Below, piece after piece: positions 1-64,000 of a DNA stretch of 64,000 bases. Each line of letters begins with the position of its first letter. Within the stretch, counting starts at the first letter, position 1. The DNA comes from Macrostomum hystrix (lineage: Eukaryota; Animalia; Platyhelminthes), in NCBI GenBank assembly GCA_950097015.1, contig CATNEN010000005.1, positions 5,084,001 through 5,148,000 of the forward strand. Reading direction: 5' to 3'. Made by a program: the position numbers and the translations under genes. Under the pieces are notes generated by a model. The model saw only the letters and a list, made by a program, of their open reading frames with translations, was not told the DNA's origin and did no database searches.

Positions 1-636
1 TTAGTCCGGCGGACGTCCGCCGTCGGCCGACGGAGGACCAATTTCGGACCATTGTAAAATGTTGTGAATACTACTATTAGTAGTGTAGCTCTGAATGAAA
101 AATCGTATTAATTATTCTCTCGTATTCCTTTAAATAACTTATTAAACATGAACAAAAATATTTTAATTTTCTTATTGAAAAAATGAATGTTATCGTATAT
201 TCTTATTAATTTTAATTTGCAAATACGTTACTCATTTCTTTATTTCACAGATACAATATAACAGAAAGAGACAATTAAACAAACATTTGCAAGTTATAAA
301 AGAAGAACAACTTGGAATAGAAGTAAGCAAGACAGAACTTGCTAAAAAATTAGGATTATTAAAAAATTACATACAAAAATACAGAAAGCAAAGTATAAAA
401 TGCCTTTGCAGTAATACAACGCACAACAGGCAGCATAGACATGGGGTAAAAAATACTAATTTGAATACATAGCAAGAAATATCATTGTGTACTATACTTA
501 CTATACTCAACGTAAATAACGAAGCGCGTTTCTAAAGCATGTAGGAAAATAATAGAAAGGAAGACGAATAATTTTTATACCTCACAAAAACTACAAAATT
601 TTGTGTATAAATCAAGACACATAAATACGCTCGTAC

Positions 637-1032
637 AATAATAATAATAATTAGACACTAGACTCAAGGGCCAGTGCAGGTGTTGTGTGTCAAGCACACT
701 AGCAGGAGGGGACTGCACACCTAATGTAAATCCCCGGCTCTCTCGGACACCGGAATTGACAGCCTCATGTCAGCAATGTAATTAATTTTTCGATACATAT
801 CGGCAGCATTCAAACCCCACTGAATTGCCGCACAGAGCAGCATTTTTCCACGCTGCCGGAATTATCATTACCCGACAAAATGTCGGTACTCATTTGCAGC
901 TGAGTAGACTGTGGGCACATCAGGGCAAAGCAGCTTGCCAAAGACTGCACGAATAGTTCTAGACTAGGTCGGGAATCGAACCCAGGACCATCTGATCCAG
1001 AGTCCGACACCTTACTGACTGAGCTATCCGCC
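637..1032 (-). mobile_element. tRNA-derived SINE, family 1
   Basis: Minus strand begins GGCGGATAGCTCAGTCAGTAAGG (A box) and GGGTTCGATTCCC (B box), then a body containing CAGCTGCAAATGAGTACC and a (TTA)n tail. A closely similar copy lies at 36162-36554. Confidence 0.85.
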
Positions 1033-1194
1033 TTTACATAAATACAATTTAGAGTATAAATTGTGCCACATATGTCCCATTTTAGCTACTCACTAGCAAG
1101 TCGTTAGTAGTAGCATACGAATTATTAGAAGCATACGAATTATAGTTCCGAAAAATAAACGAAAGTTGGGATTTATGAGTGAGAGACACTTAAT

Positions 1195-4100
1195 TTATAA
1201 ATATTCATCTTCTGAGCTGGTGCTCAGAACTCGAGCGCGCTTTCGAGCCGTCGTAGCTCCAGATGCCGCAGCTCCGACCGCCGCACCTCCAGATGCCGCA
1301 GCTCCGGCCTCCGCAGCTAAGGCCGCCGAAGCTCCGGCCTCCGCAGCTAAGGCCGCCGAAGCTCCGGCCTCCGCAGATCCGACCGCCGCACGTCCAGATG
1401 CCGCATTTTCAGCCGCCGCCGCGTAGCGCTGCCCGGCACTGACTCCTCGCTCCTTTGCCACCAGCCTGTCGGAGGCGTGTTTTAGGATGTTTCTAATCTC
1501 TCTCTCTACGTCGAACTCCGATGGTCGACCTTGGGGGTAGAGCATGGTGACTGCCTCTGGAAAAGAGTGTTTAAAGTCTCAATGACGAAATGCTCTCGAC
1601 ATGAGTGCCTATTTTGCCTATACCAATTTCATGTTGCCTAAATATGAATGAATATGATGAATATCTTAACAAAGAAAATACTGCTGAAATTACTGAATGC
1701 CAGCTCTTTGTCCGACAACTCCTGGAGGCCTGGTTCGGCCGCGCGCAGTCTCGCCGACATGTTGCGTCCTGACCAATTGATGACGCACTGCATGTTGGTC
1801 GCAAGGCACTTGCTCAGCATGCGCTTGCATGTGTCGTGGACTGTGCTTCCCCGACAGCTACGGAGGCATTCGGCCTGTTTGAGATTGATTTAGTGTATTT
1901 TTAATGTATTTAGTGTAGTTTATTGGTAGTATAATGTGTATCCACTATACTAAAAATGAAATGGTTGCTTGGTTGCTTGGTTGCTTGTAATTGATTTTCT
2001 CCCGAACGGCTCAACCGATTTTCACAATTTCTTCACCAAAAGATGCCAAATATGGGGACAATTATACACGTATTTTTATTAAGCTTAACTTTATTGCTAA
2101 AGGGATTAAATATTCGAAAAACATGATTTTTTCAAAGGTCAAACCATCTTGGCCTATTGAGAATTTCACTGACAGCCACTGAATTAGAATTGCGTCGTCA
2201 AATTGCGCAACAACCCCTAGCTGATTGAATTTGAAGCCTGCACTCTGGAGACAAATTGGAAATAAATGTACACAACCAACCGCGAGACTGAGTGTACTCT
2301 ATTTTCTTACTTCATTGTACAAAGCCAGAACTTTGAGAATTCATTTTATAAGGCTGATTTTTGCGACCACTAATCAACAGTCGGAATAGCCGATGTGTAG
2401 GCACTAGGAATAGGTTAGGCTAGGCTAGGGTTCGATTCATTTAGACTATTTTTTTCAGCCAGTAGTGATTGAAGAATATTTCAATTTATTTTTTTCATTT
2501 CGTAAATAAAATATCATAAATCATAGCAAATCTGAGTTTGAATCATTGCAACAATAGAGTCTGAATCATGGCTAAACCAGCGTCTGAATCATGGCTAAAC
2601 CAGAGCTTGAATCATGGCTAAACTGGAGTCTGAATCATGGCTAAACCAGAGTCTGAATCATGGCTAAACCAGCGTCTGAATCATGGCTAAACCAGAGTCT
2701 GAATCATGGCTAAACCAGAGTCTGAATCATGGCTTAACCAGAGTTTGAATCATGGCTAAACCAGAGTCTGAATCATGGCTAAACCAGAGTCTGAATCATG
2801 GCTAAACCAGCGTCTGAATCATGGCTAAACCAGAGTTTGAATCATGGCTAAACCAGAGTTTGAATCATGGCTTAACCAAAGTTTGAATCATGGCTAAACC
2901 AGAGTCTGAATCATGGCTTAACCAGAGTCTGAATCATGGCTAAACCAGAGTTTCAATCATGCCTAAACTAGAGTCTGAATCATGGCTAAACCAGAGTTTG
3001 AATCATGGCTAAACCAGATCTTGAATCATGGCTAAAACAGAGCTTGAATCATGGCTAAACTAGAGTCTGAATCATGGCTAAACCAGAGTCTGAATCATGG
3101 CTAAACCAGAGTTTGAATCATGGCTAAACTAGAGTCTGAATCATGGCTAAACTTGAGTCTGAATCATGGCTAAACCAGAGTCTGAATCATGGTTAAACTT
3201 GAGTCTGAATCATGGCTAAACCAGAGTCTGAATCATGGCTAAACCAGAGTTTGAATCTGGGCCAACCAGAGTTTGAATCATGGCTGAACCAGAGTTTGAA
3301 TCATGGCTAAACCATCATCATCAGCATGGCTAAACCAGAGTTTGAATCATCGCTAAACTTGAGTTTGAATCATGGTTAAACCAGAGTTTGAATCATGGCT
3401 AAACCAGAGTTTGAATCATGGCTAAACCAGAGTTTGAATCATGGCTAAACCAGAGTTTGAATCATTGCTAAACCAGAGTTTGAATCATTGCTAACCAGAG
3501 TCTGAATCATGGCTAAACCAGAGTTTGAATCATTGCTAAACCAGAGCTTCAATCATGGCAAAACCAGAGTTTGAATCATGGCTAAACCAGAGTTTGAATC
3601 ATGGCTAAACCAGAGTTTGAATCATGGCTAAACCAGAGTTTGAATCATGGCTAAACCAGAGTTTGAATCATGGCTAAACCAGAGTTTGAATCATGGCTAA
3701 ACCAGCGTTTGAATCATGGCTAAACCAGCGTCTGAATCATGGCTAAACCAGCGTCTGAATCATGGCTAAACCAGCGTCTGAATCATGGCTAAACCAGAGT
3801 TTGAATCATGGCTAAACCAGAGTTTGAATCATGGCTAAACCAGAGTTTGAATCATTGCTAACCAGAGTCTGAATCATGGCTAAACCAGAGTTTGAATCTT
3901 GGCTAAACCAGAGCTTCAATCATGGCTAAACCAGAGTCTGAATCATGGCTAAACCAGCGTCTGAATCATGGCTAAACCAGAGTCTGAATCATGGCTAAAC
4001 CAGAGTCTGAATCATGGCTTAACCAGAGTTTGAATCATGGCTAAACCAGAGTCTGAATCATGGCTAAACCAGAGTCTGAATCATGGCTAAACTTGAGTCT

Positions 4101-7100
4101 GAATCATGGCTAAACCAGAGTCTGAATCATGGTTAAACTTGAGTCTGAATCATGGCTAAACCAGAGTCTGAATCATGGCTAAACCAGAGTTTGAATCTGG
4201 GCCAACCAGAGTTTGAATCATGGCTGAACCAGATTTTGAATCATGGCTAAACCATCATCATCAGCATGGCTAAACCAGAGTTTGAATCATCGCTAAACTT
4301 GAGTTTGAATCATGGTTAAACCAGAGTTTGAATCATGGCTAAACCAGAGTTTGAATCATGGCTAAACCAGAGTTTGAATCATGGCTAAACCAGAGTTTGA
4401 ATCATTGCTAAACCAGAGTTTGAATCATTGCTAACCAGAGTCTGAATCATGGCTAAACCAGAGTTTGAATCATTGCTAAACCAGAGCTTCAATCATGGCA
4501 AAACCAGAGTTTGAATCATGGCTAAACCAGAGTTTGAATCATGGCTAAACCAGAGTTTGAATCATGGCTAAACCAGAGTTTGAATCATGGCTAAACCAGA
4601 GTTTGAATCATGGCTAAACCAGAGTTTGAATCATGGCTAAACCAGCGTTTGAATCATGGCTAAACCAGCGTCTGAATCATGGCTAAACCAGCGTCTGAAT
4701 CATGGCTAAACCAGCGTCTGAATCATGGCTAAACCAGAGTTTGAATCATGGCTAAACCAGAGTTTGAATCATGGCTAAACCAGAGTTTGAATCATTGCTA
4801 ACCAGAGTCTGAATCATGGCTAAACCAGAGTTTGAATCTTGGCTAAACCAGAGCTTCAATCATGGCTAAACCAGAGTCTGAATCATGGCTAAACCAGCGT
4901 CTGAATCATGGCTAAACCAGAGTCTGAATCATGGCTAAACCAGAGTCTGAATCATGGCTTAACCAGAGTTTGAATCATGGCTAAACCAGAGTCTGAATCA
5001 TGGCTAAACCAGAGTTTGAATCATGGCTAAACCAGAGTCTGAATCATGGCTAAACCAGAGTCTGAATCATGGCTAAACCAGCGTCTGAATCATGGCTAAA
5101 CCAGAGTTTGAATCATGGCTAAACCAGAGTCTGAATCATGGCTTAACCAGAATTTAAATTATGGCTAAACCAGAGTCTGAATCATGGCTTAACCAGAGTT
5201 TGAATCATGGCTAAACCAGAGTCTGAATCATGGCTAAACTTGAGTCTGAATCACGGCTAAACCAGAGTCTGAATCATGGTTAAACTTGAGTCTGAATCAT
5301 GGCTAAACCAGAGTCTGAATCATGGCTAAACCAGAGTTTGAATCTGGGCCAACCAGAGTTTGAATCATGGCTGAACCAGAGTTTGAATCATGGCTAAACC
5401 ATCATCATCAGCATGGCTAAACCAGAGTTTGAATCATCGCTAAACTTGAGTTTGAATCATGGTTAAACCAGAGTTTGAATCATGGCTAAACCAGAGTTTG
5501 AATCATGGCTAAACCAGAGTTTGAATCATGGCTAAACCAGAGTTTGAATCATTGCTAAACCAGAGTTTGAATCATTGCTAACCAGAGTCTGAATCATGGC
5601 TAAACCAGAGTTTGAATCATTGCTAAACCAGAGCTTCAATCATGGCTAAACCAGAGTTTGAATCATGGCTAAACCAGCGTTTGAATCATGGCTAAACCAG
5701 AGTCTGAATCATGGCTAAACCAGAGTTTGAATCATGGCTAAACCAGAGTTTGAATCATGGCTAAACCAGAGTTTGAATCATGGCTAAACCATAGTCTGAA
5801 TCATGGCTAAACCAGAGTCTGAATCATGGCTAAACCAGCGTCTGAATCATGGCTAAACCATAGTCTGAATCATGGCTAAACCAGCGTCTGAATCATAGCT
5901 AAACCAGCGTCTGAATCATGGCTAAACCAGCGTCTGAATCATGGCTAAACCGGAGTTTGAATCATCGCTAAGCTTGAGTTTGAATCATGGCTAAACCAGA
6001 GTTTGAATCATGGCTAAACCATCATCATGAGCATGGCTAAACTAGAGTCTGAATCATGGCTAAACCAGAGTCTGAATCATGGCTAAACCAGAGTTTCAAT
6101 CATGGCTAAACTAGAGTCTGAATCATGGCTAAACCAGAGTTTGAATCATGGCTAAACCAGATCTTGAATCATGGCTAAAACAGAGCTTGAATCATGGCTA
6201 AACTAGAGTCTGAATCATGGCTAAACCAGAGTCTGAATCATGGCTAAACCAGAGTTTGAATCATGGCTAAACTAGAGTCTGAATCATGGCTAAACTTGAG
6301 TCTGAATCATGGCTAAACCAGAGTCTGAATCATGGTTAAACTTGAGTCTGAATCATGGCTAAACCAGAGTCTGAATCATGGCTAAACCAGAGTTTGAATC
6401 TGGGCCAACCAGAGTTTGAATCATGGCTGAACCAGAGTTTGAATCATGGCTAAACCATCATCATCAGCATGGCTAAACCAGAGTTTGAATCATCGCTAAA
6501 CTTGAGTTTGAATCATGGTTAAACCAGAGTTTGAATCATGGCTAAACCAGAGTTTGAATCATGGCTAAACCAGAGTTTGAATCATGGCTAAACCAGAGTT
6601 TGAATCATTGCTAAACCAGAGTTTGAATCATTGCTAACCAGAGTCTGAATCATGGCTAAACCAGAGTTTGAATCATTGCTAAACCAGAGCTTCAATCATG
6701 GCAAAACCAGAGTTTGAATCATGGCTAAACCAGAGTTTGAATCATGGCTAAACCAGAGTTTGAATCATGGCTAAACCAGAGTTTGAATCATGGCTAAACC
6801 AGAGTTTGAATCATGGCTAAACCAGAGTTTGAATCATGGCTAAACCAGCGTTTGAATCATGGCTAAACCAGCGTCTGAATCATGGCTAAACCAGCGTCTG
6901 AATCATGGCTAAACCAGCGTCTGAATCATGGCTAAACCAGAGTTTGAATCATGGCTAAACCAGAGTTTGAATCATGGCTAAACCAGAGTTTGAATCATTG
7001 CTAACCAGAGTCTGAATCATGGCTAAACCAGAGTTTGAATCATGGCTAAACCAGAGCTTCAATCATGGCTAAACCAGAGTTTGAATGATGGCTAAACCAG

Positions 7101-10100
7101 AGTTTGAATCATGGCTAAACCAGAGTTTGAATCATGGCTAAACCAGAGTTTGAATCATGGCTAAACCAGAGTTTGAATCATGGCTAAACCAAAATTTCAA
7201 TCCTGGCCAACCAGAGTTTGAATCATGGCTAAACCAGAGTTTGAATCATGGCTAAACCAGAGTTTGAATCATGGATACACCAGAGTTTGAATCACGGCTA
7301 AACCAGAGTTTGAATCATTGCTAAACCAGAGTTTGAATCATGGCTAAACCAGAGTTTGAATCATGGTAAAACGAGAGTTTGAATCATGGCAAAACCAGAG
7401 TTTGAATCATAGTCAACCAGAGTCTGAATCATAACCCACCAGGGTTTAAAACATGGCGAAACCTGAATCTTGGCTAACCCAGCGTTTGAAAAATCAACGT
7501 CAACTGGGGAGTCATCATCAAAATGGGGATCATGGTAAACTGGGGGATTATTGTCAACTGGGGGATCGTTGTCAACTGGGGGATCATTGTCAACTGGGGG
7601 ATCATCATTAACTGGGGGATCATCATTAACTGGGGGATCATCATCAACTGGGGGATATTTGTGAACTGGGGGATCATTGTCAACTGGGCCGGATCATTGT
7701 CAACTGTGGGATCATTGTCAACTGGGGGATCATTGTCAACTGGGGGATTATTGTCAACTGGGGGATTGTTGTCAACTGGGGGATCATTGTCAACTGGGGG
7801 ATCATCATTAACTGGGGGATCATTGTCAACTGGGAGTTCATTGTCAACTGGGGGATCATTGTCAACTGGGGGAACATGGTCAACTGGAGGGGACATTGTT
7901 AACTGGGGATCATCATCAATGGGGAGTCATCATCAACTGGGGGATCATTGTCAACTGGGGGAACATGGTCAACTGGAGGGGACATTGTTTACTGGGGATC
8001 ATCATCAATGGGGAGTCATCATCAACTGGGGGATCATTGTAAACTGGGGGATCTTTGTCAACTGGGGGATCATTGTCAACTGGGGGATCATTGTCAACTG
8101 GGGGATCATTGTCAACTGGGGGGTTCATTGTCAACTGTGGGATCATTGTCAACTGGGGGATCATTGTCAACTGGGCGGTCATCATCAACTGGGGGGATCA
8201 TTGTCAACTGGGGGTTCATTGTCAACTGTGGGATCATTGTCAACGGGCGGGATCATTGTCAACTGGGGGATCATTGTCAACTGGGGGATCATTGTCAACT
8301 GGGGGATCATTTTCAACTGGGGGATCATTGTGAACTGGGGGATATTTGTCAACTGGGGGATCATTGTCAACTGTGGGATCATTGTCAACTGGGGGATCAT
8401 TGTCAACTGGGGGATCATTGTCAACTGGGGGATCATTGTCAACCGGGGGTTCATTGTCAACCTGGGGATCATCATCAACTGGGGGATCATTGTCAACTGG
8501 TGGTTCATTGTAGCTTTAAAAAGCTGTAAATTCAGCTGCTAAAAAGTATATACTAGACGAATTAAAAGTATTTCTGCTCCCCGAAGGGGGGCAAAACTTG
8601 CTAGTAGTGGTCTAAAATTTTTTGGAATAGCTTGACTTGTAAAATGTTGTGAATACTACTATTAGTAGTGTAGCTCTGAATAAAAAATCGTGCAAGACAA
8701 AAAAATAATACTCACCAAACGCCCTTGCTGCACTCGGGAATTCCGGAAATTTACGTACTCACTCCAACTCGAAATCGGAGCGAAATCCGGTTGCCCAGCG
8801 TTGTTAGACCGCTGACCGAGCTGCTGCACACCGAGTGGCCGCTGCAGCTGCTGCATAAATTCAGTCAGTCTAGCCGAGATAGCATCAACTGACGAATTCA
8901 TGTCTCTCCGGAGAGCTTCGACAGCGGCCTGTGTCTCATAGCATCTCCTAGCAGTCAGAGTCGCCAAATAGATGGCCGTCTGCAGGGATGCAGGGTCCAG
9001 GCCGCTTCTTCGCAGCCGGTTCTGCGTTCCGGCCATAGAGGAGCCCGGTTGGCCTAGGAAGCTGCCATTGTCTGTTGACAGCGTTAAGTGAACGGACGGG
9101 TTGATATGTAAGTTTGTAACTAAGCAAGTCTTATTTGCGAATAACCAATAAATAAGATTGTGAATGGATCAGTGAGTCTCAATGATCCAATAGCGAGTCT
9201 ACAAATGAGCGAATGCAGAAATATTATTTCGAAACCTTACCATCAGCTACTTCCTGATGGACCGAGCTGCTCAGCCTGCTCGGTGAACGCTGAATGTCTG
9301 ATGCCGATGGCCCCGACAATTTTGGCACAGTAGTGGCATTGTCATGACCTGTAAGCAGAGTAGTGGGGAAAATAAATTAGACTTTGAATCACTGTTTGTA
9401 AATCTGCAAGTAATTGATTGAGTAAGTCTGTGAATGAATTGAACAGTGAGTCTGTGAGTGAATTGAACATTGAATTGTGAATGAATGAACCAGTGAGTCT
9501 GTGAATCAATAAATCAATGAGTTTTCGCGAATGGATCAGTGAGTCTGCGAATTTATATGAATCCGTGAGTTTTTGAATACGTGTATGCATGGATGGATTG
9601 GATGAGTGAACCAATTTAGTGTATAGTCTAATAAACTCTTACCATCAACAATCGGAGATTCCATGGCGCTGGTTGAATGCAGGTGGTTCTCCTGGTCCTC
9701 CATCAGTCTTTGAGGTGTGGATGGGGATGGGATCAGTGTCGCGGTGCTGCTTAATCTCTGTAGCTGCGGTCGATCAGGCAGAGGAGCTGCTTTGGAGCCC
9801 ACATTCCTCTGATTTATGGCCTCGGAAGCTTCCCTCTCGCTCTCCGAGGTAGTAATGTTCTGTTTTAATTTTAGAAGGAAATGTGATGATAGGCAGTGTA
9901 ATGACTTGTGTTAGAAGTCAAAACGAGCTCCAATTTCAAGTGTCTCGGCTCTCACTGGGAGCAGATCCAGAAAAGGAGGAACAGAAGAGTGTGTGGAGCC
10001 CAACCAGTCAGGCTCAACATTATATTTGAGGGCTCTGGGCCCATGACAAAGCAGGCTACAACAAGCGCAGGGGAAGGCATGTGAAAGTACAACGGGAAAC

Positions 10101-10849
10101 TCGGTGCGCAGTGAGTTGAGAAGCGTACAGCGCCCATGAGTCAGTCAGTGGCCCCCACGCTGAGTGCAAGCAGACAGGACACAGTTAGTTTTGTGCAGTC
10201 AAAGTTCCCGGCCAGGCGTGCAGACTGAGGGTCTGCAGCCCAGGCCATCACAGGCAGCTATTCTGCTTATTGAAAAACTCAATTTGTGTGGATAAAGTCT
10301 GTTCGTGAATGAACCAGAGTCAGTAAATGAATAAATGAGAGCGTCTGTAAATGAATCACAGAAATCAGTGAGTCTGTGAGCAAATGAATGAGTGCGGCTT
10401 TGATCTGTGAATGGTTTAAGCAGTGAGTCTACTTGGATAATTAATAAAAATGTCTGCTGTTTATTAACAGACTATCTGTTATAGTAAAAGTTGTAGTGTC
10501 CTACCTGAATGGCTCCCAATCGGCTTCGGTGGCGCCCGGCATTCACCCGACAAACGGCCTTCAGAAGCGAGTCCACACTTTTCTTCTTGATGGTGCGCAT
10601 TCTCCGCAGGTGAAGGACGGTTGGCGTGCTGTCCACTTCTGGGTCAGTGACCACCTGGAGGAGAACGGCGTCATACCATTCGCCACTGTACTCTGCCCTC
10701 ACCTCAATTCTCGTAGCTGAGTACAGTTCCGAAGGCTCCATGCTGGCCCAGTCAAAATCCTGGTATTCACCAAGCATAATCTCTGTCTCATCTACTTCTA
10801 AAATTTCACCATCATTAGAGAAAAATACTATATAGCGATTGGACTGCAT
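1195..10849 (-). CDS. Multi-exon DUF4806-like protein (transposon accessory gene)
   Basis: Phase-compatible GT-AG exons at 10849-10505, 9859-9643, 9348-9241, 9071-8716, 1874-~1690 and ~1556-1195; the last junction is unresolved. C-terminal motifs LRSCRGSTVHDTCKRML, INWSGRN, KELAFS and EREIRNILKHASDR resemble the DUF4806 pattern as I recall it. Confidence 0.75.
2531..7480 (+). repeat. 23-bp tandem satellite (GAATCATGGCTAAACCAGAGTTT), about 215 copies
   Basis: Directly visible head-to-tail array without spacers; variant units recur at roughly 1-kb intervals. Confidence 0.97.
7490..8505 (+). repeat. 18-bp tandem satellite (GGGGGATCATTGTCAACT), about 55 copies
   Basis: Directly visible array; it produces the repetitive WGIIVN/QLTMIP ORFs in the track. 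Confidence 0.95.
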
Positions 10850-10920
10850 TTTAAGCTTTTATAATAGCTTCAATATAAGAATTTGAGTGACTAAGTAGCT
10901 AGAAATTTTCTAGAGACTAT

Positions 10921-11165
10921 AAAGTTGCTCAACAAAGATTGATCAACTATTCATATACGAGCTACGTACGTGCAGATATGCTCCGTTGGGACCCCGCCTT
11001 CTCAAAGCTTTACTGGACAAGAGCCAATGCAAAAGCGCGGAATCCGACAGAGCCAATCCGGTTAGAGCGAGCTGAGCCAATAGCGAACGGCTCGAGCGAA
11101 TGACTCGACAAAGGCAAACTAGCTTTTGTAGTAATTGAATTTATTGTAATTTACTTACCTTAAGT
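10921..11165. promoter_or_regulatory. CCAAT-box cluster promoter, copy 1, upstream of the DUF4806-like gene
   Basis: Three AGCCAAT motifs about 25-30 bp apart, CCCGCC and GCGCGGAA motifs; about 70 bp from the ATG at 10849; paralogous to 12462-12785. Confidence 0.6.
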
Positions 11166-12056
11166 ATCTGTAATTTACCGGGTATTTACTGTAGTTTGCG
11201 TTTAATATCGTTGATCACCATCTACTAGCGTTGATGGTGATTCTTTTTTTCCGTTGCGATGCAAATATTACAATATGCATGATAGTCTAGCTTATCTAGC
11301 AATCGTTGCAATGATATCATTACAATCTGCCGGTCAGAACTCAGAACTCATGATTACTAGAATTGCTAGACACGTCTACTATGTATATGCTGAGCCTACA
11401 GCGGCTGACAACAGAATTAATTTCTTTCATGTGTTTTTTTCAACTAAATAGCTAAATAATTAGGAATGCGTTATCAACAATGTATGCTGTCTTGTAACCG
11501 TCTCTCATATACACGATTTGTACGACTATGATTAAGAACTATGATTCCGATTCAGACTGTCCTGATTCAGACTGTGTAATTGTCCTGATGTCCTTTGATT
11601 TCTCAATAAGGTTTCACATACATACTAATACTATGTATTGTATATATACAATATTATTCCTTATTGTCAAGTCAACAACTATACGGAAATCCAACCAACC
11701 AGTGCCAGTGGCACACAAAAAATTGAAGACGGCGATGAAAAATTATGGCTTGTGTATTTTTTGTGTAAATGTGTATTTTTTAAACATTTATTTATTTAAA
11801 AATGTGCGCGTGCGTATTTGTGCATAAATATTGAACACAACATTAATACAGTTATTTATAAATTATTATTGTCAATAAGTGCAATTATCGCCACTTAAAT
11901 TGGTCAGCCGGTCCCGGTCAGCCGGCCGATCTGCTGCCCTGCAGCGATTCACAGGACGCCCGGCTGCGATATAAAAGATGGGTTTCAGTTTCATTTAGCT
12001 TATTAGCTCGGTTATCAGATCAGATGCGTTAATAAATATTCTAATAATAATAATAT

Positions 12057-12401
12057 TCAAAAGCGACTACTCACATATGGGTCCAGGCCCGCCGCTATGC
12101 GGCGAGCTCTGGCCATCCGAATCATGGCCAGCTTCATAAGACGCGTCGCTTCATTCAGCGCGTCCTGTGCCCGGCGCCGTGCGGGCGTCCAGGCCACTGT
12201 CGCCGCCATCTCTTCCGCAGCGACGAGGCATGACTGGATGGCCTCATCCAGTTTGGTGGTGGCATTGGCCAGAAAGTTCGCCCGGAACTGTGCCGGGAAC
12301 AAATGAAATTTGAACTCGTTGACATCGTCATGAACATCCAGGCCATGGACATGGCATTGGCTGCTGTTGATGCTGTTGCTGTCGCTGCTGTTGCTATTCA
12401 T
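12057..12401 (-). CDS. Intronless orphan ORF, 114 aa, Ala/Arg-rich and probably helical
   Basis: AAAAAAATG start context, GC-rich coding-like block in AT-rich flanks, starts next to promoter copy 2. No family recognised. Confidence 0.55.
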   Translation of the reverse strand: MNSNSSDSNSINSSQCHVHGLDVHDDVNEFKFHLFPAQFRANFLANATTKLDEAIQSCLVAAEEMAATVAWTPARRRAQDALNEATRLMKLAMIRMARARRIAAGLDPYVSSRF

Positions 12402-12461
12402 TTTTTTGTTGAAGGAAGGTTGAAGGAAGTTAGTTGAGGGAATTTTAGTGATCTGGTGGGA

Positions 12462-12785
12462 GAAGTTGCAACTATAAAATTTCTCAACAACGATTGATCA
12501 TCTATTTATATATGAGCCATACGTGCAGATATGCCACAGGTGGGTCCCCGCCTTCTCAAAGCTTTATTGGACACAAGCCAATGAAAACTTGCCCGCGCCG
12601 CGCGGAATCCGACAGAGCCAATCCGAGCCAAGAGCGAGCCGAGCCGAGCCGGCTCGAGCCGAGCGAGCCGAGCCGAGCCGAGCTGAGAGCCAACTCGACT
12701 CGAGTCTCGACAAAGGCAAGTAAACTAGCAATTTTAGTAAACTAATGAATTGTAATTTACAGACCTCTAGGCTCTAGTAATATTA
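12462..12785. promoter_or_regulatory. CCAAT-box cluster bidirectional promoter, copy 2
   Basis: ATTGG plus two AGCCAAT motifs and GAGCC repeats between the divergent starts at 12401 (-) and 12867 (+). Confidence 0.6.
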
Positions 12786-12866
12786 TTTTCCCGGGTTAAT
12801 TTACAGCAATTTTATTTTCAATATATCCCATCTATTAGCCTTTCATAACCATCACTTACTCACAAA

Positions 12867-15800
12867 ATGTCTAAAAGACGGACTAAAGGTGACACGAACC
12901 CACGACGAAAGTTTCAAAATTGGTTCACAAAGAACCTACTTGACTTTGCGGACAGTGATGTAGTAATGGACCAAGTGAGTTTTCAATTCTTATTGAGATT
13001 CTATTTAAGTTTCATGCAATTTTGTAAAGAAATTTGACGAGGGTGGGGCCACCCGACGGCAGAGGTCTAGACGGGGAAAAAGCTTAAAATATCTCCCGTC
13101 TAGCCTGGAAAAAGCTCGTCTGTTAAGCTTTCTTCTATGGACTAGACCGGAAAAAGCTCATCTGTTTTAACTAACTAGTACTTCAATGCAGCAAGGCTAG
13201 AAATTAAGCGATTTATTGTGTTTTGTTTAACCTGTTAAAAATCCTAAATTTTGAAATACGACTTTGTTTTAAAGTGCTGTTTGAATAAAAACAAATTTAA
13301 AATTCATCAGCACGGGGCTGGCACTGGTATATGATTCATTATCAGGTTTGATGTTACTTGCAGAATTTACAAGCTAGTCAGTTGCTTTAAAGCTATACAT
13401 AGATGTGACTTACATTGTATGGTGAAGTTGAAGATTGCTTTTTGTCGAATATGAATTTTCTTGTAATGTAACAGTAAAGCCACTATATTACTACTTGCTA
13501 GATTAGAAAGTTGTAGTAACAGGTTACAGGAATTAACTATTAACTCAGGTTCTTTAGCTTTATGGGCTTTTTCTGATGTGAAACTTTTGTTAAGTAGAAA
13601 TCAAGCTAGGCTATGCCTAGGCACGATATATTTTCTAAACATTTGATCTATTTATCCAATAATGTGCTGATAAAAACTGCATAGTTAGAACCTTTTGTTA
13701 TTATTAATGCTAGTTTATATATATAAATGCTAGCTGTCCAGTCCTCTTAGTTACCCAGCCCTCTAAGCATTTGATCTATTTATCCAATAATGGGCTGATA
13801 AATACTGCTTAGTTATAGCTTTTTTGTTATTATATATGCTAGTTAGTAGTTTAATATAGGCACTCATTTGCATGGAGAAAATTTATTGAATTGTTCTAAA
13901 ATACCAAATAGCTTTTTATGTTATGATCTAGTCATATTTGTTAATTTAGAGACATTATCTATTTTAGTATTAAAATACATTTTGCAATATAAAGTATAAC
14001 ATATATATACCATATATATCCTGTCCTCCTAGCTACCCAGCCCTCTAGTCCTAGATATCCTGCCCCTAGCTGTCCAGTCCTAGCTAACAATCTTGCCCCC
14101 CTAGCTGGCCAGTCCTAGCTAGCTATCCTGCCCCCTAGATGTCCAGTCCTAGCTAGCTATCCTGCCCCCCCCTAGCTAGCTATCCTGCCCCCCCTAGCTA
14201 GCTATCCTGCCCCCTAGCTGTCCAGTCCTAGCTTGCTTTCCTGCCCACTTAGCTTGCCAGTCCTAGCTAGCAGTCTTGCCCCCCCTAGCTGGCCAGTCCT
14301 AGCTAGCTATCCTGCCCCCTAGCTGTCCAGTCCTAGCTAGCAGTCTTGCCCCCCCCCTAGCTGTCCAGTCCTAGCTAGCAATCTTGTCCCCCCTAGCTGG
14401 CCAGTCCTAGCTAGCTATCCTGCCCCCTAGCTGTCCAGTCCTAGCTAGCAGTCTTGCCCCCCCTAGCTGTCCAGTCCTAGCTAGCAATCTTGTCCCCCCT
14501 AGCTGGCCAGTCCTAGCTAGCTATCCTGCCACCCCTAGCTAGCTATCCTGCCCCCTAGCTGTCCAGTCCTAGCTAGCCATTTTGCCCCCCCCCTAGCTGG
14601 CCAGTCCTAGCTAGCTATCCTGCCCCCCTAGCTAGCTATCCTGCCCCCTAGCTGTCCAGTCCTAGCTAGCCATCTTGCCCCCCCCCCTAGCTGGCCAGTC
14701 CTAGCTCGCTGTCCTGCCCCCCTAGCTAGCTATCCTGCCCCCCTAGCTGTCCAGTCCTAGCTAGCCATCTTGCCCCCCCCTAGCTGGCCAGTCCTAGCTA
14801 GCTATCCTGCCCCCCTAGCTAGCTATCCTGCCCCCCCCCTAGCTAGCTATCCTTCCCCCCCTAGCTATCCTTTCCCCATAGCTGTCTAGTCCTACGCCAC
14901 CTTCCTTTCCTCCCAGCTACGCTGCCTCCTTGCTCTCTAGTCCTTTCAGCTATCCTGCCAAGTACCCTGTACTTCATTCGATTCCTTATCCTTTTGCTTT
15001 CTTATCTTATTTATCAGTCCTAGCTCTGCAGTACCTTTTAATTCTGCAACCTGTTTTGTTATTAGTATCTGTAACCTGCTGGTTTTTCGTTTTAACTTTT
15101 GCAGATGGTTCACACTGCGTATTCATCCTTTTTGCAGGAAAATAAACGATTCGGTAAGATAGTATTCTTCATTGTATGTGCTTTCTTAATCCTTTTTAAT
15201 TGTGTAAGTAATATAAGAATAAGTTCATGCATTTTTTTCATTTTTTTCTTGAAACGGATGTGTATATGTACATGTTTAATGATGTGATTTTAGTTATTTA
15301 GCATATCCATGAAGCTGACAAGTCGTTTATACTGTAGCTAATTGCTCAATTTTTTTAATTGGTTGTTATAAAGCAAAATCCCGAATGTACAGTAAAGGTA
15401 ATAAAGGTGCATGATATATTTATACTGTTACTTTTCTATTTTCAGATCAACAGAAGGAGTTGGCAGCCAGATTCAAGTCTCTCTGTGGCTCGGAAAGACA
15501 GCGGCTCGCTGCAAAGGCAGCACAGACTGCCCCCAAGCTCTCAACGATAGAGAAAATGGTAAACTGCATTTTTTTGCTTGGCGGACTCACTTTTTATCGC
15601 TACCACACCTTTTTAATTTGCTATCACACCTATCGAAAAGTTTAGCTTCGCAAGGACCCATCGTGGAGATTTTTTTTAATTGTGGCCCGTCAGGATAAGC
15701 CACCATACTTTTCATGCAGCCCAGAAGATGTAGAACTTCATCCATTGGCGCGGCAAGTGTCAGAGGTATGAGCCACGTCTCATTGGTTAATGACCTACGC

Positions 15801-18800
15801 TTACTCTTGATTAATTAATAATGCTCTGTTTAAAACTATTTTTAGAAGCTTATCGGCCATTTGAAAAATCCGCCTAAAAAAGCATAATGGGTTTGAGAAA
15901 GGCCCTTCGCAAGCAGGCTCAGGATGCATATAGTAAGTTATTTTTCTCTAGCTGGTTTTTGGGCATAGACAGATCCTAGAGAAGATCAAATTTATTTTAG
16001 CGTTCAATGTGGCTATGAATAATCTTATTGGTAATTAAGATGTGTCAGCAGTAAGATTGTAATAGGAAACTACTTTTATTAGGGATTATATTATAGTTAA
16101 ATAGACAAAACGTGACAAAAGTTGCCACATTTTTTGGATTGTTAACATTTTAGATGCAGCAGGGTTTCATGGCCGCGTCCAATGGAAGAAGTTGCCTATA
16201 ATTGGCCAATTCGAACCATGGTTATGCGATCCTACATGGATGACAATGGAGTCTATTAAAGCGGCACTTTCGAGCCCTATCGTATTCCATCCATCAAGAT
16301 CAGGTCTTAGTTTTAGTTCTTACTTCTTACTTAGCTAAACTTACTTACTTACTAACTAAACTAAACTAAACTAAACTAAACTAAACTAACTAATAAACTA
16401 AACTTACTTCTTAGTTTAGCGCACAATATGAAGTTATTTCGTTATTTACACTGCTTTACTTTACCGATTTATACGATAAAGGTGATTTTAATTAGTGCAG
16501 AGAAGTTTGAGTGCTTTGAAATATCGTCTAGCTGTTTCCGTTTATTCACTGACTGATTTATCCTTATTTTAAAATCATGACTCAATTTAAACTAGCCGTT
16601 TTGTTTAATTTCTTATTTCTCTCCAGTTCCAATCGACGTAAGCGAACCCGAAGGCAACGAAGACCATATCGACCAATCAGAAGACCTTGACTGGCCGAGC
16701 TCCGGCGGTCCGCACTTCGGTGTGCCGAGCTCCAGTGGGCCTAGAGGCGGTGGGCCTAGTGGCGGCGGGCCGAACTCCAGCGGGCCTAGAAGCGGTGGGC
16801 CGAACTCCAGCGGGCCTAGAAGCGGTGGGCCTAGTGGCGGCGGGCCGAACTCCAGCGGGCCTAGAGGCGGTGGGCCTAGTGGCGGCGGGCCGAACTCCAG
16901 CGGGCCTAGAAGCGGTGGGCCGAACTCCAGCGGGCCTAGAAGCGGCGGGCCGAACTCCAGCGGGCCTAGAAGCGGCGGGCCGAACTCCAGCGGGCCTAGA
17001 GGCGGTGGGCCTAGTGGCGTCGGGCCGAACTCCAGCGGGCCTAGAGGCGGCGGGCCGAACTCCAGCGGGCCTAGAGGCGGCGGGCCGAACTCCAGCGGGC
17101 CTAGAAGCGGTGGGCCTAGTGGCGGCGGGCCGAACTCCAGCGGGCCTAGAAGCGGTGGGCCTAGTGGCGGCGGGCCGAACTCCAGCGGGCCTAGAGGCGG
17201 TGGGCCTAGTGGCGGCGGGCCGAACTCCAGCGGGCCTAGAAGCGGTGGGCCGAACTCCAGCGGGCCTAGAAGCGGCGGGCCGAACTCCAGCGGGCCTAGA
17301 AGCGGCGGGCCGAACTCCAGCGGGCCTAGAGGCGGTGGGCCTAGTGGCGTCGGGCCGAACTCCAGCGGGCCTAGAGGCGGCGGGCCGAACTCCAGCGGGC
17401 CTAGAGGCGGCGGGCCGAACTCCAGCGGGCCTAGAAGCGGTGGGCCTAGTGGCGGCGGGCCGAACTCCAGCGGGCCTAGAAGCGGTGGGCCTAGTGGCGG
17501 CGGGCCGAACTCCAGCGGGCCTAGAGGCGGTGGGCCTAGTGGCGGCGGGCCGAACTCCAGCGGGCCTAAAAGCGGTGGGCCGAACTCCAGCGGGCCTAGA
17601 AGCGGCGGGCCGAACTCCAGCGGGCCTAGAAGCGGCGGGCCGAACTCCAGCGGGCCTGAAAGCGGTGGGCCGAACTCCGGTGGACCAGGAAGCGGCGGGC
17701 CTAGAGGCGGCGGGCCGAACTCCAGCGGGCCTAGAAGCGGCGGGCCTGAAAGCGGTGGGCCGACAAGGGATGGGGATTTAGCTAATAATGTTTTGTATGA
17801 AGATGGAGAACTTTTTGTTCTTGCTGATTAATTATGCTTCTTAACATGGCGCGCAGCACAAAGTTATTTCGCAATATATATTTTACTGCAAAGTAGTTTG
17901 AGTGCTTTGAAACATGGTCTTGCTGTTTTGTATTAGATAATTTGTGATTTGATGATTTGTACGAGCTATGTAGAACTTTTTGTTTTTACTGATTAATTTT
18001 GCTCGTTTCGGGTGGGTGCGGTGGGTGGTAATTGAGGGTGGGTGCCGGGTCCCCTCAGTCCATGGACTGAACAGCCGTTCGCAGCCTTCAGGTGCGCCGC
18101 GCAGTAGCTGCCAGCTGTGCTGTCGGATGCACATGTGGCAAGATTGGGACAGGCGTCATCGATTATTATTAAAAATATTATTATCATCGTAGTGCGAGTG
18201 CACACAAAGTCTTGCACTTTTGAATCCACCACCAAAAATTAAAACGGCAATATTGTTTTCGTGACCTAGACAAGGCACGCAATTTATGTTATCAATGTTT
18301 GAACAGAATGTGCAGCTGAAGAGAATTAAAAAAAATGCTTCCTGTTTTCCACTTCTTTCAAGTACAAACTAAAAAACTGTCGAGGCAGATTGAGAGGCGG
18401 CGGATAGCAGTACATGTGCCACGGATGGTCGTATGCGACCGGCCAAATTGTCGACCAACTGCACGGATCGTAAACGAGTATACTGGGCAGCGGCAGCTTT
18501 AATAATCCAACTCTCCCTCACCCCAACCAAAGGCTTAGCACCTTGCGCGTTGTGCGAATTGCGCAAGTTACAATACTGCGGAGAGGGAAATGGATCACTA
18601 GTTGGGATGAGTGAGTTATTCAGGGTGGACACGCGCAGGTTTCAATTGCGCAAGTTGTGATAGGAGGGAGAAATTGCTCACTTGCTCATGTGAACACTTT
18701 TCAATGTCCAATAGTGTAACGCTGACAATATCAAAGCGTAGCTTTTAACAGATATTAAGGGATAACTCTGATATCATAGCCTAGCACTGGTAGTAGGTTA

Positions 18801-21800
18801 GTTTTAGGGTAGATTGTACAGATTCGATTTTAGGATATTGGGATTTAGGGAAGTGCTTAGAAGATAAAAACATTTACGTGGGGAACTTTTAGTGACAATC
18901 GTATACTAAAATAGTTGCTTACAAAAATAGTAGGGGCATTAAAACAGTAAACGCTTATTCTTCCTTTTAATAATATACTTTATCGATACTCACGGCTGCA
19001 TCTTATTCGTCCGTCCGTTATTTATAAGATCGGAGGTTTTGTCTGCACATCTGTTCTCGAGATGTCGGTTTTCGAGCAGTCAGATTTTTTTACATTTTCC
19101 ATGAAATTAGGTAAAGAGAAGGTAAATTCCTAAGGTGAGTTCTGTACCGCTGGCTTAGCCGACCAACACCTAGAATCATGCTGATGATGCGTTCCTTGAT
19201 ACACAAACAACCATGAGCTGTAAACTTTGGCACGAGGACCATTAGTAAAAGGGATGTTACACTACTCATAAGCATAAAAGGATATGAAAAAATGAAATGC
19301 CGCCTTCGGCAAAACCGGGCGACCAGACTTGGGGTAAACCCCGAACCCGGAACCCGACCCGGACCCAAAAACCGACCCGACCCCGAACTTTACCCGACTA
19401 TCTCCTGGACTTGGAGTGATGGCTAAGAAGAGTACTTGTCTTAAAATACCGCCTTTTCCTTTTTCTACTTTTCTATTGTTAACTCTTCTCCCCCACTATC
19501 ACTACACTACTCGACTCCTCGGACAGTCGTACTCTTCACTTTACCCTCTACTCCTGAAAGCCTCAGGCAGGTTTGTATGTTAAAAATTCAGATTTAAGTT
19601 GCTGACGTGGGATTACATAGCTAACGAAGTAAAAAGAAAACATAATTAAAGACCATTTAAAGACATAATGCAGAATTAGGATGAGCTGTTTAGACTTTAG
19701 AAATATGTATATCTATATGTATGTATTATAATTCAAGGCCTAAAATTCGTAGAATGATTTATATACATTAGAATGACTAAGGCATCACGATTATTAATTC
19801 ATTAGTGCAGTGCAAATTACGCCAGTTCAGTTTAAGAAAAAAATATTTTTGAAATGGCGCGATTTCGAAAGACGCTTTATCACGTAATAAGGCAATACTT
19901 AAATAAAACTGATAATAATAAAAACACCGGAAACCTGAACCCGGTACCAAAACCCGACCCGAAAACCCGAACCCGAACACCCAACCCCGAACCTCGAACC
20001 CGACCCGGACATCTACACCCGAACCCGGTACCAAAACCAAGAGCAAGAAAACTGAGAAACTTCAATTCTAGACTTCATTTGCTTTCAAAGACTATAGTCT
20101 GAAGCTACATGTATACTGCATACGAGGGGGTTAAAAAGTTTTGCCGTTGACTACTTTGAGAAGCCACTTCTACTCTTCGAGAAGAAGCTAAAAGTTTGGG
20201 GAATCAAAGGTTCGGATCCATGCACCCATGAAAGCTCGTCGAGAGGCATTTCTAGAAGGCAATGCGCATGACACTTGTTCTGCGACCGCACTGGACCCCT
20301 TACGATCGAGCTTATGCAGGAGCCTGACACAAGCATCAATTCTGATCGCTACATGTACATGTACTGAAGGATGCATGACATTCAAAACAAGCGTCACAGA
20401 GACACCAAGCCCTTCATTCTCCATCACGATAATGCAATAACACACACTGCTCAGAAGACCACTGAGGCTGTCACAAGGCTCAAACCTTCTGCCACACCCG
20501 CCATACTCGGCCAATTAGCTTTGCTCGACTGGCTCACTACAGTCTGCAGCAGCAAGCACCAGGACGCAGGTGTCGAGCGGCGCTTCGTGCCGCCCTTCCT
20601 GCGTTCCTCCCGTACATGTACTTTTGTGTCTCAACCCCTTGCCCAGTGTATTTGCAATTACCCCCACCAGCCCAATCCGGTTCTCCGGTTTGTCTGGCCC
20701 TCGGCTTAGCCAGGCAGGCCGCTGATTGGCTGCAAACACTTATTTTCTCGACGCTCTAATTCTCTTCTTCGCCTCTCGGCTCTACTGCAGCCTGCCCCAA
20801 CCCCAACACCCAACTCGGGGTGGCTAAGCCCCACTCCTCCCCTTCTCACCTCCATGGATGCGAGGCTGGTGCGAGCCAATTTTGCGTCTGCCACCCCCTG
20901 GCAATGTCATTGGCTGGAGGGCGCAGCCCGGCCCCGCCCCTGCTCTGATTCTCTCGCCCCTCCCCGCCACTATTTATTTGTGCGCTCCGCTCGCCATGCC
21001 ATAACGCGCTCTCGACCGCCCTACCCTGCTTAATTGCTCCGGAAAACTTGGTTTGACGCGCGGTCTCTTACTCCGACGAATCAAATCGATTACCTAAGAT
21101 CAGATTTTGACACTTAGAAGAACCACACAGTGCATTGCGGTGAGCGCAGGCACAGAGCAGAGGATTGCCAATAATACTGAGCAGTCAGCGCGTGCACGAC
21201 CTGCACTACTAGCCCGAGACGCGATTTATGAGCTCCCGGTAAGATTCGACTTTCCGCGTTTATTATTTCACCTGGTTGTTCTCATTGCTCGAGCGTCTTC
21301 GGTTATTTACGTTACGTTCGATGGAGTCCGAGTGGCCGTCTGCTCACTCGACACTTTTATTATCCGTTATTTCGATCATTATTGTCTGCAAAGTGTCCGT
21401 ACGCCTCCAGGCTTTTGCTTACCCTAACACTCTGTAGTGCACAAGACCGACTGCAGGTGAGATGGCCAGGCAGATGCTGAGGTTCTGACCGCGCTGACCA
21501 TTCACAGTCGCATTGGTTCTGTCCGATTGAGATGTCCAACCCAGCAGAAATTGCAGAAATTGCTTGCAAACTTGCCTAACTAGCATGCAAAAAGGTACGG
21601 TATAGTCGAACTCCACAGCTTAATTACAGTGAATGAGACTAGGCAAATATGCATTTACGTGTCAATTCCGATATTCATGGTAGATCGGCTACTGCTAGTA
21701 GTTAAGCAGAATTATGAAAAAAACGAAGGCGCATTAACACTGCCTTTTAGGGTTTGACATTTGGTTTGTTGTTACTTTTTAGCAAAGTAACTGCGACCAT

Positions 21801-24800
21801 ATCCAATCAATTTTCAAAATGGACGCGAATTCTCGCTTCTCTCGCCACTGTGGCATAAGAATTGTGCTCAAAGTAACAATTATTATTAACTAAATCGCAG
21901 CACTGAAAACAAAAGTAATAAAATAGCGCGCTAGTGAGTAGATTCACAAAGTTGTTTTGATGTAAATCCACAGTCAGCAAGAAATACAAGAAATACAATT
22001 TTCCGTATTAAGGAAGATTGTACTGCAACAATATAAATGGGAACTGTAGGAAGTAATTGTGCACACCAATAACACATCGAAAAAATTTCTTCTGTTGCAG
22101 TTAAATGAGTTAGAAAATAACAGAAAGAAAAAAACTTTTATCTTGCACGACACCGTAAAATCAATGCATTTGTGCGATCACATCAACGCATTGAAACCGC
22201 AGGTCTTCAAGGACATGGCGACAATGGGAAAGCAAGCCTGTTTTGCCTTGTAACGACTCGATTTCTTGATAGAGCCGTAACTGCAGACGCGAAGCTTCTT
22301 CGCGGATCAGATTTTTCTCCTCACCTATTCGGGAAAATAGAGACGAAGCTTCGATCATGAGAAGACGATACCGTGCAGCAGGTTCAGATAGAGACACGCC
22401 GCAGTAGACATCGGCCGTTGGATTGTAATATGTGGCCAGAGGTTCCCGTGAAAATTGTGGCAGATCCTTGGACCAAATGGCCGCCATTTCGCGCTGAACA
22501 ACAGACAATCGCGCGATGTACACCTTGGCGTCGCTTTGTGCACTGCATTGGCGAAGGCTTGCATACAAGCGCAGCCGCTCAACAGCTCCGCACCGAAGGC
22601 GCTCTAATGGAGTCAGCGGAGAGGATTCTTCTTCAACTAAATACTCCTGAAGGTGCAGCTGTCCTCGTAGAAATAGCTGGTGCGGCTCACGATCTGAAAA
22701 ATATGATTTCATTGCACGACTGTTTTATTGCTTTACTCACGCGAGACAACCGCAATTAAGGCAGTGTGTTACCTTCTGGAAGCAATTTCTGCAAGAGACT
22801 GGTCAGAGACGCCGAGTGCCTGCGCAGCAAACGAAGTCTGTTTTGCAGCCATTTCCCTGGAGTGGAGGAAGTTGAAAAAAATTCTTTCAATAAATCGGCG
22901 CCCATAAATGATAACCGCCATCGAATAACTGAATAAATGACATCCATTTTTAATACATTTGCTGTCAAAAGTTGAGGATATATACATTTTCAACCTTTAA
23001 ACTGAGAAAATATGCGACAGAGAACAGAGAGATAGCATTAAAGTAAAAGGACAAAAAATTAAACACTGACCACATTCCAGTAAGTGACTGACATTCGAAC
23101 GCCAAATGTAATGAGCTAGAGTGTAAGTGCGGTGGTCAATGCGCATCTCCTTTAACTGTGGGCCGTATGGTCGGAACGATGAATTCAACCTCTCACAGTG
23201 TTCGCCATCGGTTAGGCCGCAGCCTTCAACGAATCTAACTGAGTTTTTTAGCTGAAATATGAAATAATAGGAATGATATGTGGCAAAAAATATAATGTAC
23301 AATCAAAACTATTTTCTTTCTTGTTTTGGTACGAACAAATGTAATACGAAATTTATAAATGAGACACAAAATACATACTCGGCAGGATGTCTTGTGAGCG
23401 AATGCATGAAAGGCGTTTACAGCAGGAACAATGGTTACATATGGATAGTCAGCCGCGATCTGCTGCAATCGACGGAACATCTTGCAGGCAATGTCATAGA
23501 CAAAGATGACTACCCCATTTACGCCACTTGCTTCCAAGAAGTATCGAAGACATTGTTCAGCGTATACAAGGCGTTCTCCTGGCGATCGGATGTCAGCGCA
23601 TGAAACTATAATTGAGTGGCGACAGGAGAGCATGAAGAGTCCGTTAACATCAAGGGCTCTTGAAGAAATTCTCCGAGTGACTGAGCCAGCTTGAAAATTC
23701 GAACACGAAGCAGTATCTTCGCCAGCTTCCTTGGGATCGACATCAACATGAATAAAAGGTGCCGGAAGACGACCATCGAGTGGTGATGGACACAGCTGCT
23801 GACCAGCCCGGCGTCTGTGACGCAAACCCATGCACCCATCTCCTGTGACGATTGTTGTGGACGGCAACGAACCTGGAGTGTTCTGAATAATTTGACGGAT
23901 CCGCGATTTAAATTTTACAACAATTATTGATTCGTGTATACATGCGAATGCTTGCATTTTAGTAAATTTCAACAGTGATCTAATTAAGAGCAGCAATTTA
24001 GAAATTAGACACCGTAGCTGGGGTAGCAAATTTTAGACACAATGTGCACTTCGTCTATCGTCTTTCCTAAGGAAAACCTGCTCAATTTCGAAAAACAGTA
24101 GCAAGTTATTATTCACTGCATCTGGACACAACAAGTAACCGGTCGGCCAAGGAAGCACATCGCGAAGAAGTTGCCTATATCTTTTAAGCACATCGTTTCG
24201 ACGAAGAGCATCGTATAAATGCAGCCATGTCTGGAAACGAAAATATTTTTCCAATTGTTATCGGCTTTGAGTTTGTTGGTAAAACGCTCTATACTTAACC
24301 ATATTTATATTTTAAGATACTATCCCATTTTTAGTATATAGGACTAGAAGATACAAGTTTTTTATAACTTACGCGCTGTCGACCCTCAGTGATATTATCA
24401 AACGTAAGCAAGCAGCGCACAGCTCGTAGAAGTGACATCTTTCCGTCGGATGTGAGACAATCGAGCATATCCAGAAGTCTCTTGTGAATGAATTTGTCGG
24501 AACTAACTTTTGTAACAGGAAAGTAGCCCGCAATAAGCATAGCATCGTTAATAGAACATTCCGCACAAAGATGAACTGACACAAAGATGCGATCTAAAAT
24601 GATATTGCCCCAGAATGTAAATACGTAAAACAATGTTAATACGGGTAGCACCATCGCAATACACAGCAAATGTTAAAAATTACGTACGACCAAGATGGTC
24701 GTATACATTAGCAGACGTGCTACTATGTAAATCCTCTCGGGAATTAACACAGCAATGAATGACAGGCCGCTCAGCAGGAGTAGAGTCTTGGTACATCTCT

Positions 24801-27800
24801 CCCTATAATGAGTTTGAAGAGTAAACGAAAGTCACATCCACGACATAAGAAGATGCACTTTCATATGAAGTTATGAACAGTCAACTTACATTCCACTCGG
24901 TAAATTTGTGCACCAGAAAGGTGCCATGCGTATCTTTCATACAATCCGAGCAGAATTTGCTGGCGCATGTAGTACAATATACGAAACCATCATTCATGCA
25001 GCGGCAGCACGGCTGTAGAATAAATTGCTTTAGACAAGCAGACGACTGCTGCTCAATAACTGGTTCTTCTCGCTCCCAGTCCTGTAGAGGCTGCTGCAAC
25101 TTTGGTGATGCTGCCACGGAATCTACGACGTCCCAGTCCCTTTCTGCATGATCTGATACATGATCTGCTACAGAATGCTGAGAAGCTGCGGATTCCTGAC
25201 TGCTTTGAGTAGTTTGCCGGTTAAAGTTGGCTCTAGCGACATTATAGGGCAGAAAGAGTGAACCACGGCCGCGGCGCCGCGATACTCGGATGCCAAGATT
25301 TACTGAACGAGGAAACTGAAATAAAATAAAGCATAAGAAAACTACAGTAAGGAAAAAGGAACAAAGTAGTGCTACAGCAGGGCAGGGGCTGGTGGTGGGG
25401 CAGGGGCAGGACTACTGCAGGGTTTGGGCAGGGGATGGGACTGGGCAGGGGCAGGGGGTTTGGGGCAGGGGCAGGGACAGGGGGTTGGGGCAGGGGCAGG
25501 GGGTTGGGGCAGGGGCAGGGACAGGGGGTTGGGGCAGGGGCAGGGACAGGGGGTCGGGGCTGGAGCAGGGGCAGCGGCTGAGGCTGGGTCTAGGGCAGGG
25601 GTAGGGCATCGGTAGAGGCAAGGGGTGGGGTAGGGGCCAGACAAGGGCAGTGCGAAAGTTGGACAGGGGCAGGGGCAGGGGCAGAGCAGGGTCCGTGTCA
25701 TATAAAGGGAACATAATAAATGACTTCGTTAAATCCAGCTTTATAGGCCACAGCTTGTAGTATATAAATATAACCTTCTAGCTAGTGGTTGGTATAGCTA
25801 CCCTGGTAAGGTTGGCAGGTTGCTCATAACTGGAGATTTATCTTAATTTAAGTAATTAAATGAAATATGAATTGTATCTCATTTGTCATATAATAGTTTA
25901 GGAAATCAAATAGATATAGCCTTATTTAATCACTTCGAAATAGTGCCTCGGTTAGCAATATAAAATCATAAACCAAGTTTAATAAATTATTCTTTATAAT
26001 AAATTATAAAGAAAAAAAGTATTCTTGTATAAATACTGGACTGGACTGGATAGCTAGCTAGGACTAGAAAGCTAGGGAGGCAAGATAGGACTAGACAGCT
26101 AGTGGGGGGGCAGGATAGCTAGCTAGGACTGGACAGCTAGGGGGGCAGAAAAGCTAGCTAGGAATGGACAGCTAGGGGGCAGGATAGCTATCTAGGGGGG
26201 GCAGGATAGCTATCTAGGGGGGGCAGGATAGCTAGCTAGGGGGGCAGGATAGCTAGCTAGGGGGGCAGGATAGCTAGCTAAGGGGGGCAGGATAGCTAGC
26301 TAGGGGGGCAGGATAGCTAGCTAGGGGGGCAGGATAGCTAGCTAGGGGGGCAGGATAGCTAGCTAGGGGGGCATGATAGCTAGCTAGGACTGGCCAGCTA
26401 GGGGGGGCAAGATTTCTAGCTAGGACTGGACAGCTAGTGGGCAGGATAGCTAGCTAGGGGTGGCAGGATAGCTAGCTAGGACTAGGCAGTTGGGGGGCAC
26501 TGGGCACAATAGCTAGCTAGGACTGGACAGCTAGGGGGCAGGATAGCTAGCTAGGACTGGACAGCTAGGGGGGCAGGATTGCTAGCTAGGGGGGGCAAGA
26601 TTGCTAGCTAGGACTGGACAGCTAGTGGGCAGGATAGCTAGCTAGGGGGGGCCTGGATAGCTAGCTAGGACTGGCCAGCTAGGGGGGGGGCAAGATTTCT
26701 AGCAAGGACTGGACAGCTAGTGGGCAGGATAGCTAGCTAGGGGTGGCAGGATAGCTAGCTAGGACTAGGCAGTTAGGGGGGCACTGGGCACAATAGCTAG
26801 CTAGGACTGGACAGCTAGGGGGCAGGATAGCTAGCTAGGACTGGACAGCTAGGGGCCAGGATAGCTAACTAGGACTGGCCAGCTAGGGGGGCAAGATTGC
26901 TAGCTAGGACTGGACAGCTAGGGGGCAGGATAGCTAGTTAGGACTAGACAGCTAGGGGGGCAAGATTGCTAGCTAGGACTAGACAGCTAGGGGCAGGATA
27001 TCTAGGAGGACTAGAGGGCTGGGTAGCGAGGAGGACTGGATAAATATAGTATATATATATGTTATACTTTATATTGTAAAATGTATTTAATACTAATATA
27101 GATAATGTCTCTAAATTAACAAATATGACTAGATCATAACATAAAAAGCTATTTGGTAGTTTAGAACAATTCAATAAATTTTCTTCATGCAAATGAGTGC
27201 CATATAATTTTTTATATAACTACTAACTAGCATTTATAATAACAAAAAAGCTATAACTAAACAGTATTTATATAATTTATCAGCACATTATTGGATAAAT
27301 AGATCAAATGTTTAGAAAATATATCATGCCTAGGCATAGCCTAGCTTGATTTCTACTTAACAAAAGTTTCACATCAGAAAAAGCCCATAAAGCTAAAGAA
27401 CCTGAGTTAATAGTTAATTCCTGTAACCTGTTACTACAACTTTCTAATCTAGCAAGTAGTAATATAGTGGCTTTACTGTTACATTACAAGAAAATTCATA
27501 TTCGACAAAAAGCAATCTTCAACTTCACCATACAATGTAAGTCACATCTATGTATAGCTTTAAAGCAACTGACTAGCTTGTAAATTCTGCAAGTAACATC
27601 AAACCTGATAATGAATCATATACCAGTGCCAGCCCCGTGCTGATGAATTTTAAATTCGTTTTTATTCAAACAGCACTTTAAAACAAAGTCGTATTTCAAA
27701 ATTTAGGATTTTTAACAGGTTAAACAAAACACAATAAATCGCTTAATTTCTAGCCTTGCTGCATTGAAGTACTAGTTAGTTAAAACAGATGAGCTTTTTC

Positions 27801-30480
27801 CGGTCTAGTCCATAGAAGAAAGCTTAACAGACGAGCTTTTTCCAGGCTAGACGGGAGATATTTTAAGCTTTTTCCCCGTCTAGACCTCTGCCGTCGGGTG
27901 GTGGGGCAGACAGAGGCAGGATTGACAGGGTGATAGGTTTGATTGATTGCCTCGAATTTTATGCACAGTTTCATCGTCTTCTTTTTTTCCTCTTTATTTT
28001 CAATCAGGAGGTTGCATCTTCCCATGCAGATGGCGCAAGCCTCATTCCACCTGAGGATTCGCGGCCTGATTCTACCAGTGCCGGTGTCAATGCCTGTGAC
28101 CCCATGCATTTATCAGCTATTAACGAGGCTTTCGACGAAAGTGAGGCTGATGAGTTCGACTACGCCGATCACTTGTCAACAGATGCGGAAGATGGGGACC
28201 CAGGCCAAACAGCAAAGCCATCATTGGAGAGCCTGAATGAGGAGCTTCTAATATTCTTCGTTCGTTACAACATCTCACATCGAGCGATGCAGTTCCTGCT
28301 CAATGCTCTAGTTTGCCGAGGCCTGCCGGTCGCAAGAACAGTGCACCGTCTGCGCAAAGAACCTTCGGCTGAAGCAGTACAAATACAAAAGTACACCATG
28401 GGTAGTGGACACTTTTCCTACATCGGTATTGCTTCGAACCTGGCGTTCCTGATTCGCGGCGGCATGTTGGATCTTGGAAATCCGGAAGCCACCCAGAATG
28501 ACAGAGCAAGGTTGGAACTGGACATTGATGTTGGCATTGACGGAATGCCGATTTACAATTCGTCAAACTACGCGGCATGGCCTATTATCGTTAAGTTTTC
28601 GAGATTCTGTCGCCCACTTCCTGTTGCTGTGTATGCTGGGTTGGGTAAACCACCTCTTACCGAGTACCTGGCCGACTTCATCAAGGAGCTGCAGTCCTTC
28701 ATGACCGACTTTGTCGAAGTTGATGGGGTGCTAATCCACATCAGGAACATCACGTTCATTTGCGACACGCCAGCGCGGTCCTTCATTACCGCAACTTTGG
28801 GCCACAACGCACATCACGGCTGCCCCTACTGCAGAGTGGTAGCCCAGACGGTCGACCGGCGAATAGTCTACCCTGTCGAAGTCGGAGAGTGTCGCACAGC
28901 TGAGGATTACCGTTTTAATAGGTGCGTGTGTGTGCATGGGGTTGTGTGTATGTGTGTGTGCTTTTGCGAATTTTGTATACCAGGTTATACATCTGTATAT
29001 GCCTACATGGCAGGATATCTGACATGTTTTTTACATGTCTACGAACCTGACCTGACGTTGTCTTAATACGTGAATCAGTTAATCATATAAATATGCAAAT
29101 GGCTGTATCGGGATATGGCAACTTAAGAAATGTGATTCCGATTCAGACTGTCTATATAATGGCTGTCCTTTTAAATCTCAAAAATTATTCACATACTTGC
29201 TATATACAATATAAAATATACAATATTCAATATACAATAATATACAATAGCTCGATTCCCGACTCCACGGAAAAAAATTGTGTCCTTTAGCAAGACACTT
29301 AACTCTGCAGTGCTTCGGTTCACCCAGCTGTTAAATAGGTACCAGCATTAGCTGGGGTAATTGAAGGTGGGTGTATGGCGTCCTCCCAGTCCATGGACTG
29401 AACAGCCGTACGCAGCCTTCAGATGCGCCGCGCATTAGCTGCGGCTGTGCTGTCGATTGGGGCAGGTGTAATCAATTATTATTATTACTTGTCTTTATCG
29501 CCAACAACTACTGCAGGGAATCCAACCAGCGGCATGAACCAAGTCCGCTCCTGTCACTGCCAGGCTTGCAACTACCTGATGCTTGCCCACCGGAGCCAAT
29601 GCACCTGCTCTTTCTAGGCGTCGCTAGGCGTCTTTTCACCTTCCTCTTTGCGGTGGATGACGGACGGCGGCGCAAAATTAGGCCGGATCAAGTTTCCGCA
29701 CTTTCTGATTTTGCCGAATCACGTGCTATATATACACCGACAAATTTCCAAAGACGCCCTCGGAGAATCGACCGAGAACTCGGACATTTCAAAGCCAGCG
29801 AGTTCCGCACGTGGACTCTGTATGTGGGCCCGTATTTTTTTCGCAAATTTCTGCCAACAGAGTTGTACAGGCATTTTCTTCTATTTCACTTTGCCTGTTA
29901 TGTTCTTTGCTCTGATAGCCCACAGCCTGAACTTCTTGATGCCGCTGAATCTGCCTTGAAACTTTTTGTGTATGACGCAGCTCAACTGTACGGCAACAGT
30001 TTCATGACTCACAATGCTCACGTTCTTTTGCACTTGTTTCAATACGCGAGGCAACGTGGAAATGTGTCCAACTTTTCGGCCTTTCCATATGAGAACTACC
30101 TCTCTCACTTAAAGGGTCGCCTTCGAGTAACGCGCTTTGTATCATCTTACTTGCTAAATCAAATGCTTTCACTTCGCGACTTACTAGTCAGCAACCCAAT
30201 TCAGCCCATTAAGTACTCTGTTAAGATGCCCGACAACTGTTGCATCGTGAATGGCTCAGTTGTTCGGATTACTTCTGTTCTTGGTGACCAAGTAACTGGC
30301 AATATTCTGTCGCTGCAAAAGGACTTGTATGACTATCCATATCCGTCCTCAAAACTGGGTATCGGAGTCTATTGTAAAACACGATCTTTTGTTACTGGCA
30401 CTCCCCACAGGAAGTGCTTTCTGTTTCCGCGCAAGACCGGAAAGGCATGGCTGGTGATTCCTCTCTCTGGTGTTGATTAG
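12867..30480 (+). CDS. CACTA/EnSpm (Transposase_21-like) transposase, 3 exons, 661 aa
   Basis: Exons 12867-12974 (donor GTGAGT), 28008-28921 (donor GTGCGT) and 29517-30480 join in frame. Motifs [62 protein letters not shown]. Intron 1 contains the KDZ element. Confidence 0.85.
13050..14900 (+). repeat. Left long TIR of the KDZ element, with CTAGCTAGCTATCCTGCCCCC tandem block (~14030-14900)
   Basis: Reverse complement of 26040-27900 apart from a few substitutions and indels. CTAG(A/C)C..GGAAAAAGCT motifs recur in the first ~110 bp. Confidence 0.9.
15105..17831 (+). CDS. Six-exon gene: HMG-box-like N-terminus, central domain, long [10 protein letters not shown] repeat tail; one 1-nt frameshift
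   Basis: Exons 15105-15153, 15446-15558, 15646-15765, 15846-15932, 16154-16303 and 16627-17831 are phase-compatible if one A is added to the A6 run at 15876-15881. N-terminus [39 protein letters not shown] resembles a shortened HMG box. Confidence 0.7.
18035..18160 (+). mobile_element. SINE family 2, 3' fragment
   Basis: CAGTCCATGGACTGAACAGCCG...GCTGTGCTGTCG shared with 29250-29470 and 35150-35350. Confidence 0.7.
19330..20040. repeat. Two clusters of ACCCGA/ACCCGG short repeats (~19330-19395 and ~19930-20040)
   Basis: Directly visible; resembles subterminal repeats of hAT-type MITEs, but no termini were found. Confidence 0.5.
20121..20530 (+). pseudogene. Degenerate, internally deleted mariner (Tc1/mariner) relic
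   Basis: TA-CGAGGGGGTTAAAAAGT mariner-like TIR start; [17 protein letters not shown] followed, after a frameshift, by LPHPPYS (mariner HDNA and PHPPYSPDL motifs). Confidence 0.75.
22161..25315 (-). CDS. Multi-exon KDZ transposase with N-terminal CxC2/CxC3-like cysteine cluster; first exon not located
   Basis: Exon 25315-24890 ([24 protein letters not shown]), then exons carrying [55 protein letters not shown] and [10 protein letters not shown], which are characteristic KDZ motifs. Not every junction was resolved. Confidence 0.88.
25372..25700. repeat. GGGGCA-based low-complexity repeat
   Basis: Visible (GGGGCA)n runs giving Pro/Cys or Gly-rich ORFs in several frames. Confidence 0.8.
26040..27900 (-). 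repeat. Right long TIR of the KDZ element, with GGGGGCAGGATAGCTAGCTAG tandem block (~26040-27010)
   Basis: Reverse complement of 13050-14900. Confidence 0.9.
29245..29470 (+). mobile_element. SINE family 2 copy (MetaSINE-like) in transposase intron 2
   Basis: Remnant B box (CGATTCCCGACTCC), then GTGTCCTTTAGCAAGACACTTAAC and CACCCAGCTGTTAAATAGGTACC, resembling the Meta-type central SINE domain as I recall it. Confidence 0.75.
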
Positions 30481-31136
30481 TGGAATCGCATTCTGTTCCA
30501 CCCTTGTCAGCAAATGTAATTTTGACTGTTAATGTTTTGCATCAATTTGACTACAGACATAAAAATGTACAAATGTAAAAAACTGTATACTCCCTGTATC
30601 CCTGTAAACTGTATACTGATATTGAGCAGCAAAGTCCGAATAGCAAAATAAATACCGGGAATCGGGAATGATAAGCGATAAGGTTTATTTGAGGCGGTGT
30701 GTGGTCTCCGATAACAGGAGTCCATTTTTCTTGCCGTCCGTTGCCTGAAGAACGCGTTGACACTTTAATGCCAAAACTTTGTTCTTTCGCACATTTTTAC
30801 GAAATTCTTAAATCGAATTTAATTTTATAGGGCATTCGAAAGCGTGTCATTATCTTCGTAATTGCTTTTATTGTACGCGTACTCATTGACTTAGAAGCTT
30901 AGTGTTTTAGCAACAAGCATGCTTCCAGAATCACTTAATTCCCATTAATTGAAGTGACTGCTAGAAACGGTAAACATCTAGCTAGTAGAGCTCTTCTGCA
31001 TGGTCACAGGACTTGCACGGCCAAAAGAGGAAGGAGCAGCTCAAATAAAAACTGATAAACTGATGACTGGTCTCCCCACCACAGACAGAAGGAAAGCCGG
31101 CCTTATCTTATCCATTTGGTCTGTGCTCCCAGAGAC

Positions 31137-31170
31137 TTCTAGAAATAACAACTTCTAGAAACTTCTAGAA
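31137..31170. promoter_or_regulatory. Heat-shock element (HSF site) upstream of the SET gene
   Basis: TTCtaGAAacTTCtaGAA at 31153-31170 is a perfect four-unit nGAAn inverted array; an extra TTCTAGAA lies at 31137-31144; 130 bp upstream of the ATG at 31300. Confidence 0.7.
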
Positions 31171-31299
31171 ATAAAAAGTCTGTGTGCTCCCCTCCCCACC
31201 CCACTTGATCGGTCCCACCCAAACCCGTTCAGAGTCATTACACACTACACAGGAAATTATTTTGCGATTTATTTTCATCACAAAAGTATTTAATATTTC

Positions 31300-32756
31300 A
31301 TGGATATGAGTGATCAGTGGCTAATATCTGACTGCGGAAGTGCAGACACAGCAGCGCCCGGTTTAAAAATTCGTTTAAAGCGCGTATCGACCGCCCTCAA
31401 TGAGGTGAGAATTCAGAGGCAGCAAATTATTTGAGATTGTAAAAAGTTTACAACTTTTCCTTTATTCTTTTGTTATATTTCTATTGTACACTCACGTATT
31501 GCACGCATACATTGCCAGACTTCCCAACGCGCTGATCAGGTCAGGGTGACCTGCGAAACTGGCCCGGGACTTATAGTCCGATTCAAGCGACATTCTTGCG
31601 CAATTCCATCAACGGCTGAACTTCAGGTGAATGATAATGTATGTTACCTGCCTGTTCAATAACTTGTCCTTCTAAGTATTCTCCTTCTCCCCTCTGCAAC
31701 TATAATCTCCCACTATAATCTTTGCATGTAGGCCCCGCGTCTTAATTTCTGTTATGCACATTCTCATGTTTCTGCATTAGAAAATATTAAAAATGTTTAA
31801 TTTTTCAGACTAACAAACGCGCTGTCCCTGAGGTCAACGTCGAATTATCCTTCTCCGACAGCGAGGAAGAGGGCGAAGGCAACTCACGCGTGGATCAATC
31901 TTTACGAATCGCCCTAGCAGTATGTCCATTAGAGGTTCGTCAATCAATTGAGTGCGGTTAGATGGTGTGGCTGTATAAAGCTGATTTTGGGGCAAAGTTT
32001 CCTTTTCTGTAATCGTTTTTCTTTGAGTAACTTAATGAGAGAGGAGAGGATTAAGAGGGAGTAAAAAGTAGAGGCCGATTAAGTGAGATGAGATGCAAAC
32101 GAGATGTCAGCAAGCAAGTGAAATGTGAGAGAGGCGATGGAGAAAAGGGCGATTTAGAAGCATGAAAAAAAAACAAATTAAATCGTGTTTAACTACACCC
32201 CCGCACAGCCTTTGCCTGACCCGACCGTTAAGAAGAGGCCGGCTCAGAGGCTCAGCCGATCTAGTGTCGATTATCGTCCCCCGACATCCACTAGAGATAC
32301 AACCGAGCGCATACTGGGCATCAACGGGAAGACAGACACCGCGATCGCTGTTGCACCTGCGGGCGAGAAGGGACTGGGCGCCTTTGCGAGAATCAACCTA
32401 GCTGCGGGGGCGTTTGTCGATCAATTCGCCGGAATCCTGCTGAACGAACAGGAAGCGATTATAGACGCGAATGTGAACCTAACTCCGACTGGATGCTATT
32501 TGAGTTTAAAGTTAACGGCAAATTATGGGTAATTGACGCCAGCAACAGTGACGGATTGGGAAGGTACCTGAACCATTCTTCTACTGCTCCTAACTGTAAA
32601 GCAAAGCTCATTATTATCGACCAGGGGCTGCGACCCGTCATTTATTTCGTGACAAATAAATATGTTGCAACGGGCACAGAACTGACGTTCGACTATACGA
32701 CTGGTAGAGGTATCGATAATGATGATCTTGTGAAGAACCCATGGCTTCGAGACTAG
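31300..32756 (+). CDS. PR-Set7/SETD8(KMT5A)-like SET-domain lysine methyltransferase, 4 exons, frameshifted near 32495
   Basis: Exons 31300-31404, 31519-31626, 31809-31919 and 32209-32756, all phase 0. Motifs GEKGLGAFA, GCY/FEF, IDAS, GRYLNHS, ELTFDY and C-terminal NPWL (SETD8 ends in HPWL). The frame breaks at TGCTATTTGAG. Confidence 0.85.
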
Positions 32757-32795
32757 AAAGACACGCATGTTATTATGACTCGTCGCTTAGTTTCT

Positions 32796-33560
32796 TCTAA
32801 TATACTAAAAATGAAATGGTTGCTTGCTTGCTTGTAATTGATTTTCTCCCGAACGGCTCAACCGATTTTCACCATTTCTTCACCAAAAGATGCCAAATAT
32901 GGGGACAATTTTACACGTATTTTTATTAAGCTTAACTTTATTGCTAAAGGGATTAAATATTCGAAAAACATGTTTTTTGACCATTTCAAAGGTCAAACTA
33001 TCTTGGCCTATTGAGAATTTCATTCACTGAATGCCACTGAGTTAGAATTGCATCATCAACTTGCGCAACACCCACTAGCTGACTGAGTTAAAAGCCTGCA
33101 CTCTGGAGACAAATTGGAAATAAATGTACACGACAAACCGCGAGACTACTGCGAGTGTACTCTTTTCTTACTTCATTGTACAAAGCCAGAACTTTGAGAA
33201 TTCATTTTATAAGGCTGATTTTTGCACCCACTAACCAACAGTCGGAATAGCCGATAGCCGATGTGTAGGCACTAGGAATAGTTTAGGCTAGGCTAGGGTT
33301 CGATTCTGCACTGCGTCAAATAATTTAGACTAATTTTCAGCCAGTAGTGACTGAAGATTATTTAAATTTATTTTTGTCACCACAACATTTTTATCATAGA
33401 TGATAAAATATCATCTATCAAAGCAAACCAGAGTTTAAATCATGGCTAAAGCAGAGTTTGAATCATGGCTAAACCAGAGTTTGAATCATGGCTAAACCAG
33501 AGATTGAATCATGGCTAAACCAGACTTTGAATCATGGCTAAACCAGAGTTTGAATCCTGA
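32796..33560 (+). mobile_element. Second copy of the Helitron 5' region with only ~6 units of the 23-bp repeat
   Basis: Starts TCTAATATACTAAAAATG; direct paralogue of 1941-2600; no matching 3' end found. Confidence 0.8.
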
Positions 33561-35149
33561 ATCCTCCTAATGAGACCTGAACTGTCAGACTGATCACATT
33601 TTTGTAATCAGTGAGCATTCAGATAGAAATGCTGACTTCAAAAAAGGTCTAGCTGAGTCGTTTTCTAACCTGCAGCGATCGATATATGCTCTGAAAGGCG
33701 AGAAGGAGTTTTAAGGCGCAAATGTTATAATTTAAATACGTCATTAATATTTGGTATGCAACGCAAATATCATTATTTAGTAAAAATACGCAACTTTAAT
33801 AAATGCTTTATCCAATGGCAACAAGGGAATGCATCCAACTCTAAGCGAATGCTTGAAGTTGGCTTATGGAATGAGCTGCATGGTTAAACACGAAGTGCGG
33901 TACGTACGACAAAAAGACTAACGTTATAGCACTTATCTACTGTCATATTAAAGGTGAGTGCATTTTGCTTTATTGTAATATTGTGTTAGCATTTGTTGTG
34001 TAAATTGCAGCATGTTAAACGACGTGTAGCTAATGGCTAGAAAGAGATTTAGTTTTACCACCTAGCACCAAATCGAAGTTTTTTAAGGAAAGTAAAACCT
34101 GCAAAACCGGGTATATATTTTTTAGGATATTTAAAAGCATATTTTAAGAATTGTTAAAAAAACTGTCAAGAATTGCGAAGAACTATTGGTATAAAATAGC
34201 AAAAAGTGGTTTAACAGACCTTTTATTTTTTCTGGGCACCAGAAGGTAGGTGCCGGGGCGGGGTGAAGTTGGTAGATGCCCCGGAACCTACCTTCACCTT
34301 CCATGTGCCGCCCTGGCCCACCGTGTGTGGCTCTATAAGCCACGGTGAGCCAGGGCCCTGCTGCGGCTGCTGCTGCTGCTTCTGTTGTGCGGTAACGGTA
34401 TCCATCATAAACGCAGTTTATATCTGCTGTGAAAGATTTTGTATCTGCTGTGAAAGATCAGAAACTTCAGAACTTCAGAAACTATCAGAAACTAGATATC
34501 TGAAATTAATTGGTTTTAATCAAATTCGTATCTTCGTATGAACAGATCTTTGTATGATATCGATTTTTAAGAGCACTCGGCACTGAAATCTCAGAGGAAT
34601 CAAATGAGAAGCAATCAAAAGAATCTCGAAGGAATTAAACAAATAAAAGAAATTGAAAGACAGACGAAACAATTCTAGGTTTCGGCAAGAGTGTTCTATT
34701 AAATAAATTCTGCTGACTGGTGAGTTACTAAAGTTTCAATTGTAGCTCGAACATTTTTTATCAGACTAGTTTAAATTGCTAATAATAAGTTTTTCAGGCA
34801 TTAAAATATTCATCATTATTAAACAGGTCCTTATCACACTAGCTGGAATGGTAGCATTGTTGACTGGCTTAAGGCAGTACTACCTAGCAACTGCTTTCCT
34901 TTACATCAGTGCATCTGAGAACTGGTCACATTGTAAGTGCTTGACTAATCATGATCCTTTTGTGAAATACTAAACACCTATCCCAGAATTGATAGCTACT
35001 AGCTTTTTGAGTCATTGGTTTGTATTATACATGTTTACAGGTTCAGTTTGTCAGACCCTAAAGTGTCATAAAAATTATAGCCATTCACTAGCTATTGCCA
35101 GCTGTTGGTACTAGCTAGGGTTATTTGGTCTGCTGCATTTATGTGAGAC

Positions 35150-35350
35150 AATTTGTGTCCTTTAGCAAGAAACTTAATTAACTCTGCATTGATTTAGTTC
35201 ACCCTGCTGTTAAATGGTACCAGCATTCGCTGGGATAATTGAAGGTGGGTGTGGTGTCCCCCCAGTCCATGGACTGTACAGCTGTACGCAGTCTTCAGAT
35301 GAGCCGCGTAATAGCTGCAGCTGTGCTGTCGTCTGCACATCTGGCCCGAT
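35150..35350 (+). mobile_element. SINE family 2, headless copy
   Basis: GTGTCCTTTAGCAAGAAACTTAA...CCAGTCCATGGACTG...GCTGTGCTGTCG. Confidence 0.7.
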
Positions 35351-35849
35351 TAGTGTACTCAATTATTATAGTTATTTGCATTCATATACAAGGTTGGTTC
35401 TAAGCACTTTTGTTCATTGATTAGTAGCTCTGATTACTTTAGAAATGGAGGTGTAGTAGTAGATCAGACGCTCTTGAAACAGCAGCAATTTAAGGCAAGT
35501 CAAGTTACTTGTACTGGTAACTAGTATTTGGTCCTACCATAGCCAGTGACCCCAGTGTATACTTGAGTTATTTGGTCTGGTTTAATGGTATTTAGCAGCT
35601 AGGGGTCGGCAATGAGCCAGTGGGCCACTTACAGAACCTAAAAGACGACGGCTGTATTAAATGTAGGAATCTGAGAAAGGGCAGGGATTAGACATAGGAT
35701 AGATGAGGCAGGGGGGAATTAGGGTGGGGGGTTTGATTCCCAACTCTACTGGTACAACTTATGCCCTTTGGCAAGAGGCCTAACTTGCTTGCTTCGGTTC
35801 ACCCAGTTATAAAATTAATAATAATCCATTAACTAATTACAACTGTCAC

Positions 35850-36152
35850 TATTGGGCCAGATGTGTAGCCGACAGCACAGCTGCAACTATTGTGCGGCGC
35901 ATCTGAAGACTGCGTACGGCTACGGACTGCAGCCAGTACAGTCCATCAACTGGGGGTAGGCTACACCCACTATAAGTTACCACAGCTACTACTGGTACCC
36001 ATATAATAGCTAGCTGAACTGAAGCAATTCAGAGGTAATTGCCTTTCTTAGAGACACAAATTTCAAATTGTTTCTTAAAGAAACAGGAGTCAGGAATCGA
36101 ACCATCAACCTTCAAGATGCGAGTCTGACGCTCTAACTGCTGGGCTACAACC
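35850..36152 (-). mobile_element. SINE family 2, near full length with tRNA-like head
   Basis: Minus strand GGGTTGTAGCCCAGCAGTTAGAGCG...GGTTCGATTCCTGACTCC (A and B boxes), followed by the family-2 body. Confidence 0.75.
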
Positions 36153-36161
36153 CAGCTGTAA

Positions 36162-36554
36162 AATAATAATAATAATGACACTAGACACAAGGGCCAGTGC
36201 AGGTGTTGTGTGTCAAGCACACTAGCAGGTGGGGACTGCACACCTAATGTACTCCCCGGCCCTCTCGGACACCGGTTGACAGCCGCGTGTCAGCAATGGA
36301 ATTTATTTTTTCCAAACATATCGGCAGCATCCAAACCTACTGAATTGCCGCACAGAACTGCTTTATTTCACGCCAGCCGGAATTATTATTCCTCGACGAA
36401 ATATCGGTACTCATTTGCAGCTGAGTAGACTGTGTGCACATCAGGGCAAAGCAGCTTGCCAAAGGCTGCACGAATAGTTCTAGACTAGGTCGGGAGTTGA
36501 ACCCAGGACCATCTGATCCAGAGTCCGACACCTTTACAGACCGAGCTATCCGCC
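36162..36554 (-). mobile_element. tRNA-derived SINE, family 1
   Basis: Colinear with 637-1032, including head and (TTA)n tail. Confidence 0.85.
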
Positions 36555-36569
36555 CCTCTGTTTATCCGA

Positions 36570-36715
36570 GCTAGCTGTAAAATGGGTACCAATATTAGCT
36601 ATTTGAACTTAAGGTGGGTCTGGCATCCCTCAGTCCATGGACTGAACAGCCATGTGCAGCCTTTAGATTCGAGCGTATGCTGCACAATAGCTGTGGCTGT
36701 GCTCTAGACCATACT
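36570..36715 (+). mobile_element. SINE family 2 fragment
   Basis: AGCTGTAAAATGGGTACC and CAGTCCATGGACTGAACAGCC. Confidence 0.65.
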
Positions 36716-38269
36716 GCACAATTGGCCGGATAGGTATAATAAATTATATTAATTACTTAGCCTATATATAATATATGTGCTATAGAATTTATTTTTCTGC
36801 TCTGTTTAATACATTTAAAACTAACAAGCTAACCAACAACTCTCTTAACCACCTTATCCTTTTCAAACAGGTTAAGGAATGGCAAGATTCTCAATCTGCA
36901 TGTACGAGAGCTTACTGGAACTTCTACTGTATCTGGTGCTTGGCCAACAAGAGCTAGCCTGAATGCTGCTGCCATCCAAGATTATGAAAGGCATGATTGA
37001 CTATAGCTCACTGTTAACTGACAGATCTTTGCTTCTTAATGCCTAAGCATGACCAAAACTGCATGCCACATACCTAAACCAGCTAATAAGTAATAATACG
37101 ACATTTTTCATGACAATTAGTTCTCATATCATAGCTATATAACAGTTTCTTTCTTTCACTGTTTCAATAAAATAGCCACTTGTGAAAGCCCAAGAATAAA
37201 CAGAAGTTAGACTTGAAGTATCTAGAGCAGAAAATAGGAGTTGTAACCTAGCTATATAGTATATAGGCATTTAAGCCTCACATGGTACAATTCATTATAG
37301 TTGCAAAAATATGTATTTTTTGCTAAATTAAAGTAAATATACACTATGCGCTTTAAAATAACACTCTTTTTTGTAAAAAATATTCCTGTAGCTTCATAAT
37401 ATATCCTAACTAAGCTACACTGACATTGCTGATCAAATAGACTTTCACTTAATAATTAACTTATATATAAAACCACAAAGTGATGGCGAGTTTGATATCG
37501 GTGTTTATATTCACTTTGTCTTGTCTAATGAATTTTAGTGTCTTACTGTGAATAGTTTTTGAGAATTCGTTGATCGAATCGAGAATTCTCACGTACATAA
37601 TAGCTAATTAATTGAGGATCCGGTCAGGTCAAAGTGAAAGTTTGCAGTGCATGCGCTTTCAAAAACTTTGCTCAGGCCATTCTTTCGTTTTTAAGCTGCA
37701 ATTTGAAACTAAAAAATTGATTCCTACATCTTATTAAGTTTAGTGCAACTGGCTTCTTCTGCGACAAAACTTTTTATTGCCTGCGGTCAAAATACATGTG
37801 TTTGTTAAATTTTACATTTACGTCGCCTTTTTACGGACTCAAATCGGACGGAAAACGGACCATCACAATTATGCGATTTCTACCTATTCTATATACTCCT
37901 AAATACATAGCTATTCGAGATGTAATGCAATTAAAGCAGTTGCCGCAGTATCAATCATTTTATACGGCTATTGAGCGGTTTACTGCAGACGGCCGGAATA
38001 TGCATGGCCGACCAGAAGATCGAATTGTATACACGCTCAGAATATTTTGATGATTCCACTATATACTCGTAAATTTTTTCACTGATGCACACAAATTTTA
38101 TTTCCTAGCTCTCACTGATCAGTAAAACAGTAAGTATATGTATAGTAAATAATTTATATCTAAAAACTAAATATTACGACTATACAAACCAAACATTTAA
38201 CTTGCTGCACTACTAACGTTTAAATACGAATAGTATTTCAAGCATGTTAGGTTCTGTACAGTAGATCAA

Positions 38270-38847
38270 AAAATGACATTTTGCGGACTGGAATCGGACT
38301 GTTGGAATTACACAATTTTTCATCTTTTAAATGCATAAGTAACGGAAAATAAAGTATTTTATGACGTTTCCAGCAGCTAACTCAAGTAATTTTTTATGGA
38401 ACATCGTCCTCCTCGTCGCTCTATTGAGGACTCAAAACGGACCGCGGACGCGTCGGCCTTTTGCAGACTAATTTCGGACTGTACGAATTACACATTTTTT
38501 CATCTTTTAAATGCATTTAGAACTGAAATCAAGGCCTTTTAAGACGTTTTTAGCAGCTAACTCACGAGTAATTTTTTTTGGAACATCGTCCTTCTCGTCG
38601 GCCTTTTTCGGACTCAAATCGGACCATTTTGGAGCCGGTCGACGCGTCGGCCTTTTTCGGACTAAAATCGGACTGTACGAAATACACATTTTTTAATCTT
38701 TTAAATGCATTTATAACTGAAATCAAGACCTCTTAAGACGTTTTCAGCAGCTAACTCGATTATTTTTTAGCTGAGCTGACGAAGGCCAAAATGGGACCGT
38801 AGGGGTCCGAAAGACGTCCGGCGGACGATGAATTTTACACCGGGGTG
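38270..38847. repeat. Subterminal tandem repeats (~185 bp x3) and putative right terminus of the CMC-like element
   Basis: Three diverged units, each with CGGACT(C/A)AAATCGGAC and CAGCAGCTAACTC, ending in GACGTCCGGCGGACG...CACCGGGGTG, then an abrupt switch to (AAATAT)n. Confidence 0.65.
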
Positions 38848-39663
38848 GTCTAAATATAAATATAAATATAAATATAAATATTTATTCCATCCTTAAACTG
38901 AAAGAATTCCTCTAGCCAAATAGGGTTGTAATTGTAACATTTATTCCAAAAAATCATATATTAGCTAAATTTAAGCTAAGAAATTTGTTTCTTCATATAG
39001 GACTAGCTACTTCTGTTCTGTCCTCTTCAAAAGAGACTTTAATTTTTTAAAGATTCACATAGGGCATAGCTATAGCTATGCTATAGCAAATGTTTACAAA
39101 AAACTCACATAGATAATTCACACAAATGATATATATATGTGATCCTACATTAGTACTACTGTTTGTTGTATCTGACTTTCTATCTAATTTTTATATAAAA
39201 AATGGAATTATTTAATGCAGAAACCAAATTATTTGTCCTTCTATACATGATATTAGATCATTGGTATAGTAAAGTGCTAAATGTTACCAAACTTTAAGAG
39301 TTAAATTAAAACTTACCGAAGTCAAAGAAAATATTGAAGAATTTGATGAGGAAAATCAAGTATGAGTATCTTAAACAATAAAGCTACTAAGTGGCAAAGT
39401 TTTGGTATATTCTTAGAAAAGAAAAACTCTTTTATGTCTCCAAAGAGGCCAGGGAATATTTGAACTGAAAAACTCACCTATAACTTACATATACTGCTAT
39501 AGCTACCTCACCGTTAGTTTACTGGTACAACACTTCCTTGAATCATGTTTGTTAATTTCCAAGAAACATAATTTGCGTGATTAACGAGTTTAGCAATACA
39601 TAATTTCAGGCATCAAAGAAGAAATCCGCAGGGCGGAAGAAGGGGCGCGCCGACGCCCGTTCC

Positions 39664-40128
39664 TTGCGGGCCCCGCCCCGCCCCCCGCCACCGCCAACGC
39701 CGTTGCCATCGCCGCCACCGTCCAGGCCGGCCACCAGGGCTTCATATGCCCGGGTGGCCGGCGCTCCCCCCCGATCCCGACCCAGCCTGCCCCTGCCCCA
39801 GTACGCCCTCTTCTCCCCGCCCAACCCAACCTTCCAGCCCGCCCCATCCCTCCTCAACCCAACCCAGGCCCACAACCCACCCTCACCACCCCTGCCCCAG
39901 TCGGCCAACCGCCCCGTCCAGCCCTCCCCATCCCTCCTCAACCCAACCCAGGCCCACAACCCACCCTTACCACCCCTGCCCCAGTCGGCCAACCCCCCCG
40001 TCCAGCCCGTCCCAACCCTCCCCAACCCAACCCAGGCCCAGCCCACCCTCCCCCCAATCCCCAGCAGCAGAGCCGCCGCGGCCGCCCTCATCATCGGGGA
40101 GGCCGCAAATGGCGGAATTGGAAGATGA
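39664..40128 (+). other. Pro-rich ORF built from ~72-bp repeats; possible retroelement ORF1 fragment
   Basis: C-rich repeats (LLNPTQAHNPP x2); SYARVA motif resembles those common in non-LTR ORF1 proteins. Weak support. Confidence 0.3.
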
Positions 40129-40889
40129 ATGTGAGTTTCTGTGCCTTTAAATAGCGCTGTTGACAGTGACCCTCCTAACTTTATAAATTAATTCTTCAGT
40201 GCAGTCAATAGCAGAAATATGCATTTATTCGTTGATTCGGGGTTTTGGGATTTACAGCTTTAATCCCAGATCCCAAGTCCTTCTCTGATCCCAAATCCTT
40301 CTCCAAAATCCCACTTCGTCAGTTATCGACTTTATCATGCAATCATCCCCGTTCATTAGTTATCCCATTTCATGAGTTATCCCCGTTTATCAGTTATACA
40401 GTTATACAGGATTGTACTAACAACCGTTCTTGCTCTATATTTTTTGTTTTAAAAATTTGCAGAGAGACAGCGTGCGAGCTTACCTGCTCCTAATAGAGCA
40501 GGTAACGCTGCGCAGCCTTTCGGCGTATTGCCGAGGGTGAATTAACTTTTTGTCAATGTTAATTTCACAGCTAATGATGGAATTCTCTAAATATTGCCAG
40601 AAGGTCTCGTATTTTGCAGAAATTTCGGTTTCATGCCACCATGGCATTGGGGCCCTGGTGGGCCTCCTCCCGGTGCTGGCGGCATCGCTTTCTGGTGAGT
40701 TCTGGGGAAGCAAAAATTTGGAAAAGTCGGTCCAGCCAACAAATAAATACGCCATTTTCTGTCTATGTGTGCCTGATCCTGTCTATCTGCCCTGCGTAAA
40801 TCGGGCAATTTCATTGGCCACAAGTCTTAGAAAAAAGGAAGAAATGAGCTCCGCTTCCAGTCCAAATTTAAATTTTAGAATGTGAATAG

Positions 40890-41320
40890 CAGGGAAGGCA
40901 AACTTATTTTCTGGCGGGCCAGAGAACCAAAAATACGACAGCGGGCCGGATTGACTGTATAAATATGAGATAGGGGAGAGGAGACACGGGGAAGATTAGA
41001 TACGGGAGAGATGAGACACGGGAGAGATGAGACACGGGAGAGATGAGACACGGGAGAAATGAGACACGGGAGAGATGAGACACGGGAGAGATGCCCTCCC
41101 TGCTAGAAGGGGTCAGCGCCCTCCCTGCTAGAGAGGGGTCAGTGCCCTCCCTGCTAGAGGGGCCAGTTCCCTCCCTGCTAGAGGGGCCAGTTCCCTCCCT
41201 GTTAGAAGGGGTCAGTGCCCTCCCTGCTAGAGAGGGGTCAGTGCCCTCCCTGCTAGAGTGATCAGTGCCCTCCCTGCTAGAGGGGTCAGTGCCCCCATGT
41301 TGTAGAGGGGACCAGTGCCC
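40890..41320 (+). repeat. hAT-MITE-like left end followed by 16-bp (GAGATGAGACACGGGA) and ~24-bp (AGGGGTCAGTGCCCTCCCTGCTAG) minisatellites
   Basis: CAGGGAAGGCAAACTT...GCGGGCC at 40890 resembles hAT CAGGG termini; arrays directly visible; no right TIR found. Confidence 0.5.
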
Positions 41321-43749
41321 TCAGGCAAGCAGGCAGGCAGGCAGGTAGGCAGACAGACAGGTAGACAGACAGGACAGGAGCAGATATCTACCCCATACTT
41401 TACTTGTATGGCTTACTAAATCTAGCCCAAATCTACCAAACCCAACCCCAACCCCACCCAATGCAGCCTCCTCTCCACTCCACCCTAGCTCTCCACCCTC
41501 TAAGCTTCTACTCTTCTACTTACACTTCCACTTCTTCCATGTGTTCATGAGCCATGACCCATGTGCTCAAATCTCTATCTGGCCTACAAGATAGAAATGG
41601 TTACCAACCCTGTCCTAATAGGTCAGTGTCCATAGATCTTATATTCCCTAGATAACCTACTCCCCATTCAAGCAATGTGAAAAATGTGATCCCACCAAAA
41701 ATCATTTAATAAACCTGACCATGTCCATGCTCACTCAGAGCTCAAGTTCAGTAGCTATGGGACATAGGCAGTTATTTTTGTTCGGATGGCATTAAAAAGA
41801 TGTAGCAGAAATTTCTTTAGTTGCCAATGTTTCCTACCTGTGTGAGCTATGCTCAATAGCAAATAGATGGTGCCAGAGTATTAAACTCATGTAGCTGCTG
41901 TATGAGGAGCTGCGCCACCCAAGTGCCACAGGGCCACAGGGATACTTTTCCCTTCCTCCAATTCCTATTCATTCATATTCCTATCCTTCTAGCCTACACA
42001 TAATTGTAGTCTATACTTTGACAGCACTTCATATGGCACCACAGAACATTAAATCAACATTAGCACTTGGCATTTTTTTCAAGTCTCCTTTTGTTTCTTT
42101 GCATGGGGCTTAGGTATCTTTACTAGGCATACTCTTGCTATAAAATGCAACATGTAAAATGAATATTTACATAAAATACTGGCAATTTTCTCTCAAGCTA
42201 CTGAGCTTAAACCAAATTAGAAATACATTGGGTCTAGGGGCACACTAAAGTCCCTAGAGTGCTACATCTAGGTAATAAAGATCCATGGATTTGTCAATGG
42301 TTAGAATAGTTCTAACGTGTTACATGACACTCATAAAACAAAGTCATACACAGTCATAGACAGTTAGAGATGACAGATGTTAGACTTTGGTTCCAATTTT
42401 CTTATTTCTTCCCCTCATTTTATTAGATCTTTCATTTAAAAGCACAATTCTTTTAAATCTGTGACCTATGAAGTAGGTGCAAATTGGCAAGTTTACCATA
42501 CTGACCATACCATTTTTGGAATTGGATTTACAATAGTCAATTAGTTTACTTTGGATTACATATTCCACAAATTATCGATTCAATCATAGAATTAAGCCCT
42601 GAGAATTTTTTAGGGGCAACACTAGTCCTTGATCCTAGGCTCCCAGCTCATAGATCCCATATCCCAGTAGTTGCTTGGAAATCTTAATAAGAATTTATAT
42701 TCCTGGGTCCCAATTTCATTTAGAATAATTCATTGTTTCTATACAATTATGACAAGTTGCCAGCCAATAAGCTATGTATATAGACTAATAGACCCAATAT
42801 ACAGGTTTTTTATTCTAATATTAAGACTTGTTAAGATAAGCATAAACTCTGTAGCCTATGTAAAAAAGGCTTGGATAGCTCACTATTTATAATACAATGA
42901 AACTTTATACTCTTAGAGGTCTACATTTTAATACATAAATGGAATGTGGGTGCATTCATTTAGTGATGATCATAGCAGGACACATTAGCTATGAGCCGAG
43001 CTGACAAGTTAGGACAGTGGCACTGGGTTGAGAGCAGTAGATTCATATTGTTTGAGTTAAACACTTCGAATGTGCAAGTCAAACATAAAACAAACAACAG
43101 ACTCATACTGCCTCCCCAAGCCTGTGATTAGCAGTAACACTTGCCCAGCTCTGCACATTACTGCATATTGTATTCTGCTAAATTTCAATATTCTCCGCTT
43201 TCACATTATGCCTCGCTTTTATACTGAGAAACAAGCAATTTATAACTTGACGTACCCTTGTCTTCATAGAAATTGAACGCGAAACGTTAATTTAAATGGT
43301 CCCTCATAAGATACCGTGTAGAAACCATCCTTCCTAGAAAGCAAGTCGTTTCATAACGTAACTGTTGTTGCTCGGTCGTATAAAAACTCATTTTAATTCT
43401 GACTTTCCGATGCTCATTTAAATGAGCCAACTTTTCCACAGAGCATGCTTTACAACACATTATTGTTATTGCTCACTTATTAAAAAATTCTCGCTCGGGG
43501 AAACCGTCAACTTTTATTGCCTCCCTATCATCATTATAGTTTTCGAAATAATTCCTTTAATCTTGCTTTTAAGTTGGAATTCTATTTTCCTAATTGAAAT
43601 TTCCTCCTAATTTTAAATTGCATTTAATGCATTATTGCAGAATGGATGCTCCGCCGGAGCCGCCGCCGCCGCCGCCAGTCGCAGAACGGCGGCGCAGATG
43701 CAGGCGCCTACGGTCGGGGAATATGCGGCTCAAAAACTCATAAACTGTA

Positions 43750-44172
43750 ATTCGTCTCGTAATTCGTTTTCTGTTTAACAAATGTTAAACAGATGAATTT
43801 AAATAAAGAGCCCGTTGTGCTAGAGCCCGGAGGCCTGATTTTAGCTCCCTTGTTGTAAATGCAAAGTACGGAAGCTATAAAAAACTCGATTCGTTTCTTC
43901 TCGTAACCCGTTGTGCTAGAGCCCGGAGGCCTGATTTTAGCTCCCTTGTTGTAAATGCAAAGTGCGGAAGGTATAAAAAACTCTATTCGTTTCTTCTCGT
44001 AACCCGTTGTGCTAGAGCCCGGAGGCCTGATTTTAGCTCCCTTGTTGTAAATGCAAAGTGCGGAAGGTATAAAAACTCGATTCGTTTCTTCTCGTAATTC
44101 GTTTTCTGTTTAACAAATGTTAAACAGATGAATTTAAATAAAGAGCCCGTTGTGCTAGAGCCCGGAGGCCTA
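43750..44172 (+). repeat. ~94-bp tandem repeat, about 3 copies, with duplicated flanking segment
   Basis: CCCGTTGTGCTAGAGCCCGGAGGCCT occurs four times. Confidence 0.85.
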
Positions 44173-44715
44173 TTTTTGGATAATTTTGTTGCCTTCTATC
44201 TTCTTTCCTTTGCTAACAGCGAATCTACGGAGTCATTTTATCGCAGTACTTCATTCACTTTGATTTTAAATTAATAATACGTTGTGCTAAAGCCTGCACC
44301 ATTCCAGGATTAACCTGTGTCTGACGGCAGCTGCTGACTCTTGTTGTGCAATTCTGCCTAGTGCACTAGCCACATGGCTACCTCTCTTCGACCTGCATTT
44401 CCAGTGAGTTACTTGACATTTTCTAATGTGAATACGCCTGAAGATCAAGTCCTGTTTCAATCTGTCCATCACTTGTCATTCTGGAATACGTTTGTCATTC
44501 TGGAATTCATTTCTGTTAGAAATACCTGTTGGACCAAGAGCGTCATTTGTTAGGCCGACAGCGTCAACTGTTAGATAGAGAGCGTCACCTGTTAGAAAGA
44601 GCCTGTGATCACCTGTTCTGTTAGACACAGTGTTCACCTGTTCTGCTTGGCATGGTACCTGTTAAACATCGAGCCCGTACTCACCTGCACTACTCAAACA
44701 GGCCTACCGACACGT

Positions 44716-45024
44716 ATGGCCTTCATCAGACGCATCAACGGGCTCTCAAACTTGGTTGTCAACTTGGACAATCCATCAGCTCCAGGCTTGTCCCGTCAGG
44801 ACCTGCTACAGGAGCTGCTGCAGTCCAACCTGATCACGGAGCTGCGCTCGAAACCGGAGGTCAAGCGAATGGGCCTGGACGTCTGCTGCCTGGGTTGGCG
44901 GCTTCGGTGGCGGAGGCGGCGTCGCAGCAGAAGCGGCGGTGGCGCCACCGGCAGACGGAAGCAGGGCCAGGTGTCACCCGTGCTGCCGATATTGGATCCG
45001 CAGACCTGCCTCACCGACGCCTGA
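44716..45024 (+). CDS. Orphan 102-aa ORF with Arg-rich segment
   Basis: GC-rich ATG-started block MAFIRRINGLSNL...RLRWRRRRRSRSGGG; no family recognised. Confidence 0.35.
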   Translation: MAFIRRINGLSNLVVNLDNPSAPGLSRQDLLQELLQSNLITELRSKPEVKRMGLDVCCLGWRLRWRRRRRSRSGGGATGRRKQGQVSPVLPILDPQTCLTDA

Positions 45025-45134
45025 CTTGCGTGTTGAGAAAGTGCAAACCCTGGACTGACCTCAGTGAGACAGGTGGCAAGCTGTCTCGCAAGACTGAATC
45101 TTTCTCCTGTTGCGCCCGCTTTTGTATGTGCTCC

Positions 45135-45252
45135 TGCTTAATCTGTGCTAATTATTGCTTCTCTGTGCTCATTATTGCTTATCTGTGCTCATTATTGCTT
45201 CTCTGTGCTCATTATTGCTTATCTGTGCTCATTATTGCTTCTCTGTGCTCAT
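45135..45252 (+). repeat. 20-bp tandem repeat (CTGTGCTCATTATTGCTT(A/C)T), about 6 copies
   Basis: Directly visible. Confidence 0.85.
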
Positions 45253-45714
45253 TCTTGTACTGCTGTGCTGCGATTCTGGCTACGACTCCAAGAAAAGGTT
45301 ACGACTCTGTCAAAATCCTAATCGAACTGTTTACTACAAATCATTCATAATAGGGCTTATATACTTCAAAGCTCAAAGTGCTTTCTAAGAAAATGATTCA
45401 CCGGTTTCATTGGCATCAATGAAACTGTCAATCACACAAACGATTAGAATTTGAGCAGATATTTCGTCATTTTCAAGGCGAAAATGTTTCATTTTTAATG
45501 CGTCATTGTACTTCGTCATATCATGTGGAATTGTGTTCTAGCTTTTTGCGTCATAATTTCAACCACTACGCCAATTCTTTTTTATGTAATCCAACTCATT
45601 TTTGTAAGTAAACTTTGAAGTTTATCGCTAGTTATTAATTTTTTAAACAGCAGCACAAAACTTCATGCTGCAATAATTATTAAAAGTATACTTTTGTTCA
45701 TAAACAATTTTCTT

Positions 45715-45955
45715 TTATTTCTGTGAGACTGCAAAAGTGACGGTTGCACATTCTAGAAAATATGACATCTGTGTGTTCTGTGAGACTACAAAAGTGACGG
45801 TTGCACATTCTAGAAAATATGACATCTGTGTGTTCTGTGAGACTACAAAAGTGACGGTTGCACATTCTAGAAAATATGACATCTGTGTGTTCTGTGAGAC
45901 TACAAAAGTGACGTTTGCACATTCTAGAAAATATGACATCTGTGTGTTCTGTGTG
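45715..45955 (+). repeat. 57-bp tandem repeat, about 4 copies
   Basis: TCTGTGAGACTACAAAAGTGACGGTTGCACATTCTAGAAAATATGACATCTGTGTGT repeated. Confidence 0.9.
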
Positions 45956-46860
45956 TACCCCAACATTTCTTTTATTTGGAGAGGCAACTGAATTTGAAAT
46001 TGAATACATAAGTGAATCCGCCAGGTGGATTCTACCAGGTGGAAAAATGCATCCATCAGAGTGGGACCAATGACAGTCTGACTCTCTCCTCTAACCATCG
46101 CTGCCACACCGTGACACCAGTGCTAAATTTCGTCGAAGCTGCACTATATGGCCTAATATTAATATCTCGGATTCATCTACTGACAAACATAAAGTACGGT
46201 ACAGTAGTTGTACTGACTAGGTTAAGCCAGATACACACACATATTTATTATATTGATATGGTCAGTGTTCGTTAAACTCTGACTTACCTCATTATTGGCT
46301 TCGTAGCACACCTCATTTTGCTCATAGATGAGTATATATATGTTCATGACGAATGGTTCCCTTTAATTTCCGTTTCTCTGAGGGATGTCATATCCGTGTG
46401 ACATTCACAAAATCGTGCTGTGCATCCACAAGCTACATGTATATATCTTACTGATAATTTGTAAACGGCTTCTTAAGTAAGTTGTAATAACTCAAAGGCA
46501 GAAGTAAGGCCAGAATTGAAACACACAGTAAAGAACCAGTCTGATATCGCGGCTCCTTATATATGCGTTCATGCAGTCTAATTTCCAGACCCTGCAGGGC
46601 TGGGGATTTGGGGGATCCCAGACAGACGGCTCAACCCAGTCGCACGCAAACCAAGCATGAGACACAAACAACAGCAGACAGTGGTGACAAGTGCATGCAA
46701 ACGGCAATAGGTGCCCACAAGCTCCAGACCGCCACCATGACCCCTAACTAAGTGCTATAAAAACAATCACTTAACGCCCCATTAAACTCAAGCTGCTATC
46801 TTTCCCAGAGAATTAAAAGAAAATCTCGAAGTTTCCTCCGCTATCATTTCGCTTCTCGAC

Positions 46861-47686
46861 ATGAGAATTACGGCCCGCCCAACGATGCCACGTTTAGAGG
46901 AACAGCCTCTGCCTGGAGAAGAAAGGTGAGTTGTTTTTGCTTCCACTCGGCCCCCAAGGCCGGTTATTAATGGGTTATAACGAGGTTAATTACATAATAA
47001 TAGAAACAAAGGTAATTACTGTCCCCGGCACGCCGTTTTATCCCGAAAATTTGGGATTGACCCCGACCCGAAACTGCGAAAAGCCCTTCCTTAGTTAATG
47101 ATTGATTACATTGAAAGTTATTCAGTTTGCGATTGCCACCACTATGGGCGCCGAATCTCCCTCGCCCTGACTCTATGAGCTAAAGAACCATTGAAATTCG
47201 AAGTCTAGATTTGGAATAGGTTGAATTACATAATTATCATACTCTCTGGCGGTTGTTGCCATTCACTAACTACATAACATTCCACCCGCCGCCTGTTTCT
47301 TCAGTGACTACCCGCCGCCGCAGGCGCAATCGCCAGCTCCGCGGGCTCCAGCCGGGCAGCAGCCCGTGCGCCTTGATCTCGCCATCCGTAAGTTGACAGC
47401 CATTCTTCTGAAGTCCTAACCACATCCATCCACCATTTGAAATCCCTCCTTGAGTACATTTGCCAACTGCGGCATAATCCTGACCTTAATAAATTCACTA
47501 CCGACCCCCACTAATGAAACAAAACTGCCCCCCTTGTTCTCCGCAGACATCGAGCTACCACTCGGCCCAGAGGCTGTCATGGCCGTGGTACAGAACTTGG
47601 CTAATGGCCCTATTGGCATTGCAGTGGTGGCCGGCCTGGCCACCATCGTTGGCACGGCTCTCCTAAAATGGCTCCGTCAGGCTTGA
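46861..47686 (+). CDS. Three-exon gene for a small (~95 aa) protein with a C-terminal transmembrane helix
   Basis: Exons 46861-46925, 47305-47387 and 47547-47686 with donors GTGAGT and GTAAGT and pyrimidine-rich CAG acceptors; phases match. Ends IGIAVVAGLATIVGTALLKWLRQA. The frame stays open back to an acceptor at 46808, so the gene may extend 5'. Confidence 0.6.
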
Positions 47687-48322
47687 AAAGATCGCCCGAA
47701 ACTTAAATCACTAACTATGCATTTGAACTGTCTATCCAATTCCTTGTCTGGTGCCAGGTTGCTTACCACTTTTCTTTATTCCGAATTATACGCAAACTAC
47801 AACCGCCGTTGATCTGATTAATGATTAAATCCTTGCTGTCCTTTTGTTGAAATTATTTCCTAATTATTGGCATTGCAGTGGTTGCAGGGCGCCCGACACT
47901 GCCTCCGGCGCGGACCATGTTCGCGCGCTGGCTCTGCGGCGCATCATTTGACGCCGCCCCCCTGACGCTTGGGGCTTGCGTATTTTGTTGTTGTTGTTGT
48001 TGTTGTTCCTAATTATGCGGCTCAATTTTTCGGCCGCCTAGCGACAAAAAGTAACAAAATTAATTCTGACTGCTAATCTCCATTTGCAGTAGGCCTAGGC
48101 CCCCAACCAGGTACTCACCACTCGAACAAAGCTAGCAAATAAGCCCCCATGAAATGTGATTTTTTTATTCCCAGAGGATAAAAAGCCCATATTGTTCAAA
48201 GTCTGCGGCCCGTGGAAATAAACAGATCGTCTCCCACAGATTTCAGGTAGGTGACCCTGTCGGCCTCTTGATTTACTACCACCCACTTCTAATCAAACAT
48301 TTGAATTCCCACATGCAACATA

Positions 48323-48935
48323 CTACCCCGCTCACTTTGGCGGGTTGGTGTCCCTCCTAAGATAGAAGCCGGTATAACTAAACTCCCGAAAACCAAGCAT
48401 AATGAACATGTGAGATAAGCAGATTACGAAAATGTAGGTGCGAACCCTAGTTTGCGGCAATTATCAAGAGAAACCTCATGCGAAAATTCTTACAAAGGGG
48501 AATTTCACCCCACTAAGTATGTTTTTGGGTTTTGACTAGTTTATATAGATTTTTAAGAGGTTTTGGCGCCGAGATGGCCTTTTTGATTTGAAGCTGCCCT
48601 CCCCCCTTAAAGAATCATGGAATTTCCCGGTGTATACCACCCCGCGCACTTTAGCGGGTTGGTGTCCCTCCTAAATTAGAATTTATCCTAGCCTGAGTTC
48701 CCACAGACCCACTAGAGGCAAAAGATAAAAAAGGTGCCATTCACGATGCGGTGCGAAATAAAGCAATTGCCTTATGAGAAAAGAAGGTGCATACCCTAAT
48801 ATGCTGCAGTTATCGAACAATCTCATGTGAAAACTTCACGAGGGGAATTTCACCCCATTAAATATGTTTTTGTGATTTTTGGCTAGATTGTAATAGTTTT
48901 TAAGTGGATTTTTGGCGCCAAGATGGCTTTAGATG
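48323..48935. repeat. Pair of diverged ~270-300-bp direct repeats
   Basis: 48323-48590 versus 48637-48935 share GCGGGTTGGTGTCCCTCCTAA, GGGGAATTTCACCCCA and TTTTGGCGCC(G/A)AGATGGC. Confidence 0.8.
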
Positions 48936-49095
48936 AAAAGGAAATCACAACGATGCGAGGAAGAAGGTGCTCGGTGCGCATTGTTACTAAAAGGGAGTTA
49001 GGGGAGGGTCGAGGGATAGAAGGGATGAAGGCACGTAGGAGTCCTAATGATGCTGTCCGCGGACGCCCTCTCTCTGTCCAAGCCCTCCTACCCAC

Positions 49096-49728
49096 CTACT
49101 CTTCCTTAATGGCCGTACTCTCCGCTAACACCCCGCTTTCGTATCCCCCTTCCACCTGTCTCACCATCTGGCCCAGCGTGTAGTCCCCTGGCGGTGTCTC
49201 TTCGGCAGGGCCGTCCTCGGACAACTCGCGCCACCAGGGTGCGTGGCCCGGGCCATGCACCATCCGTAGGGCATTCTCGTCGCCTCTTACCATCCGCACC
49301 ACCAGCTGATGTTCTAGCTCCGCCTCGCCCGGAATCCGCGCGGCCTGTAGCCACGACACAAGTTCCCTTGGCACCGGCATGGCCCAGTCCACAGGCGGGC
49401 TGTAGGCAGGCCACCGCAGATTCCACGGCAGCGTAGCCTCGTCCTCTTCCTTCGGCGGGAGGGGGTCTCGTTCCTCGCACCACGCTTGTGCCAGCCACCG
49501 GGCTTCGGCCACCCGGCATGCGAGGTCGAGATCCACGCCGGCCTGAGCTGCGCGACCCAGGGTAGGGAGCAGCCACAGACGGATTACAAGCCAGGTCCTT
49601 TTGTTGGCCAGCTCCCGCCGATAGTCAGTCGCAGCCGCTTCCATCCACCAGGCTACTACGGCTCCCATTCCGGCCATTTCTACGAGACGTGAATTAACTC
49701 TCTGCTCTTCGAAACCACCATTCCGCAC
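49096..49728 (-). CDS. Orphan ORF3 downstream of gag-pro (193 aa from ATG 49677), Trp-rich
   Basis: Open frame; GAAATGG start context; long polypyrimidine tract and AG acceptors at 49741 and 49735 directly upstream. Confidence 0.55.
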   Translation of the reverse strand: MRNGGFEEQRVNSRLVEMAGMGAVVAWWMEAAATDYRRELANKRTWLVIRLWLLPTLGRAAQAGVDLDLACRVAEARWLAQAWCEERDPLPPKEEDEATLPWNLRWPAYSPPVDWAMPVPRELVSWLQAARIPGEAELEHQLVVRMVRGDENALRMVHGPGHAPWWRELSEDGPAEETPPGDYTLGQMVRQVEGGYESGVLAESTAIKEE

Positions 49729-49818
49729 CCTCGCCTAAGCCTAAATAAAGAGAAAGGGGGAGAAAGGGGAGAAGGGAAAAGGGAGGGGGTGGGGCATTCT
49801 GCCTTGGAAAGCCAGGAC

Positions 49819-50343
49819 CTAGCGGACAGCCTTCCGCCTGAGCGAAAACGGGAGAAATTGGCGATAAATGATTAGTTGGCGCGAGTCAAAGTCGAGGATG
49901 GCATGATGATGAGCCAACCAGGAGGTGCCGAGGAGGGGAGAGCAGTCGCCCTCGACCACCAGGAACAGCGTGTCCAGTGCTTCGGCGCCAACCTGTAATT
50001 TGACCTTGACCTGCGCCCGGGCAATAATAGGGGTGCCATACGCAATTAGAGAGAATTGAGGGGGTTCGAATTGACAGTGGTGGAAAATTGATGACAGCGA
50101 GTCCGGGACCACGTTAACCATAGACCCCGTGTCGATGAGGAAGTCTAGGGGCGCCCCTTCCACCTCCAAGGCGACCCACACCTCACTAAGCTGCTCAGAG
50201 CGATTGGGGCGGGTTCGCACTCGGGTGCATTCACTCGGACTTCTCGGCGGTCGGAGGCAGCAGCTGCCGCCGCTCCGATTGTCGGGCTGCGGGCTGGGTC
50301 TCGGAGCCGTGGGACTGCCTCCAATTGGCGGCCCCGTTCCCAT
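49819..50343 (-). CDS. Retroviral-type aspartic protease (+1 frame relative to gag)
   Basis: LDFLIDTGSMVNVV active site and PLLGTSWL motif; stop codon with no RT following. Confidence 0.85.
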   Translation of the reverse strand: MGTGPPIGGSPTAPRPSPQPDNRSGGSCCLRPPRSPSECTRVRTRPNRSEQLSEVWVALEVEGAPLDFLIDTGSMVNVVPDSLSSIFHHCQFEPPQFSLIAYGTPIIARAQVKVKLQVGAEALDTLFLVVEGDCSPLLGTSWLAHHHAILDFDSRQLIIYRQFLPFSLRRKAVR

Positions 50344-51289
50344 TTCCCTTTTCCGACTTGGGGTTTACCTCCTTAGCGGCCCCGTGCTCGACACGTTTGG
50401 GGAGCCACTGGTGCCCGGTTGGATGCGGGCAAAGGGGGGGAATGAGGTTGGGCCGCGTATCCCGCAGCTGCTGAGAGACCTCAGCTAGCTGCTGAGTTAC
50501 TTTGGCCAACTCCTCCGTTAGCTTATGCAGCGGCTCCGACTGGACCTGCTCGTCGTCGGGCTCCGCTCTAATTTGGCGCACCCGCCGGCGAGGATCCCGC
50601 TCAACCGCCATTTCATGGGCCTGGGTGGCAGCACGCAGTTCGGCTGCGGCAGCCTCCGCCGTGGCGAACTCCATCCGCATGATGGGTGCCAAAACTTCAG
50701 GTGGGGCCACGATCCCCTCCATGAATGAGGCCAACAGGGCGCGCTCAAAGTGCACACCCTGGCCGTTGGGGGTGGCCTGCAGGGCCGCTGTCCTTAATCT
50801 GTCGGCAAAGGCGGGGTATGTCTCATCCCGCCCTTGCTTCAAATTGCGCCCACTCAGTAATCGGGCGTAGGGGGTGCAGGCGCCACTGAGAACTTCAGTT
50901 AGGTCCTGCACAAATCTAACGTAAGTCACCCGGCGGGGCAACCCTAACGCCTCGGTGAGGGGCTCGCCACTCAGGTGAGCGAGGAGGGTGAGGATTTTTT
51001 CTTCCTCGGATTCTACACCCTCCGCCTCCAGCTTCAGGCTGAAACGGCGCAGCCAGAGGGGGAAGGAATCTCTTCGGGACTCGAAGGGTTCGATAGTGAC
51101 TTTGACCCGGTGGTTCCGAGGTCGTCGCACTTCTAGTCGCTCTAAAAGCAGCGCTAGGCGCTCCACAGGGTCGGCTTGCTGTGCTGCAGCAGCCGCTGGG
51201 GGTTCGGCGCGCGCCGCAGCTGCGGCGCGGCCTCTGGGTGGGCGGTTGGTTCCAACCACCTCCACCACCTCATCCTCCTGGTCGGACAT
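50231..51289 (-). CDS. Ty3/Gypsy-type Gag-like protein
   Basis: AAAATG start; IEPFESRRDSFPLWLRRF, LLAHLSGEP, LKQGRDETYPAFADRLR and SFMEG match the capsid/major-homology-region pattern. Confidence 0.8.
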   Translation of the reverse strand: MSDQEDEVVEVVGTNRPPRGRAAAAARAEPPAAAAAQQADPVERLALLLERLEVRRPRNHRVKVTIEPFESRRDSFPLWLRRFSLKLEAEGVESEEEKILTLLAHLSGEPLTEALGLPRRVTYVRFVQDLTEVLSGACTPYARLLSGRNLKQGRDETYPAFADRLRTAALQATPNGQGVHFERALLASFMEGIVAPPEVLAPIMRMEFATAEAAAAELRAATQAHEMAVERDPRRRVRQIRAEPDDEQVQSEPLHKLTEELAKVTQQLAEVSQQLRDTRPNLIPPLCPHPTGHQWLPKRVEHGAAKEVNPKSEKGNGNGAANWRQSHGSETQPAARQSERRQLLPPTAEKSE

Positions 51290-54262
51290 TTTCGACCAAA
51301 AGAGGGGTGAGGATTTTGAATTTGAAATGGGGGGGTTCTCCTATGCCCGAGAACTCACCGCGATGCAGTGGCAGATACGCGAACAACGGAAAAAGGAAAA
51401 TGAGAGGAGAGAGAGAGAGGGACTGGGGCCCTGGCTAGCCTCGCATCCAGCCTTGGCTACTGACAACTGCTCACGCGCACTTAAGTTTGGGACATAGAAG
51501 TCTAGGTTTTAACCAGCACTCATTCTGCAACCCTGCAGCGAACTGTTACACTACAGGTACGGCGGGGTCAGTACTACTGCGGGCTCGCGCCTGCGGCAGC
51601 CTATCACCCTACCTTGGAAAGTACACGCCTCAATAAGATACTCAGAGAAAGGATAATCCCCGACTCGCTCAGGGAGTCATCGATTCCTGGCTGCATTGCC
51701 GGGGGCTCCCCTCGCGATTTACGAGACTGGGAAGCCCAGGGGGGATATAACTGGGATCTCGATCGGATAGGAGTCCGTAGGGCTAAAGCCCGGTTACTGC
51801 ATTTAGACCATCCCTCAAAGAATCCCTTAGAAAGACGTGCCGACCGAATTCTAGCCCATGCTTAAAGTAGGCAGCTTCGAGAGGCGGGCACGGGTGCCGC
51901 TAGGCTCCCTCAAAGTCCCACCTCCCTAACTGTTCCCCACCTAAGTTAGACTTGGTCAAAGCTACGTGGCACTTTCAGAATCAGACACATGAAAGCAGGC
52001 CCTGCATGCTGCCCAAGAGAACCAATCCCCGGTGCTCGGCGAGTCATCGATTCCCGGCTGCATTGCCGGGGGCTCCCCTCGCTCGGTTAGAAGGCCGTAA
52101 GGCATTGCCTGGTCCCTCGTTAAGAATGGCCCCTCCCAGAATAGTCACGCGGGAAACCCCACAGACAGTCCCTGACTCCTGCAGCAGCCAGATAACCCGA
52201 AGACACTCTAGCATGAAGTCCGCTCACACAGCCTACTCATAGTAGAAAGTCACTAATCAAAATTTTGGAAATTCTAACAAAAACTAAATTAAATTGAAAT
52301 CAAATTGCAACTGTTCGGAAATTAATTGACAGTCACTAGAACTGAGATTCACTATTTAGAGATAAGATTTCGGCATACGGAAAATGAAATCTAGAAGGAG
52401 CCCTTTCGGCTAGCTACCACAGAAATCTGCGGCGCTAAACTAACAATTGAAATTCAAGTTCGTTTCGCGCCCTTTCTAGATCCCACCGCTGCCACCATTT
52501 GAAATGGGTAGGGTCTTTTACAAGCCGATGACCGCCCTCATGACAGATAGGAGTGTGGAAAACCGACGATAGGGTCGGAGGTCGATCACGCTGCTGCCGC
52601 GAGTTGTCGCAGAGAGGGATGAGACGAAGGGAGGGATGAAGGGAGAGATGAAGGGAGAGATGAGGCGGTACAAAGGATGCAGGGAGTGGTCCTATTGGCC
52701 TCAGGCTGGCCAGTTCCACTCGTCCCATAGGCCACAGGTATGACGGCCGTGCCTACCCCAAGCAATGCTCGAAACCGGCTAAAAGTCTAAGAAGAGGGTC
52801 GGACTGCCCGGAATCGGACAGTGCAGGGCTAGCCAGCCTACTGCCGTCAGTAGCATGTAAGTAACCGACTCCTAACCTAGGTAGCGGTGGTCGAAACGGC
52901 CCAGGCTCTTGTCACAGAAATGCGGAAAGGCTATTGGCAAAGCGGAAAATGATCTCGGGTAGCGCCACCACCCAATGCGCCTACGTTGCCACCGCAGACA
53001 TTTGGGAACTTGGGTCCCCGGAGTACACAGCTCCCAGTTCATCACACAGATCTAGACAAGCCGAAAAATAGGGCATTCTGCAACTTCCGTTTTAGACTGG
53101 GGTGAGAACCCCAGAATGGATCGAGACACGCCTCAACAGGGGATTCCTGAATTCGCGCTACAGGGGTCTAGAAAGGTGGTACTAAGAACTCGAATGAAAA
53201 TCCATAGCCAGAATCCTACTCGTGAAACATCAGGCACATTCCTTACATTAGATTGCAGCCTACACCTTAGGTGACTAACAAATCCGAATCTGTGTGAGAT
53301 GAGGAAATCAGAGGCAGGAGAGATTGAGCAGAACACTGGCTGAGTGATTATGCAAGCGATGATTATTAGATCACACCTCTCGCTCCCATGGCCGCGGTTA
53401 CGAGAGGCGGGGAATAGAAGGAGAATTCAATTGACAAAGGAGTTTGACGCGCACACTGGGATCCGCCAGTGAGTGAGGAAAGCCGGCCAAGGAATTCCCC
53501 GCCCCTAGGCAGCAGTGCACACGCTACATTCCGCATTTTACTCGCAAATCCCTAGCTCCTTATTACTCTCATGCGCGCTCGCAGTTGTCTTCCTGCCGCC
53601 GCTTTCAGCTCGGCATCACCAGAGCCCACCCCCTAAAGAGTTTAGCCACTCATCTCTGAGGGCTGTCTAACAATAAAATAAAAGTGAAAGAGAGACATAG
53701 TAAAAGGAATTAAGTTGTTGTAAAATTAAGTCCAATAAGTTAAAAGTGCTTTAGATTAGACAGTTCATTAGGCTAAACAATTTCCCTAATTCCCCTCCCA
53801 CTAAATGCCGCCTAACCTAAAGTGTTAGTCCCTTAGGAGTAATAATCACGGAACCGCTGCGCGGGCTACTTATCTGGATGCTGATTCGGCCGCGTGCTGC
53901 AATCCTGTAGTTCTCGGGGAAGGGGTAGGCAAAAAACAACAAGGCAGAGAGGGGGTAAACTGAAGTGAGCTGGCAGGGGCCAACACACCAAAGGAGCTCT
54001 AAGGCTCAATTCAGTGCTCACCTAAAGAGGTGGCTTGCTTCTAATGGCCGAGGAGCAGGCAATGAGCCTGTGAATGCTTGTCTGAGCTTATAGCTCTGGG
54101 GTCTAAGCCCTAAGTGGATGTGGGAAAAGTGCCTTAGGTCCGGTGGGAGTCCAGTAAGGCAAGGGAAGGCTCCCGGAAAGGTTCCGGTAGGGAAAAAGGG
54201 GTAGGTAGAAGGGGAGACGTTGCTCTAGGGGCAGCGCAGCGCGCTTCCTTAAATAGTCTTAC

Positions 54263-54577
54263 TGTCGCTTGGGACAAAACTTCTTTGCTTGTATTTGACT
54301 TGTATATTGAAAGTATTTGGTTCGAAGCTCTTGTGGGCTTAGTGCGCACTAGAAGCAACTAAAGGGGAACTGTACCGAGAAAGGAATTAGAAACATAGAC
54401 AACGATTGAGTAACAAGGGGCGGGCAGGATGCGTAGTCTATGGGCTAAAAGGACGATAGAAAGCGAAACAATTAAAGTGCAGTGAAACGTACTGATTAAC
54501 TAGTTGGTGAGCAAGAGAGAAAAGAGGAGAGTCGAAGGAAACGACGAGAAGGAGTTCTGGAGGAAGCATTTCCGACA
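54263..54577 (-). repeat. Bel/Pao 3' LTR
   Basis: TGTCGCTTGG...TTTCCGACA, identical by eye to 60215-60529. Confidence 0.95.
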
Positions 54578-54594
54578 GGGTGGGGGGGGCGAAG

Positions 54595-57500
54595 TTACGC
54601 AATGCTAAAAGGAGAGTCACGTAGAAGTTGTCGTCGCATGGCCCGTCGAGCGCGGTTGGTTTGTACCGGATCGTCCTTGCTGCCAGAACCGGGTGGAACT
54701 AGAGTCCTGCCGGCGTTGGCCGCGGTCTGGAAATCGATAATGTCGGCCTCGAGAGGGACGAGATGCGTGATGGCACGGCGGGACTCGTGACCGGTGCTCG
54801 TTCGGACAGTGACATAACGGGTGATATCATGACTGTCGGGATGGACTTCGATGACGCGGCACGTCTTCCAGTTTGACCGCGGAGTCTGGTCGGCGAGGAG
54901 GTAGAGCTGTCCAACGAGGGGCTGGTGTGAGTGCTCGCCGTGCCGTCTACGGTGTTGTAAGTGGATCGAGTGGAGTTGTTGAATGTAGTCGCGGTTCCAT
55001 CGCGCCCAGAAAGCGTCAATGATTTGCTCGCGGCGTCGATAGAGAGCTCGTAGTTGGTTGCTGGTCGTGGTCCCAGCAGATGGAAAAAGGTGCTCAGGCG
55101 CTGCAGGCAAGTCAAGTCGAGCGCTAGGAGCGATGAGATCGGCTGGCGTTAGGGGGCGCGTATCGCTAGGGTCATTCGAGAAAGATGTCAGCGGGCGAGA
55201 GTTCAAGACAGCCTCGATCTTTGTCAGCAGGGTGAGGAACTCTTCTTCCGAGATCCGCCGGCGCCAAAGTGCGGGTCGAAGGCTGGCTTTGACAATCCCA
55301 ACCAGTCGCTCGACGGCTCCTTGGTGCCACGGAGCGCGTGCCGGTGCGAATTTGAAGTGGAGTTGTCTAGCAGTGGCGAATGGTTGGAGGTCAGCTAGGA
55401 GTTTGTGCTGGAACGTTGGTGTTAGCAGAGAGTCGATGATTTTGCCGGCCGCTTGGAAGGCGGTTGCCTGGTCTAGGAAGATGCTGGCTTCGGTGAGTCC
55501 CCGGCGGGCCCAGAATCGCTCGAAGGCATGGAGAACTGAGTCCGCAGAATAGTCATGGAGGTACTCGAGATGGACCGCGCGGCTTGAGGCGCAACAGAGG
55601 AGCATTGCCCATCGTTTGTTGATAGTGCGGGTCTTCGTATCGGTCGTCAAGACGGGGCCCAGCTGGTCGACGAGCAGAGAGCTGAACGCCGGGCCTGATG
55701 AGTTGAGGCGCTCTGGTGGTAGCTGGCCATGCTGTGGGGGAGGGAGTGTGCGTCCCTTCGTGAATCGGCATGGAAGACACTGGCGGAGGCTTGAGCGGAC
55801 AGTGGAGAGACCACGGACAATCCAGAAACGGTCGCGAAGGCTCCGTAGAACAGATATGGCGCTGCTGTGGCAATCTCGTTTGTGGAAGTAGAGTATGAGC
55901 AGGTGAGTGAGATGATGATCGGGTGGAAGGAGCATTGGGTAGATTGCGTCTGCGTCTAAGGTTGCGTTTGCCATACGGGAATTGAGGTGGATCAGACCTT
56001 CGTCATCCAAGAAGAGGTCAAGCTGCGCGACTATCTTGCAGCTTTTGGGTCTGCCTTCCTGTATGGCATTGATTGCGTCAGCGTAGCGCTCTCTCTGTAC
56101 CCATTTGATCCACAAGTGAAGAGCAGCCTGGCGTTCCGAGGCATCTGGCGCGGTGACTCGGTTTCTTCGCTTGACGAAACGGATAACATATGCGAGAGTT
56201 CCGAGAAGGGCACTGAGTTTGCCGAAGCGGTTGATGTCCATGTCTGCAGGGGGGACGCATCTGTTCGATGCAGACAGGAAAGCGCTTGTCTTCTTGGTCT
56301 TTTTCTGGGCTCGTGGGATGCCTTGGAGAATCGTGGAGTTCGTGGGTGTGGGTGTTGTCTGAGATGGCCACTCCCCATGTGGCTGTCGGAGGAATCGAGG
56401 TCCGGTGAAGAAATTTGAATTGAGAAGTTGGCTGAGTGTAAGTGGCCTTGTGCAACAATCGGCAGGGTTCTCAGCGGTGTTGACGTAGCGGTAGTCGTCA
56501 GTCAGGTTGGACTCCAAGATCTCCTGAACGCGACGGGCCTCATAGGGACGGAGCTTGGCCCCATTGTGGATCCAATGAAGGACTATCTGACTGTCCATGA
56601 AGTGGGTTATGCCACTGAGCCTCTTGCCTAGGTTAAAGGAGTCGCGTAGGAAAATCGCGGCTCGGTTGGCGATTAATGCGGCCCAGAGCTCAAGGCGAGG
56701 AACCGTGATGAGTACATTCTTGCGGCCAGATGGAGCGAGGCGGGCCTTGGCGTTGATGAGGCAGCAGTTGGTGAGGTCCTTCCCATTCTGATGCAGGTAA
56801 ATTGTGTACCCGTAAGCTCGAGGTGAGGCGTCGCTGAAGATCACGAGCCTACTGGGTAGTGCCTGGTCTGCGAGGCAGCGACGAGGAACGGTAATACGGC
56901 AGATCTCGTTGAAATCATTGAGGAGTCTGCGCCAGCTCTCAACAGTATCGGTTGAGGCAGGCTTGTTCCATGCATCCATAGGACCGAAGCTTTCGTGATA
57001 TAGAAGACGTCCAGCTAGAAGCAGGGGCGCTGCGTAACCGCACGGGTCGTATGGCGTAGAGATTCCCTTAAGAAGACTGGCCCGGTTGAGATTAGGGTCC
57101 AATTTCAGCTGTGGACTGGCCAGGCTCAGTTGGTCACTCTGTGTGTCCCAGAGGATTCCGAGGCTCTTGACGACTGGTTCGTGGATCTGATCTGCCCAGG
57201 GCACGTCGCAGAGCGCTCCTGGGTCACTGGCGGCAAACTGGCGGAGGTGAAACCCAGCGGATCGGAAGAGAGCTCGGGTTGCGGCAACGATACGTGGGCC
57301 CTCTTCTTGAACGTCATAGCCCTGGACCAAGTTGTCGACATAGAGGCTGTAGGGTAGCTGCTCAAGCTGTCGAGAGCTAAGACCTGATTTTCCGGAATCC
57401 ATGGCATCCAGGCAGAGTTTCCGAATGACGGCGGCAAGGATCCACGGTGATGATCTGGCTCCCATGACGATACGGGTGAAGCGCCAGACTTGGAAATTGT

Positions 57501-60168
57501 CACGTGTAAGCGGCAGGTCGATGTTTTTGGGTAGGATAACACGTTGGGCGTCCCGACAATGCTCGTGCACGAGTACTTGGTAAAAGGCGGCCTGGATGTC
57601 GCTGAGGCAGATAAACTTTGAGGTTCGGAGACGTAGCTGAACCTTGAAGAGGTTGGTGAGCAAGTTTGGCCCAGACTCCATGAGGTCGTTGAGAGAGACG
57701 CCCCCTAGAGATGTTGGCGCTGAGGCGTCTACAACTGGTCGTACTTTTGTGGTGTTTGAAGACATCTTGATGACGGGAAAGTGCGTCAGGACATGGATGA
57801 TCTTTCCTTTTGGACTAGTGTCATCGACGATTTCCAGGATCCCTTCTGCTTTGTGCTTTTCAAACTCTCCATAGTACTCTTGACGCTCCGCCTGTGAAAG
57901 ACGACGGTGTGTAGCCTGAGCGCGACCCCAAGCTTGTCCGAAGTTTGATGGGAGTTGCTCCGCTCCAGGCTTGAAGGGTAATGCGACCGAGTAACGACCG
58001 TCCGATCCACGTGTGGCCGAGTCCAGGAGGTCTTTCGTCAAAACGTCGCCTCGTGGATTGGGTTGTTCGGCCCCTTTTTCGATGCCGAGCAGCTCGAGGC
58101 TGGTCATTCGGTCGACCAGACATTCAAGGTTGTCGGGACGGGATTGTGACAGAAGTGAGTTGGCGATGAGTTGACTAGAGTTGAGAAGCCCACTGGATTT
58201 ACAATCGTCGGTATTTTCGAGGCAGCCTGTGAGGACGGCACCAAACGGGGTGAGGTGCGCGGTAAGACTTGGCCGTAGTGGGATTGCAGGAACGCTCGGG
58301 CCTATTAACCGCTGAGCATAGTCGTTACCGATGAGCAAATCTAACTCAAGTTCCCCGTCTTGGGAAGGTGGGAGATTGGCTATTCCATGGGGCAAGTGTT
58401 GCAGAGTGGCCAGAATATCACTTGGTAGCTGGACAGCTGGTATGTGGATTGGTGGAGCGATGTGCTCGGTTGCCAGAACTCGGAGTGGTAAACGGCGGCC
58501 ATCGGGTGTTGAGAGTTCGAGTTCGACGATGTCTGCGGTCACTCGGCGTCGAGAGTTGGTGTGACATGAAGAGCTGTCAAGCGAGATTCGGCGATGTAAA
58601 CGAAGACCGAGTTTTCGAGCCACATCGAGTTTTATGTACGTGAAACTGCAGCCGCCATCGATGAGGACCGACACTCGCGTAGTTCCGCCGCTAGTCGGGT
58701 TTACAGCAGTGGCAGAGAATGTGGCCATGATGGACGGTCTTATCAACTCGTCGCAGGTGGAGGAGATGCAGGAGACGGTATTGATGGTGTTATCGTTCAT
58801 GGCTTTTAAGTAGGCGAATGCCGTCGGCAATGCGGTCGTCGAGTCGAGGTTGCTGTTGGCTTTCGCTGTTGAGTCGACGTGAAGAACATGCGGTGGTGGA
58901 TTGAAACGCGCTCCGTGAAGTGATGTGTGGTGCAATGCTCGACACTCGCGGCATCTGTTCCGGGAGCTACAGTTTGAGGTGGCATGGCTACGCAGGCAGT
59001 TGAGGCACAGGGCCTTGCTTCGAATAATGCGGAGCCGATCATCGGGCTTCGAAATTACGCCGCATGTCTGACTGGAGTGTCCTGACCGTTCGCAGTAGAC
59101 GCAGATCGGTGCATGTGCACGTGTGTGCACGTGACCAGCACTCGGAGTGGATGAAGTTACGGAGCGGTTTGTGGCAGCGTTGATTAGACTAGCTCCGGCA
59201 TAGGGGGCGAAAGCAGCTGTTGCGTAGTTGGTTTGCGAGGCACGGATGGCACGAAGCTTGTTGTCGAGGTGTCCCTGGAGCTCTTGCATTGTTGGAATTA
59301 GCGGTTGCAACGCCTTACAACGCACATCCTGGATATCTGATTGGAGCGCCGGTGGAAGCTTTGGCCACAGTGCATGCACGTAGGGATCCAGGGCAGCACT
59401 GGTTTCACCGAGGCGGGTTAGCTGGCCGACTGTGAGGCGAAGTGTGTCTGAAAATTCCTCCAGGCTCTGGTGGTCGATGTTGCGAAGCTGCGGCATCGCG
59501 AGAAGTCGCCTGAAGCAGGTGCTCTTCTGCTCCCACAGGTCGCCATAATTAGCTTGGAGAATTTGGCAGGCTTGGTTGTAGGCCCCTGGTTGACAGGCGT
59601 CCAGACCACCTAGTTTCCGGAGGGCAGCGCCAGCGAGAAGCCCGCGAAGAGCTTCAAATTTATCAACGTCTGTGTAGTTGCTGCTGTCGATGCGGTAAGT
59701 GAAAGAACTCCAAAATGCAGGGAAACTAGCTGGGTCTTCACCGTCGAAACCCTGAAGTTGAACATTGCGGAGGACGGTGTCGCCGAAGAGGGACGTCGGT
59801 CGAGGCGTCGGAGGGGCGGGCTGGGATGTGGTCTGGTTTATGTGAAGCTGTTGTACGAGCAGCTGGTTCTGCTGCATCATCTGAGCCATTGCGCCAATAA
59901 GTTGTTGTACAGCGTCGTGTTGGTTAGGTACACCGAATGCGATAGAGCCGACTGGACTGGCAGGTGCGGCGAGGCCGCTGGTGGGTGCGGCCAGGCCGCT
60001 GGCAGATGCGGCGAGGCCGCTTGTAGGTGCGGCGAGGCCGCTGGCAGGAGCTGCGAGGCCGCTGGCAGATGCGGCGAGGCCGCTGGTAGTCAGGTTAGTG
60101 TATGTAGGTCTTACTCGGCTTTGAGATTTGTGACTGAGCTTTCCACGAGTGGTGCTGCGCGTCTTCAT
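54595..60168 (-). CDS. Bel/Pao gag-pol polyprotein (gag, Zn knuckles, protease, RT, RNase H, integrase)
   Basis: DUF1759-like FDGEDPASFPAFW; CCHC-type CVYCERSGHSSQTC and CLNCLRSHATSNC; LIDGGC protease; RT YVDN; RNase H FSDAS; integrase HH-CC, VDQLGP, DQATAF, GAVERL. Domain order PR-RT-RH-IN. Confidence 0.96.
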   Translation of the reverse strand: MKTRSTTRGKLSHKSQSRVRPTYTNLTTSGLAASASGLAAPASGLAAPTSGLAASASGLAAPTSGLAAPASPVGSIAFGVPNQHDAVQQLIGAMAQMMQQNQLLVQQLHINQTTSQPAPPTPRPTSLFGDTVLRNVQLQGFDGEDPASFPAFWSSFTYRIDSSNYTDVDKFEALRGLLAGAALRKLGGLDACQPGAYNQACQILQANYGDLWEQKSTCFRRLLAMPQLRNIDHQSLEEFSDTLRLTVGQLTRLGETSAALDPYVHALWPKLPPALQSDIQDVRCKALQPLIPTMQELQGHLDNKLRAIRASQTNYATAAFAPYAGASLINAATNRSVTSSTPSAGHVHTRAHAPICVYCERSGHSSQTCGVISKPDDRLRIIRSKALCLNCLRSHATSNCSSRNRCRECRALHHTSLHGARFNPPPHVLHVDSTAKANSNLDSTTALPTAFAYLKAMNDNTINTVSCISSTCDELIRPSIMATFSATAVNPTSGGTTRVSVLIDGGCSFTYIKLDVARKLGLRLHRRISLDSSSCHTNSRRRVTADIVELELSTPDGRRLPLRVLATEHIAPPIHIPAVQLPSDILATLQHLPHGIANLPPSQDGELELDLLIGNDYAQRLIGPSVPAIPLRPSLTAHLTPFGAVLTGCLENTDDCKSSGLLNSSQLIANSLLSQSRPDNLECLVDRMTSLELLGIEKGAEQPNPRGDVLTKDLLDSATRGSDGRYSVALPFKPGAEQLPSNFGQAWGRAQATHRRLSQAERQEYYGEFEKHKAEGILEIVDDTSPKGKIIHVLTHFPVIKMSSNTTKVRPVVDASAPTSLGGVSLNDLMESGPNLLTNLFKVQLRLRTSKFICLSDIQAAFYQVLVHEHCRDAQRVILPKNIDLPLTRDNFQVWRFTRIVMGARSSPWILAAVIRKLCLDAMDSGKSGLSSRQLEQLPYSLYVDNLVQGYDVQEEGPRIVAATRALFRSAGFHLRQFAASDPGALCDVPWADQIHEPVVKSLGILWDTQSDQLSLASPQLKLDPNLNRASLLKGISTPYDPCGYAAPLLLAGRLLYHESFGPMDAWNKPASTDTVESWRRLLNDFNEICRITVPRRCLADQALPSRLVIFSDASPRAYGYTIYLHQNGKDLTNCCLINAKARLAPSGRKNVLITVPRLELWAALIANRAAIFLRDSFNLGKRLSGITHFMDSQIVLHWIHNGAKLRPYEARRVQEILESNLTDDYRYVNTAENPADCCTRPLTLSQLLNSNFFTGPRFLRQPHGEWPSQTTPTPTNSTILQGIPRAQKKTKKTSAFLSASNRCVPPADMDINRFGKLSALLGTLAYVIRFVKRRNRVTAPDASERQAALHLWIKWVQRERYADAINAIQEGRPKSCKIVAQLDLFLDDEGLIHLNSRMANATLDADAIYPMLLPPDHHLTHLLILYFHKRDCHSSAISVLRSLRDRFWIVRGLSTVRSSLRQCLPCRFTKGRTLPPPQHGQLPPERLNSSGPAFSSLLVDQLGPVLTTDTKTRTINKRWAMLLCCASSRAVHLEYLHDYSADSVLHAFERFWARRGLTEASIFLDQATAFQAAGKIIDSLLTPTFQHKLLADLQPFATARQLHFKFAPARAPWHQGAVERLVGIVKASLRPALWRRRISEEEFLTLLTKIEAVLNSRPLTSFSNDPSDTRPLTPADLIAPSARLDLPAAPEHLFPSAGTTTSNQLRALYRRREQIIDAFWARWNRDYIQQLHSIHLQHRRRHGEHSHQPLVGQLYLLADQTPRSNWKTCRVIEVHPDSHDITRYVTVRTSTGHESRRAITHLVPLEADIIDFQTAANAGRTLVPPGSGSKDDPVQTNRARRAMRRQLLRDSPFSIA

Positions 60169-60196
60169 TTTTGACTTGGCTGTGTGGATACGTTAG

Positions 60197-60211
60197 TGCG
60201 CTCTGCTACCA
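60197..60211 (-). promoter_or_regulatory. Primer-binding site, initiator tRNA-Met type
   Basis: TGGTAGCAGAGCG starts 3 nt inside the 5' LTR; complementary to the CUCUGCUACCA 3' end of animal tRNA-iMet. Confidence 0.8.
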
Positions 60212-60214
60212 ATT

Positions 60215-60529
60215 TGTCGCTTGGGACAAAACTTCTTTGCTTGTATTTGACTTGTATATTGAAAGTATTTGGTTCGAAGCTCTTGTGGGCTTAGTGCGCA
60301 CTAGAAGCAACTAAAGGGGAACTGTACCGAGAAAGGAATTAGAAACATAGACAACGATTGAGTAACAAGGGGCGGGCAGGATGCGTAGTCTATGGGCTAA
60401 AAGGACGATAGAAAGCGAAACAATTAAAGTGCAGTGAAACGTACTGATTAACTAGTTGGTGAGCAAGAGAGAAAAGAGGAGAGTCGAAGGAAACGACGAG
60501 AAGGAGTTCTGGAGGAAGCATTTCCGACA
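60215..60529 (-). repeat. Bel/Pao 5' LTR
   Basis: Identical by eye to 54263-54577. Confidence 0.95.
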
Positions 60530-61066
60530 CTTGCAGCACGCCAACCCCGACATCCATCAAAGTAACCCACATTCGCGCCAGCCTGTCAACGGGGAATCGA
60601 AGCGGCGATGGCCGCCCCGATTACCCAGTGAACCGACGGCGAGAAACGACAGATGTTCTGCTCGAACAGCCGTCGGCAGTCGGCCAATGATTGTTACTCC
60701 GCCAGGACAATGGGAAGCGCAGACGCCGACCTGCCTACAGTGACATTTACATGTATCTAAAGGAGGGAGGTCATTAAGTCGAGCTGGGCTCGAATACTGT
60801 AAAGAAGTGGGGACATGAAGAATTAATGATCACTCATAATGCCCGAGTGATTCCCAATATCTGATCGCGGTTTGGAGGGGAATTATGACCTAAACTACTC
60901 ATACAATAAAAGCTATAACCGCGATCAGTCATTCCTACGGGGGTCTAGACAGATCCAGGGAGAAGGGATTCGACGGCTACTTAATTCAACGCCGCCCAAA
61001 ACCCGGCCCTAAGATTAATGATCGTGTTTGCGGCCAGCTGCTATGTGGGTCGCAATTATTAGATAC

Positions 61067-61591
61067 TTAAAAATTTGAAAAATTATGCTGGCTCACATTC
61101 CCACTCGATTCCCGCAGCACACTCCACATCATGTAGTCTTGGGCCCCAGGCACCTGTGGATTTAAATCAACTGAATGAGCACTCGTAGGTTGACCAGCTG
61201 CTGGAAGAGCCGGCGATATTTCGTTGGCAGGAGTTTTACCACCAACAGCGATGTTGCGTAGCTCGTCAATGAAACTTAATGCAGCAAGGTTAGCAGCTTT
61301 GAAGTCCTCAGTCGTGATGATGATTCTATCGCCTCCTCTTCTCCCGCGATTGTGAATGAGCATGTGCATATCGAATCCCGAAGTGATAGTAGAGCAATAT
61401 GGACAGAGATAAAAAATAGGAGACAACTCCAGCTTATGTTGTAGGCGACAGTAGCGAAAGTTGGCGTCGATTCGCCTTTCAGATAGGTCCGGATGAGCTC
61501 CGCGGCAATGCTGTTTAAAACCTGATGCCCTGCTACTCCAGTGGCACTGAAGACACGTAATCGCGGCGTGAATGCTGGGAGGTGTCATCAA
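61067..61591 (-). CDS. ORF with two C2H2-like zinc fingers
   Basis: CLQC-x11-HCRGAH and CPYC-x8/9-HMLIH. Confidence 0.55.
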   Translation of the reverse strand: MMTPPSIHAAITCLQCHWSSRASGFKQHCRGAHPDLSERRIDANFRYCRLQHKLELSPIFYLCPYCSTITSGFDMHMLIHNRGRRGGDRIIITTEDFKAANLAALSFIDELRNIAVGGKTPANEISPALPAAGQPTSAHSVDLNPQVPGAQDYMMWSVLRESSGNVSQHNFSNF

Positions 61592-62119
61592 CTTTCAATG
61601 GAAGTGATGCTGGCCTGAAATTTATTCGAGATTGAAGTTTGAAACGTTGACAATTAAAGCTAGACCCTAAATGAAGGCGTGAACGCTAATATATAAACGC
61701 CAATAAGGACATTGATCTGCCATGCATATAATTGTATAAAGCAGGCAGTCTATTCTCAAATGCACATCTATCTCCATTTGTCCTAGTTGTTCCCTGCACA
61801 GCCAACTAATGAGCAGAAAGAAAGCGCATCTAAAAAACAAGCAATTAAAAACGAAAACGCGAAACACTGTTTAGGAGCCCCTCCATTTGTTTGACAGACA
61901 ATGAAACTGTGAGCTATATAATAATAATAAAACGGAATTGAACGGAAAAGCTGATAAATGAACGAATTTAATAGTGTCATTAGTCCCACGAATAAAAACA
62001 GCTAACGTAAGTACACTGCCAGTCCGCTGGATATTGCAAACATGCACGGTAAGATTGGCAGCGCACGGTAATTAGCAGATTTTATTCGCGCTCAACGAGT
62101 CCGCCGCGAGAAGGCTGAC

Positions 62120-62525
62120 ACATGGGCTCATGAAATTAGCGCTTTAAAATGTAGCGCTTCACAGCACATTGAATTGCATGTGCAAAGTGAACTGTAAATA
62201 TTTTGCTAGTTGAAAGAAATATGTGTCCAAACTTTGGGCTTACTGGTATTAATTTTAGCGCTCTTAAATTTAACGCTTCACAGCACATTTTATTGCATGT
62301 GCAAAGTGACCTGCAAAAAAATTGCTAGTTGAAAGAAATGTGTCCAAATTTTGGGCTTACTGGTATTAATTTTAGCGCTCTTAAACTTAACGCTTCACAG
62401 CACATTGTATTGCATGTGCAAAGTGACCTGCAAAAAATTTGCTAGTTGAAAGAAATATGTGTCCAAATTTTGCGCTTACTGGTATTAATTTTAGCGCTCT
62501 TAAACTTAACGCTTCACAGCACCCA
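62120..62525 (+). repeat. ~124-bp tandem repeat, about 3 copies
   Basis: AATTTTAGCGCTCTTAAA...CACAGCACATT...GCATGTGCAAAGTGA...GCTAGTTGAAAGAAAT repeated. Confidence 0.85.
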
Positions 62526-62620
62526 CACAAAAGTAGGTGCAGAGTGACTTTACAAGGCAGCGCTTGACTTCAATTAAAGACACAAGTAACGGTGGAATCA
62601 TTAGTACACTGGTTGGATAC

Positions 62621-63145
62621 TTAATCGGAGTCGCTATCAGAAGACCCCGAATATTCTGAAGCAACCGCTTCATTAGCGCTCTGACTCAGTGTGCTTAGGG
62701 AGAACTTATTCGCAAGAAGATATTTTACAGCATCAGTCACGCTTTTACTTGCAACATCTTCAAGCAGTCTTCTAAACAATTCCCGAAATTGAGCGGCTAA
62801 GCCCGGCTGATTCGCTAAGTCATCACAGAGGCTCTGCAAATTAACCTGAAGGTCAACCCACTCATCTGAAATAATATGCGCTTCTTCTTTTAGGCGTTTA
62901 TATTTGTTACTGACGTCTATAGCCCGCTGACGAAATCGGATGGAAAGGTCGGTTCCAGACAAATGTTCATATTTCGCACTACGCGGTTTTTTATATTCAT
63001 CGAAAGAAGCTCTGTCTTCAATTGGAAGACGAGCGTAGAGTTTTTTCATATCGGATGCAGAACTTTTAACCTTTCGCAAGCACATTCTAGTTTGACTTTG
63101 GCCAACTGACTTACCAACCTGTTTACTCCAATGATCTCTGTGCAC
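62621..63145 (-). CDS. Probable terminal exon or ORF of an unknown charged, helical protein
   Basis: 174 open codons in AT-rich DNA, CAG acceptor next to the start, acidic SDSDSD end. No family recognised. Confidence 0.45.
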   Translation of the reverse strand: MHRDHWSKQVGKSVGQSQTRMCLRKVKSSASDMKKLYARLPIEDRASFDEYKKPRSAKYEHLSGTDLSIRFRQRAIDVSNKYKRLKEEAHIISDEWVDLQVNLQSLCDDLANQPGLAAQFRELFRRLLEDVASKSVTDAVKYLLANKFSLSTLSQSANEAVASEYSGSSDSDSD

Positions 63146-63942
63146 TGCTTTGCTGTTTTGCTGTTTTTATGCAGTATGTGTTAAAAAATTATTTTAGCGA
63201 ACTATTTTCGCTTCAACCTTTCTTTGAAGTTACTTTTATGCTTTAAAAATAATTAATGATTTAATGATTTTTGCCTTGCTGGTCTTTATTTAAAACTTTA
63301 TGGATTACATGTAATGACAAAAATAAGTAGAATGTTTGGTGCAACGATAAATCGAAGACTTTCGTTACGGGTGCTAATAATTTAGACTTTTGCTGAGTAT
63401 TTGTAATATTGACGTTCACCCTTTTGGTTTTTGAAGCTTTGCAGATAAAATTTGGGGACCTGCTGGACCCGATCGTTAGAAAATGGAGCGATTCGCTAGC
63501 TTGCGATATATTTGCTTGCGTTGCTAATATTGCGTTGCGAATTTGATCGCTACGATAACCATTGCTTAAAATAAGTAAGCACAAGCTGCAGCCTGCAGCC
63601 AAAAAAGTATTCGAACGAAAGAATATACTAATAAATAGTAATTCTTCGTTGAATGTGGGCAATGTTATGTGGTGAAACTTGTAGCACGTCTGCCTGACAA
63701 ATGCGGGTCGTTGGTTCGACTCATTTTTTATTTAAATTAATGATTATATGTTTTGCAGAACAACAAGAACATCATATAAGCCTACTCATTTCTTAATCCG
63801 GCTGAGTAAGAAAAAAAGCGGTTTTACGCTGATTTACATAAATATCAGCACTATACAGTACACTCGAAGCACCAAAGGAATCACATACAGTAGGATAGCC
63901 TATATGTTTTGGAAAACTCTTAAATTAAGAAAACTCTTAAAG

Positions 63943-64000
63943 AATTTATTTTTCCAAACATATCGGCAGCATCCGAACCCCACAGAATTGCCGCACAGAA
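63943..64000 (-). mobile_element. SINE family 1 fragment running off the window end
   Basis: AATTTATTTTTCCAAACATATCGGCAGCATCC...GAATTGCCGCACAGAA matches 36300-36358. Confidence 0.75.

What the first reader, a model, noticed from the sequence alone, without database searches (positions are those of the whole stretch)
30960..32756. SETD8/PR-Set7-like methyltransferase gene with a perfect heat-shock element, apparently carried by a transposon
Seen: a four-exon SET gene 820 bp downstream of the transposase stop, same strand, before the putative right terminus. A perfect TTCnnGAAnnTTCnnGAA array lies 130 bp upstream of its ATG. The N-terminus has a duplicated PGL(K/I)(I/V)R(L/F)KR motif in exons 1 and 2. 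Known: PR-Set7 writes H4K20me1, and HSF binds inverted nGAAn arrays. Inference: the element may carry its own stress-inducible chromatin writer, which could alter its chromatin state or counter silencing. I do not know of an HSF-driven SET cargo gene described for CACTA elements, but I cannot check the literature.
Basis: partly seen in the sequence, partly recalled or inferred. Interest (0 to 1): 0.85.

Follow-up and report, generated by a model that had tools for sequence, protein, structure and literature searches.

The report
Heat-shock-promoter SET8-like gene beside transposase
A real, spliced gene for a divergent PR-Set7/SETD8-like histone methyltransferase with a textbook heat-shock element in its promoter lies just downstream of an intact-looking CACTA-type transposase gene in a Macrostomum-type flatworm, but nothing I could test shows that a transposon carries it.

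Summary
The observation largely holds. A four-exon SET gene (ATG 31300, stop 32756) starts 820 bp after the transposase stop. A perfect TTCnnGAAnnTTCnnGAA lies 130 bp upstream, and both PGLxxRxKR motifs are present.

Corrections:
- Exon 3 ends at 31934; a spliced contig shows this.
- The frame break is an extra TA at 32460-61, not a break at "TGCY".
- The break is polymorphic. One public run (X3) has the same sequence without the TA, which gives an intact 294-aa ORF.

The protein groups with Macrostomum zinc-finger-SET proteins of SETD8 type, but it has no zinc fingers. It carries Phe at the Phe/Tyr switch.

The upstream gene is a CMC/EnSpm-type transposase with all catalytic motifs. A young 14.9-kb KDZ transposon sits in its first intron.

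Carriage by a transposon is not supported:
- I found no terminal inverted repeats or target duplication.
- The "CACTAC" end at 33349 belongs to an unrelated high-copy repeat.
- Transposase and SET lie at single-copy-like depth.
- SET paralogues at about 87% identity exist, with no transposase paralogues to match.

SET genes in transposons and heat-shock-element-driven transposons (including in M. lignano) are already published. Elsewhere in this genome the scan noted KDZ-linked ZnF-SET genes, but not this locus. Heat induction is testable with existing data.

The parts
31002..31205 (+). Promoter block 'R', a low-copy repeat (about two copies per genome) that holds the heat-shock elements and a TATA-like box. 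Its borders are approximate.
   Evidence: Contigs of X3 break at 31001 and restart at 31206. Depth is raised in bins 30968-31327. A variant with a 4-nt deletion at 31096 has about equal depth in X3 and X2. An X3 contig runs from 32793 back into 31003-31049. No second copy exists in the window.
31137..31170 (.). Heat-shock element array: TTCTAGAA, an 8-nt gap, then TTCTAGAAACTTCTAGAA (four perfect alternating nGAAn units).
   Evidence: It is the only array of three or more units in the 64-kb window.
31171..31178 (+). TATA-like ATAAAAAG directly after the heat-shock element, about 120 bp before the ATG (inferred core promoter).
   Evidence: Sequence. This is the architecture described for M. lignano Hsp20 and LTR promoters (10.1101/2024.12.18.629116). 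It was not tested here.
31300..31404 (+). SET gene exon 1 (35 aa, contains PGLKIRLKR).
   Evidence: ORF plus GT donor. The splice is predicted.
31519..31626 (+). SET gene exon 2 (36 aa, contains PGLIVRFKR).
   Evidence: AG/GT borders, phase 0. Predicted.
31809..31934 (+). SET gene exon 3 (42 aa, acidic stretch).
   Evidence: The 3' border is shown by spliced contig X9 record 28, which has 1 mismatch in 227 nt.
32209..32756 (+). SET gene exon 4: the whole SET domain to the stop codon. Key motifs are EKGLGAF, RYLNHS, LTFDY and NPWLRD.
   Evidence: Pfam SET; tblastn of homologues; alignment; the acceptor is shown by X9.
32460..32461 (+). Extra TA (TA to TATA) that shifts the frame in this assembly and in run X2. 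It is absent in run X3, where the ORF is intact (294 aa).
   Evidence: tables 4 and 8; translation; homologues change frame between 32457 and 32490.
12867..12974 (+). Predicted exon 1 of the CMC/EnSpm-type transposase gene (MSKRRTK...VVMDQ, then a gtgagt donor).
13043..27907 (.). KDZ transposon inserted in intron 1 of that transposase gene. It has TIRs of about 1.8 kb whose outer 626 nt are 99.7-100% identical, and a GTGGGGC target duplication. It contains no SET gene.
28008..28945 (+). Transposase exon 2 (3' border approximate). It holds D (GIDG), D (CDTPA) and CPYC.
   Evidence: ORF; Atlas look-alikes carry Transposase_21, score 0.94; several frame-compatible donors.
29252..29455 (.). SINE-like high-copy repeat in transposase intron 2.
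   Evidence: Depth is about 1000 times the flanks. Other copies lie at 35150-35331 and 18027-18125, and there is a 77% match in L003.
29517..30480 (+). Transposase exon 3 (5' border approximate). It holds HNAHVLLH and E (PYEN), then the stop codon.
   Evidence: ORF; Pfam DUF4218 at E 3e-4, below the cut-off; Atlas look-alikes carry DUF4218, Transposase_21 and Plavaka.
32797..33556 (+). Unrelated high-copy repeat that starts 40 bp after the SET stop and ends in a 23-bp satellite. It contains the CACTACTG at 33342-33349.

Best explanation
This is a lineage-specific, divergent member of the PR-Set7/SETD8 (KMT5A) family in a Macrostomum-type flatworm.

Shown:
- Its single-exon SET domain descends from the Macrostomum zinc-finger-SET family.
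- This gene has no zinc fingers. Instead it has three short 5' exons that encode two basic PGLxxRxKR motifs.
- The gene is transcribed and spliced.
- It has close paralogues whose differences are mostly synonymous.
- It is intact in some individuals. In the sequenced haplotype a TA slippage insertion knocks it out.

Inferred:
- The basic motifs look like nuclear localisation signals.
- The protein is a nuclear, AdoMet-dependent lysine methyltransferase. Phe at both product-specificity Tyr positions should allow more than monomethylation. H4K20 is assumed as substrate by homology only.
- The promoter block (three TTCTAGAA units abutting a TATA-like box) is built like the heat-shock promoters validated in M. 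lignano. HSF-dependent heat induction is therefore predicted.

The gene lies 820 bp downstream of, and on the same strand as, a single-copy, intron-bearing CMC/EnSpm-type transposase gene with intact catalytic motifs. I read that as neighbourhood in a very transposon-rich region, or at most as the remains of an old immobilised element, not as an active transposon carrying the gene. The family seems to have grown by local DNA duplication.
For: - Gene and domain.
- Splicing and expression: X9 record 28 removes 31935-32208 exactly at GT..AG.
- Intact allele: X3 record 14 has 0 other letters over 32196-32793 and lacks the TA at 32460. X2 record 8 is identical to the window.
- Clade: the gene groups with P0009 and the M. 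lignano L001 gene at 99/93 support. It is 42% identical to P0009 over 155 aa in one HSP across the repaired site. P0009 and L001 carry N-terminal C2H2-type fingers, and no such fingers are encoded near the gene in the window.
- SETD8 type: the top PDB hits of P0009 are all KMT5A, at E 1e-17 against 1e-11 for the next family.
- Selection: 11 of 16 listed paralogue differences are synonymous and 12 are at third codon positions.
- Heat-shock element. It is functional in this genus according to 10.1101/2024.12.18.629116.
- Not mobile as a unit: depth is flat at about 590-850 over the transposase and SET gene in X3. Extra contigs appear only over the SET unit. No TIR or TSD was found.
- Local duplication: an X3 contig runs from 32793 back into the R block.
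Against: - Adjacency to a catalytically intact-looking transposase on the same strand echoes the KDZ-then-ZnF-SET arrangement that I verified in M. lignano (L004). A transposon link for this SET family is therefore not excluded.
- Short TIRs, or ends outside the window, would escape my searches.
- Depth from Logan contigs is only a rough copy-number guide.
- Heat induction, enzymatic activity and substrate are all untested.
- Only intron 3 has transcript support.
- X9 is labelled RNA only by a guess.
- The list of paralogue differences is partial (143 more were not shown) and mixes several contigs.
Confidence: 0.6

Rival explanations
1. One reading: the SET gene is cargo of a CACTA/EnSpm-type DNA transposon, still mobile or recently immobilised. 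The element would bring its own heat-inducible chromatin writer.
For: - The gene lies on the same strand, 820 bp after the stop of a transposase with an intact D, D, C(2)C, H(3-4)H, E signature (signature as described in PMC12730594).
- The arrangement is the same in runs of two labelled organisms.
- Related ZnF-SET genes lie 2 kb downstream of a KDZ transposase in M. lignano.
- SET cargo is known in HarbingerS and MuDR elements.
Against: - No TIRs or TSD were found with three search designs. Candidate pairs were no better than a reversed-sequence null.
- The CACTACTG at 33349 belongs to another repeat family.
- The transposase is single-copy at 85% identity or more, while the SET unit has paralogues.
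- The closest M. lignano relative has no transposase nearby.
- The region is packed with unrelated transposons, so adjacency is weak evidence.
Confidence: 0.2
2. The gene is a decaying duplicate with no function. The heat-shock element would be an accidental by-product of a 10-bp tandem duplication of a palindrome.
For: - The window and X2 carry the frameshift.
- The heat-shock element is 2.2 copies of a 10-bp unit.
- One expressed paralogue has NHS changed to NQS.
- The M. lignano relative L001 has two stop codons.
Against: - An intact allele with no other difference exists.
- There is a spliced transcript.
- Differences from the paralogues are strongly biased towards synonymous changes.
- All AdoMet-binding and catalytic motifs are kept.
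- The heat-shock element abuts a TATA-like box at the spacing expected for a promoter.
Confidence: 0.12
3. The heat-shock promoter block R is itself transposon-derived, for example a fragment or solo LTR of one of the heat-shock-element-bearing LTR retrotransposons of Macrostomum, and was co-opted as the promoter of the SET gene. This concerns the origin of the promoter and is compatible with the best explanation.
For: - R is a discrete repeat of about 200 bp with about two copies and sharp borders. In X3 a second copy follows the gene.
- LTRs with heat-shock element plus TATA are documented in M. lignano.
- The scan noted such LTRs in this genome (unchecked notes).
Against: - There is no TG..CA pair with a target duplication.
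- There is no primer-binding-site-like TGG after R, and no purine tract before 32793 (sequence).
- R has no similarity to anything else in the window.
- I could not compare R with the published LTRs.
Confidence: 0.2

Closest known systems
PR-Set7 / SETD8 / KMT5A (C. elegans SET-1), the H4K20 monomethyltransferase
   Same: The SET domain sits at the extreme C-terminus and ends in (N/H)PWL(K/R)x, with no Cys-rich post-SET region. The GxG, RxxNHS and ELxxDY motifs are kept. The sister protein P0009 matches solved KMT5A structures best.
   Different: Identity to canonical family members is only 30-37%. The gene sits in a separate, well-supported Macrostomum clade. Phe replaces Tyr at the Phe/Tyr switch (LTFDY) and at the position of SETD8 Y245 (DQFAG). 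The N-terminus is unrelated. The gene has close paralogues and is not shown to be the 1:1 orthologue. Its substrate is untested.
Lineage-specific expansions of SETD8-like genes (Hydractinia, Hydra, sea urchin; PMC10368294)
   Same: Many divergent SETD8-type paralogues with new domain combinations exist next to one canonical gene. The top database hit here is a Holothuria model with eight SET stretches.
   Different: This is a flatworm clade. The ancestral form is a zinc-finger-SET fusion. Here the gene has a heat-shock-type promoter and a transposase as neighbour.
DNA transposons that encode chromatin or epigenetic enzymes: HarbingerS and MuDR with SET genes in oomycetes; KDZ, Plavaka, EnSpm and others with TET/JBP in fungi (PMC12730594)
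   Same: A cut-and-paste transposase gene sits with a chromatin-modifier gene directly downstream on the same strand.
   Different: Those elements have defined termini, target duplications and multiple copies that carry both genes. None of these was found here. The host is an animal and the SET type is SETD8-like.
Heat-shock-element-driven transposons: M. lignano Ty3/gypsy LTR retrotransposons (10.1101/2024.12.18.629116), ONSEN in Arabidopsis, Helitron1_CE in C. elegans (PMC6927752)
   Same: Canonical heat-shock elements lie just upstream of a TATA box, in the same genus where this architecture was shown to give strong heat induction.
   Different: Here the heat-shock element fronts a methyltransferase gene, not a transposon's own transcription unit. 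Induction is not tested.
SETMAR (primate SET gene fused to an Hsmar1 transposase)
   Same: A SET methyltransferase and a single-copy, immobile transposase gene lie side by side.
   Different: The order is reversed. These are separate genes with a stop codon and a promoter between them. The SET and transposase families both differ, and no fusion transcript was seen.

Membership tests
PR-Set7/SETD8/KMT5A-type SET proteins | SET domain detectable by profile | tested here: met
   Pfam PF00856 at E 5.4e-9, 36.9 bits (cut-off 22.4), on 32493-32753. The N-terminal half alone gave no Pfam or PDB hit, but it aligns with homologues.
PR-Set7/SETD8/KMT5A-type SET proteins | Closest solved structures are KMT5A rather than other SET families | tested here: inconclusive
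   The C-terminal piece alone gives a SET8-like protein (4ldg) as best hit, but KMT2 hits have similar E-values and KMT5A scores 3e-6. The clade sister P0009 over the whole domain gives all top hits as KMT5A, at 1.5e-17 against 9e-12 for EHMT2.
PR-Set7/SETD8/KMT5A-type SET proteins | Domain at the C-terminal end, closing with the PWL motif, with no Cys-rich post-SET region | tested here: met
   The protein ends ...LVKNPWLRD then stop. P345 and L347 are nearly invariant in the alignment.
PR-Set7/SETD8/KMT5A-type SET proteins | AdoMet-binding and catalytic residues (GxG, NHS, catalytic Tyr of DY) | tested here: met
   EKGLGA, RYLNHS and FDY are present. Phe sits at the Phe/Tyr switch and at the Y245 position; residue numbering is from my knowledge of SETD8.
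PR-Set7/SETD8/KMT5A-type SET proteins | 1:1 orthology with the host's canonical SETD8 | tested here: not met
   The gene falls in a separate clade with P0009 and L001 (99/93), outside the main SETD8 group. It has paralogues at 87% identity. The host's canonical gene itself was not available to me.
PR-Set7/SETD8/KMT5A-type SET proteins | Methylation of histone H4 Lys20 | not testable with these tools
   This needs an enzyme assay.
CACTA/EnSpm (CMC) transposon carrying cargo | Transposase with D, D, C(2)C, H(3-4)H, E in that order | tested here: met
   [21 protein letters not shown] and PYEN occur in the ORFs 27930-29066 and 29371-30480. The signature is as stated in PMC12730594. Atlas look-alikes carry Transposase_21 and DUF4218. 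Pfam DUF4218 scores only E 3e-4, below the cut-off.
CACTA/EnSpm (CMC) transposon carrying cargo | Terminal inverted repeats 5'-CAC(TA)...GTG-3' enclosing transposase and cargo | tested here: not met
   blastn with word size 7, a 16-mer scan and a CA..TG-anchored 12-mer scan found nothing above a reversed-sequence null. There is no CACTAC on the + strand left of the transposase. The one at 33349 is inside another repeat. Ends outside the window are not excluded.
CACTA/EnSpm (CMC) transposon carrying cargo | Target-site duplication of 2-4 bp | tested here: not met
   No ends were found, so there is no TSD.
CACTA/EnSpm (CMC) transposon carrying cargo | Several genomic copies that share transposase and cargo | tested here: not met
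   Depth is single-copy-like for both genes in X3. Paralogous contigs cover only the SET unit. This is a rough measure because it rests on contigs, not reads.
HSF-regulated (heat-shock) promoter | Three or more contiguous alternating nGAAn units | tested here: met
   There are four perfect units at 31153-31170 plus a further dimer at 31137-31144. The array is unique in the window.
HSF-regulated (heat-shock) promoter | Heat induction and HSF binding | not testable with these tools
   No RNA run holding the locus under heat stress was on offer. Published heat-shock RNA-seq exists.

The most novel reading that the evidence does not exclude
The transposase gene and the SET gene with its heat-shock promoter form one conserved two-gene module, either an immobilised or still mobile CMC/EnSpm-type element or a domesticated pair. 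It would be a second case, beside the KDZ-then-ZnF-SET arrangement, of Macrostomum DNA transposases travelling with SETD8-like chromatin writers. That would make it an animal transposon lineage that brings its own stress-inducible histone methyltransferase.
Probability: 0.15. Interest if true: 0.7.

Novelty: new member of a known kind. Interest (0 to 1): 0.4.

Why it matters
**If the heat-shock element works:** this would be a histone methyltransferase under direct HSF control, in an animal where such promoters can be tested by transgenesis. It would link heat stress to a chromatin mark in a genome whose retrotransposons already exploit the same pathway.

**A ready-made genetic contrast:** the natural intact and frameshifted alleles offer one.

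**The transposon-cargo idea:** it would extend SET-carrying DNA transposons from oomycetes to animals, but the evidence here does not support it for this locus.

Tried and rejected
- **Frameshift at TGCY.** I first placed it there because NLTPTGCY resembles SETD8's PSTGCY. I rejected this. The natural TA-less allele and the frame of the homologue alignments put the break at 32460, and the restored text (EAIRRECEPNSDWMLFEF) matches P0009 (DLREQEC..DPWYLFDF).
- **SET gene inside the neighbouring KDZ transposon.** There is none.
- **TIR and TSD searches.** Three designs gave nothing above the null.
- **R as an LTR pair around the gene.** I found no primer-binding-site or purine-tract features, so I did not pursue it.
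- **Exon 1 / exon 2 duplication.** There is no DNA-level similarity.
- **PGLxxRxKR as an H4-tail mimic.** Only KRH matches, so I dropped the idea.
- **The search for homologous proteins.**
  - The transposase query gave 1 hit.
  - A SET profile gave 3 hits.
  - P0169 found only itself.
  - The word filter saturated, so these blanks carry no weight.
- **P0037 and P0057.** These SET relatives lie on giant-virus-like contigs and are irrelevant here. P0027 (L009) is not a close relative.
- **The search of earlier findings by sequence.** Both look-ups were blank.
Full report
**1. What is in the sequence**

The + strand between 31300 and 32756 holds a four-exon gene. Its exons are 31300-31404, 31519-31626, 31809-31934 and 32209-32756. 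All borders are GT/AG and all introns are in phase 0.

Pfam finds a SET domain in the last exon (E 5.4e-9). This is the only SET-coding stretch in the 64-kb window.

The ATG lies 820 bp after the stop (30480) of the upstream transposase ORF.

TTCTAGAAACTTCTAGAA at 31153-31170 is the only match to TTCnnGAAnnTTCnnGAA in the window, and none of 100 shuffles gave a match. It is also the only array of three or more nGAAn units. A third TTCTAGAA lies 8 nt upstream. The array runs directly into ATAAAAAG, a TATA-like box about 120 bp before the ATG. Tandem Repeats Finder shows the perfect part is 2.2 copies of a 10-bp unit, which gives its perfection a simple origin.

The motifs PGLKIRLKR (exon 1) and PGLIVRFKR (exon 2) are there. 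The two exons share no DNA-level similarity.

**2. Evidence from public runs**

Organism names were coded. I laid 27908-33300 (5,393 letters) on four runs at 85% likeness or more.

(a) A 227-nt contig of X9 (kind guessed as RNA) has one mismatch and joins 31932/34 to 32207/09. That removes an intron with GT at 31935 and AG at 32208. So the gene is transcribed and spliced, and exon 3 ends at 31934.

(b) X3 record 14 covers 32196-32793 with no substitution but lacks two letters at 32460, the TA of gatTAtagac. Removing them joins the two reading frames into one 294-aa ORF.
- X2 record 8 (another labelled organism) is identical to the window, including the extra TA.
- Homologues align in the second frame from 32448/32463.
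- With the TA removed, the protein aligns to its nearest relative in one block across the site.
- The frameshift is therefore a recent slippage variant that differs between samples, not old decay.

(c) In the deep DNA run X3, transposase and SET lie at flat depth (about 590-850), one contig each. The SINE at 29252-29455 and the repeat from about 32797 reach 10^5 to 10^6.

(d) Extra contigs at about 87% identity cover parts of the SET unit only: exon 1, intron 3 with deletions, and the SET domain. They appear in X3, X5 and X9 but not in X2.
- Of the 16 listed differences, 11 are synonymous and 12 are at third codon positions. This argues for purifying selection. The list is partial.
- One paralogue has NHS changed to NQS.

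(e) Contigs break at 31001 and 31206. A variant of the block between them, with a 4-nt deletion at 31096, has about equal depth. X3 record 14 continues from 32793 into 47 letters that match 31003-31049.
- The promoter block R therefore exists about twice.
- In X3 its second copy follows the gene, which suggests a tandem arrangement.
- The window has no second R or SET copy. I could not resolve this difference.

**3. What the protein is**

The HMMER search of 1.8 billion cluster representatives found nothing above 51% identity. Named hits are SET-1 / SETD8-type proteins, and the best named one is a Macrostomum lignano fragment.

In a maximum-likelihood tree of 113 SET domains, the gene groups at 99/93 support with two sequences, outside the main SETD8 group:
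- P0009, from a Logan contig that shares the window's SINE at 77% identity.
- The M. lignano gene at L001/L002.

P0009 and L001 are intronless proteins with two C2H2-type fingers ahead of the SET domain. The window encodes no such fingers.

The best solved-structure matches of P0009 are all KMT5A, at 1.5e-17 against 9e-12 for the next family.

The window's protein keeps EKGLGA, RYLNHS and the catalytic Tyr of FDY, and it ends NPWLRD like SETD8. It has Phe where SETD8 has the Phe/Tyr-switch Tyr, and Phe where SETD8 has Y245. That numbering is from my knowledge of the SETD8 literature.

I conclude it is a divergent SETD8-type enzyme, probably able to add more than one methyl group. Its substrate is assumed, not shown.

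**4. The neighbouring transposase**

The ORFs 27930-29066 and 29371-30480 carry [21 protein letters not shown] and PYEN in this order. This is the D, D, C(2)C, H(3-4)H, E signature of the EnSpm-Mirage-Chapaev-Transib group as described in PMC12730594.

Atlas look-alikes carry Transposase_21 and DUF4218. Pfam DUF4218 itself is below its cut-off.

A first exon lies at 12867-12974. The intron after it holds a 14.9-kb KDZ transposon (13043-27907) with near-identical ends and a GTGGGGC duplication. The second intron holds a (GT)n tract and a SINE.

So this is a single-copy, intron-bearing, apparently intact transposase gene.

**5. Is the SET gene carried by that element?**

I found no support:
- Three TIR/TSD searches gave nothing above a null.
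- The only CACTAC-type end to the right (33342-33349) is inside a high-copy repeat. That repeat starts at about 32797 and recurs at 1946-2682 ahead of a 5-kb 23-bp satellite.
- The transposase has no paralogue at 85% or more, while the SET unit does.
- The nearest M. lignano relative sits between an ankyrin gene and an unknown gene in two duplicated loci, with no transposase within 10 kb.

One point keeps the idea alive. In M. lignano contig NIVC01000910 a KDZ transposase gene is followed 2 kb downstream, on the same strand, by the ZnF-SET gene P0169. This confirms an earlier scan note. I found no inverted repeats around that pair either.

Two same-strand pairings of a transposase followed by a SET gene are suggestive. 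In genomes this rich in transposons they are weak evidence.

**6. Literature**

- SET genes inside DNA transposons are known: HarbingerS and MuDR of oomycetes (Kojima and Jurka 2014, as cited in PMC12730594).
- Fungal KDZ, Plavaka and EnSpm elements carry TET/JBP genes (same paper).
- Canonical heat-shock elements before a TATA box drive strong heat induction of Ty3/gypsy LTR retrotransposons and of Hsp20 in M. lignano. This was shown by RNA-seq, qRT-PCR and a reporter transgene (10.1101/2024.12.18.629116).
- Heat-shock-element-bearing Helitrons are known in Caenorhabditis (PMC6927752).
- Large SETD8-like expansions are reported in Hydractinia, Hydra and sea urchin (PMC10368294).
- I found no paper on a Macrostomum SET8-like gene with a heat-shock promoter, or one beside a CMC transposase. 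The library is not exhaustive.

**7. Verdict**

The SETD8-like assignment holds at family level. The heat-shock promoter is a good, cheaply testable prediction.

The transposon-cargo reading is not supported for this locus. It also would not be a new kind of thing if it were true.

Interest is moderate.

Noticed in passing
window 12867-30480: A single-copy, intron-bearing CMC/EnSpm-type transposase gene has all catalytic motifs but no detectable TIRs. A 14.9-kb KDZ transposon sits in its intron 1 and a SINE in intron 2. It is a candidate domesticated or immobilised transposase.
   Followed up: partly
window 32793 and 31003-31049 (run X3): An X3 contig runs from the end of the SET unit (32793) back into 47 letters of the promoter block R. 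R has about two copies per genome, one of them with a 4-nt deletion at 31096. This suggests a tandem R-plus-SET array in that sample. The window has no second copy within 31 kb. Unexplained.
   Followed up: partly
window 32574-32576 (paralogue contigs in X3, X5, X9): A SET paralogue at about 87% identity, also seen in the probable RNA run X9, has the His of the NHS AdoMet motif replaced by Gln. It may be a catalytically impaired family member.
   Followed up: partly
window 32797-33556 and 1946-7490: A high-copy repeat (depth about 300 times single copy) ends in a 23-bp satellite. The upstream copy leads into a satellite array of about 5 kb. In this haplotype it starts only 40 bp after the SET stop codon, so the gene's natural 3' end may be disrupted.
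   Followed up: partly
window 29252-29455; also 35150-35331, 18027-18125, 35870-36063; L003:73-243: A SINE-like repeat has depth about 1000 times single copy. It matches at 77% on the Logan contig that encodes P0009, which ties that contig to a related flatworm.
   Followed up: partly
window 45751-45929: There are four copies of a 57-bp tandem unit, each holding one TTCTAGAA (a two-unit heat-shock half-site only).
   Followed up: no
L004:5145-12004 (M. lignano NIVC01000910): A KDZ transposase gene (830 aa) is followed 2 kb downstream, on the same strand, by a zinc-finger-SET gene (P0169). No inverted repeats enclose the pair within 22 kb.
   Followed up: partly
L001:9356-10282 and L002:6786-7712 (M. 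lignano): The nearest M. lignano relative of this SET gene is an intronless ZnF-SET gene present in two duplicated loci. It has two in-frame stops in the SET region, and only its last 94 aa are annotated.
   Followed up: partly
L005, L010: Short SET-only proteins (P0037, P0057) lie on densely packed contigs that carry a capsid-like gene and a DUF5906 gene, so the contigs look like giant viruses. In the tree they sit next to the KDZ-linked P0169, which may be a long-branch artefact.
   Followed up: no
P0001 (Holothuria leucospilota KAJ8048607.1): The best-scoring database protein is a 799-aa model with eight SETD8-like stretches. It is probably a tandem array of SET8-like genes merged into one gene model.
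   Followed up: no
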